56,071 nt of DNA from an uncultured virus (IMG/VR IMGVR_UViG_3300024272_000044) (taxonomy: Duplodnaviria; Heunggongvirae; Uroviricota; Caudoviricetes): the IMG/VR virus record IMGVR_UViG_3300024272_000044; one strand, 5' to 3'. The notes beneath the pieces were generated by a model that saw only the letters and a list, made by a program, of their open reading frames with translations, did not search any database and was not told where the DNA came from. Positions 1 through 56,071 of this stretch are shown one piece after another (within the stretch, counting starts at the first letter, position 1; each line of letters begins with the position of its first letter). Made by a program: the position numbers and the translations under genes.

Positions 1-6
1 AACAAT

Positions 7-237
7 ATGAAAGACCATGTTGTTGGTTATAAATACAGACATTTTAAAGGAAATATTTATTTTGTTATGAATATTGCTGTGCATAGTGAAACAGCAGAAC
101 CAATGATTATTTATAAAAGTGTTGACAATCCAGATTGTGTATGGTGTAGACCATTGGATATGTTCATGTCAGAAGTAGACCATGAAAAATATCCAGATGT
201 AAAACAGAAAATGAGATTTGAAAAAATTATGGAGTAA
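7..237 (+). CDS. DUF1653-family small protein
   Basis: YRHFKGNIY...AVHSET...WCRPLDMFMSEVDHEKYP...RFE signature. Confidence 0.85.
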   Translation: MKDHVVGYKYRHFKGNIYFVMNIAVHSETAEPMIIYKSVDNPDCVWCRPLDMFMSEVDHEKYPDVKQKMRFEKIME

Positions 238-242
238 GTATT

Positions 243-617
243 ATGTACGAATACCAAGCTACAATAACAAATATTGTTGATGGCGATACATTTGATATGG
301 ATATTGATTTAGGTTTTAATATTCATGTCCATGAAAGAGTTAGATTATTAGATGTTGATACACCAGAAAAATTTGGTGAAGAAAAAATTCTTGGTTTAAT
401 AGTAAAAAAATATGCAGAAGAAAATTTCTTATATAAAGATGTTATTATTAAATCAGAGAAAAATGACGAGGCAGCCGATACAGATAGTTTTGGCAGATGG
501 CTCGTAAAAGTTATTATGCGTGACGGCAGAGAAATCAGTGAGATTTACAATAATCTTGGCGTTAATAAAATATATAGTGACTATGATAAAGATAACGTAT
601 TAGCGTTGGAAATGTAA
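243..617 (+). CDS. Thermonuclease (SNase-like) family nuclease
   Basis: IVDGDTF, RVRLLDVDTPE, DSFGRWL motifs. Confidence 0.8.
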   Translation: MYEYQATITNIVDGDTFDMDIDLGFNIHVHERVRLLDVDTPEKFGEEKILGLIVKKYAEENFLYKDVIIKSEKNDEAADTDSFGRWLVKVIMRDGREISEIYNNLGVNKIYSDYDKDNVLALEM

Positions 618-635
618 TTTTTTCCAAAAAACATA

Positions 636-664
636 TTGACAAATATAACTAATAATGTTATAAT
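636..664 (+). promoter_or_regulatory. Sigma-A-type promoter
   Basis: TTGACA(636)-17 bp-TATAAT(659), extended TG, upstream A-tract. Confidence 0.85.
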
Positions 665-692
665 AAAACAAATAAATAAAAGAGGTAAATGA

Positions 693-1874
693 ATGGCTAG
701 ATTAACGAGTGAGCAGTTACAGGCTCTTATGAAAAAAGAAGGCGTTGACCGTATTTGGTCATGGTCTAAAATTAATTGTTTTCATACAAGTCCGTATGAA
801 TATTATTTAAAATATATTAAAAAAGCAAAAGAAGATAGAGCAAACTCTATTTATACGACAACTGGTGGTTTGGCACATGATATCTTAGAAAAGTTTTATA
901 CAAATCAAATTGAATATAGCGACATGATTGGTCAGTTTGAAGATGGTTGGACAGTTGCTGTTAATATCGCTGACTTAAAATTTGATAGAACAGATGAAGA
1001 AAAAAATACGAAAATTAAAGATAAGTATTATGAAAATTTAGTTCACTTCTTTAATAATCATACGGTATTAAAGCAGAAACCAATTATTGAACAGTTTGTA
1101 AAAATCATGATTGATGGCAACTTATTTCAAGGATATATCGACTGTGCTTTTAGAGACGAAGATGATTGTATTAATATCGTGGACTTTAAAACATCTAGTA
1201 TTTATAAGGGTGCAAAAGCAGAGAATGAATGTGGTCAGTTGGTATTATATGCAATTGGATTGCATCAGCAGGGTATACCAATGGATAAGATTAAAATCTG
1301 TTGGAACTTCTTAAAATATGTAACTATTCAGTATGAGCAGAAAAATGGTGCTATTAAAACAAGAGAATCAGAACGTTGTAAAATTGGAGAAAGTCTACAG
1401 AGTAATGCAAAAACTTGGTTGAAACATTTTGGATATGAACCAGATAAATATCTAAAAGAACTACTTGATACAAATGATATTACTTGTCTTCCAGAAGAAG
1501 TAAGAGCAAAATACGTGATTTCAGATTGTTATGTTTATGTTGATTTAGTAGAGAAGCTGATTGAGAAATGGACTACTCATGTATCAACAACTATTAAAGA
1601 TATTGAACTTAGAGAAGCCGATTATAGAGAGGCTCATAGTGATAGATGTTTCTGGGATACTGATGAATCTGTAAAAGAACAGAGTTATTACTTCGCAAAC
1701 TTATGTGGTTATAGTAGAAGTCTTCATAAACCATATGATGAATATTGTAATAGACTTGAAGCATCTCAAAACAACAATGATATGTTTGGTGGGCTTTTAG
1801 GCAATAGTGTTCCTACAAGTAGCAACGTTATAGATAATAAAGATGTTGATTTAAGCTGGCTTGATAATATTTAA
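693..1874 (+). CDS. PD-(D/E)XK (RecB/Cas4-like) exonuclease
   Basis: WSWSKI, GGLAHDILE, GYID...IVDFKTS, QLVLYA motifs. Confidence 0.8.
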   Translation: MARLTSEQLQALMKKEGVDRIWSWSKINCFHTSPYEYYLKYIKKAKEDRANSIYTTTGGLAHDILEKFYTNQIEYSDMIGQFEDGWTVAVNIADLKFDRTDEEKNTKIKDKYYENLVHFFNNHTVLKQKPIIEQFVKIMIDGNLFQGYIDCAFRDEDDCINIVDFKTSSIYKGAKAENECGQLVLYAIGLHQQGIPMDKIKICWNFLKYVTIQYEQKNGAIKTRESERCKIGESLQSNAKTWLKHFGYEPDKYLKELLDTNDITCLPEEVRAKYVISDCYVYVDLVEKLIEKWTTHVSTTIKDIELREADYREAHSDRCFWDTDESVKEQSYYFANLCGYSRSLHKPYDEYCNRLEASQNNNDMFGGLLGNSVPTSSNVIDNKDVDLSWLDNI

Positions 1875-1887
1875 TGAGGTAATTAAT

Positions 1888-2223
1888 ATGGAATGGAATG
1901 TATATCACCATAATATTAATAAGAAAAAAATTGAAGCTTATAATATTTTTGACCATTATAGTTTTTGCAAAAATGTAAAAAAGGCTGCAAGAGAATGTTT
2001 TATTAAAGAAGATTTTATAGAACAGCTTAAGTCAGAATTATTCTATTATTTCTGGTCAAAAGCCGAATGGGAAGTGGTTATCACTTCTTGGTGTGGTGGA
2101 GACAGAGAGAAAGATGCGGTTAAAATTGATGTATATAATCAAGTAATGATGAATTTTGATGTATTTGCAGATTATGTTTGGAACAATAGAAATAAGTTAT
2201 TTGAAGTAGGGGAAGATGAATAA
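1888..2223 (+). CDS. Hypothetical phage protein
   Basis: ORF; start moved to ATG 1888 after GAGGT RBS. Confidence 0.7.
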   Translation: MEWNVYHHNINKKKIEAYNIFDHYSFCKNVKKAARECFIKEDFIEQLKSELFYYFWSKAEWEVVITSWCGGDREKDAVKIDVYNQVMMNFDVFADYVWNNRNKLFEVGEDE

Positions 2224-2501
2224 TGTATAATAAAAAATATATTATTGAAGAAATTGAAGAGTTTAATGACCATAATCCAATTTATGAAGGAGTATTGGGC
2301 AGAATCGCTTACCCAGCATATTTTAATGTTGGGGAGCGCGGCTGGTTTCTTTGGATTGAAGATGGTTGTTTTAGAGAACTTGCACATAGAATTCATACAA
2401 GTGTGATTCAGAGTGTGGAATATGTGAATGATATGATTATCGTAAAAACTGAAAATACTAGATTTACATTTAGATTGGTTGAGAAAAATGAAGTTAATTA
2501 A
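2223..2501 (+). CDS. Hypothetical protein
   Basis: ORF coupled to upstream stop (TAATG). Confidence 0.7.
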   Translation: MYNKKYIIEEIEEFNDHNPIYEGVLGRIAYPAYFNVGERGWFLWIEDGCFRELAHRIHTSVIQSVEYVNDMIIVKTENTRFTFRLVEKNEVN

Positions 2502-2709
2502 AGATTCAATTAGATTAAAAGAAAATAGAAAAGAATATAGAATTAAACCGACAATTAAATTTTGTGTTGGTAATGATAATTATATATTTTCATTTGTTCC
2601 AACAATTGTATGGCAACCTTGGATTTATAGATATATTAATTGTAGTGTTATCGATGTATGGTGGTTGCATTATCATATTGCTATTGGAATATGGGAACGT
2701 AAAAGCTGA
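2488..2709 (+). CDS. Hypothetical protein
   Basis: ORF, ATG 2488, packed in operon. Confidence 0.6.
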   Translation: MKLIKDSIRLKENRKEYRIKPTIKFCVGNDNYIFSFVPTIVWQPWIYRYINCSVIDVWWLHYHIAIGIWERKS

Positions 2710-2724
2710 ATTTTAAGAGGTAAT

Positions 2725-3054
2725 ATGAAATTTATAGAATTTAATTCAAAAGAAGAAATGATTGCATATGAAACAGATAGAGAAAATTATTATATGCAGT
2801 TTCTTAATGCAAAAAATACATTTGAATTTTATAAATTATGGTTCAAAGAGCTTTTTGTTAAAGAATATCGAGAATTAAAAAAGAAATATGATGGTTATTG
2901 TGGTGGATGGTACAGAGATAAAGATGGTATTATCCACACAGAAAATATTTCTTGTGTTGATTCAGATAAGGTTAAAAACGGAGACATTTGTATAGAAGAA
3001 TGTTTGGATAAAGATTATGTGTTTCACAACAACACATGGATAAGAGTATTATAA
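2725..3054 (+). CDS. Hypothetical protein
   Basis: ORF with AGAGGT RBS. Confidence 0.7.
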   Translation: MKFIEFNSKEEMIAYETDRENYYMQFLNAKNTFEFYKLWFKELFVKEYRELKKKYDGYCGGWYRDKDGIIHTENISCVDSDKVKNGDICIEECLDKDYVFHNNTWIRVL

Positions 3055-3080
3055 AAGTTTAATTTTATGGGGTAAAAGAT

Positions 3081-3203
3081 ATGGCTTTCTTTTGTAAAAG
3101 AAAAGTAAGTAAATCAAAAAGAAAGACAATTGGTTGTAAAGGGTGCAAGTACTATGAGAAAGTGTTCTGGGACGGACATTGGCAATGGCGTTGCACATGT
3201 TAA
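3081..3203 (+). CDS. 40-aa basic Cys-rich peptide (not in ORF track)
   Basis: MAFFCKRKVSKSKRKTIGCKGCKYYEKVFWDGHWQWRCTC; GGGGT RBS; fills one cassette exactly. Confidence 0.65.
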   Translation: MAFFCKRKVSKSKRKTIGCKGCKYYEKVFWDGHWQWRCTC

Positions 3204-3229
3204 AACTAACATTTTAAGAGGTAAAGCAT

Positions 3230-3394
3230 ATGTTAAAAATTATGAAGATTGCAGAGATAAAGGCTTCTGATACAGAAAGTTTAAAGAAAATTGTAAAAGC
3301 ACTTGAAGATGCAGAATTTACAGTTGCTTATGATAAAGAGTATACACATTATGCATATGTTTGTGTTGAAGAAATTTCTAATAGAGGTGAATAA
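3230..3394 (+). CDS. 54-aa hypothetical protein (not in ORF track)
   Basis: MLKIMKIAEIKASDTESLKK...; AGAGGT RBS. Confidence 0.65.
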   Translation: MLKIMKIAEIKASDTESLKKIVKALEDAEFTVAYDKEYTHYAYVCVEEISNRGE

Positions 3395-3395
3395 T

Positions 3396-3584
3396 ATGAA
3401 ACATGTAAAAGTAACAAATTGTGAATCTGGAGATTGGCAGATTCTTGAAGTAAATGGTGTTGAATGGGCTTCTGGTCATAGCATTACAGAACATGATTGG
3501 CTTGGTCTTTTAAGCGAACACTTTGATGCACAGATAGAATGTGATTGTATTTCAGATGAAGAAATGGAAATGAGAACATTTTAA
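3396..3584 (+). CDS. Hypothetical protein
   Basis: True start MKHVKV at 3396 after GAGGTG. Confidence 0.65.
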   Translation: MKHVKVTNCESGDWQILEVNGVEWASGHSITEHDWLGLLSEHFDAQIECDCISDEEMEMRTF

Positions 3585-3619
3585 TAAGGTTATAAAAGAT
3601 TAGTTTTAAGAGGTAAAAA

Positions 3620-3880
3620 ATGAATGAATTATTATTTGGTATACCATGTATTATTGCTCAACAAATAAAGAAGCAAAAGAAATATAGCAAATATAAAATT
3701 ATAAATTGGTTTTATAAAAAAATGTATGGTTACGAATATGAATCGACTATGCCAGAAGGAACTGACGTAATATATTTTGAGAACAAATTTATTTTTAGAG
3801 ATAAAGAAGCATTTGACAAAATGGCAAAAGCATATGAAGAAACTATGACATATAATTTGTTTAAGGTTAGAGAGTTATAA
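3620..3880 (+). CDS. Hypothetical protein
   Basis: ORF with AGAGGT RBS. Confidence 0.7.
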   Translation: MNELLFGIPCIIAQQIKKQKKYSKYKIINWFYKKMYGYEYESTMPEGTDVIYFENKFIFRDKEAFDKMAKAYEETMTYNLFKVREL

Positions 3881-3897
3881 AACGAGGATTTTAAGTG

Positions 3898-4062
3898 ATG
3901 AAATTAAAAACAATTAAATATAATGGAAAAGAAGAAACATTTTGTGATGTATTATCTTTTGAATTTAGAACAAATCAGGTTTCAAATTGGATAAGGATAG
4001 AAACAATTTATGGCGAAACAATTATTGTTCACAATGTTTGTGTCATTAAGAGCGTAGAATAA
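3898..4062 (+). CDS. 54-aa hypothetical protein (not in ORF track)
   Basis: MKLKTIKYNGKEETFCDV...; GAGGA RBS lies in the palindrome spacer. Confidence 0.6.
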   Translation: MKLKTIKYNGKEETFCDVLSFEFRTNQVSNWIRIETIYGETIIVHNVCVIKSVE

Positions 4063-4071
4063 GAGGTTAAT

Positions 4072-4380
4072 ATGGATTATAGAAATAGAAATTATTATTT
4101 AGCAAACATAGATTATGTCTCATATGATATGAGATTAAAAATTTTTAAATTAGTAACTCCATCATTAAAAATACACCCACCATATAATCATGTTAAAAAT
4201 AAACATCAGCATGATTATGTAGATGGTTTAACTTGGCAAATGATGTTAAGTTGCAAGAAAGAAGATTCAGAAGCTCTTGAATATGAATTAAGAAAAGCAG
4301 AAAGAAATGATAGATATGATGGATTGTATTCTTCTGGAAGTAATTTTGTAAAACTAAGCAAAGAGTTATTAGGTCAATAA
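4072..4380 (+). CDS. Hypothetical protein
   Basis: ORF with AGAGGT RBS. Confidence 0.7.
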   Translation: MDYRNRNYYLANIDYVSYDMRLKIFKLVTPSLKIHPPYNHVKNKHQHDYVDGLTWQMMLSCKKEDSEALEYELRKAERNDRYDGLYSSGSNFVKLSKELLGQ

Positions 4381-4390
4381 GGAGTAAATT

Positions 4391-4897
4391 ATGAAGATTA
4401 TTAACTTAGGTAGAGGTCAAGGCAAAACAACAAGATTGCTTTATGCAAGTGAATTTAATGATGCACCAATTTTGTGTAGTAGCTTAGCGCAAAAAAATGT
4501 TTTATTACATATGGCAAAAGAATTACATTTAAATATTCCAGAGCCATTATGTGTTGGCGATGTGTTTTCAGATAAAATTAGAGGAAATAGAAGTCTTGAC
4601 AATGGTATTTTGGTAGACGATACAGAATCTGTGTTACAACAGATGTTATATAACATTGGATTACATAGTAAGATTAAAGCAATGAGTATAACAGATATTG
4701 CAGACAATAATAGATATACGTCATCTAATAGACATGTATCATGGAATGTAGAAAAATTAAAACATTATGATAAAGCAATTCAAGATTGTGCAAATAATTT
4801 CAACACGATTAGTAATACTATTAGTGAATTATCAGATTCTTTATCAACTACTAAGTATTGGGATGTTACATCTGCTAATAATGAAACAAAGTTATAA
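4391..4897 (+). CDS. Small P-loop-like protein
   Basis: N-terminal GRGQGKTT Walker-A-like motif and ILVDD Walker-B-like motif. Confidence 0.55.
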   Translation: MKIINLGRGQGKTTRLLYASEFNDAPILCSSLAQKNVLLHMAKELHLNIPEPLCVGDVFSDKIRGNRSLDNGILVDDTESVLQQMLYNIGLHSKIKAMSITDIADNNRYTSSNRHVSWNVEKLKHYDKAIQDCANNFNTISNTISELSDSLSTTKYWDVTSANNETKL

Positions 4898-4922
4898 AAC
4901 AAAGATTTTAAGAGGTATTAAA

Positions 4923-5117
4923 ATGATTATATCAGAAGAAAAATATTGCATCGCATCAAAAGAATTTCCCCTAAAGTTTTATCGTTGTGGAAATGAAACT
5001 GATGTTATGGAACATGATTTGTTGATGAGTAAAGAAAGTTGTGAATATGAATTAAGCACATATGACGAACCTGAAGAGTTTCATATTTTAAAAGTTAAAG
5101 TAACTTATGAATTTTAA
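4923..5117 (+). CDS. Hypothetical protein
   Basis: Start MIISEE at 4923 after AGAGGT. Confidence 0.65.
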   Translation: MIISEEKYCIASKEFPLKFYRCGNETDVMEHDLLMSKESCEYELSTYDEPEEFHILKVKVTYEF

Positions 5118-5149
5118 GGTGATAAAATAAAGGTTTTATGAGGTAAGTT

Positions 5150-5509
5150 ATGGAAGAATGGATTAAAAAATCTGATGTATTAGAATTATTAGGTCTACCT
5201 TCAGATATTTTATATGAATATATTCATGAGTTAAAGGGTGTTTGGGTGGATGAAGATTGGAATAAATGGAATCCAACAAGCGAAGGTCTGCCAAAAGAAG
5301 ATGGAGAATATTTGTGTCAGAGCAACTTTGGCAATCACGAATTATTTGAAGTGTTGTCATTCAGTACAAATCTTTACGAAGTGGATGAATATGATTTTTG
5401 TGATATAAATAGAGCAGGCTTTTATGATTTTGATTCAGAGTGGGGATATTATGAAGCTCATAATGTTGTAGCGTGGCAACCACTTCCAGAGTCGTATAAA
5501 GGTAAATAA
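5150..5509 (+). CDS. DUF551-like phage protein
   Basis: WNPTSEGLPKEDGEYL...VVAWQPLPESY. Confidence 0.7.
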   Translation: MEEWIKKSDVLELLGLPSDILYEYIHELKGVWVDEDWNKWNPTSEGLPKEDGEYLCQSNFGNHELFEVLSFSTNLYEVDEYDFCDINRAGFYDFDSEWGYYEAHNVVAWQPLPESYKGK

Positions 5510-5524
5510 AGAGGTAAAATTTAT

Positions 5525-5668
5525 ATGGTGACAGATACAGAAGAATACAAAGGAAGAAGATTTGAATGCGAACATTGTGGTTATGTAGTATCAAGTAATG
5601 CAATGAGTGACTTTGATGTGGACGATTTTGAATATTGTCCTCGTTGTGGAAAAGAAATTGATTACTAA
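5525..5668 (+). CDS. 47-aa zinc-ribbon protein (not in ORF track)
   Basis: FECEHCG...YCPRCGKEID; AGAGGT RBS. Confidence 0.7.
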   Translation: MVTDTEEYKGRRFECEHCGYVVSSNAMSDFDVDDFEYCPRCGKEIDY

Positions 5669-5696
5669 TAAAATTGTTGTTTTAAGAGGTGATAAT

Positions 5697-5975
5697 ATGA
5701 GAGATACTTTTTCTATTATAAAAATGGATTTAGATAAATTAAATAGAAAGATTGATGAATATGTAAATATTACAAATAAATCTAATCCATATATTTTTAT
5801 GAGTGAAAATACAGCAAAGAGCGTTGATTTTACCATATCTCCATTAAACTTATTTTTGCGTATAACATCAAAATACAAAGACGAACACGAGCCAAATGGT
5901 AGAATAGCCGAGTATACTGGACATAAAATTTTTATAAACAATGATTTAGAATATGGTGAAATTGAAATTAGATAA
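5697..5975 (+). CDS. Hypothetical protein
   Basis: Start MRDTF at 5697 after AGAGGTG. Confidence 0.7.
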   Translation: MRDTFSIIKMDLDKLNRKIDEYVNITNKSNPYIFMSENTAKSVDFTISPLNLFLRITSKYKDEHEPNGRIAEYTGHKIFINNDLEYGEIEIR

Positions 5976-6005
5976 TAAAATCTGAGTTTTAAGAGGTGAT
6001 AATAT

Positions 6006-6194
6006 ATGAATTGGAAGTTTTATTGTCCACATTGTAAAAAGGTTAAAAATAGATTTCAAGTTGCCAAAGGAACTGACGGTGTTAGATTCTATTGGCATAG
6101 ATGTAGAGAATGTGGAACACAAGTAATTGAATTAAAGCAAGTATTAGAACAAGTAATATCGTCTACTAGAAGATTAGTAGATGACGATGAATAA
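6006..6194 (+). CDS. Zinc-ribbon protein
   Basis: CPHC...CREC. Confidence 0.7.
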   Translation: MNWKFYCPHCKKVKNRFQVAKGTDGVRFYWHRCRECGTQVIELKQVLEQVISSTRRLVDDDE

Positions 6195-6219
6195 AATAAG
6201 AGTTTTAAGAGGTAACAAA

Positions 6220-6486
6220 ATGCTTTGTTATAGTTGTGATAAAATTGGTGGATGTTCTATATTCCAAAAGTTATATAAAATATCAAATAATTTCTTTATT
6301 AATGATTGTTTGGAATATGTTGGAGCACCAGAATTAAAATATAGAAAAATTGCAGAACATAATGACCTCATGGCTTTAATATATGATTATTTTACTAATC
6401 AGTTAGATAGTGAAGAATTATTAGGCAGAGAATATAGCGATGAAGAAATAAAAGATATTATTAGAGAATACATGTGGAGATTATAG
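6220..6486 (+). CDS. Hypothetical Cys-containing protein
   Basis: Start MLCYSCD at 6220 after AGAGGT. Confidence 0.65.
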   Translation: MLCYSCDKIGGCSIFQKLYKISNNFFINDCLEYVGAPELKYRKIAEHNDLMALIYDYFTNQLDSEELLGREYSDEEIKDIIREYMWRL

Positions 6487-6519
6487 GCAATAAAATTTCG
6501 TTTTTAAGAGGTGATAAGA

Positions 6520-6702
6520 ATGAGTAGAAGTATGATTTTAGAAGCGATGTATGAAGTTATTAAAGAATCTACTGATTGGGGAGTTACTGAAAAAGATTAC
6601 GGTATGTTTGTAGATGGTGTCGTGGCTATGACAGATGCGATGTTAGCCAAAAATGAATTACTAAATGGATGTTGTGCAAAAGAAGATTCAATGCTTGCAT
6701 AA
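6520..6702 (+). CDS. Hypothetical protein
   Basis: Start MSRSM at 6520 after AGAGGTG. Confidence 0.65.
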   Translation: MSRSMILEAMYEVIKESTDWGVTEKDYGMFVDGVVAMTDAMLAKNELLNGCCAKEDSMLA

Positions 6703-6732
6703 TAAAATGAAAGTTTTAAAGGTGGTTATATA

Positions 6733-6891
6733 ATGAAACACAACATAGAAATTAGCACGGTTGAAGCATTATTGATTGTCCAGTTGTTACGTGAAAATGT
6801 ATTAGAAAACGAAACAGATAAATTAATAGCTCAAAAATTAAAAGATATGATAATTGAAAAGGTTGCAACTGAGCTATCAGAAAAGGAGTAG
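6733..6891 (+). CDS. 52-aa hypothetical protein (not in ORF track)
   Basis: MKHNIEISTVEALLIVQLLRE...; AGGTGG RBS. Confidence 0.6.
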   Translation: MKHNIEISTVEALLIVQLLRENVLENETDKLIAQKLKDMIIEKVATELSEKE

Positions 6892-6893
6892 TT

Positions 6894-7091
6894 ATGCCAT
6901 TAGATAAAGCAATAGAACACGGCAAAGAATATAGAAAGATGTACTATGGTTCTAAAGCCATAGATTGTTCTTGTCGTAATCACGGAACTTGTGAATGGTG
7001 CAAGGGGGCTCGTTTATATAAGAATAATAAACGAATAGACAGTATGAATGAAAGAATAAAAGAATATAATGAGGAGATGGGGTGGGAATAG
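6894..7091 (+). CDS. Basic phage protein with Cys/His cluster
   Basis: CSCRNHGTCEWC; AGGAG RBS. Confidence 0.7.
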   Translation: MPLDKAIEHGKEYRKMYYGSKAIDCSCRNHGTCEWCKGARLYKNNKRIDSMNERIKEYNEEMGWE

Positions 7092-7112
7092 TTTCTCACC
7101 CTAAAAGTGTGT

Positions 7113-7388
7113 ATGAACGAATATAAAATAACAGCAGAGGAATTATTATTAGAATATGATTATGATGGGATTAAATATCTTACAGATTATAGTTATGATA
7201 CAGCGCTAATTGGTGTTACTCATGATGACAGAGCGGTTTATGATTTTGATTTAATGATTGAATGGCTAATGACCGAACATGACTTTGGATATGAGGATGC
7301 TATAGAATGGATTGAGTTTAATACTCTTAGAGCACTGCCATATATGGGTAGCGATGCACCAATAATTATATATAGATTTTCAAATTAA
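7113..7388 (+). CDS. Hypothetical phage protein
   Basis: ORF, acidic; YDTALIG...AIEWIEFN. Confidence 0.65.
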   Translation: MNEYKITAEELLLEYDYDGIKYLTDYSYDTALIGVTHDDRAVYDFDLMIEWLMTEHDFGYEDAIEWIEFNTLRALPYMGSDAPIIIYRFSN

Positions 7389-7401
7389 TCCAAAAAACAT
7401 A

Positions 7402-7430
7402 TTGACAAACATGGTAAAATATGTTACTAT
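7402..7430 (+). promoter_or_regulatory. Sigma-A-type promoter for the replication operon
   Basis: TTGACA(7402)-17-TACTAT(7425), extended TG. Confidence 0.8.
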
Positions 7431-7471
7431 ATCATTGTAATAAATAATGTTATAAAGAAAGGTTTAAATAA

Positions 7472-10400
7472 ATGAATTATACAGTTTATCATTTACATAG
7501 TGATTTATCGAATGGAGTAACAAACATTGACTCTGTTACGAAATATAAACAATACGTAGAATATGCAAAAGAGTTAGGAATGACTGCATTAGCATTTGCA
7601 GAACATGGTAACATTTTTGAATGGGTTCACAAAAAAGAATCAATCGAAGCAGCAGGAATGAAATATATTCACGCTACAGAAGCATATTTAACAAAAGATA
7701 CAAATTCAGAAGATAAACATAGAGATAATTACCATTGTGTTTTAATTGCCAAAAACTATGACGGTGTTAAAGAACTAAACAAGTTGGTTTCTAAATCTTT
7801 CAATAGAGACGACTATCATTATTATTATGCACCAAGAATTGGTTTTGATGAATTATATGCAACATCAGACAATATTCTTATTACTACTGCATGTTTAGGC
7901 GGTGTATTGGGCAAAGGCAATAACGATATTAAGACAGAATTTTTAAAGTTCTTAATTAAAAATAAACACAGATGTTATCTTGAAGTTCAACATCATAATT
8001 GTGAAGCTCAGGCTGTATATAATAAAATTCTTTATGCAGTCCATCAAAAAACTGGAATACCATTAATTGCTGGTACTGATACACATTGTTTAAACGATAT
8101 TCATGTAGATGGTAGGGGAATTCTTCAGAAAGGGAAAAACGTATTTTTCTCAGACGAAGAGTCATGGGATTTAACTTTTAAAACATATGATGAATTAGTA
8201 AATGCATATAAGAATCAAAGAGCTTTGCCAGAAGATGTTTATTTAGAAGCGATTGAAAATACAAATAGAATGGCAGATTCTGTAGAAGAATTTAAACTGG
8301 ATTATGGTAAAAAATATCCTAAGTTATATAAAGATTCAGAAAAAGTTTTAAGAGAAAAAATCTTAGAGGGAATTAAAAATAGAGGCGTTGACAAATACGA
8401 TAACTTTAACGAGTACAAAGAAAAAATTCAGTATGAATTAGAAACATATAAACATAATGGTGCGATTGACTTTTTATTACTTGAAGAGGACTACAAATCA
8501 GCATTAAAGAAGCAGGGTGTAAGCTGTGGGTATTCAAGAGGCTCTGTTAGTGGAAGTGAGATTGCGTATCTATTAGGCATTACAGAGGTTGACTCAATTA
8601 AATATAACCTTAACTTTGAGCGTTTTATGAATAAAGAACGTGTATCTCTTGCAGACGTTGATACTGACTGGTCTAAAAAAGATAGATATAAGGTTAGAGA
8701 ATATCTATTTAATAAAGAGGGGTTATACTGTTGTGATATTATCACATTCAATACTATCGCTTTAAAGGGTGCTATTAAGGATGTTGGTAGAGCATTGGGA
8801 ATGAGTGTTGAAGAAACGCAGATGATTAGTGATGCTGTATATTTAGATGAAAATAAAAAGGATTGTATTGATGAATTTTACATTAAAAAATATCCAGAGT
8901 TATTTAAATATGTTGACATTGTAAAAGGAACTATTGTTTCAATTGGAAATCACCCAGCTGGGCTTGTAGTATCTCCATATCCAGTAGATGAATGGTTCGG
9001 TTTATGCAGTACAAAATCAAATGAAAACATGATTTCTCAGATTAATATGAAAGAGATTGATGGCTTGTCATTTGTAAAGCTTGATGTGCTTGGTCTTGAC
9101 TGTGTTGGTCTAATTAATGAAACTTGTGATTTAGCTGGTATCCCAAGATTAACGCCAGATAATATTTCTTTTGATGATAAAAAGGTGTGGGATGAAATTA
9201 GAGATGATTGTACTATGATTTTTCAGTTTGAATCTTCATATGCTGGAGACTACATCAAGCAGCTTTTTAGTGATGGAACAATTGCAAAGATTAAAGAGAA
9301 GAATAAAAACTTCTCATATATAGACTTAATGTCAATGGCAAATGGAGCTATCAGACCTGCTGGTGCAAGTTATCGTGATGAGCTATCCACTGGTAAATAT
9401 CACGATAATGGGCACGATGCTTTAAATAAATTCCTTGCACCAACATTAGGATACCTAGTTTATCAAGAGCAAATTATTGAGTTCCTACATAGCTTCTGCG
9501 GTTATACGATGGGAGAGGCAGACATTGTACGAAGAGGTTTCGCTAAGAAAACTGGTACTGATAAATTTATACCAAAAATCAAAGAAGGCTTCATTAAAAC
9601 GATGAAAGAGAAGTACAATGTAGAGGAAGATGAGTCTAATAAATTAATTGAAAGTTTTATTCAAGTAATCATTGATGCGAGCTCATATCTATTCTCTTTA
9701 AATCATGCTACACCATATAGCTTTCTTGGATATGTTGTTGGATGGTTAAGATGTTATTATAAGTTAGAAACAGTAACAACAGCATTAAATATTTATGAAG
9801 AGGATTCAGATAAATGTTTAGAAATCCTACAATATGCTAAGAAACATAACATTGAATTAAAACCAATTAAATTTGGTAAGTCTGGTAGTTTTTATACTAT
9901 GGACAAAGAAAATAATGCAATATATAAGGGTATAAGTTCTATTAAATATTGTAATGCTCAGATAGCAGACGAGTTACTAGAATTATCTAAGAATAAATAT
10001 AAAACATTTGTAGACTTATTAAGAGATATTGAAGATAAAACAAGTCTTAACTCAAGACAGTTACATATCTTAACCGCCTTAAATTTCTTTAGTGAATTCG
10101 GTAATAATAAATACCTGCTGAATGTTATTGAAGTATACGACAAGTTTGCAAATTCAAAAATTATTGCTAAAAAGAAAATGGAAGAGCTTGGTGTTACAGA
10201 TTATTTGATTAGAAAATATGCGAAAAAAGAAACAAAGGCACAATATAGAGAACTTGATAATCAAGGTTTAATTAATGAATTATGTAGTGTATTACCAAAT
10301 GAATCAATTGACATGATTGACCAAATTAAACTTGAAATGGAGTATTTGGAATATACAACATATGCGAACCCAATCCTTGCAGACCATTATTATGTTGTAC

Positions 10401-10651
10401 TTAATTTTAAAACATTCTCAGACCCAACAAAACCACATTTCACACTAAGAAATGTTAGCACTGGGGAAGAGATTAAAACAAGAATTAAACAGTCAAAGTT
10501 ATACAAAGAAGAACCTTTTGGTGATTTTGCTGTTTTAGATATTAGAGGATTCACTTATGCCCATAAAAAGAAAAATATTGGTGGTGAGTGGGTAGAAACA
10601 GATGAACTTGAGCCGATAGTTACAGAATATGAGGTTATGAAAAAATGGTAG
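7472..10651 (+). CDS. dnaE: DNA polymerase III alpha subunit (family C)
   Basis: PHP HLHSDLS, RGSVSGS, FERF...ADVDTD, KLDVLGL, YQEQ, FSLNHA. Confidence 0.95.
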   Translation: MNYTVYHLHSDLSNGVTNIDSVTKYKQYVEYAKELGMTALAFAEHGNIFEWVHKKESIEAAGMKYIHATEAYLTKDTNSEDKHRDNYHCVLIAKNYDGVKELNKLVSKSFNRDDYHYYYAPRIGFDELYATSDNILITTACLGGVLGKGNNDIKTEFLKFLIKNKHRCYLEVQHHNCEAQAVYNKILYAVHQKTGIPLIAGTDTHCLNDIHVDGRGILQKGKNVFFSDEESWDLTFKTYDELVNAYKNQRALPEDVYLEAIENTNRMADSVEEFKLDYGKKYPKLYKDSEKVLREKILEGIKNRGVDKYDNFNEYKEKIQYELETYKHNGAIDFLLLEEDYKSALKKQGVSCGYSRGSVSGSEIAYLLGITEVDSIKYNLNFERFMNKERVSLADVDTDWSKKDRYKVREYLFNKEGLYCCDIITFNTIALKGAIKDVGRALGMSVEETQMISDAVYLDENKKDCIDEFYIKKYPELFKYVDIVKGTIVSIGNHPAGLVVSPYPVDEWFGLCSTKSNENMISQINMKEIDGLSFVKLDVLGLDCVGLINETCDLAGIPRLTPDNISFDDKKVWDEIRDDCTMIFQFESSYAGDYIKQLFSDGTIAKIKEKNKNFSYIDLMSMANGAIRPAGASYRDELSTGKYHDNGHDALNKFLAPTLGYLVYQEQIIEFLHSFCGYTMGEADIVRRGFAKKTGTDKFIPKIKEGFIKTMKEKYNVEEDESNKLIESFIQVIIDASSYLFSLNHATPYSFLGYVVGWLRCYYKLETVTTALNIYEEDSDKCLEILQYAKKHNIELKPIKFGKSGSFYTMDKENNAIYKGISSIKYCNAQIADELLELSKNKYKTFVDLLRDIEDKTSLNSRQLHILTALNFFSEFGNNKYLLNVIEVYDKFANSKIIAKKKMEELGVTDYLIRKYAKKETKAQYRELDNQGLINELCSVLPNESIDMIDQIKLEMEYLEYTTYANPILADHYYVVLNFKTFSDPTKPHFTLRNVSTGEEIKTRIKQSKLYKEEPFGDFAVLDIRGFTYAHKKKNIGGEWVETDELEPIVTEYEVMKKW

Positions 10652-12903
10652 ATGTAAAATATAAATTTAAAGGAGTAATCGAAAGATGCGTATACAACTC
10701 GCCAGATTTTAAAATCTATGCGGTTGCAACAGATAAAAACAAATACCCAGAGTTAAAACAAAATAAATATGGCAACGTCTCCATCTTAGGAGAGTTGTCA
10801 GATTTAACTCTTGGTGTTGAATATGAGTTTACAACTGTGGAACAAGAAAGTAAATATGGCACAAGTTATAAAGTGTTAAATATAAGACGTGATTTGCCAA
10901 CCACAGTTGAGGGAACATATGTTTTCTTATCTGAGATTTTAACAGAAAATCAGGCAAAAACATTGGTAGAAAATTATCCTAATATCATTCAAATGGTAAA
11001 AGATGATAACTTGGATGATATTGATTTATCAAAATTAAAAGGTATTGGTCAGAAAACATTCGATATTATTAAAGAAAAAATTATAACTAACTACTGTTTA
11101 ATGGAGCTAGTTATTGAATTTAAAAACATTTTATCAATGAATATGATTAGAAGAATTTATGAAGCGTATTCTTCAATTGACAAATTAAAAGAGAAATTAA
11201 AAACAAATCCATATACAACACTTACAAGAATTAGTCGTGTTGGATTTAAAACGGCAGATAGTATTATTTTACAGCTTCAAAAAGAAGACATTATTGATTT
11301 CGGATATGATGTAAAAACATCACCAGATAGATGTTTAGCTTGTATTATGTATATTTTAGAAGAGAATGAAAATGAGGGACACACCAAAATGAATTTGGCA
11401 GACTTAAGACAGCAGTGTTTAAAAACTGTACCAAGTTGTGCAAATCATTTCGTAGATGTTATTAAAGATGAAAACATTTATTATAACAAAGATAATATGA
11501 GCGCTTCTTTAGTTGAAACATACAATACAGAAAAGTATATTGCCGATACAATTCTTAATAATTTAAGTAATACTAATAATATTTGGGATTTCAATATTGA
11601 AAGATACAGAGAAGTTGGTGGCTTTACATTATCTGATGAACAGATTAAAATTCTTGATGTTGTGTGTAAAAATAATATTGCAATCTTAAACGGTTTTGCT
11701 GGTAGTGGCAAAACTGCTTCTACACAAGGATTAATTAAAATGCTAAAAGAAAATGATAAAACATTTAGATTATTTAGTCCTACTGGTAGAGCCGCAAAGG
11801 TATTACATGAAAATACAAATGAGCCAGCATCTACTATTCACAGAGGTCTTGGATATATGCCACCATATGATTGGACATATAATTCTTGGCATAAATTAGA
11901 ATCTGATATTGTTATAGTCGATGAGTTTTCAATGGTTGATATCTGGTTGTTTAAAAGATTACTTGATGCCATTGATTTTAAACATACAAAACTTCTTTTA
12001 ATTGGTGATAATGCTCAGTTACCTAGTGTATCATGTGGAAACTTACTTCATGATTTTATGGAAGCAAATATCATCCCAACTGTAACACTTAATAAGATTT
12101 TCAGATATTCAAGTGGTGGATTAATGAAAGTTGCAACAGATACAAGATGTTGTATACCATATTTATCAAGCGAAATGAAAGCTAAAGCAACTACATTCGG
12201 AGGTAATCAAGACTACACATTTATTGATTTGGCATCAGAATCAATTCCTAGAAGCGTAGTAGGGTTATATAAAAAATTATTAGATAATGGTAGCAGCATT
12301 GAAGATATTCAAGTTTTAACAGCGAAAAATGTTGGTGATTGTGGAGCAATTGCACTTAACAATATGATTCAAAGAGTTGCAAATCCTAATTATGGTAGCG
12401 AAGTAAATATGAAAGTTGGAGACACAGTATATTACAAAGGCGACCTAATACTTCAGACAGTAAACAATTATGATGCAACTGTTGACACAAGACACCTACC
12501 AGATGATGATGGTGAACGTACAGTGTTTGAACATGACGAAGAAATTACGGCTTTTGTTGCCAATGGTGAAACTGGTATTATTAAAGAAATTTATAATTCA
12601 TATGTAATCATTGATTTCGGTGGAATCCACGTTAAGTATTATAGAACTGATATGAATAATGTTAAGTTGGGATATGCAATATCAATTCATAAATCTCAGG
12701 GTGGCGGTTTTAAAAAGGTAATCTTATGTACGCCACAAAGTCACATTTTTATGTTAAATAGTAACTTATTATATGTAGGTCTTACACGTATGAAAGAAAG
12801 AATGTATCATTTAGGAACTTTACAGAGTGTTAATCAAGCTGTTAAAAAGAAAGCAAACTTAACTAGACATACATTTATGCAGGAACTTTTGAAAAAATCC
12901 TAA
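10645..12903 (+). CDS. recD2: RecD2/TraA-family SF1B helicase
   Basis: HhH N-terminus, GFAGSGKT, IVDEFSM, GDNAQLPSV, YAISIHKSQG, LYVGLTR. Confidence 0.9.
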   Translation: MVDVKYKFKGVIERCVYNSPDFKIYAVATDKNKYPELKQNKYGNVSILGELSDLTLGVEYEFTTVEQESKYGTSYKVLNIRRDLPTTVEGTYVFLSEILTENQAKTLVENYPNIIQMVKDDNLDDIDLSKLKGIGQKTFDIIKEKIITNYCLMELVIEFKNILSMNMIRRIYEAYSSIDKLKEKLKTNPYTTLTRISRVGFKTADSIILQLQKEDIIDFGYDVKTSPDRCLACIMYILEENENEGHTKMNLADLRQQCLKTVPSCANHFVDVIKDENIYYNKDNMSASLVETYNTEKYIADTILNNLSNTNNIWDFNIERYREVGGFTLSDEQIKILDVVCKNNIAILNGFAGSGKTASTQGLIKMLKENDKTFRLFSPTGRAAKVLHENTNEPASTIHRGLGYMPPYDWTYNSWHKLESDIVIVDEFSMVDIWLFKRLLDAIDFKHTKLLLIGDNAQLPSVSCGNLLHDFMEANIIPTVTLNKIFRYSSGGLMKVATDTRCCIPYLSSEMKAKATTFGGNQDYTFIDLASESIPRSVVGLYKKLLDNGSSIEDIQVLTAKNVGDCGAIALNNMIQRVANPNYGSEVNMKVGDTVYYKGDLILQTVNNYDATVDTRHLPDDDGERTVFEHDEEITAFVANGETGIIKEIYNSYVIIDFGGIHVKYYRTDMNNVKLGYAISIHKSQGGGFKKVILCTPQSHIFMLNSNLLYVGLTRMKERMYHLGTLQSVNQAVKKKANLTRHTFMQELLKKS

Positions 12904-12911
12904 AAAACCTA

Positions 12912-12940
12912 TTGACAAATAATTACAAATAGTATATAAT
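12912..12940 (+). promoter_or_regulatory. Sigma-A-type promoter
   Basis: TTGACA(12912)-17-TATAAT(12935). Confidence 0.85.
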
Positions 12941-12987
12941 ACTCACATAACAGCTCGTAACTGTTAACGTTATAAAGGAGTGATAAA

Positions 12988-13167
12988 ATGAGCGATAAGA
13001 AAACAAACAAAAACAAGTGTAGTTTAAAATGCAAAACTTGTGAACATTACAATCAGATTGGCGATTTCTGTAGAGAAAAAGGCATTGACCATTGTAGTCA
13101 GCAGGTTCATACAGATTTTTCAACTTGCGACAGTTTTTTAATTAGAGAAAATCTAATCATGTTTTAA
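12988..13167 (+). CDS. 59-aa Cys-rich protein (not in ORF track)
   Basis: MSDKKTNKNKCSLKCKTCEHY...; AGGAG RBS. Confidence 0.65.
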   Translation: MSDKKTNKNKCSLKCKTCEHYNQIGDFCREKGIDHCSQQVHTDFSTCDSFLIRENLIMF

Positions 13168-13180
13168 TGGAGGTGAAATA

Positions 13181-15151
13181 GTGAATCATAGTGAATTAAG
13201 TTTAATGCGTGGAATGGTTTCCGTACTTAATGAAGCAAGCGATGCTTATTATAATGGTAAAACACCGATTATGACAGACGAACAGTTTGATATGAGATTA
13301 GAAGACCTTAGACAGTTCGAAGAAGAAACTGGCTTTGTGTTTTCTAATTCTCCAACGCAGAATGTTGGATATAAGGTGTTAACAGAACTTAAAGAAGTCG
13401 AGCATAATCATCCAATGCTTAGTTTAGATAAGTGCCATACAATTGATGAAATTGTTAAATTTGCAAATAATAAATATCTTGTTACAAGTATTAAGCTGGA
13501 TGGGCTAACTATATCATTATTATATGAAGATGGTGTGCTTGTAAGAGGGGAAACAAGGGGAGATGGTCATGTAGGTTCTGATGTAACAGAACATGTTAAA
13601 CAGTTCTTAAATGTACCATTAAAAATTGATAAGACTGGAACGTATATTGTTGATGGTGAAGCTATTATTACTGATGAAGATTTTGCAGAAGTAAATAAAA
13701 ATGGAGAGTATAAGAATAGTAGAAACTTAGCAAGTGGTACTTTGTCTGTGCTCGACACATCTTTAGTAGCGAAAAGAAAATTAAAATTTTTTGCTTGGGA
13801 TATCATTAAAGGTGGATGCAGTGACAGTCTTAGAAATAATTTAAAAGAAGCAAAAGAACTTGGATTTGATGTAGTTCCAAACTGGCTTGCAAGTACTTTA
13901 GACCCAAAGAATCTTGAGAGTAATTTAGATTATGTATTTGATTTTGCCGCTGAAGACGGATTCCCTTGTGACGGTATTGTGTTCAAATTTGATGATATTG
14001 AATATGGTAAATCTTTAGGTGCTACAAGCCATCATTTCAAAAATGGTATTGCATATAAAAGAAAAGATGCAGTGTATGAAACAGAATTATTGGATATTGA
14101 ATGGACTATGGGCAAAACTGGTGTATTAACTCCAACTGCCGTTTTTAAAGAAGTAGAAATTGATGGTACTATGGTAAGTCGTGCCTCCGTACATAACGTT
14201 TCAATCTTAACGGATTTAGCACTTATGAAAGGTGATAAGATTAAAGTATATAAAGCCAACATGATTATTCCTCAGGTAAAAAGAAATGTAAGTGCAGAAA
14301 TTAGAGATAATATTGGTGGAATTACAACAATTGATTTACCAACAGAATGTCCTATTTGCAAAGCGAAAACAGAAGTTAAGAAAGATAACAATACAGAAAT
14401 TCTTGTTTGCACAAATCCACATTGTAAAGGAAAGTTATTGGGCAAATTAACGCACTTCGTTTCTAAGAACGCAATGAATATCGATGGAATGAGCGAAGCA
14501 ACATTAGAGTTTCTTATTGAAAGAGGATGGGTAAATTCATTTAAAGATATTTATAAACTTGATTATTATAGAGAACCTTGGAAAGAATATGATGGTTTTG
14601 GTGACAAATCGGTTGATAAATTATTAGATGCGATTGAAGAAAGTAAACATACAACATTAGATAGATTTATTTATTCATTAAGCATCCCTCTTATTGGTAG
14701 AAGTGCAAGTAAAACAATCGCAAAATATTTTGATTATGATTATAAGAAATTTGACGATGCTTGGGATTCTGCATATGGATTTGATTGGACTCAGTTAGAT
14801 GACTTTGGTTCAAATACAAATACATCAATGATTAATTATTATTTGGATAATTTTAAAATGGTTTCAGAACTTGCAGAATATTTAACATTTGAAAAACCAA
14901 AAACAACTTCTAATTCAAATAGCTTAAATGGTAAAACATTTTGCATTACTGGTTCTTTAATTTATTTCTCAAATAGAGATGAAGCTAAAGAAAAAATTGA
15001 ATCTTTAGGTGGTAAAGTAGTTAGCGGTGTAACAAAGAAAACAAATTATCTTGTTTGCAATGAAGCATCTAACTCTTCAAAATATAAGAAAGCGACAGAG
15101 CTTGGAATTACAATCATTTCTGAAGTTGAGCTTGCAGAAATGTTGAAATAA
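13181..15151 (+). CDS. ligA: NAD-dependent DNA ligase
   Basis: MLSLDK, KLDG, TRGDG, RNLASG, DGIVFK, Cys4 finger, C-terminal BRCT. Confidence 0.95.
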   Translation: MNHSELSLMRGMVSVLNEASDAYYNGKTPIMTDEQFDMRLEDLRQFEEETGFVFSNSPTQNVGYKVLTELKEVEHNHPMLSLDKCHTIDEIVKFANNKYLVTSIKLDGLTISLLYEDGVLVRGETRGDGHVGSDVTEHVKQFLNVPLKIDKTGTYIVDGEAIITDEDFAEVNKNGEYKNSRNLASGTLSVLDTSLVAKRKLKFFAWDIIKGGCSDSLRNNLKEAKELGFDVVPNWLASTLDPKNLESNLDYVFDFAAEDGFPCDGIVFKFDDIEYGKSLGATSHHFKNGIAYKRKDAVYETELLDIEWTMGKTGVLTPTAVFKEVEIDGTMVSRASVHNVSILTDLALMKGDKIKVYKANMIIPQVKRNVSAEIRDNIGGITTIDLPTECPICKAKTEVKKDNNTEILVCTNPHCKGKLLGKLTHFVSKNAMNIDGMSEATLEFLIERGWVNSFKDIYKLDYYREPWKEYDGFGDKSVDKLLDAIEESKHTTLDRFIYSLSIPLIGRSASKTIAKYFDYDYKKFDDAWDSAYGFDWTQLDDFGSNTNTSMINYYLDNFKMVSELAEYLTFEKPKTTSNSNSLNGKTFCITGSLIYFSNRDEAKEKIESLGGKVVSGVTKKTNYLVCNEASNSSKYKKATELGITIISEVELAEMLK

Positions 15152-15184
15152 ATAAAAAATAAAGTTATAAGGAGGAATGTGGTT

Positions 15185-17401
15185 ATGGTTAACATTGTTG
15201 TTAAACGCGATGGAAGAGAAGATGTCTATAACCCCAATAAGATTTGTATAGCAATTGGAAAGGCTTTTAAAGATATCGATGGTGATATCACAGATGAATC
15301 AAAAGTAATTATTGATAGAATTACAAATCAGATTACAGAAACTGGCAAAAAGAAAATGTCTGTTGAAGAAATTCAAGACATTGTAGAAACAAAATTAATG
15401 GCAAGCAATCGTAAAGATGTTGCAAAACAGTATATTTTATATCGCAATGAAAGAACTAAGGCTCGTGAAAGAAATAGTAAATTAATCAAATCTGTATCAG
15501 AAAAACTTATGGCTAAAAACGTACAGAATCAGAACGCTAATGTTGATGAGAAGTCGTTTGGTGGTCGTATGGGAGAAGCAAATGATGCAGTAATGAAACA
15601 GTATGCATTAGATTATTGTATGTCTGAGATGGCCAAAAACAATCATTTAAATAATGAAGTTTATATTCACGACCTTAACTCATACGCTGTTGGAATGCAC
15701 AATTGTATGAGTATCCCATTTGATAAATTGCTTGCAAATGGATTTAATACAAGACAGACAGATGTTAGACCAGCTCAATCTGTAAGCACAGCATTTCAGT
15801 TAGTTGCTGTAATTTTCCAGTTACAGAGCTTGCAGCAGTTCGGTGGTGTTTCTGCAACTCACTTAGATTGGACTATGATTCCATACGTTAGAAAGAGCTT
15901 TGCAAAGCATTTTAAAAATGGAGTTAAATACATTTTAAAAGATGAAGAGTACGCAAAGATTGTTCCAAAAGAATTGTCATTTAATGACCTTGAAGCAAAT
16001 TCAGAGCAGAACAAAGAAGCATATAAATATGCAATGGATATGGTAGAAAAAGAAGTACGTCAGTCTGTTGAAGCCATGTACCACAATTTAAACACATTAC
16101 AGTCTCGCTCTGGTAATCAGTTACCATTTACATCTATTAACTATGGTACTTGTACAGAACCAGAGGGTCGTATGGTGACAAAAGCATTACTTGAGGTATC
16201 TATCGATGGTATTGGAAGTCTTCATAAAACATCCATTTTCCCTTGTGGAATCTTCCAGTGTATGAAAGGTGTTAATAGAAAACCAGAAGACCCTAACTAT
16301 GATTTGTTCCAGTTAGCATTAAAATCTACTGCACAGAGATTGTATCCTAACTATGCAAATGTAGATTGGTCTGGAAATGCTGGATATGATATTAATGACC
16401 CTCAGACGTATTTCAGCACAATGGGATGTCGTACTGCAAATGGATGGGATATTAATGGATTAAAACAGCAGAAAGATGGACGTGGCAATATTTGTCCAGT
16501 AACAATTATTATGCCTACTTTAGCAATGCAGGCAAAAGAATCTTTTATGAGTGAATATGACGACAATATTGTTGAAGTATTTATGGAATTATTAGATAAG
16601 AAAATTCACGAGGCAAAAGACATGCTTCTTGAACGTTTTGAATGGATTTGTTCACAGTCTCCAGACTCGGCTAAATTCATGTATGAAAATGGAGTAATGG
16701 AGGGATATATTCCAGAAGAGGGAATTCGTTCAGCTCTTAAACATGGAACAATTGTAATCGGACAGCTTGGGCTTGCAGAAACGCTTGAAATTCTTATTGG
16801 ATGCAATCATACAACAGAAAAAGGTATGGAGCTTGCTAAACGCATTGAACAGTTATTTAAAGATAGATGTGCAGAATTTAAAGAAGAGTACAAATTAAAC
16901 TTTGGTGTTTATTATACACCAGCAGAAAATCTTTGCTTTACAGCTATGAGTAAATTCAAAGAAAAATACGGTGTAATTCCTAAAGTTTCAGATAAGAAAT
17001 TCTTTACTAACTCAATGCATGTTCCAGTTTGGGAAAAGATGAATCCATTTGAAAAAATTGATATTGAGTCTCAGTTAACTGGCTACAGTAGTGCTGGATG
17101 TATTACATATATTGAACTGGATTCAACTGTTAAAAACAACTTAGAAGCATTAGAAGATATCGTGAACTATGCTATGGACAAAGATATTCCATACTTTGCA
17201 GTAAACGTACCTAATGATACTTGCATGCAGTGTGGTTATACAGATGAAATCTCTCATATGTGTCCTATGTGTGGTGGAGATGAAATTCAGAGACTTAGAC
17301 GTGTTACTGGATATTTAACTGGTGATTATACTAGTGCATTCAATGAGGGAAAACAAGAAGAAGTTGGCTTACGTGTAAAACATGACGGAGGAACTCTATA
17401 G
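15185..17401 (+). CDS. nrdD: Anaerobic (class III) ribonucleoside-triphosphate reductase with ATP cone
   Basis: VVKRDG ATP cone, YIHDL, MGCRT, TPAE, CxxC..CxxC, RRVTGYL. Confidence 0.95.
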   Translation: MVNIVVKRDGREDVYNPNKICIAIGKAFKDIDGDITDESKVIIDRITNQITETGKKKMSVEEIQDIVETKLMASNRKDVAKQYILYRNERTKARERNSKLIKSVSEKLMAKNVQNQNANVDEKSFGGRMGEANDAVMKQYALDYCMSEMAKNNHLNNEVYIHDLNSYAVGMHNCMSIPFDKLLANGFNTRQTDVRPAQSVSTAFQLVAVIFQLQSLQQFGGVSATHLDWTMIPYVRKSFAKHFKNGVKYILKDEEYAKIVPKELSFNDLEANSEQNKEAYKYAMDMVEKEVRQSVEAMYHNLNTLQSRSGNQLPFTSINYGTCTEPEGRMVTKALLEVSIDGIGSLHKTSIFPCGIFQCMKGVNRKPEDPNYDLFQLALKSTAQRLYPNYANVDWSGNAGYDINDPQTYFSTMGCRTANGWDINGLKQQKDGRGNICPVTIIMPTLAMQAKESFMSEYDDNIVEVFMELLDKKIHEAKDMLLERFEWICSQSPDSAKFMYENGVMEGYIPEEGIRSALKHGTIVIGQLGLAETLEILIGCNHTTEKGMELAKRIEQLFKDRCAEFKEEYKLNFGVYYTPAENLCFTAMSKFKEKYGVIPKVSDKKFFTNSMHVPVWEKMNPFEKIDIESQLTGYSSAGCITYIELDSTVKNNLEALEDIVNYAMDKDIPYFAVNVPNDTCMQCGYTDEISHMCPMCGGDEIQRLRRVTGYLTGDYTSAFNEGKQEEVGLRVKHDGGTL

Positions 17402-17928
17402 TGAGATACGCACAGATTTTGCCATTTGAAGTATGTAATGGAGAGGGAATAGGATGTTCCCTCTTCACACAAGGATGTAAATTTCATTGTAAAGGCTGTT
17501 TTAATGAAGAGGCTTGGGATTTTAATGGCGGCAAAGAATGGACAGAAGAAATTGAAGAAAAATTTTTAGAGTTAATTAGTAAACCATATATTAAGAGAAT
17601 TAGTATTCTTGGCGGAGAGCCATTAGCTAATTTAAATGTTAGAAAAGTATATTTGTTAACAAAAAGAATTAAACATCTGTTCCCAGATAAAAAGATATGG
17701 TTATATAGTGGATATACATATGATGAAATAATGAATCAAGATTTTGACACATTTCTTAATTGGACTCAAGCAGACGATTATAGAAAGTTTATATTAGAAG
17801 AAAATATAGATGTTTTTGTTGACGGCAGATATATAGATAAATTAAGAGATGTTACATTAAAATTTCGTGGTAGTGGCAATCAGAATATCTGGAAAAAGGA
17901 AAATGGCGTATGGGTAAAGACAACGTAG
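17401..17928 (+). CDS. nrdG: Anaerobic RNR activase (radical SAM)
   Basis: GCKFHCKGCFN, LGGEP, FRGSGNQ. Confidence 0.95.
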   Translation: MRYAQILPFEVCNGEGIGCSLFTQGCKFHCKGCFNEEAWDFNGGKEWTEEIEEKFLELISKPYIKRISILGGEPLANLNVRKVYLLTKRIKHLFPDKKIWLYSGYTYDEIMNQDFDTFLNWTQADDYRKFILEENIDVFVDGRYIDKLRDVTLKFRGSGNQNIWKKENGVWVKTT

Positions 17929-18197
17929 TAAAATTAAAAAAGAAAGATATTGTATATTACGCCAAAATAATGCCAAGCGTAGGAGTCTATGATTTATGCG
18001 AATTAAAGGTTAGAACTGTAGCAGACGATTATTTTGTTGGTATAGACAAGCATGACAAGCATGCTTATTTATTAAACTATAATGCTTTTGGCAAAACAGT
18101 TTTCGAAGATAGAAAGGTCGCATTAAAAGTAGTCCAAGAAGCAGAAAAGAAGAAAACAAAAGTAGTAAGCAATGAATCTTACTATGAAGAATATTAG
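17910..18197 (+). CDS. Hypothetical protein
   Basis: ORF in operon. Confidence 0.65.
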   Translation: MGKDNVVKLKKKDIVYYAKIMPSVGVYDLCELKVRTVADDYFVGIDKHDKHAYLLNYNAFGKTVFEDRKVALKVVQEAEKKKTKVVSNESYYEEY

Positions 18198-18209
18198 AGG
18201 GTGATAAAA

Positions 18210-18659
18210 ATGAAAACAAGAGGATTTGAAGTTGTAATTGATAGCAAAAGAAAAACTACTGACGATGTAACATTACCAACTAGGGGTTCTAGTACTGCAA
18301 TGGCATATGATTTCTATGCTAATGATACATACGTAGCAGCACCAAACGGTATTGTAAAAGTATGGACTGATGTAAAAGCCTATATGAAAGAAGATGAATG
18401 TTTAATTCTGAATGTTAGAAGTTCTATGGGTGGTAAGTGGATGTTAGCCAACACTTCTGGATGGATTGATTCGGATTATTACTCTAATGATGGAAATGAT
18501 GGCAACATTGGCATCTTCTTAAAAAACATTAGTAATGATGTATTAACAATTAATAAAGGAGATAGAGTTGCTCAGGGAGCATTCTTTAACTTCTTAGTTG
18601 CTGATAATGGTAATACAGACAATGTAAGAGTTGGTGGATTCGGTAGTACAAATAAATAA
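18210..18659 (+). CDS. dut: Trimeric dUTPase
   Basis: AMAYDF, RSS, GWIDSDY, GDRVAQG, RVGGFGST. Confidence 0.9.
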   Translation: MKTRGFEVVIDSKRKTTDDVTLPTRGSSTAMAYDFYANDTYVAAPNGIVKVWTDVKAYMKEDECLILNVRSSMGGKWMLANTSGWIDSDYYSNDGNDGNIGIFLKNISNDVLTINKGDRVAQGAFFNFLVADNGNTDNVRVGGFGSTNK

Positions 18660-18678
18660 AATTATAAGAGGTACAATT

Positions 18679-18918
18679 ATGAAAACAAGAGCAGAGAGAA
18701 GAAAAAACGATTATAACAAGGCAATCAGAAAAAAGAATATCGCAGAGCATAATCATGGAGCGTCATTATATGATAATCTGCATCAATACTCTAAGAACAA
18801 AGTTCATTGCTCTTGTCCGTTATGTGCTGGCAAGACTGATTTCAATTGTAAACATGGCATGACTCATTCAGACAAATTAAAAATTGATTCTATGAATGAC
18901 AGATTGGCAGACATGTAA
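18679..18918 (+). CDS. Basic phage protein with HCSCPLC motif
   Basis: Start MKTRAERR at 18679 after AGAGGT. Confidence 0.65.
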   Translation: MKTRAERRKNDYNKAIRKKNIAEHNHGASLYDNLHQYSKNKVHCSCPLCAGKTDFNCKHGMTHSDKLKIDSMNDRLADM

Positions 18919-18926
18919 TTTTTTAA

Positions 18927-18974
18927 CTACTATATATAGTGTGTTAGCATTTTCTAATGCACTATATATAGTGC
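18927..18974. promoter_or_regulatory. Tandem NrdR-box-like operators
   Basis: ACTATATATAGTG at 18929 and 18961 (32 bp apart); second is the perfect palindrome GCACTATATATAGTGC. Confidence 0.7.
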
Positions 18975-19019
18975 AAAATAGCACTTAAAATCCCAATTTT
19001 ATTAGGTGGTGAATGAAAT

Positions 19020-19292
19020 ATGTTTATAATCATGCATAAGAGCGGTCTTTATTTTCATAATAAAGGCAGAATTATCTTGTTTGAATCTCAACAAGAAGCA
19101 CAAAATTTCATGGAAATGTTTATTAATTATTCTATGAGTGAATTAGGTAAAGAGGGTCGAGTGGCTGAAACAATGAAAGTTCCAATTGTTGTAATGCATG
19201 AATGTGCAATTATGCCAGTAGATTTTGATATTGAAACTATTGAATGTGGAACTGTTTTAGCCAGAGAGTTGTTTAAAGGTAAGGAGTATTAG
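19020..19292 (+). CDS. Hypothetical protein
   Basis: ORF. Confidence 0.65.
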   Translation: MFIIMHKSGLYFHNKGRIILFESQQEAQNFMEMFINYSMSELGKEGRVAETMKVPIVVMHECAIMPVDFDIETIECGTVLARELFKGKEY

Positions 19293-19294
19293 TT

Positions 19295-19963
19295 ATGGCA
19301 AATTATTTGATGAGATACAAAGGACAATATAGACTACTATGTGAATTAGACCAAGACACAAATGATTTTCCTAGGGACGCAGATGGGAACATTGAAGATA
19401 TAGATGTTTATATTTCGTGTCAAAATGGAAATAGAATTTACACATATGGTCATATTGATAATAAGAGACCAGTGTGGTTGGTTGCATATATACCATCAAT
19501 TGGACGTGGTCATAATATTATTAAAGCAGTTAAAGAAAGTGGTATTGAATATGTTGACCATATTGAAAATGACGAAGAAGTAGAATTCAAATTTAAAGCT
19601 GCTGACATTGAAATTGTAGCAGAATTATTAAAAGCACGTACAAGTGGAGCTAGTATCTCACCATTTTCAAGCCGTAATCTTCCAAAGTCAAATGTGGAAA
19701 TACCAGCCGAGAAAATCGCACTATATAAAGAAATTACCAAGGATGTGCCTAAAGGCGAGCTACTTTCCATCTCAAGAGTTACGAATGATTTCTTAGACGA
19801 TATCATGTCAAAAAGTCTTTGCAAGAGAGGCAAGAAGCAATCTGAATCCTTTAATATAAAAGATGATATGAAGAAAATGAAGCTGGCTAGACAAAGCAAA
19901 GAGTACATTTATGTAAAAGGCTTCTGGGATGAATATTTAAATTATCTTAAGGATAATTTATAA
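19295..19963 (+). CDS. Hypothetical phage protein
   Basis: ORF with AGGAG RBS. Confidence 0.75.
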   Translation: MANYLMRYKGQYRLLCELDQDTNDFPRDADGNIEDIDVYISCQNGNRIYTYGHIDNKRPVWLVAYIPSIGRGHNIIKAVKESGIEYVDHIENDEEVEFKFKAADIEIVAELLKARTSGASISPFSSRNLPKSNVEIPAEKIALYKEITKDVPKGELLSISRVTNDFLDDIMSKSLCKRGKKQSESFNIKDDMKKMKLARQSKEYIYVKGFWDEYLNYLKDNL

Positions 19964-19981
19964 TTTTTCCCAAAAAAGTAC

Positions 19982-20010
19982 TTACAATCAATAATGTTAT
20001 ATGCTATAAT
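19982..20010 (+). promoter_or_regulatory. Sigma-A-type promoter
   Basis: TTACAA-17-TATAAT with extended TG and the same upstream A-tract as other promoters. Confidence 0.65.
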
Positions 20011-20035
20011 GCATACATAAACGAAAGGGAAGTAT

Positions 20036-20491
20036 ATGAATATAGAATTAATCAGACAGACATTTGATTGTTATGATGGTTATAAATATAAGCCATTTGA
20101 ATGGTGTTGTGAAAAACTAAAAAACAATCCTATAATTAATTTGGTTTGCGAATACACAGATGAATGCGAAGATACAATTACTCCATCAATTTCTATAAGA
20201 TTCACAGAATCATTTTATGACTGGGGAGATGAATATGAAGAAGAAACTTATTATAAGTTAACTCATTGTCCATTCTGTGGAGAACCAATTGTAATTAACG
20301 TCATTGGCGAAGAAGATGTGACCGAGAAATACGTTGAATTACACAAAGAAAGAGATAAGATGTGGAAGAAGTATACAAGAACTGATAGCAAGAAAAAAGA
20401 AGCCGAATTAAGAAAAGTAGTATACGAATTAGATGATAAGGTTAATTACTTCCACAATCTGTCAGAATATAAAAACATTGAAGAAATGTAA
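20036..20491 (+). CDS. Hypothetical protein with CPFCG zinc motif
   Basis: WCCE...HCPFCG. Confidence 0.7.
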   Translation: MNIELIRQTFDCYDGYKYKPFEWCCEKLKNNPIINLVCEYTDECEDTITPSISIRFTESFYDWGDEYEEETYYKLTHCPFCGEPIVINVIGEEDVTEKYVELHKERDKMWKKYTRTDSKKKEAELRKVVYELDDKVNYFHNLSEYKNIEEM

Positions 20492-20498
20492 AAAGTCT

Positions 20499-20645
20499 AA
20501 AAAACTACTTGACAAATAATGGTAAATATGATATAGTTAATATATCAAGTGAAGCGAACAAATAGAAATAAAAAAATAAAAAGTTCAAAAAACTACTTGA
20601 CAAACTGCTTTAAATATGATATACTAAATATATCAAATGAAGCAA
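20499..20645 (+). promoter_or_regulatory. Tandemly duplicated strong promoter driving the tRNA/ncRNA cluster
   Basis: TTGACA(20509)-17-TATAGT and TTGACA(20597)-17-TATACT within an ~88-bp imperfect direct repeat. Confidence 0.85.
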
Positions 20646-20674
20646 ATAAAAAATAAGGTTATAAGGAGAACAAT

Positions 20675-20818
20675 ATGAATCTTAATCAGAATTCAAATGT
20701 AAACAGTAAAAGAGGAAAGCATACAGCTTATGCAAGATGGACTTCAATTATGAGAAAACTCAGTAATGAAATTGAGGGAGAAAAGCAGAGAGCAAAATCT
20801 GCAATCAATGATAAATAG
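20675..20818 (+). CDS. 47-aa hypothetical protein (not in ORF track)
   Basis: MNLNQNSNVNSKRGKHTAYARWTSIMRKL...; AGGAG RBS. Confidence 0.65.
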   Translation: MNLNQNSNVNSKRGKHTAYARWTSIMRKLSNEIEGEKQRAKSAINDK

Positions 20819-20917
20819 CCAATTTCGAATCTCTGGATTCTTTGTTTTTTGTCATAAAGCAGTGGAACTCAACCTTATTCTAAAATGAATAAGCCGTTAA
20901 AGGCGGCACTCCTTTCA

Positions 20918-21006
20918 GCACCCTTAGCTCATTAGGTGAGAGCCACGACCTTATAAGTCGTAAGCCCTAGCAAGGTATAAGCCCAGTTCGAATCTGGGAG
21001 GGTGTA
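20918..21006 (+). tRNA. tRNA-Ile(UAU) with long variable arm
   Basis: GCACCCT/AGGGTGT acceptor, ACGAC-CTTATAA-GTCGT anticodon arm, CCCAG-TTCGAAT-CTGGG T arm; no encoded CCA. Confidence 0.8.
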
Positions 21007-21011
21007 CTTAT

Positions 21012-21084
21012 TGCTCCTTCGCCAAGCGGTAAGGCACAGGACTTTGACTCCTGCATTACACTGGTTCGAATCCAGTAGGGGCAG
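21012..21084 (+). tRNA. tRNA-Gln(UUG)
   Basis: TGCTCCT/AGGGGCA acceptor, CAGGA-CTTTGAC-TCCTG, ACTGG-TTCGAAT-CCAGT. Confidence 0.9.
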
Positions 21085-21157
21085 TCGTTGTAGAAAATCT
21101 TTTTTAAATAATCCTCCTTTCCTTTTTAGGTGCTGTGTAGGAAGTCCCTACACAATC

Positions 21158-21227
21158 GGGAATGTAGCTCAGTAGGTAGAGCAATGACTTTAAGTCGTAG
21201 ACGTGGGTTCGACTCCCACCGTTCTTG
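21158..21227 (+). tRNA. tRNA-like element with 5-nt anticodon loop
   Basis: Canonical D arm (GCTC...GAGC) and T arm (GTGGG-TTCGACT-CCCAC); anticodon arm ATGAC-TTTAA-GTCGT. Confidence 0.7.
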
Positions 21228-21301
21228 TTTACCAATGTCTAGCCTATAAAACGTTGGTGTAATAAAGTTTAAAAGATTCAAAGTTTAAAAGAAAGGTTAA
21301 A

Positions 21302-21958
21302 ATGGTGAAAATCATGGCAACAAATGAAAAGATGACAATTCATAAAGCATTAGCAGAATTAAAGCTTTTAGATAATAGAATTCTTTCTTCTATTATGAAT
21401 GGTTCATTTTGTGTAGCAAATAAACATTCAAACGATAAAATCAAAGGCGTGTCAGTTGAAGAATATAAAACTGTTATGCAGGGAAACTACGACAAGGCAT
21501 CTGATTTGATTAAGAGAAGAAACGCTATTAAAAAAGCTGTTGTATTGTCAAACGCAGTAACAAAAGTAAAAATTAATGGTATTGAATACACAGTGGCAGA
21601 AGCTATTGAAATGAAAAATCATGGTGTTACTTTTGATGAACACATGCTCCTTGAATTACAGAAACAGTATAACAGAGCTCAGGCTGAAATCCTTAGAGAA
21701 AACGGCTCTGAACTTGAAAAAAGAGCAGAACAGTATGTAATTGGTGCATTTGGTTCTAAAGAGGGCAAGGTGAATACAGAAGAATATGAAAAGGCTAGAA
21801 TGCAGTTCATTAAAGCAAATACATACGAACTTGTAGACCCTATCAAGATTCTGGATAAGATTAACGCATTAGAAGAACATATTAACACATTCAAGGCAGA
21901 AGTAGACGCTGCGCTTTCAGTATCTAATGCAATTACAGAAATTGAAGTTAACTACTAA
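21302..21958 (+). CDS. Coiled-coil protein resembling the DIP1984/DUF6847 family
   Basis: MTIHKALAELKLLDNRI, SNAVTKV...YTVAEAI, LVDP...EVDAALSVSNAITEIEV pattern recalled from that family. Confidence 0.6.
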   Translation: MVKIMATNEKMTIHKALAELKLLDNRILSSIMNGSFCVANKHSNDKIKGVSVEEYKTVMQGNYDKASDLIKRRNAIKKAVVLSNAVTKVKINGIEYTVAEAIEMKNHGVTFDEHMLLELQKQYNRAQAEILRENGSELEKRAEQYVIGAFGSKEGKVNTEEYEKARMQFIKANTYELVDPIKILDKINALEEHINTFKAEVDAALSVSNAITEIEVNY

Positions 21959-21994
21959 ATAGTAGAAAGCTACTTATGTAGTTAATATAAATTG

Positions 21995-22396
21995 GTTATT
22001 CGCTGTTTATTGAAAACTTTAGACTACAACTCATAAGTCTTTTAGGGGTGCTTAGACTTATGTAAAACAATAAAGAAACACCTCTTCTTCTTAAAAGCTG
22101 AGATTTAGAAAAACAACAGAGGAAAAGATTGGAAATCTTTTTATTTGATTGTTTATCAAAATGGGTAAGTGTGTTAAACTTATAGCCAAATATTGATAAA
22201 TATTTACATAGTGGGACTGTAAAGTTTAAAGTTGTAAAACTCAAATAATAAAGTTAAAAATTCAAAGTTTATTTCATGAGTCAAAGTTAAAAGAATAAAT
22301 AGTAAAGTTATAAAGATTTACAAAATCCTTGATATACAGTTTAGTTTAGTTGTACATGACTATAAGCATCTGCAAGGCTGGTAAATAGCGAATAAC
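21995..22396 (+). ncRNA. Candidate ~400-nt structured ncRNA
   Basis: Ends pair (GTTATTCGCTGTTTATT with GGTAAATAGCGAATAAC); internal hairpins, possible pseudoknot, AAAGTT repeat tract; no + strand ORF. Confidence 0.7.
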
Positions 22397-22403
22397 ATAT
22401 TAA

Positions 22404-22482
22404 TGCAAGATAGTGTAAATGGATAACACGAATCTTATAGCAAAGCTAAGATTAAACTAAGGTTCAAATCCTTATCTTGCAA
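22404..22482 (+). tRNA. tRNA-like element with expanded (13-nt) anticodon loop
   Basis: TGCAAGA/TCTTGCA acceptor, GTGT/ACAC D stem, AATCT-TATAGCAAAGCTA-AGATT, TAAGG-TTCAAAT-CCTTA. Confidence 0.7.
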
Positions 22483-22527
22483 TTGTAACTTATTAACAAG
22501 GTTTTAAATAATGAATGAAAAAGAAGT

Positions 22528-23691
22528 ATGAAAGTTTATAAAGAAAGACAGTTTTTAATTTTTGATTTTGAAGATGGCAAGACAGTAAAATATAATTTCG
22601 CTACAAAAGAATGTATTGGAAAAAAAGGTAAACCAGTAACTAATTTGTGCTCTCAGTTAAGAGGGTTGACAATGGATGATGTTATTAATTGTTGTGAAGA
22701 TGAGAAGTATGCAAAGTTTCTTTCATTTGTTAAAAGAACATATTCAAGCAGATTTCATGACATTAATAACGTTGGAACAATTTTAGATAAGATTCCACGT
22801 TATGCAAAATACGAACAGATTTTTTCTGCTGGAATTGAAGATATTATTAATACTCGTAATTTCTCATATACAATCAATGACATTCCAAAAGCATTAATTA
22901 AATTATGTAAAACACATAGTATTAAATTATCAGATAGCTTTTTAAAAAATTATAAAGAAAATCCAGACGGATATCAACTTGCGTATAAGCTTGAATATAT
23001 GTCATTAACAGATGATGAAATTAATAGCATATTACATAATACAAAATCTGTAAAAAAATATTACGGAGAAAGAACATGGGATTATAACTGGGTTAGTGTT
23101 TCAACATTTAATAAGCTTATTTCAGAATATGGATATACAGTAAAAGGATTAATGAATTATCTTGATTATTTGATGACATTTGAAGCCATTATTCCAAGTA
23201 GCGCATTGGGTGAAATTTATGATTATGCATCTATGATGAAACAAATTAGTGATAAATTTGATAAATACCCTAGACATTTTCTTACAACACATCAGATTGC
23301 TTGTAGAAACTATGATAGATTAAAACAGCAGTTTAAAGAAGAAAAATTCAAAGATAGAATTAATAAAGATATGGAGAAAACGTTTGGAGAGTATAGATTC
23401 TTTTATCCAAATTGTACTCAGGATATCAAAGATGAAGCCGTTGCTCAGAACAACTGTGTAGCATCATATATCCAAAGAGTTATTGATGGTCAGTGTCATA
23501 TTTTATTCTTAAGATATAAAGACGCACCAAGCGAAAGCCTCGTAACAATTGAGGTTAGAAACGATAAGATTGTCCAAGCATTACAGAGATACAATCATCC
23601 TCTTACAAAAGAACAGAAAGAGATTGTAGAAAAATGGAATGTTTGGTGGTCAAATAAAATTAAAAATGAAAGAAAAGAAAGTGAGGGCTAA
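22528..23691 (+). CDS. PcfJ-domain protein
   Basis: C-terminal EAVAQNNCVASY...ILFLR...SLVTIEV...IVQA. Confidence 0.8.
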   Translation: MKVYKERQFLIFDFEDGKTVKYNFATKECIGKKGKPVTNLCSQLRGLTMDDVINCCEDEKYAKFLSFVKRTYSSRFHDINNVGTILDKIPRYAKYEQIFSAGIEDIINTRNFSYTINDIPKALIKLCKTHSIKLSDSFLKNYKENPDGYQLAYKLEYMSLTDDEINSILHNTKSVKKYYGERTWDYNWVSVSTFNKLISEYGYTVKGLMNYLDYLMTFEAIIPSSALGEIYDYASMMKQISDKFDKYPRHFLTTHQIACRNYDRLKQQFKEEKFKDRINKDMEKTFGEYRFFYPNCTQDIKDEAVAQNNCVASYIQRVIDGQCHILFLRYKDAPSESLVTIEVRNDKIVQALQRYNHPLTKEQKEIVEKWNVWWSNKIKNERKESEG

Positions 23692-23694
23692 ATT

Positions 23695-24279
23695 ATGTTA
23701 GCTAAAGGAGACAAATTAATCGTAACAAAAGATGTAACAAGCTTCTTAAAAAAAGGAGACATCGCAGAAGTAATTGGTGTTGATGGTGGTATTATTTCAT
23801 TTGCATTTGGTGAACACATGATGCACAAAGGAGTAATGAGCACAGATGAATATAATGAATATTTTGAAAAATATGTAGAACCAAAAGCAGCTCCAACAGT
23901 AACAGAAGAAATGATTAAACGTATTGTTGCAAAATCAAATATTGAAATTCAGACAATTTATGATAAGTGTACTATTGTAACATGCGAACTTCCAAACGGA
24001 TTTGTTATTGTAGAATCATCTGCATGCGTAAGCCCAGATAATTATGATGAAGAAATGGGATTTGAAATCTGCGTGGATAAAATTATTGATAAAATTTGGG
24101 AGCTTGAAGGATATAAACTTCAGAGTGAATTATATGAAGAAGAATGCGACTGTAACGGATGTTATGATTGTTGTGAATATTGTGATGAATGTGATGAGTG
24201 CGATGAAATTGATGAATGTCTTGACACAGATTTAGACTGTGACGATTGCGAACATCGTGCCGAGTGCTGGGGAGAATAA
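23695..24279 (+). CDS. Phage gp49/66-family (Acb4-like) domain protein with Cys/acidic tail
   Basis: TIVTCELPNGFVIVESSACVSPDNYDEEMG...KIWELEGY. Confidence 0.75.
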   Translation: MLAKGDKLIVTKDVTSFLKKGDIAEVIGVDGGIISFAFGEHMMHKGVMSTDEYNEYFEKYVEPKAAPTVTEEMIKRIVAKSNIEIQTIYDKCTIVTCELPNGFVIVESSACVSPDNYDEEMGFEICVDKIIDKIWELEGYKLQSELYEEECDCNGCYDCCEYCDECDECDEIDECLDTDLDCDDCEHRAECWGE

Positions 24280-24291
24280 GGAGAATATAAA

Positions 24292-25053
24292 ATGAAAAAA
24301 GGTTTATTGATTTTGTTTATGGCTCTTTCGTTGATGGTAATTCCTTGCTGTTCAACGAAAGCAGAAACACAGAGTAGCACAAAAACAAGCGAAACAAAAA
24401 CAAATGAAACTAAAAAACCAGAAGTAGAAAAAATTATTGAAGCAACAGAAGTAAAGAATTGGAAAATGGCTATTCCATTAGATATTACAGACGAATATTT
24501 AGATATGCTTTTCAGTAATGAATATGATGAATACAAAACTTTATATACTACAACATATTTAAATATGAGACCATTTCCAAATATCACTTCAAACGTTACA
24601 AAAGTGTTAAAGCCATATACAGAAGTAACAGCAATGTCTGATTATAATGGTTGGACAAAAATTTCAGTATTAAATGAAAATGGAAGATATAGTCACTTCT
24701 ATCTTTGGAACGAATACTTAATGGACGAAGAAACAAAAAATGAAAAAATTAAAGCAGCAGAAGAAAAAGCAAGCGAATACTTAGGCAACTTTAGATTAAC
24801 AGCATATTGCAACTGCTCTAAATGTTGTGGAAAATGGGCTGGTGGCGCAACAGCAAGTGGCACTATGCCATCAGCTGGAAGAACAGTTGCTATGGGCGGT
24901 GTTGCCTTTGGCACAAAACTTTTAATTAATGGACATGTGTATACAGTTGAGGACAGAGGAACTCCGTATGGTCATGTAGACATTTATTTTAACAGTCATA
25001 GCGAAGCATTGCAGTTTGGCTCAAGACATGCAGACGTATACAAAGTAAATTAA
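24292..25053 (+). CDS. Exported SH3 + 3D-domain cell-wall-acting protein
   Basis: Signal peptide, LNMR...NGWTKI SH3b, LTAY...TASG...VEDRG...HVDIYF 3D motifs. Confidence 0.8.
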   Translation: MKKGLLILFMALSLMVIPCCSTKAETQSSTKTSETKTNETKKPEVEKIIEATEVKNWKMAIPLDITDEYLDMLFSNEYDEYKTLYTTTYLNMRPFPNITSNVTKVLKPYTEVTAMSDYNGWTKISVLNENGRYSHFYLWNEYLMDEETKNEKIKAAEEKASEYLGNFRLTAYCNCSKCCGKWAGGATASGTMPSAGRTVAMGGVAFGTKLLINGHVYTVEDRGTPYGHVDIYFNSHSEALQFGSRHADVYKVN

Positions 25054-25067
25054 TATAAGCAATAAAA

Positions 25068-25098
25068 TTATAGGGCGTGTAAAATACATGCCCTATAA
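25068..25098. terminator. Intergenic hairpin / terminator
   Basis: TTATAGGGCGTGT-AAAAT-ACATGCCCTATAA. Confidence 0.55.
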
Positions 25099-25113
25099 CA
25101 TTAGAGGTGAGAA

Positions 25114-25746
25114 ATGAAGACATCAGAATTATTTGAAAAAGAATTAAATCTTATTAAAAACGAACATATGAGAAATGTTGTAGCAAACACATTAAATGCA
25201 AGCCCAGAGTGCATTCAGACAATTCCAGCGTCATCATCTGGAAGATATCATCCGTCATATTCTTTAGGAGATGGAGGGCTTGTAAGACACGTAAAAGCAA
25301 CAGTCGGAATTGCTTGGTCAATGATTGAATCAGATGTATTAAAAGGATTATTAAATAGAGATGATTATAGTGATATTTATGAAGATATTGTTTACGCATC
25401 TTTAATTTTACATGATTGTTGCAAACCAGATGACACACCAAAACATAGCACACGTTTTGACCATCCTTTAGTTGCTGGCAATTTATTTGTATCAACAGTA
25501 ACAGAATATTTTAAGAACAATAAACTGTCGGACAATGATATGGATTATATGAGAAAGGCTGTTCCTTTAACTGTTATGTGTATCAAATCTCATATGGGGA
25601 AATATAACACCGCTCCATATGCAAAAGGAGTTGTATTGCCAAAACCATCTAAGAACTTAGAATGGTTTGTGCATTCTTGTGATTTATTAAGTTCTAAGAA
25701 ATATCTTGAATTTGATTTCGATAAATATTATAAAACATTAAAATAA
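25114..25746 (+). CDS. HD-domain phosphohydrolase
   Basis: PASSSGRYHP, GGLVRH, LILHDCCK, SHMG, VHSCD. Confidence 0.85.
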   Translation: MKTSELFEKELNLIKNEHMRNVVANTLNASPECIQTIPASSSGRYHPSYSLGDGGLVRHVKATVGIAWSMIESDVLKGLLNRDDYSDIYEDIVYASLILHDCCKPDDTPKHSTRFDHPLVAGNLFVSTVTEYFKNNKLSDNDMDYMRKAVPLTVMCIKSHMGKYNTAPYAKGVVLPKPSKNLEWFVHSCDLLSSKKYLEFDFDKYYKTLK

Positions 25747-25764
25747 AATTTTTTAAAAAAGTAC

Positions 25765-25793
25765 TTGACAAAGTTAAGATAATAAGCTATAAT
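25765..25793 (+). promoter_or_regulatory. Sigma-A-type promoter
   Basis: TTGACA(25765)-17-TATAAT(25788). Confidence 0.85.
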
Positions 25794-25878
25794 CATACTT
25801 GTAAAAGATGTTAAATCTTAACAGTTGGTTATAGCTTTTATACTGTTAAGGTTATATATTAAAAGGAAGGTAGATAAA

Positions 25879-26499
25879 ATGAGTAATAAAAAAGCAGATT
25901 TATCAAAAGTAAGAGTAGAAGTGAGATGGCACGAAGATATGTGGCAAGAAGTTAAAAATGCTACAATGACCACAATTGGAAGGGACAGTGGCAAATACCC
26001 AGACTCTGATTGGAAAAAAAGATTGCTAATGGCTGAACATTCTCCAATCAGAATTCCGCATATTATTGTAAAAGTTTATGACGCGCCACAATTTGTTCAT
26101 GGGCATTTAGTTAGACATAGCCTTGGTGCAACCCCATTTGTATCAACATTAAGAAGTGATAGAAATAATTATGATGAAGTTCCGAATAGAAATACATTGC
26201 AAAGTGCCGAATATATTTTTAATTTTCAGGCTTTTATAAATATTTCTAGAAAAAGATACTGTAATTGTGCAAGCTATGAAACAAGATATGTATGGGATAA
26301 AATTGTAAATGCATTTAAAGAATTAGAACCAGAATTACATAGTTTGTGTGTTAGAGAATGTGTATATAGAAATGGGTTGTGTCCTGAAATGTTCACATGC
26401 GAATATAACAAAAAAGAAGCATTCAAAAAAGAATTAAAAGAATATACGGAGTTTATTAAGGAACAAATTTGTAGCGACACAAATATTTGGAAGGAGTAG
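25879..26499 (+). CDS. thyX: FAD-dependent thymidylate synthase-like protein
   Basis: EHSPIR, HLVRH, SRKRYC...ET, CVYRNGLCPE; start at 25879 after AGGAAGG. Confidence 0.75.
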   Translation: MSNKKADLSKVRVEVRWHEDMWQEVKNATMTTIGRDSGKYPDSDWKKRLLMAEHSPIRIPHIIVKVYDAPQFVHGHLVRHSLGATPFVSTLRSDRNNYDEVPNRNTLQSAEYIFNFQAFINISRKRYCNCASYETRYVWDKIVNAFKELEPELHSLCVRECVYRNGLCPEMFTCEYNKKEAFKKELKEYTEFIKEQICSDTNIWKE

Positions 26500-26502
26500 A
26501 AT

Positions 26503-26715
26503 ATGGACGATTTAATTAGTAAAAGAGAGCTTTTAACTAATCTCATTCATTGTAAAGGATTAGGAAGACAAGCATTTCAAGTATTAATTGACTTTTTAGA
26601 TGACTATCCAATAGAAGTTAACATGAATAAAATAAAAGAACAGATTAAAGAAGTAAGCATTTCAAGAAAAGATATGATTACAATATTTGACATTTTAGAT
26701 AAGGGTGGTATTTAA
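26503..26715 (+). CDS. Hypothetical protein
   Basis: ORF with AGGAG RBS. Confidence 0.65.
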   Translation: MDDLISKRELLTNLIHCKGLGRQAFQVLIDFLDDYPIEVNMNKIKEQIKEVSISRKDMITIFDILDKGGI

Positions 26716-26716
26716 A

Positions 26717-26866
26717 ATGTGCCAGAAGTTGACGAAAGAAGAAAAAACTACTTTACTCGACCTTATAATTAACGAACAAGTAAAACATATGATAGCAAAA
26801 GATAGATATGATACAGATGAATATATTTTTCTTGAACAACTTAAAGCAAAAGTTAGAGATATGTAA
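26717..26866 (+). CDS. 49-aa hypothetical protein (not in ORF track)
   Basis: MCQKLTKEEKTTLLDLII...; fills the gap in the operon. Confidence 0.55.
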   Translation: MCQKLTKEEKTTLLDLIINEQVKHMIAKDRYDTDEYIFLEQLKAKVRDM

Positions 26867-26877
26867 AGGAGTAGATT

Positions 26878-27423
26878 ATGATTGTATTGGTAGGAGAATC
26901 AGCTAGTGGTAAATCTAGTATTGAAAAATATTTAGTAGAAAATGATGGCTATAAAAAAGTTGTTTCATATACAACTAGACAGCCTAGAGACGGTGAAGTA
27001 GATGGTGTTGACTATCACTTCACCGATGATAAAACATTTTTACAATTAAAAAATGAGGGATTTTTTGCAGAGACTGCTGTATATAACGGATGGCATTATG
27101 GAACTGCAAAAGAAGATTGTACAGATGATAAAATTGCAGTGCTTACACCACATGGATTAAGACAAGTAAGTAAAATTAATGGCATTAATATAATCTCATT
27201 TTATATCAATGTCCCTCGTAGAGATAGACTAATTAAAATTCTTCAACGTGGCGATAATATTGAAGAAGCGTACAGAAGAAGCTTGTCTGATGTTGGTCAG
27301 TTTGATGGAATCGAAGACGAGGTTGACTTTGTAATATACAATGATGGGTACGAAAAATCAATTCAAGGAATGTCGTCAGAAATCAAAGTTAAAATTGATA
27401 GAAAAAAATATTTCAACTATTAA
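26878..27423 (+). CDS. gmk: Guanylate kinase-like protein
   Basis: GESASGKS, SYTTRQPRDGEVDGVDYHF, YNGWHYGT. Confidence 0.9.
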   Translation: MIVLVGESASGKSSIEKYLVENDGYKKVVSYTTRQPRDGEVDGVDYHFTDDKTFLQLKNEGFFAETAVYNGWHYGTAKEDCTDDKIAVLTPHGLRQVSKINGINIISFYINVPRRDRLIKILQRGDNIEEAYRRSLSDVGQFDGIEDEVDFVIYNDGYEKSIQGMSSEIKVKIDRKKYFNY

Positions 27424-27442
27424 AGTTATAGGAGGTGTAAAT

Positions 27443-27604
27443 ATGGATACTATGTTTTTTAATTTTGTTATGAGTGTAATATGTGGAGCTCTTGCATTCT
27501 ATCATGGATATCATACAAAAAATATTGCGTTTATGACAATGGATGCTGTATGTGCAATTATTAATTTACCATATGCGATTAAATGGTTAATATCAATTTT
27601 TTAA
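27443..27604 (+). CDS. Small two-TM membrane protein
   Basis: Start 27443 after AGGAGG; two hydrophobic segments. Confidence 0.65.
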   Translation: MDTMFFNFVMSVICGALAFYHGYHTKNIAFMTMDAVCAIINLPYAIKWLISIF

Positions 27605-27622
27605 TGATAAGGAGTAATATAA

Positions 27623-27700
27623 ATGAATAAATATTATTTAAGCCCAGAAGATGACGATGATGATGATGAGTTCTGGGAAGATGAAATTTATAACGATTAA
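27623..27700 (+). CDS. 25-aa highly acidic peptide (not in ORF track)
   Basis: MNKYYLSPEDDDDDDEFWEDEIYND; AGGAG RBS. Confidence 0.5.
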   Translation: MNKYYLSPEDDDDDDEFWEDEIYND

Positions 27701-27724
27701 AACTAAGATTTTAAGAGGTAAGCA

Positions 27725-27952
27725 ATGACAGAACAAACACTTAAAGAAGGGCAAGAAATTTCAAGAACAATTGAATACATTAGAGAGTTAAGAAGGTGTA
27801 TGTTTAGTGCTCCTATAATAAAAGAAAACTCTAACACTAGAGATTATATATATTTGTCTTGGGCAGATAAAAATGGAGATTTAAAAAATACAATTATTAA
27901 CTGGTGTGACAATGAAATTAAAAGGTTGCAAACAAGATTTGATGAGTTATAA
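27725..27952 (+). CDS. Hypothetical protein, bracketed by two TAAAA-N6-TTTTA sites
   Basis: Sites at 27698 and 27950. Confidence 0.7.
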   Translation: MTEQTLKEGQEISRTIEYIRELRRCMFSAPIIKENSNTRDYIYLSWADKNGDLKNTIINWCDNEIKRLQTRFDEL

Positions 27953-27976
27953 AACTTAAATTTTATGAGGTGTGAT

Positions 27977-28372
27977 ATGAAAATAGGATTCTACCCAGTT
28001 GTTGGAGACTTCCTTCATGCTGGACATGTAATTGCAATTGAAGAAGCAAAAGAAAATTGTGATTATTTAATAGTAGGGCTAAACTGTTTTCCAGATAATA
28101 AACAGCCAATTCAATCTATTTATGAAAGATTCATGCAATTAAGAGCTGTAAAATTTATTGATGAAATTATACCATATCAGGGCAAAAAAGATTTGGAGCT
28201 ATTAGCATCCAGCCTTAATTATTCTATTAGATTTCTCGGTGATGATTATAGGGATAAAGATTGGGATGGCAAAGAAGTTGAAACAAAATTAAACAAAACT
28301 CCACACTATTTACATAGACAACATTCTTTAAGCTCTACAGAATTAAAAGAAAGAATTAAAAGCAATATATAA
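27977..28372 (+). CDS. Cytidylyltransferase (TagD/glycerol-3-phosphate CT-like)
   Basis: GDFLHAGH, LIVGL, ER...VDEI-like, GDDY, SSTELKERI. Confidence 0.8.
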   Translation: MKIGFYPVVGDFLHAGHVIAIEEAKENCDYLIVGLNCFPDNKQPIQSIYERFMQLRAVKFIDEIIPYQGKKDLELLASSLNYSIRFLGDDYRDKDWDGKEVETKLNKTPHYLHRQHSLSSTELKERIKSNI

Positions 28373-28388
28373 ACGGAAGGTATATAAA

Positions 28389-28550
28389 ATGAATAACAAA
28401 ACAATTAAAAGATTTGATATTACAATTAAACTAAGAGGTGATAATGTATATGATTTATATGTAAATGATGAGTGGGTCTCATCTCGTGGTCATTACAAAA
28501 ACATCTTAGACGAAGCAAAGAGAGTAATTGAAGATTCTTTAATTAAGTAA
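28389..28550 (+). CDS. 53-aa hypothetical protein (not in ORF track)
   Basis: MNNKTIKRFDITIKLRGDNVYDLYVN...; GGAAGG RBS. Confidence 0.6.
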   Translation: MNNKTIKRFDITIKLRGDNVYDLYVNDEWVSSRGHYKNILDEAKRVIEDSLIK

Positions 28551-28551
28551 T

Positions 28552-28591
28552 AATAAACCTTGCAGATAAAAATAGTTCTGCAAGGTTTATT
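28552..28591. terminator. Bidirectional intrinsic terminator between convergent genes
   Basis: AATAAACCTTGCAGA-N10-TCTGCAAGGTTTATT. Confidence 0.85.
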
Positions 28592-28611
28592 TTATTATGA
28601 TATAATCCTAG

Positions 28612-30234
28612 TTAAATATTTTTACCATGAACATTGGTTTTACGAGGAAAGATTTGTACTAGATTAATGGGTGTTAGTCTTTGGATTACCCCACCAAAAC
28701 AAACGCTATCACCTCTATCCATACGACCAAATGGCGTATGGATATGGACTACCACCTCCTCAATACTAACATCAACTCTCTTAACAAATACATTCAACAT
28801 GATTCTCATAAACTCATCGTCTATAGATTCGCAATCTTCTTTTACATCTTCAATAAATTGAATAATGTAATTTTCAATATCTTCAACTTGGATATCGTCT
28901 GCGTCTAAAATATTTTTTCTTTTTTCTAATTCTTCTTCAATTTGGAATCTGCGTCTTGTTAATTCACCGTTTTTATTATCTAACATTTCTTTGCTCATAT
29001 CACCATCCATATATAAGTCTGTTAGCCTTTCTTGCTTCTTAAATATTTGAGCCAATTCTTTTTTCAGTTGAGCAGTACTTACAACTGGCTCATCTCTCAT
29101 TTCAAGTATTTCTTTATAAGCCATTTGAGCAATCTCTTTAACTTGCTCTTTGTTTGTAACCGTATCAAGAACAGCTTTTAACACCTTTGGTTCAAACCAA
29201 TCTTTATTCAGGCTTGGATTTTTGCATCCATTTTTATGATTTGTTTTTCCAACGCATTTGTAGTAATAATTTAATTTACCATTTTTACCACCAGAACGTT
29301 TAGAGCCATTACCACAGATATGTTCTCCACAACAAGAGCAGAAAGTTTTACCAGTTAGATAATAATATCTTTTTTGACTTCTTTGTCTGCCATGCGTTTC
29401 AGAAGATTCATCGCATAATCTTTGAACGGTATTCCATAGTTCTTTGTTTATTGGATGACCTTTGATAATACCATCTAATCTGATAGTTTCTTTTTTGTCT
29501 ATTGTATAAACATAGTTGCCAATATATTTCTCATTTCTTAAAAGGTCGTAGAGTGTGCGAGTATTGAATTTTTTACCTCTTTGATTTCTATATCCCTCAG
29601 CGTTCAATCTTTCACAAATTTCTGTTTTAGGTATTCCAAGAGCAAACTCTTCAAAAATACGTTTCACAATTTTTGCATTTTCATTTGGGATATAATACCC
29701 ATCATCATCCAAAGAGTATCCAAATAAAACTTGACCTCCAGCATGTTTACCTTTTAATGCATTCTCTCTAAGACCTTTTCTAACTTCAGTTGCAAGGTTG
29801 GCAGAATAATATTGGTCTATTGTTTCAAGAAAACCCTCTAATAACTCACCCTCTGGTGTATCATCAATTTTTTGTGTTACAGAAATAACCTTAACACCAA
29901 TGTCTCTTAATTTCTTTTTATGCAAAGTACTATCAAATTTGTTACGAGCAAAACGATTAAACTTATGAACCAAAACATAATCTGCTTGTATATGACCCTT
30001 TAATAACTTTGTAATCATATTTTGAAAATCTTCACGGTCATCGTTTTTGCCAGTAAGTGCCTCATCGACAAACTCTTCAATTAATTCAATATTTTCTTTT
30101 TCACAATATTCACGAATTGCTCTTAATTGAGCATCAATACTTTCCTCACGTTGATTGTTAGAAGAGTATCTTGCATAAGCAACTGCTGTTTTTCTTGTTC
30201 GACTTCTTTCAATTGTTCTTGATATACTAGACAT
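28612..30234 (-). CDS. Large serine recombinase (phage integrase)
   Basis: YARYSS catalytic motif, NRFARN, recombinase domain, CSCC...YYKC...C zinc ribbon, coiled coil. Confidence 0.93.
   Translation of the reverse strand: MSSISRTIERSRTRKTAVAYARYSSNNQREESIDAQLRAIREYCEKENIELIEEFVDEALTGKNDDREDFQNMITKLLKGHIQADYVLVHKFNRFARNKFDSTLHKKKLRDIGVKVISVTQKIDDTPEGELLEGFLETIDQYYSANLATEVRKGLRENALKGKHAGGQVLFGYSLDDDGYYIPNENAKIVKRIFEEFALGIPKTEICERLNAEGYRNQRGKKFNTRTLYDLLRNEKYIGNYVYTIDKKETIRLDGIIKGHPINKELWNTVQRLCDESSETHGRQRSQKRYYYLTGKTFCSCCGEHICGNGSKRSGGKNGKLNYYYKCVGKTNHKNGCKNPSLNKDWFEPKVLKAVLDTVTNKEQVKEIAQMAYKEILEMRDEPVVSTAQLKKELAQIFKKQERLTDLYMDGDMSKEMLDNKNGELTRRRFQIEEELEKRKNILDADDIQVEDIENYIIQFIEDVKEDCESIDDEFMRIMLNVFVKRVDVSIEEVVVHIHTPFGRMDRGDSVCFGGVIQRLTPINLVQIFPRKTNVHGKNI
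28670..28713. other. Candidate attP within the integrase 3' end
   Basis: Imperfect IR GGTGTTAGTCTTTG / CAAACGCTATCACC (11/14) around a 16-bp centre. Confidence 0.5.
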
Positions 30235-30403
30235 ATCATATCACTCCTTTTAATTTATTTCTTATAACCTTTTTAATTACTACATCGCTATCACCTCCTA
30301 AATATATATTAACATAATAAAAATAATAAGTAAAATATATTGACTATGATAGTTTGATAGATTAATATAACAAATAAGGTTATAAAAAGGAGTAAAATGT
30401 TAT

Positions 30404-30520
30404 ATGAGAAATAAGAGAAAAGTTGTTATAAAACTAACAGAAAGTAAACTAGTAAATTACAAAACGTTAGCAAAGTATCTTGCTAAAAAATATATAAAAG
30501 ATGTAATGCAAAAATCGTAA
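30404..30520 (+). CDS. 38-aa basic peptide divergent from the integrase (possible directionality factor or regulator)
   Basis: MRNKRKVVIKLTESKLVNYKTLAKYLAKKYIKDVMQKS; AGGAG RBS; TTGACT-17-TAATAT promoter at 30340. Confidence 0.5.
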   Translation: MRNKRKVVIKLTESKLVNYKTLAKYLAKKYIKDVMQKS

Positions 30521-30549
30521 AAAAAAGGATATACCATAAAGGTATATCC
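30519..30549 (-). terminator. Intrinsic terminator ending the tail operon
   Basis: GGATATACC-ATAAA-GGTATATCC with T-run on the - strand. Confidence 0.75.
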
Positions 30550-30638
30550 CTATTTAAAATCGTCTACTAAGGCAAGACCTCTCCATAAATTTCTTCAGTT
30601 TTTTATTTACGGTTGCTTCTGACAAACCACCAAACATT

Positions 30639-31961
30639 TTATACGTCTGTTAATCTTTTGAAAAAGATTCTGCCAGCAATTCCAGCTTCAGGAAGCTCGT
30701 CACCAAACTGATTAGAAGACAAAATCATGTTTCCATCAAAACTCATATCGCCAGCAAACCAAGCGTTACCGTCCCAATCTAATGTATGTGCATTAGATGG
30801 ATTATTATATTTACCGTTACCAACAATATGAGCATATTTATTAATAGCAGCACCATTTTCATCTACGTCTGGAATATTGTACTTTCCTTGAACGTGCTGA
30901 TAGTCGCTAGCTGCTGTTGTTTCATATCCTTCGGCATGAGAACCATATCCAATAGCTCTAGTATTACTACCCTCTGCATGAGCTCCAATACCAGAAGATA
31001 TTGTAAATCTGCCCTCTGCATGTGCATGGTCTGCCGATGCAGATGTTCGATATCCCTCTGCATGAGAAGATTCTCCACTTGCTACCGAAAGACATCCTTC
31101 AGCATGAGAATATTGACGTGTAGCTTCTGTTTTATTTCCCTCTGCATGAGATGCATATGCAGACGCAACTGTTTCGCTTCCAGATGCAAAAGAATTTTCA
31201 GACGAAGCAGTACAGTCTGTATTAATTGCCACAGAATTTTTTCCAATAGTGCTTCCATCTTTTCTACCAGTTGGTATATATGTTTCTTTGTTATATTTAT
31301 GCAAAGAAGCCAGCGATTCCACTGTAACCACTTTATCTTTGCCGCTTTTTTCTTTCCAAACAGCGTACAATGTTATATCACTTGTAATGACAATGCCAGA
31401 ACCACTTGAATATTTATATGACATATTAGAATCTGGAGATGTATCCCATCCTAAAAATCCATATCCTATTCTAGTTGGTTTTTGTGAGCTTAAATAAGTT
31501 GTCTTGCTGTAAAGACCAGTGGTTGGACTTGGAGTACCTTCACCACCATTTGCATCATAAGTGATAGTATGTTCAGTCCAATTCATACGCATATCAAAAT
31601 CAAACTCAGACTCGCTAAAAATCGCACTGGATTCTGGCATTATAATCTTAGCATAAACCATGTCATCAGTTAAACCATCCCAAATAAAACAATCTGAATC
31701 CGATTTGCTATACAATAAAGAGTATTCATTTGAACCAAAGCTAATATTACTATCTAATAATAATGGTCTTGTTTCGCCATTAATTTTAATATAAATTTTA
31801 TTAGCAACACTATCATAAATTTCAGTATTGCCATCATATTTTCCTCTTATTCTAGTAATTTTTAAACTTCCGTTTAAACATGTAAAGTCTACAGTAATTT
31901 GTGCATTTTCAAGAAAAAGGTCATTATCGCTATGCGAACATCTTAACAATACATAACTCAT
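30639..31961 (-). CDS. Tail/adhesin protein: InlB-B repeat plus YadA-head-like SHAEG repeats
   Basis: TITYDANGG...TLYAVW; 14-aa xSHAEG repeats. Confidence 0.75.
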   Translation of the reverse strand: MSYVLLRCSHSDNDLFLENAQITVDFTCLNGSLKITRIRGKYDGNTEIYDSVANKIYIKINGETRPLLLDSNISFGSNEYSLLYSKSDSDCFIWDGLTDDMVYAKIIMPESSAIFSESEFDFDMRMNWTEHTITYDANGGEGTPSPTTGLYSKTTYLSSQKPTRIGYGFLGWDTSPDSNMSYKYSSGSGIVITSDITLYAVWKEKSGKDKVVTVESLASLHKYNKETYIPTGRKDGSTIGKNSVAINTDCTASSENSFASGSETVASAYASHAEGNKTEATRQYSHAEGCLSVASGESSHAEGYRTSASADHAHAEGRFTISSGIGAHAEGSNTRAIGYGSHAEGYETTAASDYQHVQGKYNIPDVDENGAAINKYAHIVGNGKYNNPSNAHTLDWDGNAWFAGDMSFDGNMILSSNQFGDELPEAGIAGRIFFKRLTDV

Positions 31962-31977
31962 TATATCCACCTCCAAT

Positions 31978-33342
31978 TTAACTTATAATATTCCAATTTT
32001 CACCATCATCTACATACATAAGATATAACTCCCAATCAGTTCCATTATCTATGTATGCAAGATATGGCTCAAATGAAGTTCCGTTATCTATATAAACAAC
32101 ACCTGATATTTCCCAAACCGCAAACATAGTATATTCACTTATTGAATATTCATCACCGCTAACCCAAGAATCTCCAAATATAAGCTCTACATGATTTTCA
32201 TATAATCTTTTTGTATAGCCATTTGCTATAATTTCATCATCGGTCAGCCATCCAACATTTGGTACATACCAAGTCATATCTTTATCTCTGCGAGCGTGCC
32301 ATCCAACAAACTTATAACCCTCACGCTTAAAGACATTATCCGATAAAGTAAAAGTGGATAACCATTCTACAGATTGCTGGCTTATATATCCGCTACCACC
32401 ATTAGAATCATAGTTAAACTTATATACATTTTTGTTCCATTGAGGATATACATTAATAGAATCATTACCATTTGCAATGGTTTTTCCAAACGCTTTAGCA
32501 AGTGACTCGCCAGTATATGATGTAGCTTCGTTTACTAAAGTTCCACCGCTTGTAGAAGTGCCCCAATATCCAGTAGGAGTATAACCAATTCTTGATAGAT
32601 ACAAGTACGATGTATTCTGAACATTAGATAATCCGTTTGTATATGAATCATCGTATAAAAATTGATTTTCCGCAACCTTAATATTTGTATTCGAAGTTAC
32701 ATTTAATGCACTTCCCTGATAAGCACCATAAGTAGCATAGTTACTATAGTAATTTACAGTAAATATATTTTCTGTCCAAATAGCATATAACGCAACAGCG
32801 CTATTAGCTGTATAATTAGCGCCAGCATTATAACTAGTACCACTACCGTCTTCTTTTGTATTCCATTTGCTAAAAGTGTAGCCAGTTCTTGTTGGAATTT
32901 TAGTGTCTAATTTTAATGCTGTTCCATATGTTTTCGTTTGATTTGATGGTACACCAGAAACATTGCTACCGTTTGCATTATATGAAATGGTGTATGTCGG
33001 TTTTTCAAGTGTAAGAGTTTTTTCTTCCGTAGTTGCTGTATGATAATACGGTCTTCCAGACAATACAACTTTAAAAGAGCCATAGCTACCAATATTATAA
33101 GTTCCTTCTTTAGAACCTTTTGCCGCTGGAAACGCATGAGTTGTATAATCTGTTATAGTATCTTTAGAATAAACGCTATGTCCATTAATAGTACAATTAA
33201 TTGGACTCGCAGTATAATAATTATCGCTTCCACCTAAAACTTCAAACTTCCATGATACGGTAGTAGATGTCCCAGATTGAGTTACTGTAAATTTATAATA
33301 ACGACCATCATAAGAGTTAGAAGATAAACTTACGCTTGCCAT
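31978..33342 (-). CDS. Tail protein with InlB-B (Flg_new) repeats
   Basis: YTISYNANG...PTRTGYTFSKWNT...LYAIW repeats. Confidence 0.75.
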   Translation of the reverse strand: MASVSLSSNSYDGRYYKFTVTQSGTSTTVSWKFEVLGGSDNYYTASPINCTINGHSVYSKDTITDYTTHAFPAAKGSKEGTYNIGSYGSFKVVLSGRPYYHTATTEEKTLTLEKPTYTISYNANGSNVSGVPSNQTKTYGTALKLDTKIPTRTGYTFSKWNTKEDGSGTSYNAGANYTANSAVALYAIWTENIFTVNYYSNYATYGAYQGSALNVTSNTNIKVAENQFLYDDSYTNGLSNVQNTSYLYLSRIGYTPTGYWGTSTSGGTLVNEATSYTGESLAKAFGKTIANGNDSINVYPQWNKNVYKFNYDSNGGSGYISQQSVEWLSTFTLSDNVFKREGYKFVGWHARRDKDMTWYVPNVGWLTDDEIIANGYTKRLYENHVELIFGDSWVSGDEYSISEYTMFAVWEISGVVYIDNGTSFEPYLAYIDNGTDWELYLMYVDDGENWNIIS

Positions 33343-33380
33343 AATACCACCATCCTTTCATTCATGATTAATCATTATCT

Positions 33381-33412
33381 AAAAAATGGCAGTGTATTTT
33401 TCAACACTGCCA
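33381..33412 (-). terminator. Intrinsic terminator
   Basis: TGGCAGTGT/ACACTGCCA stem with T-run on the - strand. Confidence 0.7.
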
Positions 33413-33422
33413 CTTAAAATTA

Positions 33423-33659
33423 TTATTTTAATTCATTAATTTTTTCTCTGCAATATTCTCTGCAATTCAAGATTTCGGTATAATCACCAATTTCTTTTCC
33501 CATAATCTGAGCTTCAATTATTTTATTTGGTATGTGGTCTGTTTGAATTAAGAAGGTGGTGTAGAATGTTATTTCTGTATCCATAGTGTCCCCGAACATT
33601 TCTTTGTACTCGTCCAAACTAACCATATTATATTTATTTAATAATTCTATTGAAATCAT
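33423..33659 (-). CDS. Small tail-associated protein (fibre-assembly-like)
   Basis: FLIQTDHIPNKIIE...REYCREKINEL; context. Confidence 0.55.
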   Translation of the reverse strand: MISIELLNKYNMVSLDEYKEMFGDTMDTEITFYTTFLIQTDHIPNKIIEAQIMGKEIGDYTEILNCREYCREKINELK

Positions 33660-33679
33660 TTTAAACCCCCATTATAATT

Positions 33680-34165
33680 CTAAACTAATGACCCTTTTAC
33701 TATAAACGATACAACCCCAGTTACTGCGGTTGACATTGTCGTAGGTCTTGCACAATAATATGTACCAGTAGATGTTGTTGTATTATAATTAGGTATTACC
33801 CAGTAACTACCATCAGCAGTGTAAAGGCTAATTGATTGAGCTGGTCTTCTGGCAAATTCAAAAGGATAGTCAATTGCCGAACCTTTAATTATATAAGAGT
33901 TTCCCCATGCCGTTGGATTAGCTGCTATAGTAACTTGTTCGCTACACCAACATTCTAAATATCCGTTATTCCATCTTCTAAAAGTCCATTCGCCACTAGT
34001 TGCTTCTTCAACAATGAAGTCGCCCATTTTATTTACATCATCTAAATTATCAAGTACACTATTTAAAGTTTCTCCGCTCTCAGTTATAACCTGAGAACTT
34101 AAAGTTTTAGGAGCGAATTTTTCTCCATTGTTATCTTTTAACCAACCTGTATTTGCTGTTGACAT
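33680..34165 (-). CDS. Short tail-fibre-like protein
   Basis: DFIVEE...WTFRRWNNGYLECW...YPFEF C-terminal fibre domain. Confidence 0.65.
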   Translation of the reverse strand: MSTANTGWLKDNNGEKFAPKTLSSQVITESGETLNSVLDNLDDVNKMGDFIVEEATSGEWTFRRWNNGYLECWCSEQVTIAANPTAWGNSYIIKGSAIDYPFEFARRPAQSISLYTADGSYWVIPNYNTTTSTGTYYCARPTTMSTAVTGVVSFIVKGSLV

Positions 34166-34180
34166 TTTCAAATTCCTCCT

Positions 34181-35242
34181 TTATTTATCCTGAGTTTCAA
34201 TCTCAGTACTATTTTTAAGTTTTTCTAAAAATTCAAAAATGCTCATACAAGGGATGATTCCGTTCATCTTGTCACCCATATAAGCATTTCTTATAACATT
34301 ATTATATTGCTGTGCAAAAATTTCTTCAGAAATATCATTTTCTAAATATTTATATATTTCATCATAATATCTTTGACACCATTTAAAGTTTGTTTCTGCA
34401 TGTTCGTTTGCACGAGCATAGCATTCAATGTAATACTGATAAATATTAATCATGCAATCTACGGCAAACATTGTAATCATTCCATTATATGGAGCACGTT
34501 TTCTAGCTTCTTTAATTGCAAATATCATATTTTCAACATATCCATAAAAACTATCACGTTCAGAACTCCCATAACTATACTGACAATCATTAGCTCTTGT
34601 AATACTATTTAAGTTTTCATGCCAATAATAAACATGGGCTGGTATGAAATTAATTTGTTCTTGTTCTGATAAACAAAGACGAATCATTGTGTTAAAACCA
34701 TTATCTTCATTTGCACGAGAAGTTTCATGAAAATGAATGTTGTATTTATCTATTAAACTTCGTCTATAAAGCTTACCAAACATCCATACCATATCATATT
34801 CATGTGGCATTAAAATAGGCGCATCCATTGGATTTACATCTGTTTCATGAATTTCATCAAACACGCCTACACACATATGATATAAGCCGTTGTTCATTTC
34901 AATGCCTTTTTTAAGAGCTTTCAATGCGAAAGCTCCATTAAAAGTATCATCAGCATCAATAAATGTTACATATCCATTCGATGTGTTGTCAAGTCCATAT
35001 TGACGAGCAACACCAGCACCACCATTTGTTTCATAACGCAAAATATTAACTTTCATAATAGATTCAAAATTTTTTGCAACCTTATGATAATTTTGTTTGG
35101 TAGACGCATCGTCTACAATCGTAACCTCAATATCTTCAACAATATCTTGACAAGCAATAGATGATAAGCATCTAAAAAGAATGTTGTCTGACACATTGTA
35201 AGCTGGAATAATTACATCAATCTTTTTATTATATCTTTTCAT
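34181..35242 (-). CDS. Family 2 glycosyltransferase
   Basis: VIIPAYN, IVDDAS, GAGVARQYGL, FIDADD, ANED. Confidence 0.9.
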   Translation of the reverse strand: MKRYNKKIDVIIPAYNVSDNILFRCLSSIACQDIVEDIEVTIVDDASTKQNYHKVAKNFESIMKVNILRYETNGGAGVARQYGLDNTSNGYVTFIDADDTFNGAFALKALKKGIEMNNGLYHMCVGVFDEIHETDVNPMDAPILMPHEYDMVWMFGKLYRRSLIDKYNIHFHETSRANEDNGFNTMIRLCLSEQEQINFIPAHVYYWHENLNSITRANDCQYSYGSSERDSFYGYVENMIFAIKEARKRAPYNGMITMFAVDCMINIYQYYIECYARANEHAETNFKWCQRYYDEIYKYLENDISEEIFAQQYNNVIRNAYMGDKMNGIIPCMSIFEFLEKLKNSTEIETQDK

Positions 35243-35292
35243 ATCATTTTCTCCTTTTATAAAATTGAATTCATATTGTTTTTATAACAGCA

Positions 35293-36663
35293 TTATAACC
35301 TACGTATATAGATATTACGTTTCGCAATATAATGACACACAGAATTACTCGCAAATGAAACACTAACTCCAAATAACGAATTAGCATTTTGTGTTGTTAA
35401 AGCATTCCATGTCTTTGTATTATAATATGCATATATGATAATTCTTTTACTATTATTTTTATTCCAAAAGCAATTTTTTACATTTGTAATATTGTTGTTG
35501 TAACAATACATTGTACCAACTAAATTAGAACAATTATAATACGCATAAGCCAAATTTGTTACATTATTTCCGCATACAGGAGCGCCAGTAAGACCATCGC
35601 AGTCATAATATGCATAAGCTAAACTTTTTACATTGTTGCCGCATACAGGCTTACCAGTAAGACCATAACAATTACAATATGCATAAGCTAGGTCAGTCAC
35701 TTTTTCTCCGCATACTGGAGAGCCAGTAAGACCATCGCAATTACGATATGCAGAAGCCATATTCGTTACATTATTTCCGCATACAGGCTTACCAGTAAGA
35801 CCATAGCAGCCATGATATGTATAAGATAGACTAGTTATCTTATCCCCACATACTGGAGAACCAGTAAGATTATGACAGTTTATATACGCCCCATACATAT
35901 TTGTTACATTATTTCCACATACTGGAATTCCAGTAATATTTTCGCAATCCTTATACGCATACATCATATTAACCACACTATTTCCACATACAGGATTACC
36001 AGTAAGCTTACGACAACCTTCATATGTGCTATACATATTTGTTACCTTGTTCCCACATACAGGACTTCCAGTAAGACTTACACAGCCATAATATGTTTTG
36101 AACATTATTTGCACATTATTTCCACATACTGGCATGCCAGTTATTTTACTACAATCTTCATACGTACTAGACATATTTGTTACTTTATTTCCGCATACAG
36201 GAGTCCCAGTAAGACCATAACAATTATAATACGTATTAGCCATATTTATTACATTATTTCCACATAAAGGAGCTCCAGTAAGCTTAGAACAATTATAATA
36301 TGCAGAAGCCAAATTTGTTACATTATTTCCGCATACAGGAGCGCCAGTAAGACCATAACAGTCACGATATGTATAAGCCAAATTTGTTACATTATTTCCG
36401 CATACAGGATTACCAGTAAGATTAACGCATCGACAATATGCATAACTCATATTTGTCACACCATTGCTACAAACTGGAGAACCAGTAAGATTAGTGCAAT
36501 TATAATATGTAGAACTCATATCAGTTATATCAGGATGATTAAAATTAACACTAATTAAATTCGTCATATTGTTAAATGCGTTACTAAAATCACCACTTGA
36601 CAAACTTATAGAATTTGGAATAATAACATTTGTAATATTAGGATAATTTCTAAAATTAATCAT
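35293..36663 (-). CDS. 22-aa tandem-repeat (BspA/LRR-like solenoid) protein
   Basis: About 15 repeats of LTGxPVCGxxVTN(M/L)xx(A/T)YxxCxx; 66-bp DNA periodicity. Confidence 0.8.
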   Translation of the reverse strand: MINFRNYPNITNVIIPNSISLSSGDFSNAFNNMTNLISVNFNHPDITDMSSTYYNCTNLTGSPVCSNGVTNMSYAYCRCVNLTGNPVCGNNVTNLAYTYRDCYGLTGAPVCGNNVTNLASAYYNCSKLTGAPLCGNNVINMANTYYNCYGLTGTPVCGNKVTNMSSTYEDCSKITGMPVCGNNVQIMFKTYYGCVSLTGSPVCGNKVTNMYSTYEGCRKLTGNPVCGNSVVNMMYAYKDCENITGIPVCGNNVTNMYGAYINCHNLTGSPVCGDKITSLSYTYHGCYGLTGKPVCGNNVTNMASAYRNCDGLTGSPVCGEKVTDLAYAYCNCYGLTGKPVCGNNVKSLAYAYYDCDGLTGAPVCGNNVTNLAYAYYNCSNLVGTMYCYNNNITNVKNCFWNKNNSKRIIIYAYYNTKTWNALTTQNANSLFGVSVSFASNSVCHYIAKRNIYIRRL

Positions 36664-36678
36664 ATATATCACCCCTCC

Positions 36679-36909
36679 CTATAATACTAATCTGCTATCG
36701 TCAGGAATAATAAGCTTGGTACTTGGTTCGCCATTCAGTGTTCCTTTCCAATCGGTAATTGTATATGTGCCATTACCATTTGAGCTTATTTCAAAATCTT
36801 CTAAATAAAAACTTTCCCAAACAACAACTCCGTTATATATAACCTTGTCTAAGGAAACGCCATTATAAATAATATTGTCTACTTGAGTACCATTTACAAT
36901 TAAACTCAT
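36679..36909 (-). CDS. Small tail-module protein
   Basis: AGGAGG RBS; in frame with the downstream repeat gene. Confidence 0.65.
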   Translation of the reverse strand: MSLIVNGTQVDNIIYNGVSLDKVIYNGVVVWESFYLEDFEISSNGNGTYTITDWKGTLNGEPSTKLIIPDDSRLVL

Positions 36910-36921
36910 AAAAACGCCTCC

Positions 36922-37146
36922 TTATTTTGTTGTTATTGTCAAAGTAGTTCCATCTAATGTAAATGTAGGCATAGAACTATCTACATATTCCTTTAATTCT
37001 AAAACAGTCATCTCTGCCTCTACATCAGTAGAGCCATCATATGTATCTATATAAGCAACCGATTCTGCATCAGCCTTATTTCCAATTTTCGCATTAATAT
37101 GCATCCACATTCTTTCAAATGCTTTATAAATTGATTGATTTGCCAT
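36922..37146 (-). CDS. Small tail-module protein
   Basis: AGGAGG RBS; ends FTLDGTTLTITTK. Confidence 0.65.
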   Translation of the reverse strand: MANQSIYKAFERMWMHINAKIGNKADAESVAYIDTYDGSTDVEAEMTVLELKEYVDSSMPTFTLDGTTLTITTK

Positions 37147-37252
37147 TTTTTATTCCTCCTTTTATATTTATAAGGATTTACAATAAAGGGCTACTAATTT
37201 ATTAAACCAGTAGCCTATAAAAGTGTTATTTTATTATCAGTTTATTATTGTT

Positions 37253-37660
37253 TTACCATGCTGCATATACATATTTGCCAGCCGCAAATGTTTCATTATA
37301 TGTAGATGTTAATCCAATGCTTCCAGTGTTTTTATTATATTCTATGAAACCCTCATCATAAGTTGTAAAGATTTCACCTTGATATGCAATACTATTGCCG
37401 CAAATATTATCATATATACAAACATTACAAACACAAGCTCTATTAGATGAAATGTCTGACAAATCTGAATATATTAGCAATACATTATCTTTTCCAATAA
37501 CATCTGGAACTACAACAGCAGTATCATCTGATAAAGTTGTTACTGTGCCGTAAACAAATGAATTATTTCCAGAACCAGAACCCTCAGGAAGTGTGTTTAT
37601 GGCTTCAAGAATTGAACCAAGGTCAATATTATTATTTTGTAATTCTACTTTATAATCCAT
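37253..37660 (-). CDS. Tail-module protein
   Basis: AGGAGG RBS; N-terminal coil, GSGSG linker, beta-rich domain. Confidence 0.65.
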   Translation of the reverse strand: MDYKVELQNNNIDLGSILEAINTLPEGSGSGNNSFVYGTVTTLSDDTAVVVPDVIGKDNVLLIYSDLSDISSNRACVCNVCIYDNICGNSIAYQGEIFTTYDEGFIEYNKNTGSIGLTSTYNETFAAGKYVYAAW

Positions 37661-37676
37661 AAATTATCCCTCCTTA

Positions 37677-38225
37677 TTACATTCCAACTGAAATATTGAT
37701 TTCTGTATTTGGTTCGTTTGGTATAGTAAAATAGTGGTATGTTGTTGCGATAGGAGTTTCAGTATTTGAACCAATATATACCGTATGTTCACTTGCACCA
37801 AAAGTACTATTTATAGGAATAACCATAGCTAAACTTCCACAAATTACATTTTCTAAAGAAGTACTATTCAAGCCATCAATTTCCCCAGTATTAGACACGC
37901 ATACTTTACCTCCATTTAGAGTTGAAACTATGAATTTTAATCGTGTTTGACCATATATTATATCGTTCCAAAAATTTACAGTACAAGTGTCAACAGATGT
38001 TCCACTAGAACCTACAACCTTGTTTTCCAAAGCTGTTTGAATCTGTGCAATAAGATTGTTCTGAGTTGCAACTTCTTCATCCAAATTAACAGAAGCTCCG
38101 CTAGAAGACTTAATACCATCAATCATTTCACCAATAGTAAGGTCTTTGGTTTCACCAGTTTTACTACGAACAGCGTCTGCAATAGAAACAACGTCCTGAC
38201 GTTCAATAATTACTAAATCACTCAT
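37677..38225 (-). CDS. Tail-module protein
   Basis: SIADAVRSKTG N-terminus seen in Firmicutes phage fibre genes. Confidence 0.65.
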   Translation of the reverse strand: MSDLVIIERQDVVSIADAVRSKTGETKDLTIGEMIDGIKSSSGASVNLDEEVATQNNLIAQIQTALENKVVGSSGTSVDTCTVNFWNDIIYGQTRLKFIVSTLNGGKVCVSNTGEIDGLNSTSLENVICGSLAMVIPINSTFGASEHTVYIGSNTETPIATTYHYFTIPNEPNTEINISVGM

Positions 38226-41200
38226 TAAAACGCCCCCTCATTCATATTTGCAAATTCGATAGAGCCACCACAAATAGCATCAATGTCATCTACTGTGATA
38301 AGTTCTAAATCATCTGGAATGTATGAAGCCTTAATCTTAACATCAGTAGACCAAGCAAATCCATTAATTTTAAGAGATGCCGTGTGCACTCCAGCATTTC
38401 CAAAATAAACACCCTTTTTAGGACATACGGATGCGCTGTTTGGAATTAAAGCATTGTCTTTCATTGCTATGATTACAGAATATAATGTAATACATTCGTC
38501 TGATTGTGATAAAATGGTATCATAAGTTCTTCCATCGCTTAAAGTTTCAACAAAGCCATTTGATAAATCATCAATAGTTGGAACTTTATCTGTTATAAGA
38601 TATAAAGTACTACTAATCATTGGTTCTTTACCAGTTGTATCTCCGTCCCATGTTAATGTATCACTGCCAACTTTTTCTTCCAAGATATCTGTTGATTTAA
38701 TTAATTTAACTCCATCATCCTGAGAAGTTCCACCTACATAAACATCACCTTGATACCAAGCGTTACCATCCCAGTCGAGAGTGTGAGCATTAGAACGTTT
38801 ATATTCTCCTAATTCTTCGTCAATATCTCCACCATTACCAACAATATGAGCATATCTATTTAATGCATTACCATCTTCGTCTACATCAGGTATATTAAAT
38901 TTTCCCTGAACATGCTGATTTTCTCCAGAAGCAATAGTGTAGAATCCCTCAGCGTGAGATATATTTCCGTTAGCTTCTGTGTTCATACCTTCAGCATGAG
39001 ACACATTTCCATTTGCAACAGTATCGCTTCCCTCTGCGTGTGACTCAGCTCCAACTGCATTTGCACCATGCCCTTCTGCATGAGAATACATTCCTGAAGC
39101 AGATGTGCTATTCCCTTCAGCATGAGACGCTGCGCCTGTTGCATATGTAGTACTTCCCTCCGCATGAGAGTTGCTTCCTGATGCCATAGAACCTAAGCCC
39201 TCTGCATGAGAACCATCTCCAGAGGCAGTAGTTAATATTCCCTCGGCATGAGAACCCTCTCCAGAAGCTGTTGTTTCACTTCCCTCTGCATGAGAAGCTT
39301 GTTCCGAAGCTGTTGTGCCAACCCCTTCTGCATGGGAGTATTTTCCGTTAGCTTTTGTATTATTGCCCTCTGCATGAGAAGAGTGGCCGCCAGCTGTTGC
39401 ATCATATCCCTCTGCATGAGAAGCTATACCCCATGCGAGTGTTCTATAACCTTCCGCATGTGAAGCTTGAGCAGTTGATACAGAAAACTGACCTTCAGCA
39501 TGAGCTGCCATCATGGTCGCCTTAGTACTCCAGCCTTCTGCATGTGTATATCCGCCAGCAGTAATAGTGTTGCCACCTTCTGCATGAGATGACATCCCAT
39601 TAGCTTGTGTGTTTTCGCCCTCTGCGTGAGAGAATTTACCAACAGCCCTATTATTAGAATAATCATTAAAAATTTCAGCACCTTCTCCAGCAACAATATT
39701 ATCAGCATAAACTAAGCCTACTGAAGGGTCTGGGTCGTATCCCACTACAACATTCTCATAAGACTGACCCTCTACATTTTCACCAACACTGTCTGGTAAG
39801 AATTTCTTATCAATTTTCTTAATTACCTCAGATACTGTACAGTTATATACTATAATTGTATGGTCTCCAGTACGTGCATATAATTTTGTATCAAACGCTC
39901 CATCTTCAGTATAATAAAATGGATATTCTGTTAAATTAGAATCACCGAAGCATACGTTTTTAGCATCATTTTGTTTTATTTCGCACATATATGGAACATC
40001 ATCCCATACAACTTCCACATATTGTTCAACATCATTTGTTATATAAGTATCTAATGTGTTATACTCTCCATCAGATAACAAACTAATATTATTATCTGAA
40101 AACAGTTCTTCTCCTCTTACAATACTTGTAGATTCATAATGCGTTCTATTCTTAATATAATCAACAGCTGTTTCATCATTCTGATTCCAATCAGACTGTG
40201 GAATTGAATCGATTCTTGCGATAGCATCTGGAATATATTTTTCGTCAAGTTTTTTAATTTGTTCAATTGACGAATCTTCTTCAATCTTTACATTCATTGG
40301 AAGTCTTGCAACAATAGACTCATCGACTTCAAGTCTTATTTTCCAGTAATACTTACCTTTGCTTTCATTATAGTAAACAATTATAAGAAATGGAACGCTT
40401 TCTCCATATCCGTCATATCCAAACAAACTACCATTACCAATATACGCAAGATATCCGTTTTGTTCATTTTCTGGAAACCATGATACACACGAATGTGTTC
40501 CCCAATCTATATTATCAAGATATGTTTTTAATGATACATTATAAGTAGCACCAACAATAGGAGAAACATTTGCATCCGAGAATACAACGCTAAAATCATT
40601 AGCGGTTTCACAATCTACATTCTGTACATCGCATAAAACTATTGTATTTTGAACCATTTTGCTCCAGAATGGCTTATTCTTAATATAATCAACAGATGTC
40701 TCATCATTCTGATTCCAATCAGACTGAGGAATTGAATCTACTCTTGCAATAGTATCTGGAATGAATTTTTCATCAATAAGCTTTAATCCGCCTTTTTTAT
40801 CAATACGAGAAATTTTAAAAGTGTAATCGCCACTATTCTCTGGAAGATGTGTTACTTCAGTCACATGAGGGTCGTAGGCTTTCCACATTATCCTAAATGG
40901 CATAGAACCATTACCTAAAATAACGCCAAGTGCTCCATCTGCTCTTGATGTACATTCATAAATTTCACCATTAAGAGTTACTTCATATAATTTATCTGCT
41001 TCAAGGGTAAACGCTTTTTCAATATGGTAACCCCAGTTTAAGTCATCCCAATAAACTATTGTTTCTTCAAGAACGACAGTTTTTACATCAGCCTCTTCAT
41101 AATGTGTTCTATTCTTAATATAATCGGAAGCTGTTTCGTCATTCTGATTCCAATCTGGTTGAATAGCTTTAAGCTCATCATATTTAATCTTAGCATTTTC

Positions 41201-41443
41201 TTTAGTCTCATAAATATCATGAACATGGTCTTTATCTGCTTTGCCAGTTGCAACGATTTCAAGGGCATCAATTGCATCTGTATTTTCGCTAATTAAATCA
41301 CCAAGTTCCTTCAATGTATCATATGCTTCTCCAGCTCCATTTAATAAATCGTCTTTAAGTTTATTCGTAGCAGAATTTACATATGATTTTGTTTCGTCTA
41401 CAAACGTAGCCAAACTTTCATCTGTAAAAATTTTTTTACCCAT
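38225..41443 (-). CDS. Long tail fibre/adhesin with YadA-head-like repeats
   Basis: Three Q(S/P)DWNQNDET..DYIKN repeats; about 17 xSHAEG 14-aa repeats; start MGKKIF after AAGGAG. Confidence 0.8.
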   Translation of the reverse strand: MGKKIFTDESLATFVDETKSYVNSATNKLKDDLLNGAGEAYDTLKELGDLISENTDAIDALEIVATGKADKDHVHDIYETKENAKIKYDELKAIQPDWNQNDETASDYIKNRTHYEEADVKTVVLEETIVYWDDLNWGYHIEKAFTLEADKLYEVTLNGEIYECTSRADGALGVILGNGSMPFRIMWKAYDPHVTEVTHLPENSGDYTFKISRIDKKGGLKLIDEKFIPDTIARVDSIPQSDWNQNDETSVDYIKNKPFWSKMVQNTIVLCDVQNVDCETANDFSVVFSDANVSPIVGATYNVSLKTYLDNIDWGTHSCVSWFPENEQNGYLAYIGNGSLFGYDGYGESVPFLIIVYYNESKGKYYWKIRLEVDESIVARLPMNVKIEEDSSIEQIKKLDEKYIPDAIARIDSIPQSDWNQNDETAVDYIKNRTHYESTSIVRGEELFSDNNISLLSDGEYNTLDTYITNDVEQYVEVVWDDVPYMCEIKQNDAKNVCFGDSNLTEYPFYYTEDGAFDTKLYARTGDHTIIVYNCTVSEVIKKIDKKFLPDSVGENVEGQSYENVVVGYDPDPSVGLVYADNIVAGEGAEIFNDYSNNRAVGKFSHAEGENTQANGMSSHAEGGNTITAGGYTHAEGWSTKATMMAAHAEGQFSVSTAQASHAEGYRTLAWGIASHAEGYDATAGGHSSHAEGNNTKANGKYSHAEGVGTTASEQASHAEGSETTASGEGSHAEGILTTASGDGSHAEGLGSMASGSNSHAEGSTTYATGAASHAEGNSTSASGMYSHAEGHGANAVGAESHAEGSDTVANGNVSHAEGMNTEANGNISHAEGFYTIASGENQHVQGKFNIPDVDEDGNALNRYAHIVGNGGDIDEELGEYKRSNAHTLDWDGNAWYQGDVYVGGTSQDDGVKLIKSTDILEEKVGSDTLTWDGDTTGKEPMISSTLYLITDKVPTIDDLSNGFVETLSDGRTYDTILSQSDECITLYSVIIAMKDNALIPNSASVCPKKGVYFGNAGVHTASLKINGFAWSTDVKIKASYIPDDLELITVDDIDAICGGSIEFANMNEGAF

Positions 41444-41584
41444 ATTTTGAAATCTCCTTTCAAAATTTATAATTAATTTGTTTCTCTTTTCATTCATAAA
41501 ATTATAGTTTTATATGCTTTAATATTGACGTTATGCATCTACGTATCATGCACAATATTTTCTATTAAAACATATATAAATAAA

Positions 41585-41606
41585 AGCCATGCTTTTTAGC
41601 ATGGCT
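41585..41606 (-). terminator. Hairpin terminator
   Basis: AGCCATGCT-TTTT-AGCATGGCT. Confidence 0.65.
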
Positions 41607-41635
41607 AATATCTACACATTTTAATATTTTGCGTA

Positions 41636-43717
41636 TTACGCAAATAAAGTCTGAATTTCTGCGCTTGTAATTTCCTGAATTTCAGAAATAGCAGTCTGAA
41701 GATTTGAAATAGCTGTTGTATGTTCACCAATAGAGCTTGTATTAGCTCCAATCGCAGAAGAAGCACTATTAATTGCTGTAGCAACAACACTATTTTCAAC
41801 AGGATTAGATGAAGTTGTAGACAATGTAGAGTCAACAACTATCTTATTTGCCCCCATTTCAATACTTTCAAGTTTTGTAACCATATTAGCACTCATAAAA
41901 CCATTTGCAGATGTTGTAGCCACGTCATGACCATGACCAGAATCTGCCTTATTAGTATTAAGAGTATCGTATTTTGACTGAGCATCTTCTTTTGTTTCAT
42001 ATAAATCATGTGTATGCTCTTTATCTGCTTTATTTGCAAGATAACCATCAACTTCAGCTTTTGTATAAGCATCTACTTTTGGGATAGCCGCAATTTTTTC
42101 GTCTGTATATGATTTTGCGGATTCAAGAGCTTCATTTGCAGAGCCGCTTGCATCATAAACACCATCATGATTATGTTCTTTATCGGCTTTTCCAGCTGCT
42201 ACAATTTCAAGAGCGTCAATTGCATCAACGTTTACGTCAATTAAATCACCCAATTCTTTTAACGTATCATATGCTCCGCCAGCTCCATTAAGTAAGTCAT
42301 TTTTAACTTTGTTTGCAGCAGTATCAGCAACAGAATCCGCATAAGCTTTTGCGGAATCAAGAGCATCAGAAGCAGAACCCTTTGCATCATAAACATCATC
42401 ATGATTATGATTTGCATCAGCCTTTGCATTTAAAGCAGTATCCACTTCTATCTGTGTATAATATAAATCGTCATGTGTATGATTTGCATCAGCCTTATTA
42501 GCAATAGCACTTAAACGTCTGTCTTCTACATAATTACTAGTTATCAATGCAATAGTAATATTTTTACTTGTAGCTAAATCAAAATCAGATTGACTTAATA
42601 AGTTATATGTATATGGAGAAACGGATATTGTTATTGCATTTGTATTTGCAGCTGATGAAATAATGTAAGAAATAGAATCATAATCTACTGGAGACCATGA
42701 TATATTCAAACTGACTTTAAGATTTTTAATATATAATCTTCTTAAAGAAACACAATCCCCAAAAGCTTCTCTCCAACTTCCAGATTTTGCACCAAAGTTA
42801 GTTGTGTTAACAGCATTAAAAGTTCCTGCGTTTTCGATGTTTCTTGCATCAAACATTAAGCCTCTACAGTCTTTAGGCAGCATAATATCAAACATCTTAG
42901 GCAAGCCAATTGTTCTTGCGCCATAGTAACTGAATACTTGTGTTGCCCAATTCGCTTTCGCAAAACTATCTTTATACGCTTGGTTTGCCCAGTTTGGGTC
43001 AGTAACTACGCCACCAGCCAAATAGAAGCTTTTAAATGTATTGTCTGGAATAGTTGAATAACACAATGGCAATTCTGATGTGTGCGTTAATGTGTAATTT
43101 GTTCTTCTGGAAACATCGCTAATATAAGGATTATCACTCCAAAAAATACAATTTGAATACTGTGCGCTTTGAACGTGATATACCCCTTGATTACCTTGAC
43201 TCCATTTTGAATACATGGCTTCATCATTCATATCAAATAAGATGTTTGAAAACTGAGCAACACCTTCGAGCCAAGGGTAAAATGTTCCTAAAGCACTAGG
43301 GAACGCGCTTAATGATAAAATAGAATTATCCGATGTTGGAATAATCTCAAATGTATCTCCCTCTACAAGCCTAACTTCAACGTTTGAGTTTGCAGGATAT
43401 GTCTTAGGAATATCGTTAGTAACGATTGTTACATCCTCAACACAATAAAATGCTAATACTGTATTTGAGTTTAATGTTGTATATAAATTTTTAACATACT
43501 CTTCAGTTACATAGCTTGCCTTTTCTTCTGGAGTTATATGAATTTCACTATTGGAGCTGTGTAAATCAATTTTTGTATCAATTTCAGAAACGGAATCTTC
43601 AATAGTATCTTTAAATTTAGTGCCGTCTTCATTTAAAATCTGAGTAGACAAAGTTTTGGGAGCAATTTTTGTTTGTTCGTGGTCAACAAGCCAACGAACT
43701 TTAATATTTTCCGCCAT
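41636..43717 (-). CDS. Tail fibre protein with His-repeat shaft
   Basis: KADANHTHDDLY/KADKEHNH repeats; DTLKELGD motif. Confidence 0.75.
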   Translation of the reverse strand: MAENIKVRWLVDHEQTKIAPKTLSTQILNEDGTKFKDTIEDSVSEIDTKIDLHSSNSEIHITPEEKASYVTEEYVKNLYTTLNSNTVLAFYCVEDVTIVTNDIPKTYPANSNVEVRLVEGDTFEIIPTSDNSILSLSAFPSALGTFYPWLEGVAQFSNILFDMNDEAMYSKWSQGNQGVYHVQSAQYSNCIFWSDNPYISDVSRRTNYTLTHTSELPLCYSTIPDNTFKSFYLAGGVVTDPNWANQAYKDSFAKANWATQVFSYYGARTIGLPKMFDIMLPKDCRGLMFDARNIENAGTFNAVNTTNFGAKSGSWREAFGDCVSLRRLYIKNLKVSLNISWSPVDYDSISYIISSAANTNAITISVSPYTYNLLSQSDFDLATSKNITIALITSNYVEDRRLSAIANKADANHTHDDLYYTQIEVDTALNAKADANHNHDDVYDAKGSASDALDSAKAYADSVADTAANKVKNDLLNGAGGAYDTLKELGDLIDVNVDAIDALEIVAAGKADKEHNHDGVYDASGSANEALESAKSYTDEKIAAIPKVDAYTKAEVDGYLANKADKEHTHDLYETKEDAQSKYDTLNTNKADSGHGHDVATTSANGFMSANMVTKLESIEMGANKIVVDSTLSTTSSNPVENSVVATAINSASSAIGANTSSIGEHTTAISNLQTAISEIQEITSAEIQTLFA

Positions 43718-43731
43718 TTAAATTCCTCCTT

Positions 43732-44970
43732 TTATTCAAATCGTTTGAAGAATAAATAAGTTTCTTCACACACTGGTTTAATTTCAATCTCCTCACCATT
43801 TAAGTTAATTGTATTACCAGTTGGGTTTGGAACTGGGTCGCCAACATAAGCAGTTTCATGTCCGCCAGTTTCATATAATTTTAAATAAGCTGTGCCGCCA
43901 GCATTTTGAATGCTTTTAATAAATGCTTCAGTTGGTTCATATCTAACAGTTTCGTCATCCATACAATGCCAGAATTTAACAGGACAGCGGTAATATCTAT
44001 ATTCTAAACCATCTGAGCCAGTAATTACACCGCTCTTCATAGGATTATAGCCCATAATTTTCTTTTCGTCATAAGTCCATTTAAGCCTGTCTTTTGTGGA
44101 AGTCGCGTCTGGAATAGGGTCAAATCCATAAACAGTAGCTAACACCGCACCAGGCCCATTTACAGAGCACCAAGGCCAAGGGTCTAACCAAATTTGATTA
44201 TAAGTATCTAATACAGGACTCCATCCAGCTTGAGCTAAAACAGGAATGTGACTATGTAAAACTATATTAGTAGTTGTAATACCACCTTCAGAAATTCCAA
44301 CTAAAAATACTTCTGGATAAAAGTTAAAATTATCCATGCAATAATTATATGCTTTAATATGACTCTGAATAGCAATATATGAGCCAACAGAATCCTGAAG
44401 TCTCAAATTGCCTTTATCAATGGCATATTGTTCTGGAAGACCATTAACGTCCATTACAGCATATCCATTAGCAACAAGATACTGCGAAATCGATTGATAT
44501 TCTGCTTGAGAACTATCTGCTGAAACAGTGCCACCACCACCATGAGCACTAATTACCAAACGAGTTTTCTTACCTTTGTCGGTATAAGATTTAGGGAGAA
44601 TTAAAACGCCATAGTCTGTATACATTTCAGTTCCGTCAGCAAATTCTGCTCCCAAATTATCTTCTGGAATATACATAGGGGCACAGTTTACTTCTACAGT
44701 AAAACGATGAATTGTACCAGCAAGATTAGATGATTCAAATTCTGTTTCAACAACGATATCATCATTTGAATCTCCGATAAAAGCAACCTGTGAACTCAAT
44801 GTGTCAATCTGCATTTCTACATCAGATGAATTTGCTTTATCGACAATCGCTTCATCTGTATATGCCTTAGCAGATTCAAGAGAAGACTCATCGCCTTTCA
44901 CAATTTCAGTTTTTAATAAAGCATCATATTCTTGTAGTCTTTCTAAAGACATATATGTTTTTGTTGCCAT
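43732..44970 (-). CDS. Tail-module alpha/beta-hydrolase (esterase)
   Basis: HGGGG, GISEGG nucleophile elbow, DDETV, GGH. Confidence 0.75.
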   Translation of the reverse strand: MATKTYMSLERLQEYDALLKTEIVKGDESSLESAKAYTDEAIVDKANSSDVEMQIDTLSSQVAFIGDSNDDIVVETEFESSNLAGTIHRFTVEVNCAPMYIPEDNLGAEFADGTEMYTDYGVLILPKSYTDKGKKTRLVISAHGGGGTVSADSSQAEYQSISQYLVANGYAVMDVNGLPEQYAIDKGNLRLQDSVGSYIAIQSHIKAYNYCMDNFNFYPEVFLVGISEGGITTTNIVLHSHIPVLAQAGWSPVLDTYNQIWLDPWPWCSVNGPGAVLATVYGFDPIPDATSTKDRLKWTYDEKKIMGYNPMKSGVITGSDGLEYRYYRCPVKFWHCMDDETVRYEPTEAFIKSIQNAGGTAYLKLYETGGHETAYVGDPVPNPTGNTINLNGEEIEIKPVCEETYLFFKRFE

Positions 44971-45027
44971 ATTTAAATTTTCTCCTTTCTTTAAGAGAAT
45001 TTATAATATTCACATATTTATTAATTA

Positions 45028-45231
45028 TTAGTATATTTTATTTATATAATCAAAAGCATCTTCTACTTGCTTTTTAGAATATTTTTTTAAATCTATTTTA
45101 CTTAAAAGAAATTTATTCATAATATTATAAGGCTTAATTCTTAAATCAGATATATACGTACAACCGAGGGCACTCTTTAAAAACTCAAATAAATCCAAAT
45201 CAGAATCTAAATCTGTAATATTTGTATTCAT
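45028..45231 (-). CDS. Small hypothetical protein
   Basis: GAGGT RBS; very AT-rich; lies just after a terminator. Confidence 0.5.
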   Translation of the reverse strand: MNTNITDLDSDLDLFEFLKSALGCTYISDLRIKPYNIMNKFLLSKIDLKKYSKKQVEDAFDYINKIY

Positions 45232-45250
45232 AAAATATATACCTCATCGT

Positions 45251-45284
45251 TAAAAAATAGGGGATTCCAATTAAAGAATCCCCA
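45251..45284 (-). terminator. Intrinsic terminator
   Basis: GGGGATTC/GAATCCCC stem with T-run on the - strand. Confidence 0.7.
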
Positions 45285-45321
45285 TGTTTATAAATTTATT
45301 AGTTATACTATGATATACTAA

Positions 45322-46953
45322 TTACGCAAAAAGTGCGTTTACTTCATCAGATGTGATAGCTACAAAACTTTCAATCGCTGATTTATTTGCAGCAATAGCA
45401 GTTTCATTTGCAGCAATTCTTTCTACAGCAGCATCAAGGTCGTCCTGTTCTGCTTTGTCAACGATTGTTTCTTCAAGTGTTTTAACTCTTGCATCAACAC
45501 CATCAACTTTACCAGCCATTGCTTCATCAAGACCATCAGCATAATCTTTAGCATTCTGTTCAGCAGCATTCCATTTAGCTACATCGCCATCAGCAATCTT
45601 AGCAAGTTCTGCTTCATTTGCATGAACGTGAGCTTTAGCTTCAGCAGCATCCCACTTAGCTTTATCTCCAGAAACGATAAGGTCAAGTTCTGCTTTGTTA
45701 GCATGTTCATGGTCGATAGCTTCAAGAGCTTCTACACGAGTGTTCATTGCTGTATTAAGCTCATTAGCTTTTGCAATAGCAGCTTCTTTAGCAGCATCAG
45801 CTTTTGATGTAGCATCTTCAGCAGCAGTTTCGATTGCTTCCTGTTTAGCGTCAGCAATCTGGTCTTCCACAGAACCTTCAGCTCCACCAAATTTAGCTTC
45901 AAGAGCTTCGATTCTTTCTACCTGACCAGCGTCAGCTTCTTCTAAATCAGCAACTGCATCTGTAAGAGCCTGAGCGTCAGCTTTTGTAGCAACAACTCCC
46001 TCAAGAGCGTCTACTTCTCCCTGAGCTTTTTCTACAGCTTCTTCTACAGCATCCATTTCTTCTTTAAGTGTAGCAACGTCTGTCTGAAGAGCAGCAGCTC
46101 CTGTTGTATCAGAAAGAATCCAATCAGCCACTTCTTTAAGTGTATCGAAGTCTGCGTCTACACCTTCACCTAAAACAGTTGCAATAGCTTCTGTTTTAGC
46201 TGTAGCGATTGCTTCTACAAGTTCTTCTTTGTCTTCAGCTTTAAGATAATCATCTTCAACAGCTTTAATTCTAGAAGCTAATCCAGCTTCGATTCCTTCA
46301 GCTCTAGCCTGTTCAGCTTCGATTTTACCAACTACTTCTGTCTTATCAGCAGCTTTAAGGTAGTCAGCTTCGATAACATCAACATCCGCAGAAAGAGCAT
46401 CTACAGCAGCCTGAAGTTCACCAAGAGCAGCGTCTGTAGCGATTCCAGCTGTCTTTTCCTGAACATATCCTACGATATCTGTAGCTGTAGCACCTTCTGG
46501 AATTTCACCAACGTATGCTTCAAGGTCAGCAACCATCTGTTCAACTTTAGCATCTTCAGCATCAGCATAATCTTTAGCCTGTTTTAAGATACCAGTTTCA
46601 GCATTGTTAATAGCTGCGATAGCTTCAGCGTTTGCATCAGCTTTAGCGTCTACGCCATCAATATTTCCCTGAAGAGCTTCCTTGTCAGCAGCTTTAAGAT
46701 AATCACCTTTAATTTCAGCGATTGCTTCAGTATTTGTTTTTACAGCACCATTAGCTAATTCATTAACTTTTGTTTCAGCATGAGCTTTTGCATTTGATTC
46801 AGCAGTAGCAGCAGCACCAGCTACTTCGAACTGAGAATCTTTTCCATCACAATAAGCTTTTGCAGCTTCTAAAGTTTTTGCGTCTTCCGCTTTAATCTGG
46901 TCAACAAGAGTACCAAGTGCAGTAGTGTCTAAATATTTTTTAATTTCAGCCAT
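45322..46953 (-). CDS. Ala/Glu-rich coiled-coil fibre protein
   Basis: Heptads, FDTLKEVADWI motif, strong GCT/GAA codon bias. Confidence 0.75.
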   Translation of the reverse strand: MAEIKKYLDTTALGTLVDQIKAEDAKTLEAAKAYCDGKDSQFEVAGAAATAESNAKAHAETKVNELANGAVKTNTEAIAEIKGDYLKAADKEALQGNIDGVDAKADANAEAIAAINNAETGILKQAKDYADAEDAKVEQMVADLEAYVGEIPEGATATDIVGYVQEKTAGIATDAALGELQAAVDALSADVDVIEADYLKAADKTEVVGKIEAEQARAEGIEAGLASRIKAVEDDYLKAEDKEELVEAIATAKTEAIATVLGEGVDADFDTLKEVADWILSDTTGAAALQTDVATLKEEMDAVEEAVEKAQGEVDALEGVVATKADAQALTDAVADLEEADAGQVERIEALEAKFGGAEGSVEDQIADAKQEAIETAAEDATSKADAAKEAAIAKANELNTAMNTRVEALEAIDHEHANKAELDLIVSGDKAKWDAAEAKAHVHANEAELAKIADGDVAKWNAAEQNAKDYADGLDEAMAGKVDGVDARVKTLEETIVDKAEQDDLDAAVERIAANETAIAANKSAIESFVAITSDEVNALFA

Positions 46954-46991
46954 GTTCGTATTCTCCTTTTGAATAAAAAAATAATATTAAT

Positions 46992-47465
46992 TTAATTAAA
47001 TAATGCTATAACATCTTCTGATGTCATAGAATAAGTTCTGTCGGCAACTATTTTATAATCGCCTAATTCATCAATCCAAACAGCAATATGCTCATTGCCG
47101 TCTTCAATATTAGTATATATTGTCTGTTCTACTCCTAATTCTGGAAATTCTGTACCAATAAATACTACTTCTTGTGGTCTTGCTGTAATCTGAATCCATT
47201 CATTATTACGATAAGTCCATAAAACAGCAGACTCAATAACGAAATAGTAAACTCCGTTAATTGGAGATTCAAGCTCTTTACGAGTTGATTCTGTGTCCAG
47301 TTCCTCGATTTGGTTGTAAAACTTTCTCTTATTTTTAAAGTCAAGAGCAATTCTTCCACTGTCTTGACAGAAAATAAGCTGCCCATTTTTAATTACCAAA
47401 TCTTTAACTCTTTCGGAGGTGGTTGCGATTACAGACAATACTTGTTTTGTACTTGTATCCGCCAT
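46992..47465 (-). CDS. Tail-module protein
   Basis: GGAGGT RBS; shares a domain with the 47491-48360 C-terminus. Confidence 0.7.
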   Translation of the reverse strand: MADTSTKQVLSVIATTSERVKDLVIKNGQLIFCQDSGRIALDFKNKRKFYNQIEELDTESTRKELESPINGVYYFVIESAVLWTYRNNEWIQITARPQEVVFIGTEFPELGVEQTIYTNIEDGNEHIAVWIDELGDYKIVADRTYSMTSEDVIALFN

Positions 47466-47490
47466 AATTTATACCTCCATCATTAGGGCT

Positions 47491-48360
47491 CTAAAATTCA
47501 ACAATAGCCATTGCAGATTCAGAATATTCTTCAATCATATTCTGTACTGTAGTTGCATTAACTTTTTCTTCTTCAAGAGTAGCAATCTTAGAATAAATAT
47601 CCTTTAATTCGCCACTATTGTCATAAAAAACTCTAGTACCATTAAAATCAAAAGCAACTCTTCCTTCGTCTTGAATGAATATAAGCTGTCCATCTTTAAT
47701 GCCCAGAGATTTAATCTTATCGCCAGTAGTTGCAACAATCTTAAATTCGCGTTTAGTTATCACATAAGACTTTGATTCTTCATCATAAACCATCTTAGTG
47801 TTTTTAGATAAATAACTATTATTACAATCAATAGGTTCAGCAGCATCTGTAGGATTAAAATTATAGAAAGAACCACCAGATATAACTACTTTCGCTGTGC
47901 CATTTCTAAAGTTAGCATCATAGCAGTTAATAGTTTCCCCATATCCATTCATACTAGAAACTTGTTGAACTTTGTAATAACCGCCATTAATATATGCAGT
48001 ACCAGTATGAACATAAATAGAAGAAATGTTACCAATATAAGTACCACTTTCAACAATTAACATACCACCGTCACAAACATCAACGGCATAGCAATCATTT
48101 TCTTTAGCAAACAAAGTACCAGTACCAGCATCGCTACTGTCTAACAATGTTAAAATACCATTATTGCGAACAGAAATTAAAGACCATTTTTTTTCATTTG
48201 TATTCCAAATGTCTTCTGTGTTCTTAATTGTACAACCATTTAAATCAATAGTAATATTTTTTGACACTATTACAGTTTCTGCTACTACAATATCACTTGT
48301 TAATTTAATAACAGTATTCTCAATGGCATTGTCAATCAATGTTTGTAAATTATTATTCAT
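47491..48360 (-). CDS. Tail-module protein with beta-helix-like N-terminal domain
   Basis: IKLTSDI...ITIDLNGCTI...INGG...ISGGSF pattern. Confidence 0.65.
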   Translation of the reverse strand: MNNNLQTLIDNAIENTVIKLTSDIVVAETVIVSKNITIDLNGCTIKNTEDIWNTNEKKWSLISVRNNGILTLLDSSDAGTGTLFAKENDCYAVDVCDGGMLIVESGTYIGNISSIYVHTGTAYINGGYYKVQQVSSMNGYGETINCYDANFRNGTAKVVISGGSFYNFNPTDAAEPIDCNNSYLSKNTKMVYDEESKSYVITKREFKIVATTGDKIKSLGIKDGQLIFIQDEGRVAFDFNGTRVFYDNSGELKDIYSKIATLEEEKVNATTVQNMIEEYSESAMAIVEF

Positions 48361-48383
48361 GTTTTATATTCACCACCTTTGCT

Positions 48384-48785
48384 TTAGAATTCTACGATTT
48401 CAACCAGAGAATCTTCAGACTCCTTAATCATTGTCTTAACTTCTTCTGCTGTAACCTTAGTAGCAATTTTTTCTTCCAGTGCAGATACATCCGTAGGTTT
48501 GCACAGGTTTACGAACTCATTGCCATTCCAAACATAAGCGTCTGAACCATGAACATAAATCTTTCCTGACTCACCAGCCTCAGGAAGAGATTCACCATTA
48601 ACAATAACAACTTCATCTTCTTCTCTGAGAATTACTGGATTGCCATTTTTATCAATCCAACCAATTTTAGGATTATCAGTATCGCCATCTAAAAACAAGA
48701 TGTCAAAACTATCTAATCTACCAGACTGAATAGCAGATTCTAATCCAGCGCTGCTACCAAATGCATGTTTTGCTTTCATAGCCAT
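48384..48785 (-). CDS. Tail-module protein
   Basis: LPEAGESGKIY...YVWNG motif; AGGAGG RBS. Confidence 0.7.
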   Translation of the reverse strand: MAMKAKHAFGSSAGLESAIQSGRLDSFDILFLDGDTDNPKIGWIDKNGNPVILREEDEVVIVNGESLPEAGESGKIYVHGSDAYVWNGNEFVNLCKPTDVSALEEKIATKVTAEEVKTMIKESEDSLVEIVEF

Positions 48786-48844
48786 GTTCTTTTCCTCCTT
48801 TATAAAATTTTTATATATAAAACTCTAATGGAGTATTAGAGTCC

Positions 48845-48982
48845 CTAATGGGCATCTAAAATATAATTCATTTCTTCGATAGTTAATTTACCATCTACAC
48901 GAAATTCCATAATTTTTTCTTTTTCAATTTTTCCGTTAATATATAAGCGTCTAACGGCTTCCGCAAAAATACTAATTCCCAT
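48845..48982 (-). CDS. 45-aa XkdX-like protein (not in ORF track)
   Basis: MGISIFAEAVRRLYINGKI...GKLTIEEMNYIL; AGGTGG RBS. Confidence 0.6.
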   Translation of the reverse strand: MGISIFAEAVRRLYINGKIEKEKIMEFRVDGKLTIEEMNYILDAH

Positions 48983-48996
48983 GATTACACCACCTT

Positions 48997-49317
48997 TTAA
49001 ATAATACCATTGTTAATAAGATATAAAATCACTTCATCGATTATTTCTTCTGGTGTGGACAGATTTAATGTTTTTAACTTTTTGTATTCATGTTCATCGA
49101 TTTCAATCAAATCCACTGTTTCAAAATGCATTTCTGAAGTAGGTATATTATATAAAGTGCGTTCATGCCAAACGGTATTTCCGTCAGAAGAAAGTATAGC
49201 TTGTGCTTCATTCTCATCACTTAAAACCATGATTTTATGCTTAGGTTGATATTTCAAGTAAATTAATTGGTCGAGCACATCTATAACTTTATTATCTTTA
49301 ATAACTTTGTAAAACAT
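48997..49317 (-). CDS. Hypothetical tail-associated protein
   Basis: GAGGT RBS; between the large tail gene and the XkdX-like gene. Confidence 0.7.
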   Translation of the reverse strand: MFYKVIKDNKVIDVLDQLIYLKYQPKHKIMVLSDENEAQAILSSDGNTVWHERTLYNIPTSEMHFETVDLIEIDEHEYKKLKTLNLSTPEEIIDEVILYLINNGII

Positions 49318-49332
49318 ATTTTCTTACCTCAC

Positions 49333-49362
49333 AAAAAGAGGGTGGGGAAGACCCACACCCTC
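49333..49362 (-). terminator. Intrinsic terminator
   Basis: GAGGGTG...CACCCTC stem with T-run on the - strand. Confidence 0.65.
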
Positions 49363-49367
49363 ACATA

Positions 49368-52300
49368 TTAAAATGATATTTGAATTAATACGCCATAACC
49401 ATTAATAACATTTGGCTGACTAATTCCTTGCGCCTTACCAGTCTCATCCACACGCCATACCCAGTTTGCATAATTTGCATTAGGTGAGCGAAGCCAATAA
49501 GCATGATAATTTCCACCATCAAACGCACGCTTTCTATACTCATCCCTGCTCATATATGAAATAGGTGTACCTTCACTATTATATGGTTCAATATTTTGAG
49601 AAGAATCAACTTCTATAACAGATGGCACAGTAATATAACAATTAGAAGGTGTTACTTCTGTATAATACTTGTTAGGAGTCACAGATGTATTTGTGATACC
49701 GTCATTTGAATAAACAATAACTTGCTTCATTAACAACTTAATCTGTGTTGGCATAGCATTATATAATCTACCATTTAAAGATGTATTTAATGCTGATGTA
49801 GCCCAACCGCCATCATTAACATTGGAAGCATTCCATAATTTTGTTCTTCCTAATAAGTGTGAAGCCAATAAGCTAAATGAACATCTCTTAGATGGATTAT
49901 CTGATAAGAAATACTTTCTAAATCCACAAGCTTGCAAAGTAATAGACTCATGTGTCCACATAGCTAAATCTTTACAAATGTCATTTCCTAAATCAGCATA
50001 CCAAATTTTTGCCCAGTGAATATTACCAACAGCGTTGTTTTCATAATATCCATCTTCTGGGTTGGAAGCTCCAAATATTAAAGAACATGAACCAGTTGTA
50101 ATCTTGTTTCTAGACAATTCGTTAGTTAAAACATTATTATTATCAAGATTAGACTTATAAATAGTTAAATTGTTATCGCCTTTCTTATGTCTGATAACTA
50201 TAATTTCACGCTTACCAATTTCACCAACGTTATTACTATCAGTAGCTGTTCCCCAAGTAAACTTTGCACCACTATTATATGAAAGTTTAAATCCGTTGCT
50301 TCCATTTGTCTGGAAGCATTCAGCTAATACTGAATCTGATGCAGTACCATCTAAGAATTCATAATCGATTGCGAGAACAAAATCTTTATCTTCTTCAAAT
50401 AAACGAATTCCAGTATCAATGTAATTTGTTCCGTCAAAATAAGTCTTTTCTGATATCAATAATTTTGATTCAATATCATCATAGTTAACATCATTTCCGA
50501 TAACAAATGAATATGGGTCTCCGTCTGTGATAATGCTTTCGGCAATTCCAAGTTTATTCATCGCATAAATTTGAACTGGTTTTAATTCAGAAAGTTCTAC
50601 GTTATTAAACGCACTAGATGTATATTTGAAATCATCAAATATAGCATCTACAATTTTAACGTCATCATCATTAAAATCACCATTTAAGATTCCACTCTTA
50701 TTCCATCTATTAAACAAATAATATTTATATGCAGGTTCTTCGTCTGTATAAGTTGGTGTAGAACCAACATAAGGGATGTTATCACCATAGTTACCAACAA
50801 CTGGTGTTTCGTATCCTTTTAATGGTTTACCCATAGCTCTATACTGAATACCATATTGTCTGATAGATTCAGAATATGTTGCAGTGATTGTTAACGGTTC
50901 AAAGATAGGCATCTTTTTAAAGTCAGTATCCCAACTATCAAAAGTATAATTTGTACTTATTGAGCTTTCTTTTGTAGGAACGTCAATAGGATTTATATCT
51001 CTTGTTATTGGGTCTACAGCAAATCCACCCTCATCAATATACTGAACATCTAATACAGTTCCATCTTCATTAACAAATGTAACTGGGAACTGTAAAATTA
51101 AAGTGTTACAAGTAATGTCCAAATCAGACCAAGCCTTGTCATAATCGCTCTGCTGTTTCTGTTTTAACACAGCAACATGAGCGTTACCAGCTAATACAGA
51201 CATATCTGTGTCAAGGATACCAGATGAATCTCTACCGCCCATAGTAATCAATCTGTCGAAAATTGAAGCATCTTTAATCTGATATGTTGAATCCCAATTC
51301 AAACCAATTAATCTAACTGTATTAAGAATAGGGGAATTATCAACAACATTATAAGTATTAATATTAGGTGTATTTTCAATAATTAAAGTCTGTAAATTAT
51401 CATATCCATCAACTACAAAACCTTCATCTGTTATATAATTTAAATTCTTCATTACTAAAGAATTAATCTTTGGAAGGTGAGCAGTGTGTAATAATCCACC
51501 ATTTGCAAAAATCACACCAGATGCATTAGTGCCCTCTGCATATAATTCTTTCAAATTACTACATGAACTTACATTGACAACAGTGTTAATACCAGAAACA
51601 TTTCTAAGGTCTAAGTACTCTAAAAGAGGATTGTTTTCAACAAGAACCTCGTTCATAAATGTATTTTCATAACCGTCATCTGTACTACCAATTACAAGTT
51701 TTTGTAAACGAATAGCACTAGAAAAGTTGTTGTCTCCAATGAAGCATCTTGATAAGTCTCCTACTTCCTGAATGAAGCTTGCGCCATACACATAAATAAA
51801 GTCCATTCTTTCTGCGTCACTTTCAAAGTATACTGTTTCTCCAGCTTTCGCTTTTTTATGAATTGGAGTACCAGTACTAGTATACTGTACACATACATAC
51901 ATATCAGAATAAGGAACTAATGTAAGAGAGTAATTTGGTTTTATACTTCCGCCAATAGGCACATTACCTCTAACCCAGAATCTATCAGCAAGAGCTTTAT
52001 TTCCAAAGTATTTTGTAGCAAAATACATTTCCTGATTAATTTCAAATGCTCTTCTTGCATATTTTTTACGACCAAAGAATTTACCAATAAGGAATGTTTT
52101 ATCTATGCCTCTAGCCATTCTATCATCGGCAGTTGTTATGCTATTATCGATAGATAATCCTAAGTAAGTTCTATAATATTTTCTTTCATAGTCCAATCTC
52201 CAAAGTTCTTCTGGAAATTGAGCTTGAGAATTATCCCACTGTGAAATAAGAGAATCAGAACTCCATGCATTCTTATCTTCTCTGTTTTTGAACATAGACT

Positions 52301-55300
52301 GCATTTCTGCTGGGAATAAATCACGAAGTCTACAGAAGAATACACTGTCTGCAACTCTGAATACATAGTCAGATGTTGGGTCTCCATCAACATAATAATC
52401 TGTATCTTCTTTTCCGTATGAGAATACATAATCACCAGTATTGTCAATACCTAAGCAAGTATCAAAGTCATAACCAAATGTAAGGTCATAACGATACCCA
52501 TTATTGATTGAAGCCGCTTCATCGTCAATAATGTAATAACTAGCTTCTGTTTCTCCAAGAGCGGCAGCTTCTTCGTTTGAAATATATACTTTTCCATAAT
52601 GCCAGAATGAGTTCTTTGCACGGTTATCTACCATAGTATATCTTTCTGTAAACAGATAAAAGTACAATGCAGAATCCACAACAAAATAGTCTTTTAAATG
52701 AGCATAGAATTCTTCATCAGTAGAAGTAACAATAAATTTATATAAATCTCTCCATGTATCAATATTAACCTGACGTTGTTCTTCTGTAATATTTTTCATT
52801 TCATATCTAAATTCATATGTCTTTCCACCAAATGACTTAAATTCTCCCTCTTCATCATATACATATTCATTAGAATATAATACATCATAAGCTGTGTTAC
52901 CAGTTGTCCATTCGTTAATTGGACATACTGCATGACCATCTTTTCCAGTTGGAAAAGCCGATAATGGTTTATCTGCGTCTGTAATTTCAACTACATGTTC
53001 TTTTGGGTCTTTTTTATTATTAACACGAGTATCATCTGTTTTCTTAGAGTCGCCAACGTTACCAATTGCATAGAAGTGCCAATTGCTGTCATTAAACTCT
53101 GTATGTTTTACATCTGTACTAGTTTCTCTAATAAATACAACACAGTTGTGGAACTCCATAGTGTCCTTAACCCTACTATCTTTCTTTCTTGCATAACGTA
53201 AGAAAGGCTGATATTCATTAAATCTTTTAGCCATGCCAGCATTATTTGCATTTTCAGAAGATGCAATATTTACTTTGATGTTTAAATAATCAGTAGGAAC
53301 TGATGTATCTGTTAAAGTAATAGTAGAAGATTCAACGGTAATAGGTTTTCCATTTTCATCCGTATCAGTCCACGTAAACAAAGATTCATCTCTGTCCATA
53401 CAAAGGTCGATATTTCTTCCTGAATAACCATACAAGTTACTTGAAGTACCCTGACCTCTGTGTCTTACGCCAGTACAATCCCAATTATCGTGTGGTCTAG
53501 TACCATTAGGATATCTAAAATAAACTTTACAATCGTCAATCTTTATATCTTTATCCCATGTAAAATATGGAACTTCAATAAAGATATATCTTAAATCTGG
53601 GGCAGCTTTCATTAAAGCATCAACATTAAAATCACCAACTGCCGAAGTAGATACTAAACTACCATTTTCATTATAGATGTTATTTCTATTATATCTAGTA
53701 ATCATTTCACTAGCGTTTCTTGCATCGGCAATAAAGTTGTTTTTAATATCTGTATCTGTTAATGAATTTGAATATGCTTTCATTCTATAAATATATACAT
53801 CACAATCATCGCTACCAATTGTAATAGGCTGTGCTGTAGACTGTTTGAATGATGATGTTTCAGTATATTCATAAGGCTTACTAGGAGTACCATCTTCATA
53901 TGACATAACTATCATCATATCTGTATACTTATTTATATTAAATTCATATTCAACGATTGTGTCTTCGCAATAATTTGATTTTAATGAGCCACCACTTTCA
54001 TAGATAGTAGCATGTTCAATCTTCATATCTAAACCAATATTTGCATTCATACAAGTTAAGAAAGAAGTGTCACGCTTTCTAATATTTTTAGTTCTAAAGA
54101 TGACTTTAAATTCTTTACCATCTTTTTTAGGGTCATCGCCAAATAAGTTATAATTGATTGTAGCAGTAGTACCAGCTTTTACGCAAAAATACTTATCGCC
54201 ATTCTCATCAATTTGATATCCACCATTAACCCAGTCAAAGTTGTCAGAAACAGTCATATTTACACCAGTATTTTTGTCAGACCATAATCTATTTGCTGAA
54301 CTATTAGAATAGTCAGTAGGGTTTGGGTCAAAATCAAATGCCAATCCAGCAGTTACTGGCTCAATATCAATACTTAATTTTTCGACATTCATTGTAATTA
54401 CTTTTGGTTCTGCTTCTCCGCAAGTAATAGTAAATACAAATGTTCCCTCGCTATTTGCTTTATATGAATATGTATAATAACCATATTCATCTTTTTCTGT
54501 TAATGTTTCTACACTTAATACGTTTTCTCCAATACGCCATGTCACCTCTGGAGTTTCTGTTCTAGGGTCGTGCACAGCGTATTTAATATTTATAGTATTA
54601 TACTGAATCGCATCAATTGTAGTTGTGGCACATCCAATAACTGGAATAGAAGTATTGTCATCAAACCAAATAATATCTTTGTATATATGATTAGATTCTA
54701 CTAACGTATTGTTAATAGTAGCCGTCATATATACTTCTAATAAATGACTTCCATGTGTTTGAGATGGAAGCATATATGATGTAGGAATACCAGAAGTCGA
54801 AGTTTTTACCACTCCTAATTCTTCCCCATCTAAAATAAAGTGAATATCTTTTTCAATTGCACCATAAGGAGTGTAATTAAAAGATACATTTCCATTATAT
54901 TTATAAGCATCATTAAAATTAGATTCTAATCTTACGTCTACTTTTTGTACAGTCCAAGACTTTGTAACCAAGCTTCCAGCATCGTCTGTAATTGTTAATA
55001 CAAACTTCTGACTTGTAGTAGTTGCAAAATCGGTCACATCAAAAGTATTATCTCCATTTGTGGCGATACCAGACGCAATAATTTTTGAACCAATTTTCCA
55101 TGTATAATTACCCTCTGTTATAACGTCACCAGATGAATCAATTCCAGAGAAGTTATAAGTAATCAACATTTTATCATTTACTGTTGCTATAACTGGAGAT
55201 GTTGTTACATATGAAATTTTAAGAGAGCTACCAGAACCGCCACCAGAACCACCAGTAATAGTGAATTTCTTTTTAGCTTCTTTCTTTTCTCCCTCTTTAC

Positions 55301-56071
55301 CCTCGTTTTCAATTTCATAAAATACAAATACATTTTCACCAACATCTGGGTCTTCTGCATCATTATAAACAACATCATATGTAATACGTGGAGAAGTATC
55401 TATCGCATTAACGCTTTCTTGCAATTCTCCAAGCGTTTCGCTTAAAGAAGAAATATTTTCTTTATTTGTTTTAACTGAACTTTCCAAAGGATTTGTTTTA
55501 TCTGTTACAAAAGTTTCAGTAGCATATCCAGTTAAATCAACCTCAACGTTTTTAATGGCTTCATCAATTTCTGACTTATTATATGTTTCATCTTTTGTAT
55601 AATAATTACCTAATTTTGCAGTAATATCTTCTGCCGCAATAGCATTTGCAACATCTGTCTTAGTAGCGTATTCGCCATCTTCAAGAGTAGTTACAAGTTT
55701 CAAGTCAGAATCTGCAATTGTATAATAATTATCAGTTAAATTCTTATTAATATTTTCAATAGACTTATTAACGTCATCTGAAAGAGCATAATCTTTTAAC
55801 TGTTCTGAAACATCAACAGAATCAACAGCTGTATCAATATAATCAACAAGATTTTCGGCTTCGCCAATATTACCAACCAAAGCTTTAACTTCTGTTGTTT
55901 TTGCATAAGCAGTCAGTTTGCCCTCGATATCAGCATCTGCAATCTGCTGATTAACATATGATTGCATTTCTGATGTTGTGCTATAATCTTCTAAAGCATT
56001 TTCAACAATAGTTGTAGCAGTAGTTTCTGCATTTTTAGCAGCAGTCTCTGCTCTATCAGCAGCGTCTTCAG
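49368..56071 (-). CDS. Very large tail/host-recognition protein (>2230 aa, 5' end outside the window)
   Basis: Frame stays open to the window edge; coiled N-terminus, beta-sandwich domains, CotH-kinase-like VDNRAKN...YDFDT, LRR segment, C-terminal YWLRSP (DUF6273-like) domain. Confidence 0.8.
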   Translation of the reverse strand, partial: EDAADRAETAAKNAETTATTIVENALEDYSTTSEMQSYVNQQIADADIEGKLTAYAKTTEVKALVGNIGEAENLVDYIDTAVDSVDVSEQLKDYALSDDVNKSIENINKNLTDNYYTIADSDLKLVTTLEDGEYATKTDVANAIAAEDITAKLGNYYTKDETYNKSEIDEAIKNVEVDLTGYATETFVTDKTNPLESSVKTNKENISSLSETLGELQESVNAIDTSPRITYDVVYNDAEDPDVGENVFVFYEIENEGKEGEKKEAKKKFTITGGSGGGSGSSLKISYVTTSPVIATVNDKMLITYNFSGIDSSGDVITEGNYTWKIGSKIIASGIATNGDNTFDVTDFATTTSQKFVLTITDDAGSLVTKSWTVQKVDVRLESNFNDAYKYNGNVSFNYTPYGAIEKDIHFILDGEELGVVKTSTSGIPTSYMLPSQTHGSHLLEVYMTATINNTLVESNHIYKDIIWFDDNTSIPVIGCATTTIDAIQYNTINIKYAVHDPRTETPEVTWRIGENVLSVETLTEKDEYGYYTYSYKANSEGTFVFTITCGEAEPKVITMNVEKLSIDIEPVTAGLAFDFDPNPTDYSNSSANRLWSDKNTGVNMTVSDNFDWVNGGYQIDENGDKYFCVKAGTTATINYNLFGDDPKKDGKEFKVIFRTKNIRKRDTSFLTCMNANIGLDMKIEHATIYESGGSLKSNYCEDTIVEYEFNINKYTDMMIVMSYEDGTPSKPYEYTETSSFKQSTAQPITIGSDDCDVYIYRMKAYSNSLTDTDIKNNFIADARNASEMITRYNRNNIYNENGSLVSTSAVGDFNVDALMKAAPDLRYIFIEVPYFTWDKDIKIDDCKVYFRYPNGTRPHDNWDCTGVRHRGQGTSSNLYGYSGRNIDLCMDRDESLFTWTDTDENGKPITVESSTITLTDTSVPTDYLNIKVNIASSENANNAGMAKRFNEYQPFLRYARKKDSRVKDTMEFHNCVVFIRETSTDVKHTEFNDSNWHFYAIGNVGDSKKTDDTRVNNKKDPKEHVVEITDADKPLSAFPTGKDGHAVCPINEWTTGNTAYDVLYSNEYVYDEEGEFKSFGGKTYEFRYEMKNITEEQRQVNIDTWRDLYKFIVTSTDEEFYAHLKDYFVVDSALYFYLFTERYTMVDNRAKNSFWHYGKVYISNEEAAALGETEASYYIIDDEAASINNGYRYDLTFGYDFDTCLGIDNTGDYVFSYGKEDTDYYVDGDPTSDYVFRVADSVFFCRLRDLFPAEMQSMFKNREDKNAWSSDSLISQWDNSQAQFPEELWRLDYERKYYRTYLGLSIDNSITTADDRMARGIDKTFLIGKFFGRKKYARRAFEINQEMYFATKYFGNKALADRFWVRGNVPIGGSIKPNYSLTLVPYSDMYVCVQYTSTGTPIHKKAKAGETVYFESDAERMDFIYVYGASFIQEVGDLSRCFIGDNNFSSAIRLQKLVIGSTDDGYENTFMNEVLVENNPLLEYLDLRNVSGINTVVNVSSCSNLKELYAEGTNASGVIFANGGLLHTAHLPKINSLVMKNLNYITDEGFVVDGYDNLQTLIIENTPNINTYNVVDNSPILNTVRLIGLNWDSTYQIKDASIFDRLITMGGRDSSGILDTDMSVLAGNAHVAVLKQKQQSDYDKAWSDLDITCNTLILQFPVTFVNEDGTVLDVQYIDEGGFAVDPITRDINPIDVPTKESSISTNYTFDSWDTDFKKMPIFEPLTITATYSESIRQYGIQYRAMGKPLKGYETPVVGNYGDNIPYVGSTPTYTDEEPAYKYYLFNRWNKSGILNGDFNDDDVKIVDAIFDDFKYTSSAFNNVELSELKPVQIYAMNKLGIAESIITDGDPYSFVIGNDVNYDDIESKLLISEKTYFDGTNYIDTGIRLFEEDKDFVLAIDYEFLDGTASDSVLAECFQTNGSNGFKLSYNSGAKFTWGTATDSNNVGEIGKREIIVIRHKKGDNNLTIYKSNLDNNNVLTNELSRNKITTGSCSLIFGASNPEDGYYENNAVGNIHWAKIWYADLGNDICKDLAMWTHESITLQACGFRKYFLSDNPSKRCSFSLLASHLLGRTKLWNASNVNDGGWATSALNTSLNGRLYNAMPTQIKLLMKQVIVYSNDGITNTSVTPNKYYTEVTPSNCYITVPSVIEVDSSQNIEPYNSEGTPISYMSRDEYRKRAFDGGNYHAYWLRSPNANYANWVWRVDETGKAQGISQPNVINGYGVLIQISF

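What the first reader, a model, noticed from the sequence alone, without database searches (positions are those of the whole stretch)
2700..6718. Candidate phage gene-cassette array delimited by TAAAA-N6-TTTTA sites
Seen: 12 copies of an exact 5-bp inverted repeat with a strictly 6-bp spacer lie at gene boundaries within 4 kb (2700, 3052, 3201, 3593, 3878, 4895, 5123, 5669, 5976, 6192, 6491, 6703). Every spacer is different (gctgaa, gtttaa, ctaaca, gattag, cgagga, caaaga, taaagg, ttgttg, tctgag, taagag, tttcgt, tgaaag) and nearly all end in a purine. The left arm usually supplies or directly follows the upstream TAA stop. The right arm runs into the next RBS (mostly AGAGGT). The units are 150-1000 bp, carry 1-3 unrelated tiny ORFs, and I saw no promoter in them; they lie downstream of the strong promoter at 636. 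Established: integron cassettes are promoterless ORFs whose recombination site abuts the stop codon, and tyrosine recombinase sites are inverted arms around a 6-8 bp crossover. Tn916-family integrases tolerate non-matching 6-bp spacers, although their A/T arm polarity is opposite. Inference: this is an integron-like gene acquisition/shuffling system in a phage. The alternative is a repeated operator or translational control site. No tyrosine recombinase is in this window.
Basis: partly seen in the sequence, partly recalled or inferred. Interest (0 to 1): 0.9.

Follow-up and report, generated by a model that had tools for sequence, protein, structure and literature searches.

The report
Addressed gene-swap joints in phage genomes
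A short mirror-image DNA word with a unique six-letter centre sits between the small genes of this gut phage; related phages keep the same centres in the same order while the genes between them differ, so the words most likely act as numbered joints where a phage enzyme swaps genes between phages.

Summary
Observation confirmed: 12 TAAAA-N6-TTTTA copies at the stated places, 20 in the window against 0.93 expected. The complete genome of this SPbeta-like phage holds 57, all with different centres; SPbeta holds 34. Relatives about 70% identical in core genes share 16-18 centres with it against about 2 expected, 14-18 in order; in 80 of 84 shared-centre pairs neither flanking gene is homologous. 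Homology blocks of Bacillus SPbeta phages end at sites 51 of 396 times, 4 expected. One precise empty/filled pair was found. Best candidate enzyme: a YomM-like tyrosine recombinase outside the window, the only full-length protein shared with unrelated 40-kb phages carrying 16-23 sites. Six cultured phages chosen by this gene have 17-36 sites; five B. subtilis phages without it have 0-1. Exceptions occur both ways; no activity or circle was shown. Not an integron: order is conserved and centres appear to need matching, as in Acinetobacter dif modules. This scan found the same joints three times before on other DNA; the enzyme link is added here.

The parts
636..664 (+). sigma-A/70-type promoter upstream of the nuclease gene and the array
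   Evidence: 12/12 consensus with TG; activity not tested
2700..2715 (.). site, centre GCTGAA
   Evidence: same centre in G008, G021, L006
3052..3067 (.). site, centre GTTTAA
   Evidence: same centre in G006, G007, G008, L006; a relative's contig (run X14) resumes matching here after skipping 2725-3051
3201..3216 (.). site, centre CTAACA
   Evidence: same centre in G006, G007, G008
3593..3608 (.). site, centre GATTAG
   Evidence: same centre in G008, G021, L125; X14 contig has 611 other letters in place of 3569-3606
3878..3893 (.). site, centre CGAGGA
   Evidence: not found in the 9 relatives checked
4895..4910 (.). site, centre CAAAGA
   Evidence: same centre in G006, G007, G008, G021, L383, L057
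5123..5138 (.). site, centre TAAAGG
   Evidence: same centre in G006, G007, G008, G021, L383
5669..5684 (.). site, centre TTGTTG
   Evidence: same centre in G021
5976..5991 (.). site, centre TCTGAG
   Evidence: not found in the relatives checked
6192..6207 (.). site, centre TAAGAG
   Evidence: not found in the relatives checked
6491..6506 (.). site, centre TTTCGT
   Evidence: present twice, 195 bp apart, in G021
6703..6718 (.). site, centre TGAAAG
   Evidence: not found in the relatives checked
2725..6702 (+). 15 small ORFs (40-168 aa) between the sites; mostly no family; weak PHROG hits for some (4391-4897, 5150-5509, Zn-finger-like 5525-5668 and 6006-6194)
18986..19001 (.). further site before ORF 19020
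26520..26535 (.). further site, inside short ORF 26503-26715
27698..27713 (.). further site followed by AGAGGT and ORF 27725
27950..27965 (.). further site; left arm is the stop of ORF 27725-27952
33415..33430 (.). site in the minus-strand arm at the end of ORF 33423-33659; centre shared with G006 and G061
37218..37233 (.). site in the minus-strand arm between ORFs 36922-37146 and 37253-37660
41497..41512 (.). site directly at the start of the 1090-aa minus-strand ORF
49222..49237 (.). site inside minus-strand ORF 48997-49317; centre shared with G061
28612..30234 (-). large serine integrase (probable prophage integrase; not the candidate for the sites)
   Evidence: PHROG 95, E 5e-105; not among proteins shared with the site-rich 40-kb phages

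Best explanation
Each (A/T)TAAAA-N6-TTTTA(A/T) is a minimal core site for a phage-encoded Xer/Cre-type tyrosine recombinase, most likely the YomM-like protein encoded before the tape-measure gene (G001:140489-141523, outside the window). The arms would bind two protomers; the 6-bp centre is the strand-exchange region and must match, so it acts as an address. Centres are unique within a genome, so a phage rarely deletes or inverts itself. A site can pair only with its twin on a sister genome or on a related phage or prophage in the same cell. One crossover joins or splits genome copies; two crossovers replace everything between two addresses (natural cassette exchange through a cointegrate). 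The 12 sites are therefore 12 slots of a family-wide ordered skeleton whose gene content turns over. New slots probably arise by duplication of a site and later change of one centre. SHOWN: the motif, unique centres, ordered conservation across phages with unrelated flanking genes, breakpoint enrichment, one precise empty/filled pair, co-occurrence with YomM-like genes, intact catalytic motifs in the G001 protein. INFERRED: binding, cleavage, the identity of the enzyme, the cointegrate route, the origin of new sites, and any role in genome circularisation or multimer handling.
For: Strict N6 and polarity. 57 of 57 centres distinct in G001; duplicate pairs over 12 genomes 2 observed, 10.6 expected, P 0.002. 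Shared centres with G001: G006 17 of 44 (16 in order), G007 18 of 47 (18), G008 18 of 40 (17), G021 16 of 28 (14); null mean 1.2-2.0, max 6-7; order P<0.0005; core blocks of G006-G008 are only about 66-75% identical. 80 of 84 G001-relative shared-centre pairs have no homologous flanking gene; flank identity at 69 pairs is 0.33-0.41 outside the RBS. 8 of the 12 window centres recur in relatives. Homology-block ends in 6 pairs of 4 Bacillus phages: 51 of 396 within 20 bp of a site centre against 4.1 expected, 39 of the 51 with the site inside the block; breakpoints at 41 of 121 site-bearing against 127 of 827 site-free gene junctions, odds ratio 2.8 (pairs not independent). L233 joins the left flank of one site to the centre and right flank of the next, removing a 1139-bp unit. 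A 3.4-kb contig of run X14 swaps the gene between sites 2700 and 3052 and has an insert ending at site 3593. Enzyme: the 40-kb phages G022/G033/G035 have 16-23 sites and share with the SPbeta-like genomes only this protein over its full length (36% to G001), where it lies between terL and portal flanked by two sites. 8 distant terL relatives without it have 0-1 sites. 8 of 8 records at least 90% complete with 15 or more sites carry it. Cultured phages picked by the gene: 17, 36, 23, 22, 17, 30 sites (controls 8, 3, 6, 2, 2, 7); 5 B. subtilis phages without it: 0, 0, 1, 0, 1. R, HxxR, W and Y motifs and an N-terminal core-binding domain are present; the model matches XerA, XerH and Cre (pLDDT 66). 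XerH reads the inner 5 bp of each arm around a 6-bp centre (PMC5241119).
Against: No binding or recombination was tested. 345 of 396 block ends are not at exact sites. The gene is not sufficient: 5 of 12 near-complete records chosen by it have 0-3 sites (G077, G078, G082, G083, G086), two gut contigs have 7 and 4 against controls 5 and 1, and site-poor clades are spread over the tree. It is not strictly needed in cis: G049 (complete) has 9 sites and no hit; G047 and G050 have 4 each with shared ordered centres and a weak or no hit; G009, G010, G013 have 8-10 sites without a strong hit. A site lies within 300 bp downstream of the gene in only 19 of 72 loci and in 0 of 6 cultured phages within the up to 300 bp fetched beyond the match. 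The six cultured positives are all SPbeta-like in layout, so not independent. SPbeta-group proteins have HxxK for HxxR. Only 1 clean empty/filled pair was found, and its two centres differ at 3 of 6 positions, so it is not a simple matched-centre excision. 43 of 57 G001 sites sit within 25 nt of a start codon, as a regulatory element would. Five-bp arms are short for a known core site.
Confidence: 0.62

Rival explanations
1. The sites are conserved linkers used as microhomology (16 bp plus RBS) by general or single-strand-annealing recombination; no site-specific cleavage occurs, and any bound protein only protects or marks them.
For: Matched centres, ordered conservation and breakpoints at sites are predicted equally. 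Most block ends lie elsewhere. PeSL cassettes of T4-type phages drive modular shuffling by recombination between repeats (PMC2839356 abstract). Site-bearing phages without a YomM-like hit exist.
Against: It does not explain the exact dyad, the invariant 6-bp gap, copies inside coding sequences (6 of 23 in G022), avoidance of duplicate centres or the link with one recombinase family.
Confidence: 0.15
2. Integron- or Tn916-like insertion of circular cassettes: the recombinase inserts a gene-bearing circle into a site with only partial centre homology, leaving one old and one new centre.
For: The empty site in L233 keeps centre B and lacks centre A plus the gene; A and B share the first two bases. 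Neighbouring centres are more alike than chance in G001-type arrays, at positions 1, 2 and 5. Tandem duplicates exist in G021. Homologous genes sat behind different centres in 7 of 14 pairs.
Against: No IntI or attC. Order of centres is conserved, not shuffled. The neighbour effect is absent in SPbeta, Goe11, G019 and G022. No site-to-site back joint among the listed joints of four contig sets (weak test). This route may add new slots without being the main traffic.
Confidence: 0.1
3. Repeated operator or translational control element at gene starts.
For: 43 of 57 G001 sites lie within 25 nt of a start and overlap the RBS. Recombinase-fold repressors exist in this phage group (MrpR, PMC10516654), and G001 has a weak MrpR-like gene.
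Against: The RNA hairpin alone is 0 to -1.0 kcal/mol and arm pairing in context is below 0.3 in 8 of 12. No promoters overlap the sites. An operator gives no reason for unique, position-conserved centres; a true operator-like repeat in G077 has a near-fixed centre (24 of 42 identical). MrpR ChAP-seq gave ten promoter peaks with a different motif against 34 sites in SPbeta. In SPbeta the RBS is set well apart from the site.
Confidence: 0.07
4. Same site logic but another enzyme: the 257-aa catalytic-domain-only recombinase upstream of the large array (G001:92694-93467), or a host Xer-type recombinase.
For: The 257-aa gene lies just upstream of the densest array, integron-like. Site-bearing phages without a YomM-like gene exist.
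Against: The 257-aa protein has homologues only in G003, G007, G008 among the genomes compared, not in SPbeta or G022. G013 has a 264-aa recombinase frame, no YomM-like hit and 8 sites against control 4. Five phages of the same host as SPbeta have 0-1 sites.
Confidence: 0.06

Closest known systems
dif modules / pdif sites of Acinetobacter Rep_3 plasmids (PMC13141974, passages read)
   Same: Many recombination sites with a 6-bp spacer flank accessory gene modules; recombination occurs between identical or nearly identical spacers; single modules are replaced through a cointegrate and a second crossover.
   Different: pdif has two distinct 11-bp arms for host XerC and XerD and alternating C/D modules on small plasmids. 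Here the arms are one symmetric 5-6-bp word, up to 60 copies lie through a phage genome with nearly all centres unique and in conserved order, and the candidate enzyme is a single phage-encoded protein.
XerH/difH and XerS/difSL single-recombinase systems (PMC5241119, PMC5357621, passages read)
   Same: One recombinase; inner arms end in AAAA and start with TTTT; XerH reads the inner 5 bp of each arm around a 6-bp centre; the model of the G001 protein matches XerH.
   Different: One chromosomal site, 10-11-bp arms, FtsK dependence, dimer resolution. The phage proteins score far below the XerS and XerC/D cut-offs.
Integrons (IntI, attI, attC); features recalled
   Same: Promoterless small ORFs in tandem, a site abutting the stop codon, an upstream promoter, a tyrosine recombinase in the genome.
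   Different: No IntI, no attC stem-loop, sites genome-wide, order conserved rather than shuffled.
PeSL cassettes of T4-type phages (PMC2839356, abstract read)
   Same: Repeated intergenic elements in hyperplastic regions that mediate modular shuffling between phages.
   Different: PeSLs are promoter plus terminator repeats recombined by homology; these sites carry neither, are 16 bp, and have unique centres.
Tyrovirus gp50 and its proposed attP (PMC9703825, passages and Supplementary Table 10 read)
   Same: gp50 is a tyrosine recombinase of unknown role between neck and tape-measure genes, the position of the YomM-like hit in Izhevsk.
   Different: The paper proposes one 11+6+11 site of another sequence (no TAAAA in its supplements) and does not describe the multicopy motif, of which Izhevsk has 22.
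Cre/loxP of phage P1 and heterospecific lox variants used for cassette exchange (recalled)
   Same: Simple phage recombinase whose spacer identity decides the partner; the model matches Cre structures.
   Different: P1 has one 34-bp site with an 8-bp spacer; orthogonal spacer sets are known as laboratory tools.

Membership tests
Integron | IntI integrase | tested here: not met
   TIGR02249: 21 bits (257-aa protein), 20 bits (G022 protein), no hit for the G001 YomM-like protein; cut-off 265
Integron | attC stem-loop with RYYYAAC...GTTRRRY cores at each cassette end | tested here: not met
   1 core pair in 2600-6800, inside an ORF; no Rfam match in the array
Integron | Promoterless ORFs behind an upstream promoter | tested here: met
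   Promoter 636-664; only chance-level matches inside; sequence scan only
Integron | Single array with variable cassette order | tested here: not met
   57 sites genome-wide; 14-18 of 16-18 shared centres in the same order
Integron | Excised circular cassettes | tested here: inconclusive
   Only contigs could be laid; none listed
dif modules (pdif) | XerC and XerD 11-bp arms | tested here: not met
   Arms TAAAA/TTTTA with flanks unlike the pdif table
dif modules (pdif) | 6-bp spacer; module replacement between matching spacers | tested here: met
   (comparative evidence only)
dif modules (pdif) | Host XerCD as the enzyme | not testable with these tools
   Indirectly against: same-host phages lack sites
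XerH/XerS single-recombinase dif system | One site beside the recombinase gene | tested here: not met
   Dozens of sites; a site within 300 bp downstream of the gene in 19 of 72 loci, including G001 at +26
XerH/XerS single-recombinase dif system | Protein reaches the XerS family cut-off | tested here: not met
   45 bits (G022), no hit for G001; cut-off 267
Simple (core-site) tyrosine recombinase | Core-binding plus catalytic domain with R, K, HxxR, H/W, Y | tested here: met
   PF13495 (22.9 bits, below cut-off 27, in G001; above it in G022) plus PF00589; motifs; HxxK in the SPbeta group
Simple (core-site) tyrosine recombinase | Cleaves and exchanges strands at the site | not testable with these tools
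   Needs an assay
Tn916-type coupling sequences (recalled) | T-tract, 6 free bases, A-tract; centres need not match | tested here: not met
   TTTTA-N6-TAAAA occurs once in the contig; centres are conserved between phages
SPBRE operator of MrpR | About ten promoter-linked 15-bp sites | tested here: not met
   Ten peaks at named promoters against 34 sites; the SPBRE letters are in a figure and were not seen

The most novel reading that the evidence does not exclude
SPbeta-like phages and some unrelated Firmicutes phages carry a dedicated gene-exchange system: one phage recombinase (YomM family) and up to 60 mutually orthogonal core sites forming a heritable address book, so that co-infecting relatives cross over in register at any address even where their genes share no homology. 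The recombinase gene can itself travel as a site-flanked cassette.
Probability: 0.55. Interest if true: 0.93.

Novelty: new variant of a known kind. Interest (0 to 1): 0.82.

Why it matters
How phages swap non-homologous genes at exact gene borders is a long-standing question, usually put down to illegitimate or relaxed homologous recombination followed by selection. Here a candidate site and a candidate enzyme are present in the model phage SPbeta of B. subtilis 168, so the idea can be tested at once. It would give a function to a conserved recombinase of unknown role in the tail-gene region of SPbeta-like phages, explain their accessory-gene mosaicism, and offer a natural recombinase with many orthogonal 16-18-bp sites as an engineering tool. 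The logic is that of dif modules, hence 'variant'; the scale, the conserved address order and the phage-borne enzyme were not found in print. The library lacks most subscription papers, including the 1999 SPbeta genome paper, which was not read.

Tried and rejected
Laboratory hybrids Hyb1-3 of phi3Ts and SPbeta: the long parent switches fall in stretches identical in both parents (1.4-18 kb), several bounded by sites, so the crossover point cannot be placed; the short switches (31-87 bp windows) hold no site. Uninformative to slightly against. Reads: no RNA holder listed; 4 of 14 listed runs were laid, all contigs, X1 possibly the source sample; no circle test possible; many short joints reflect cross-matching of motif plus RBS and were not counted. 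Search for a changed motif in three site-poor YomM genomes: G077 has TCATA-N6-TATGA x42 but with a near-fixed centre in one 22-kb region (operator-like); G086 and G082 gave no N6 equivalent; no co-variation of motif and enzyme shown. Idea that dispersed sites serve to circularise permuted genomes: fits pac/headful packaging of SPbeta phages (bioRxiv 10.1101/2021.11.22.469490 section 18) but site-free gaps reach 12-30% of the genome and Tyroviruses use short fixed terminal repeats; kept only as a minor possibility. G059, G061, G068, G030, G003, G019, G020 share few centres with G001 (0-4), so address sets are lineage-specific. A viral scan with ORF 6220-6486 found only identical copies; the metagenome scan with ORF 4072-4380 gave 11 loci, 3 with sites. 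In one search, 11 of 29 loci shared 0-1 centres. A sequence look-up of earlier findings with the G022 recombinase returned nothing.

Full report
Observation. The 12 copies are exactly as listed. The window has 20 against 0.93 expected, and only a 6-bp gap is enriched: 23 copies in the contig, 0-2 for each other gap of 0-14. In the finding's array 8 of 12 left arms supply or directly follow a stop codon and 8 of 12 right arms run into AGAGGT. A 12/12 promoter lies at 636 and nothing above chance lies inside. The ORFs between sites are mostly without family.

Context. A complete 153-kb record (G001) equals the window at all but 2 of 56071 bases. It is an SPbeta-like temperate phage: serine integrase, YonO-like RNA polymerase hit, weak MrpR-like gene, DnaE (the labels YonO and SPbeta-like rest on shared proteins and on recall). 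It has 57 sites: the window array, a larger array of small genes upstream, and scattered copies in the oppositely transcribed arm. 43 lie within 25 nt of a start, 12 further off, 2 inside genes. SPbeta has 34, with 0-3 for other gaps. The motif plus AGAGGTG occurs in 107 viral stretches.

The centres are addresses. All 57 centres of G001 differ, in either orientation; across 12 genomes duplicates are rarer than chance (2 against 10.6, P 0.002; both in G021). Yet relatives share them: G006 17 of 44, G007 18 of 47, G008 18 of 40, G021 16 of 28, against null means of 1.2-2.0, and 16, 18, 17 and 14 of these are in the same order. Core blocks of G006-G008 are about 66-75% identical to G001. In 80 of 84 shared-centre pairs involving G001 neither flanking gene is homologous, and the flanks are at background identity apart from the RBS. 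Eight of the finding's 12 centres recur; four were not found in the 9 relatives checked. One local order swap occurs (GATTAG before CTAACA in G008). More distant genomes share few or none. The 40-kb phage family keeps its own ordered set. SPbeta shares 20-26 of 30-34 with phi3Ts, Goe11 and L1.

Breakpoints. In six pairwise comparisons of four Bacillus phages, 51 of 396 homology-block ends fall within 20 bp of a site centre (4.1 expected), 39 with the site inside the block. Against gene junctions the enrichment is smaller but clear: 41 of 121 against 127 of 827 (pairs not independent). Most ends, 345, lie elsewhere, so the sites explain part of the mosaicism only. On the window itself, a 3.4-kb contig of run X14 matches 2488-2725, skips 2725-3051, resumes at site 3052 and has 611 other letters ending at site 3593. 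L233, with a terminase identical to G022, lacks a 1139-bp unit and joins the left flank of the first site to the centre of the second; this was the only clean pair found. Laboratory hybrids could not place crossovers.

The enzyme. G001 has two tyrosine recombinases over cut-off and a weak MrpR-like gene. The 257-aa one lies upstream of the large array but has no homologue in SPbeta or G022. The 344-aa one, before the tape-measure gene, is homologous to SPbeta YomM (27%) and to the only tyrosine recombinase of 40-kb phages G022/G033/G035 (36%), which have 16-23 sites; their other hits to the large phages cover only parts of a few proteins. These small phages have SPP1-type head genes and plasmid-type partition and replication genes. 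Eight distant terminase relatives without the gene have 0-1 sites. Among 25 records at least 90% complete, mostly found by the motif, all 8 with 15 or more sites carry it, and the 13 without a strong hit have 0-10. In a panel chosen before counting, 6 cultured phages with the gene have 17-36 sites, 2 gut contigs 7 and 4, and 5 B. subtilis phages without it 0-1 (8 of 41 hits were taken). Against: 5 of 12 near-complete records chosen by the gene have 0-3 sites; G049 has 9 sites and no hit; adjacency of gene and site holds in 19 of 72 loci; site-poor and site-rich genomes are mixed on the tree (41 rows). The protein keeps R, HxxR, W and Y and its model (pLDDT 66, five-row alignment) matches XerA, XerH and Cre. 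The SPbeta group has HxxK.

Mechanism. The best reading is a simple core site whose centre must match, so each site finds only its twin. Two crossovers between related genomes in one cell replace the genes between two addresses; repeated traffic would keep centres alike across a family while genes turn over. This is the cointegrate route described for dif modules (PMC13141974, passages), and the geometry is that read by XerH (PMC5241119, passages; PMC5357621, passages). Neighbouring centres in G001-type arrays are more alike than chance and tandem duplicates exist, which suggests that new slots arise by duplication. All steps from binding onward are inferred. Rivals are microhomology linkers, mismatch-tolerant circle insertion, a regulatory site, and another enzyme. 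The regulatory reading is weakened by the unstable RNA hairpin, by the fixed centre of a true operator-like repeat in G077, and by MrpR binding ten other sites (PMC10516654, passages and section 31).

Comparison. It is not an integron: no IntI, no attC, conserved order. It works like dif modules but lacks XerC/D arms. The Tyrovirus paper notes the same recombinase position and proposes a single site of another sequence (PMC9703825, passages and Supplementary Table 10); PMC7685451 (passages) calls the genes Xer-family without a site. PeSLs are known from the abstract only. Searches returned no paper and 94 no relevant one. This scan reported the same joints on three other windows; I had seen shared centres in L006 before looking, reused their term 'addressed joints', and tested the claim here. 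Verdict: real, widespread, probably a recombination system; enzyme assignment probable but unproven. Interest 0.82.

Noticed in passing
window 21999-22084: RAGATH-27 RNA match (88 bits, cut-off 76) among four tRNA matches at 20918-22482.
   Followed up: no
G001 95148-116209 (outside the window): A second repeat, AAAAAT-N3-ATTTTT, 26 copies with a biased centre, mostly upstream of early genes; operator- or promoter-like, perhaps the site of the MrpR-like protein.
   Followed up: partly
G077 120970-143161 (L351-L352): TCATA-N6-TATGA x42 with near-fixed centre, often 45 bp apart, plus GTTAG-N6-CTAAC x9; operator-like array.
   Followed up: partly
G022 4715-5869 and L233 10718: The recombinase gene itself is a site-flanked unit between terminase and portal, absent at a precise empty site in one relative.
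   Followed up: yes
G022 23783-28814: Actin-like partition gene, FtsK-type ATPase and RepA_N gene in a 40-kb SPP1-type phage: likely plasmid prophage.
   Followed up: partly
G047, G049, G050 (L410-L417): AT-rich 39-50-kb phages share a small ordered cluster of sites without a clear YomM-like gene; one centre matches the G001 family.
   Followed up: partly
window 10655, 23321, 27868: One-mismatch copies; 10655 lies at the DnaE/helicase junction before an RBS.
   Followed up: no
SPbeta group sites (L035-L037): Arms extend outward in Bacillus phages (T at -6 and -4, A at +6 after the right arm, 0.94), unlike the gut phages where the RBS follows at once.
   Followed up: partly
window 30639-55967 (minus strand): Long run of large repeat-rich ORFs that look like tail or receptor-binding genes, with sites at three gene borders; families not searched.
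   Followed up: no
L404, L405 just after the recombinase stop: The published Tyrovirus 'attP' varies in loop length across phages and resembles a terminator hairpin (my inference).
   Followed up: no

Follow-up and report, generated by a model that had tools for sequence, protein, structure and literature searches.

In several known regulatory systems, including TRAP with the trp leader, CsrA-CsrB and the autoregulation of T4 gp32, translation is repressed by an oligomeric or cooperative protein that recognises short single-stranded repeats at regular spacing. CsrA-CsrB combines GGA-loop hairpin repeats with a CsrA-family protein, while in type III toxin-antitoxin systems the antitoxin, a tandem array of pseudoknot repeats, lies upstream of the toxin. 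In the Ro60-Y RNA particle, the RNA acts as a tether between the protein and other enzymes (PMC4201824). GOLLD and ROOL are phage RNAs of tRNA islands, pseudoknotted and with a variable linker able to hold a tRNA, and no protein partner has been identified for ROOL (PMC12286853).

Here, a gene-RNA pair is described from the window, the whole 56,071-nt stretch of viral DNA that was analysed, whose source virus record measures 63.5 kb and is 39% complete. Comparison with homologous loci indicates that this pair belongs to an RNA-protein system that is real, widespread and apparently undescribed, and that contains a catalogued 86-nt orphan motif. A literature search, with most subscription papers outside its coverage, returned no description of the full RNA, the gene-RNA pair or its function.

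Linkage of gene and RNA

The first-pass annotation of this DNA had proposed a gene followed by an ORF-free region, closed by a long-range helix and containing hairpins, a pseudoknot and a repeat tract. All of these elements are present in the window where they had been placed (Table 1). The 17-bp closing helix (21995-22011 with 22380-22396) is fully paired and grows to 18 bp through G22012-U22379, and the region 21990-22400 has a folding stability of z = -3.19. On the + strand of the gap no ATG-started frame exceeds 11 codons; the - strand holds one TTG-started frame of 82 codons (21996-22244).

Table 1. Coordinates of the gene, the RNA and neighbouring features in the window
Feature	Position	Strand	Basis or remark
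Two sigma-70-type promoter matches	20509-20537, 20597-20625	+	11/12 consensus each, both with TG
Leader heptamer units	21263-21292	+	Abut the ribosome-binding site; candidate autoregulatory operator, from sequence
ORF	21302-21958	+	218-aa helical protein; PHROG 1491 / T5.085 family; predicted C2 homodimer
Whole structured RNA	21995-22396	+	402 nt, bounded by helix P1; folding, linkage, covariation
Helix P1 (closing)	21995-22012 with 22379-22396	+	18 bp; covariation
P2 and P3 5' strands	22015-22031	+	Long-range helices; mutual information, partner swap, covariation
H-type pseudoknot	22032-22085	+	S1, U-rich loop, S2, A-rich loop; main part of RAGATH-27
Variable region	22086-22216	+	Holds a tRNA or tRNA-like module in certain homologues; absent from the window copy
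CTG and twelve YAANNNY heptamers	22217-22317	+	Alignment invariance, lag-7 count
3' domain	22323-22380	+	AAAUCC, P4, P5, P6, GGCUG; mutual information, covariation
tRNA gene, anticodon not called	22404-22482	+	7 nt past the RNA

Relatives of the gene are widespread. A word-indexed search found 4295 of them, clustering at 50% identity gave 2372 clusters, and the gene occurs in 739 of 50,697 phage records (T5 among them, as T5.085), in 18 plasmid records and in 62 genome-contig loci, 45 of which are cyanobacterial or group with cyanobacteria. A protein identical to that of the window lies on a 153-kb complete record. The linkage set comprised 230 gene loci, 16 of them cut or broken. In all 214 informative loci the RNA follows the gene, as recognised in 210 by an anchor-and-helix detector and in 4 by eye, and the same detector responded to 24 of 407 control segments. 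Copies of the RNA are found in phages, T5 among them, on plasmids and in the tRNA arrays of cyanobacteria. Because many loci are near-identical, they were reduced to 68 representatives, and to 67 once L144 had been dropped for a wrong boundary call. These include eight distant phages chosen from a spread list (T5, Chester, SE131, phiCDIF1296T, PHB09, VLCpiM5a, Desertfox and AM2), with gaps of 339-636 nt. The core was also recognised in seven other records picked by hand: the pattern finds it in five, and it is visible by eye in the two that carry a GGCAG variant.

The reverse search gave a similar picture. The 3'-domain pattern had at least 118 viral matches, of which 80 were fetched and 73 were RNA-like; the gene lies within 1.5 kb upstream in 72 of the 73, and in none of the seven that were not RNA-like. 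As the pattern came from gene-linked RNAs, it would overlook orphan RNAs of another type. The one RNA-like match without the gene (L241) is a 3' half of the RNA in a 32-kb, 25%-complete contig. In this contig, upstream of position 1400, an ORF that looks endonuclease-like by eye precedes the repeat tract and 3' domain. The 5' half of the RNA was not seen nearby, and an insertion has possibly split the RNA.

The protein belongs to PHROG 1491 (E 6e-57), which is labelled 'tail fiber protein', a label that has been copied onto many phage records. Together with the short distance between gene and RNA, which starts no more than 36 nt past the stop codon in 60 of the 67 representatives, this would suit a virion part, with the RNA either stabilising the 3' UTR or merely carried along. 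However, the predicted fold is all-helical and DIP1984-like, the surroundings of the gene are tRNA and metabolic genes and, in cyanobacteria, tRNA arrays, and the pair stays unbroken at separations as large as 399 nt that include other ORFs, all of which makes a virion role very improbable. In two loci (L236 and L239) the pair is kept although repetitive DNA or long inverted repeats, some 400-450 nt in all, lie between gene and RNA. In another (L062, 2498-3139) the gene is frameshifted, with a stop at 2758, and the start of the RNA looks normal; this may be an assembly error.

The partner protein

The protein has no significant match in Pfam or NCBIfam, and a sequence search of solved structures returned nothing better than E 0.05. 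Its AlphaFold model is a long helical bundle (pLDDT 95.3), for which both fold searches rank 3KDQ first, the structure of DIP1984. With VIA the match has Z 11.0, below the value of about 13 advised for helical proteins, with rmsd 7.5 over 151 aligned residues and the next match at Z 7.7; with Foldseek it has a probability of 0.97 and E 0.042. The match to 3KDQ spans the whole chain. No toxin or nuclease fold stood out in these searches.

Support from sequence for a DIP1984 relationship is weak. The window protein has no NF038048 or PF20935 match above the cut-off, and among 150 relatives weak matches to the two appear in 6 and 5, with best E values of 0.0022 and 0.0075. A profile-profile comparison with the DIP1984 family gives a probability of 3.6% (E 0.012). 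A protein atlas gave 30 unnamed clusters, and the nearest named one, DUF6847 at 0.86 and on 19% of members, is no more than a lead. For this reason the protein, first annotated as DIP1984-like, is best called a probable distant relative and not a member of that family.

An oligomeric protein had also been proposed, and prediction agrees. The predicted homo-oligomer score is 0.46 against 0.06 for the best control, on a scale where 20 of 30 solved dimers attain the mark, but only 1 of 23 monomers does. When four copies were predicted together, at least 65% of contacts agreed between runs with pLDDT of at least 77, in a job unlike the calibration and with a pass that may echo the solved 3KDQ. These runs gave a symmetric dimer interface only, and no ring. 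The conserved residues outside the predicted interface are H14, K21, R26, R72, K105, D202 and S208-N209-A210. The protein is not basic overall, with a net charge of -1 (family median -3).

Related DIP1984 genes have downstream sequences of their own. Canonical DUF6847 is represented by nine genes in 7 of 151 sampled Bacillota genomes and by three plasmid copies (L350-L361). Judged by eye, what follows these short DIP1984 genes is another conserved structured sequence, about 200 nt long, and the plasmid copies that carry it come from Picosynechococcus, Acinetobacter and Enterococcus. An Rfam scan of seven of the nine genomic DUF6847 loci gave no match in the downstream sequence. A further viral DIP1984-like subfamily (L370, L371, L373 and L374) has a downstream RNA with a permuted module of T-arm, hairpin and D-arm.

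Architecture of the RNA

The RNA is built around a set of long-range helices. Hairpin S1 (22032-22040/22054-22062) pairs at 9 of 9 positions, and the pseudoknot suggested between its loop (22044-22050) and 22079-22085, here S2, pairs at 7 of 7 with one G-U and is supported by covariation. Helices P2 and P3 are additional to the first-pass annotation and lock the 5' strand onto the 3' domain. P2 joins 22017-22019 to 22364-22366 in the window and has 5 bp in most homologues, and P3 joins 22025-22031 to the loop 22348-22354. The complementary CCTTG and CAAGG, previously read as a local hairpin, instead form the conserved long-range helix P4 (22327-31/22373-77), accompanied by P5 (22337-39/22370-72) and P6 (22343-46/22358-61). 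The 3'-domain pattern occurs once in the window and in none of 100 shuffles. Two other proposed hairpins (22123-22141 and 22152-22200) are present but fall inside the variable region, which is not conserved. Among homologues the RNA ranges from 238 to 470 nt.

Covariation bears out this architecture. Mutual information across 43 representatives recovers P1, P4, P5, P6, S1, P2 and P3, and the top 21 unbiased pairs all lie in or beside these helices; for cyanobacteria, with an effective number of 4, the measure is uninformative. In an alignment of 35 of the 43, including the window and mostly omitting rows with large inserts, 92.6% of cells are paired against 72.3% in shuffled and 34-41% in slid controls, and 41 of 47 pairs show two-sided changes, with several pair types per helix, for a structure derived from the tested sequences and with kinship uncorrected. 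Since S2 aligns poorly, it was examined by partner swapping: own partners score 16.2 against 10.0 +/- 2.4, and the own partner is the best one in 19 of 43. The own P2 and P3 partners likewise outscore swapped ones in six distant phages, and the same comparison is flat in cyanobacteria because their sequences are near-identical. The cyanobacterial copies inspected (238-302 nt) keep the core, and the H-type pseudoknot was not seen in them. RNAalifold on MAFFT blocks, being unable to represent pseudoknots, recovers no helices other than S1 and P4/P5. Linkage, mutual information, partner-swap and pairing tests thus agree on the conserved, covarying RNA that the first reading had expected downstream of gene homologues, and the RNA is almost certainly functional.

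The pairs of P1 include 160 G-U against 4 A-C, which indicates an RNA of the + strand. This bears on whether the A/T-rich direct repeats beside the gene could act as DNA instead, as origin iterons or operator sites. Such a role is scarcely credible given the compensatory pairing across 400 nt, the excess of G-U over A-C on the + strand and the 7-bp period, which is off the helical repeat of DNA.

Unpaired bases are near-invariant at the P1/P4 junction, where YGRAA and GCUG are each found in 64 of 67 representatives, both motifs also being anchors of the detector. Hammerhead, RNase P and telomerase likenesses were set aside, since conserved bases or topology differ and the 93 neighbouring ORFs scanned include no reverse transcriptase. 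AAAUCC...GGCUG resembles helix P4 of RNase P, and this likeness was rejected because P5 encloses the P2 strand. The failed topology also counts against an RNA core that is itself active, as a ribozyme or a GOLLD/ROOL-like machine with the protein as chaperone or carrier, as does the lack of any ribozyme family match in Rfam. The clustering of invariant unpaired bases at the junction speaks for such a core, as do the tRNA-island setting and the tRNA-holding variable linker common to GOLLD and ROOL, yet ROOL has no identified protein partner (PMC12286853), while the RNA here is almost never without the gene. We regard an active RNA core as quite unlikely.

Heptamer tract and gene leader

The tract had been described as six AAAGTT copies with a period of roughly 7 nt. 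These sites exist (22221, 22228, 22250, 22264, 22283 and 22304, with two more in the leader at 21264 and 21280), and AAAGTT occurs 60 times per 56 kb on the + strand, but the true repeat is a 7-nt unit, YAANNNY, present in twelve copies. The layout is 7+5, with seven units in 22220-22269, a spacer and five units in 22282-22317. The window by itself shows a modest period (lag-7 p = 0.026), and the strength of the repeat statistics comes from homologues: over the 67 representatives, YAA recurs at lag 7 in 334 cases against 39.9 +/- 7.2 in shuffled sequences, and at lag 14 in 264 against 37.2. Each of the 12 unit positions has an invariant A in 35 of 35 aligned RNAs. The count of twelve was taken from this alignment because automatic counting, which gives 10-19 units, over-counts in A/T-rich flanks. 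By eye, cyanobacterial tracts have about twelve contiguous units. The spacing from CTG to P4 could be measured in 39 representatives, and in 30 of these it is 101-108 nt. Unrelated tandem 7-nt repeats also flank the module in three cyanobacterial loci (L114, L120 and L123).

Repeats shared with the gene leader had been proposed as well. Scored with a matrix built from RNA tracts only, this leader ranks first among the 21 window leaders with a ribosome-binding site, and its three-unit score of 17.5 lies inside the shuffled maximum (mean 16.0, max 21.7). Leader units are enriched in the closest group, with a strong unit in 28/41 leaders against 2/55 neighbouring ones and tandem units in 20/41 against 1/55, but it is not significant in cyanobacteria (2/18 against 0/3) or distant phages (1/6 against 0/12).

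A heptamer unit common to RNA and leader, the tight gene-RNA linkage and a pseudoknot, which type III antitoxins also contain, would fit an RNA that is only a regulator. It could be a CsrB-like sponge or type III-like antitoxin for a protein whose real action lies elsewhere, in toxicity, superinfection exclusion or the repression of other mRNAs. However, a sponge has no need of a fixed 7+5 count or of junction bases that are invariant from T5 to cyanobacteria, and the window holds no other heptamer cluster beyond chance. Further, a PADLOC search with 6 proteins gave nothing better than E 0.035, no known endoribonuclease toxin family is matched significantly in Pfam, NCBIfam or PADLOC, and the RNA comes after the gene. 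The first-pass analogies to CsrB and to type III systems are therefore a poor fit to about 12 fixed units in a pseudoknotted core, and a purely regulatory RNA is unlikely.

Genomic setting

The host is presumably a member of the Bacillota, because the closest named relatives come from Clostridia. Three tRNA genes lie between the promoters and the ORF, the RNA comes next and a fourth tRNA follows it, and a transcript of this tRNA-gene-RNA-tRNA order likely starts at the two promoter matches. We infer that gene and RNA are co-transcribed within the tRNA cluster, where 5' processing of the tRNA just past the RNA could set its 3' end. Several other features were seen here. A 47-codon ORF with a good ribosome-binding site (20675-20818) directly follows the promoters, and an odd tRNA gene (21157-21228) has a shortened anticodon loop and is called tRNA-Stop(tta). 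A terminator-like site at 21203-21219 turned out to be the T arm of a tRNA.

tRNA genes recur near and within the RNA. In 45 of 67 representatives there is a tRNA on the same strand no further than 1 kb away, a count without a background control, and in 26 a tRNA starts no more than about 150 nt past the RNA; several others have, by eye, a terminator-like hairpin directly after it. ARAGORN finds a tRNA inside the RNA in 9 of 67. A D- or T-arm pattern is present in 20 of 67, leaving 47 with neither, the window copy included. The T arm precedes the D arm in five RNAs, three by pattern and two by eye.

Neighbouring genes were scanned for 93 of 96 ORFs, also without a background control. Among the 93, four encode two RNA ligases, a Thg1 and a Tpt1. 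The others include four PARG (presumably TIGR02452), one Macro, one NADAR, seven HU and one Tad2-like gene, most ORFs being unmatched and none a reverse transcriptase. The six ADP-ribose-processing genes are found in cyanobacteria. There, a silent tRNA operon of Anabaena, rtcB and a TIGR02452 gene are co-induced by translational stress (PMC10272220). Ro60 and RtcB are absent from the four phage records tested, T5 included. In Calothrix both lie far from the gene, with TROVE copies more than 1.4 Mb away. Two loci carry an Rfam RAGATH-36 match 0.9-1.4 kb upstream of the gene (L065, 1452-1579; L074, 946-1074). In T5 (L081, 5554-6272) the annotated stable RNA rnaX lies about 1.6 kb downstream, in a different sequence region and with no function annotated.

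Proposed mechanism and significance

Because the conserved RNA follows the gene across phages and cyanobacteria, the two probably form an undescribed RNA-protein particle. On balance, we favour a single ribonucleoprotein module that may serve the upkeep of tRNA or translation. By covariation, the + strand RNA has a compact, knotted P1-P6 core from which the twelve heptamers, with their fixed AA, are looped out as a single strand. The protein is predicted to dimerise with its conserved tip left free (H14, K21, R26, D202, S208-N209-A210 and the N- and C-terminal strands). It probably binds the heptamers, and one subunit on each would give about six dimers per RNA and a particle of defined size. 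Surplus protein would bind the one to four units beside its own ribosome-binding site and block translation, matching the amount of protein to that of RNA. Such autoregulation is reasonably likely in this clade. The RNA itself would be released by tRNA processing or termination.

The particle may then work like Ro60-Y RNA, with the RNA tethering the oligomer to tRNA-handling machinery or offering a tRNA-shaped decoy, so that tRNA and translation would be protected or maintained while RNA is being damaged by stress or by the defences of the host. Signs of such upkeep are the location in tRNA clusters, the tRNA mimics that recur among homologues and the repair genes scattered nearby. The role is the weakest step of the proposal and can be put forward only tentatively, by analogy; Ro60-like working without membership of the Ro60 family is weakly suggested. 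More speculative, and in our view doubtful, is a ring or short filament of twelve DIP1984-fold subunits on the twelve-heptamer RNA, whose core carries an optional tRNA mimic. Such a machine would guard tRNA from stress and from the anticodon nucleases of the host, or mend it afterwards. If true, it would be present in T5 and hundreds more phages as well as in the stress tRNA arrays of cyanobacteria, and DIP1984-fold proteins would be a general family of RNA partners.

The module would place an overlooked, conserved RNA-protein system in T5 and its relatives among the 739 phage records and replace the misleading 'tail fiber' label. An orphan Rfam motif would turn out to be one piece of a far larger RNA, and DIP1984, an orphan of structural genomics, would gain a ligand. 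More broadly, the module is relevant to the question of why tRNA clusters with big RNAs occur in large phages.

Comparison with known systems

The RNA had initially been assigned to no named family. This does not hold for 21999-22084, which match Rfam RAGATH-27 (RF03100) with 88 bits against a gathering score of 76.1 and are thus already catalogued, while the rest of the RNA is apparently undescribed. The whole 86-position model is matched, covering 86 of the 402 nt here. It draws one stem (S2) and lacks the P1 partner, P2-P6 and the repeats. Among 20 other loci scanned, RAGATH-27 matched one (L089). RAGATH-27 was not named in the literature search, and RAGATH does not appear in the main text of PMC5737381.

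Short-family DIP1984 / DUF6847 genes (3KDQ, NF038048) are also followed by a conserved structured sequence, but the window protein is about 60 residues longer, and the short-family RNA looks unrelated in sequence. As in Ro60 (Rsr) with Y RNA or YrlA, a protein gene lies beside an RNA closed by a 5'-3' helix, with a tRNA-like module whose T arm comes first in some copies, although this module is optional and absent from the window copy. Unlike Ro60, the partner protein has no TROVE match, and none was found in the 4 phage records. The Y RNA motif GNCGAAN0-1G is present in only 2 of 67, and the twelve-unit tract and pseudoknots are extra.

Like GOLLD and ROOL, this is a pseudoknotted phage RNA near tRNA islands with a variable linker that may contain a tRNA. 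It differs in its length of 238-470 nt, its near-obligate protein gene and its repeat tract, and Rfam scans gave no match to the GOLLD or ROOL models. In contrast to type III toxin-antitoxin systems, there is one RNA downstream of the gene, with repeats that are 7-nt single-stranded units. The unit YAANNNY and a partner without a CsrA match likewise distinguish the pair from CsrA-CsrB. Compared with TRAP, CsrA and gp32 more generally, folds and units differ, and the repeats here are held in a conserved tertiary core and in a fixed number.
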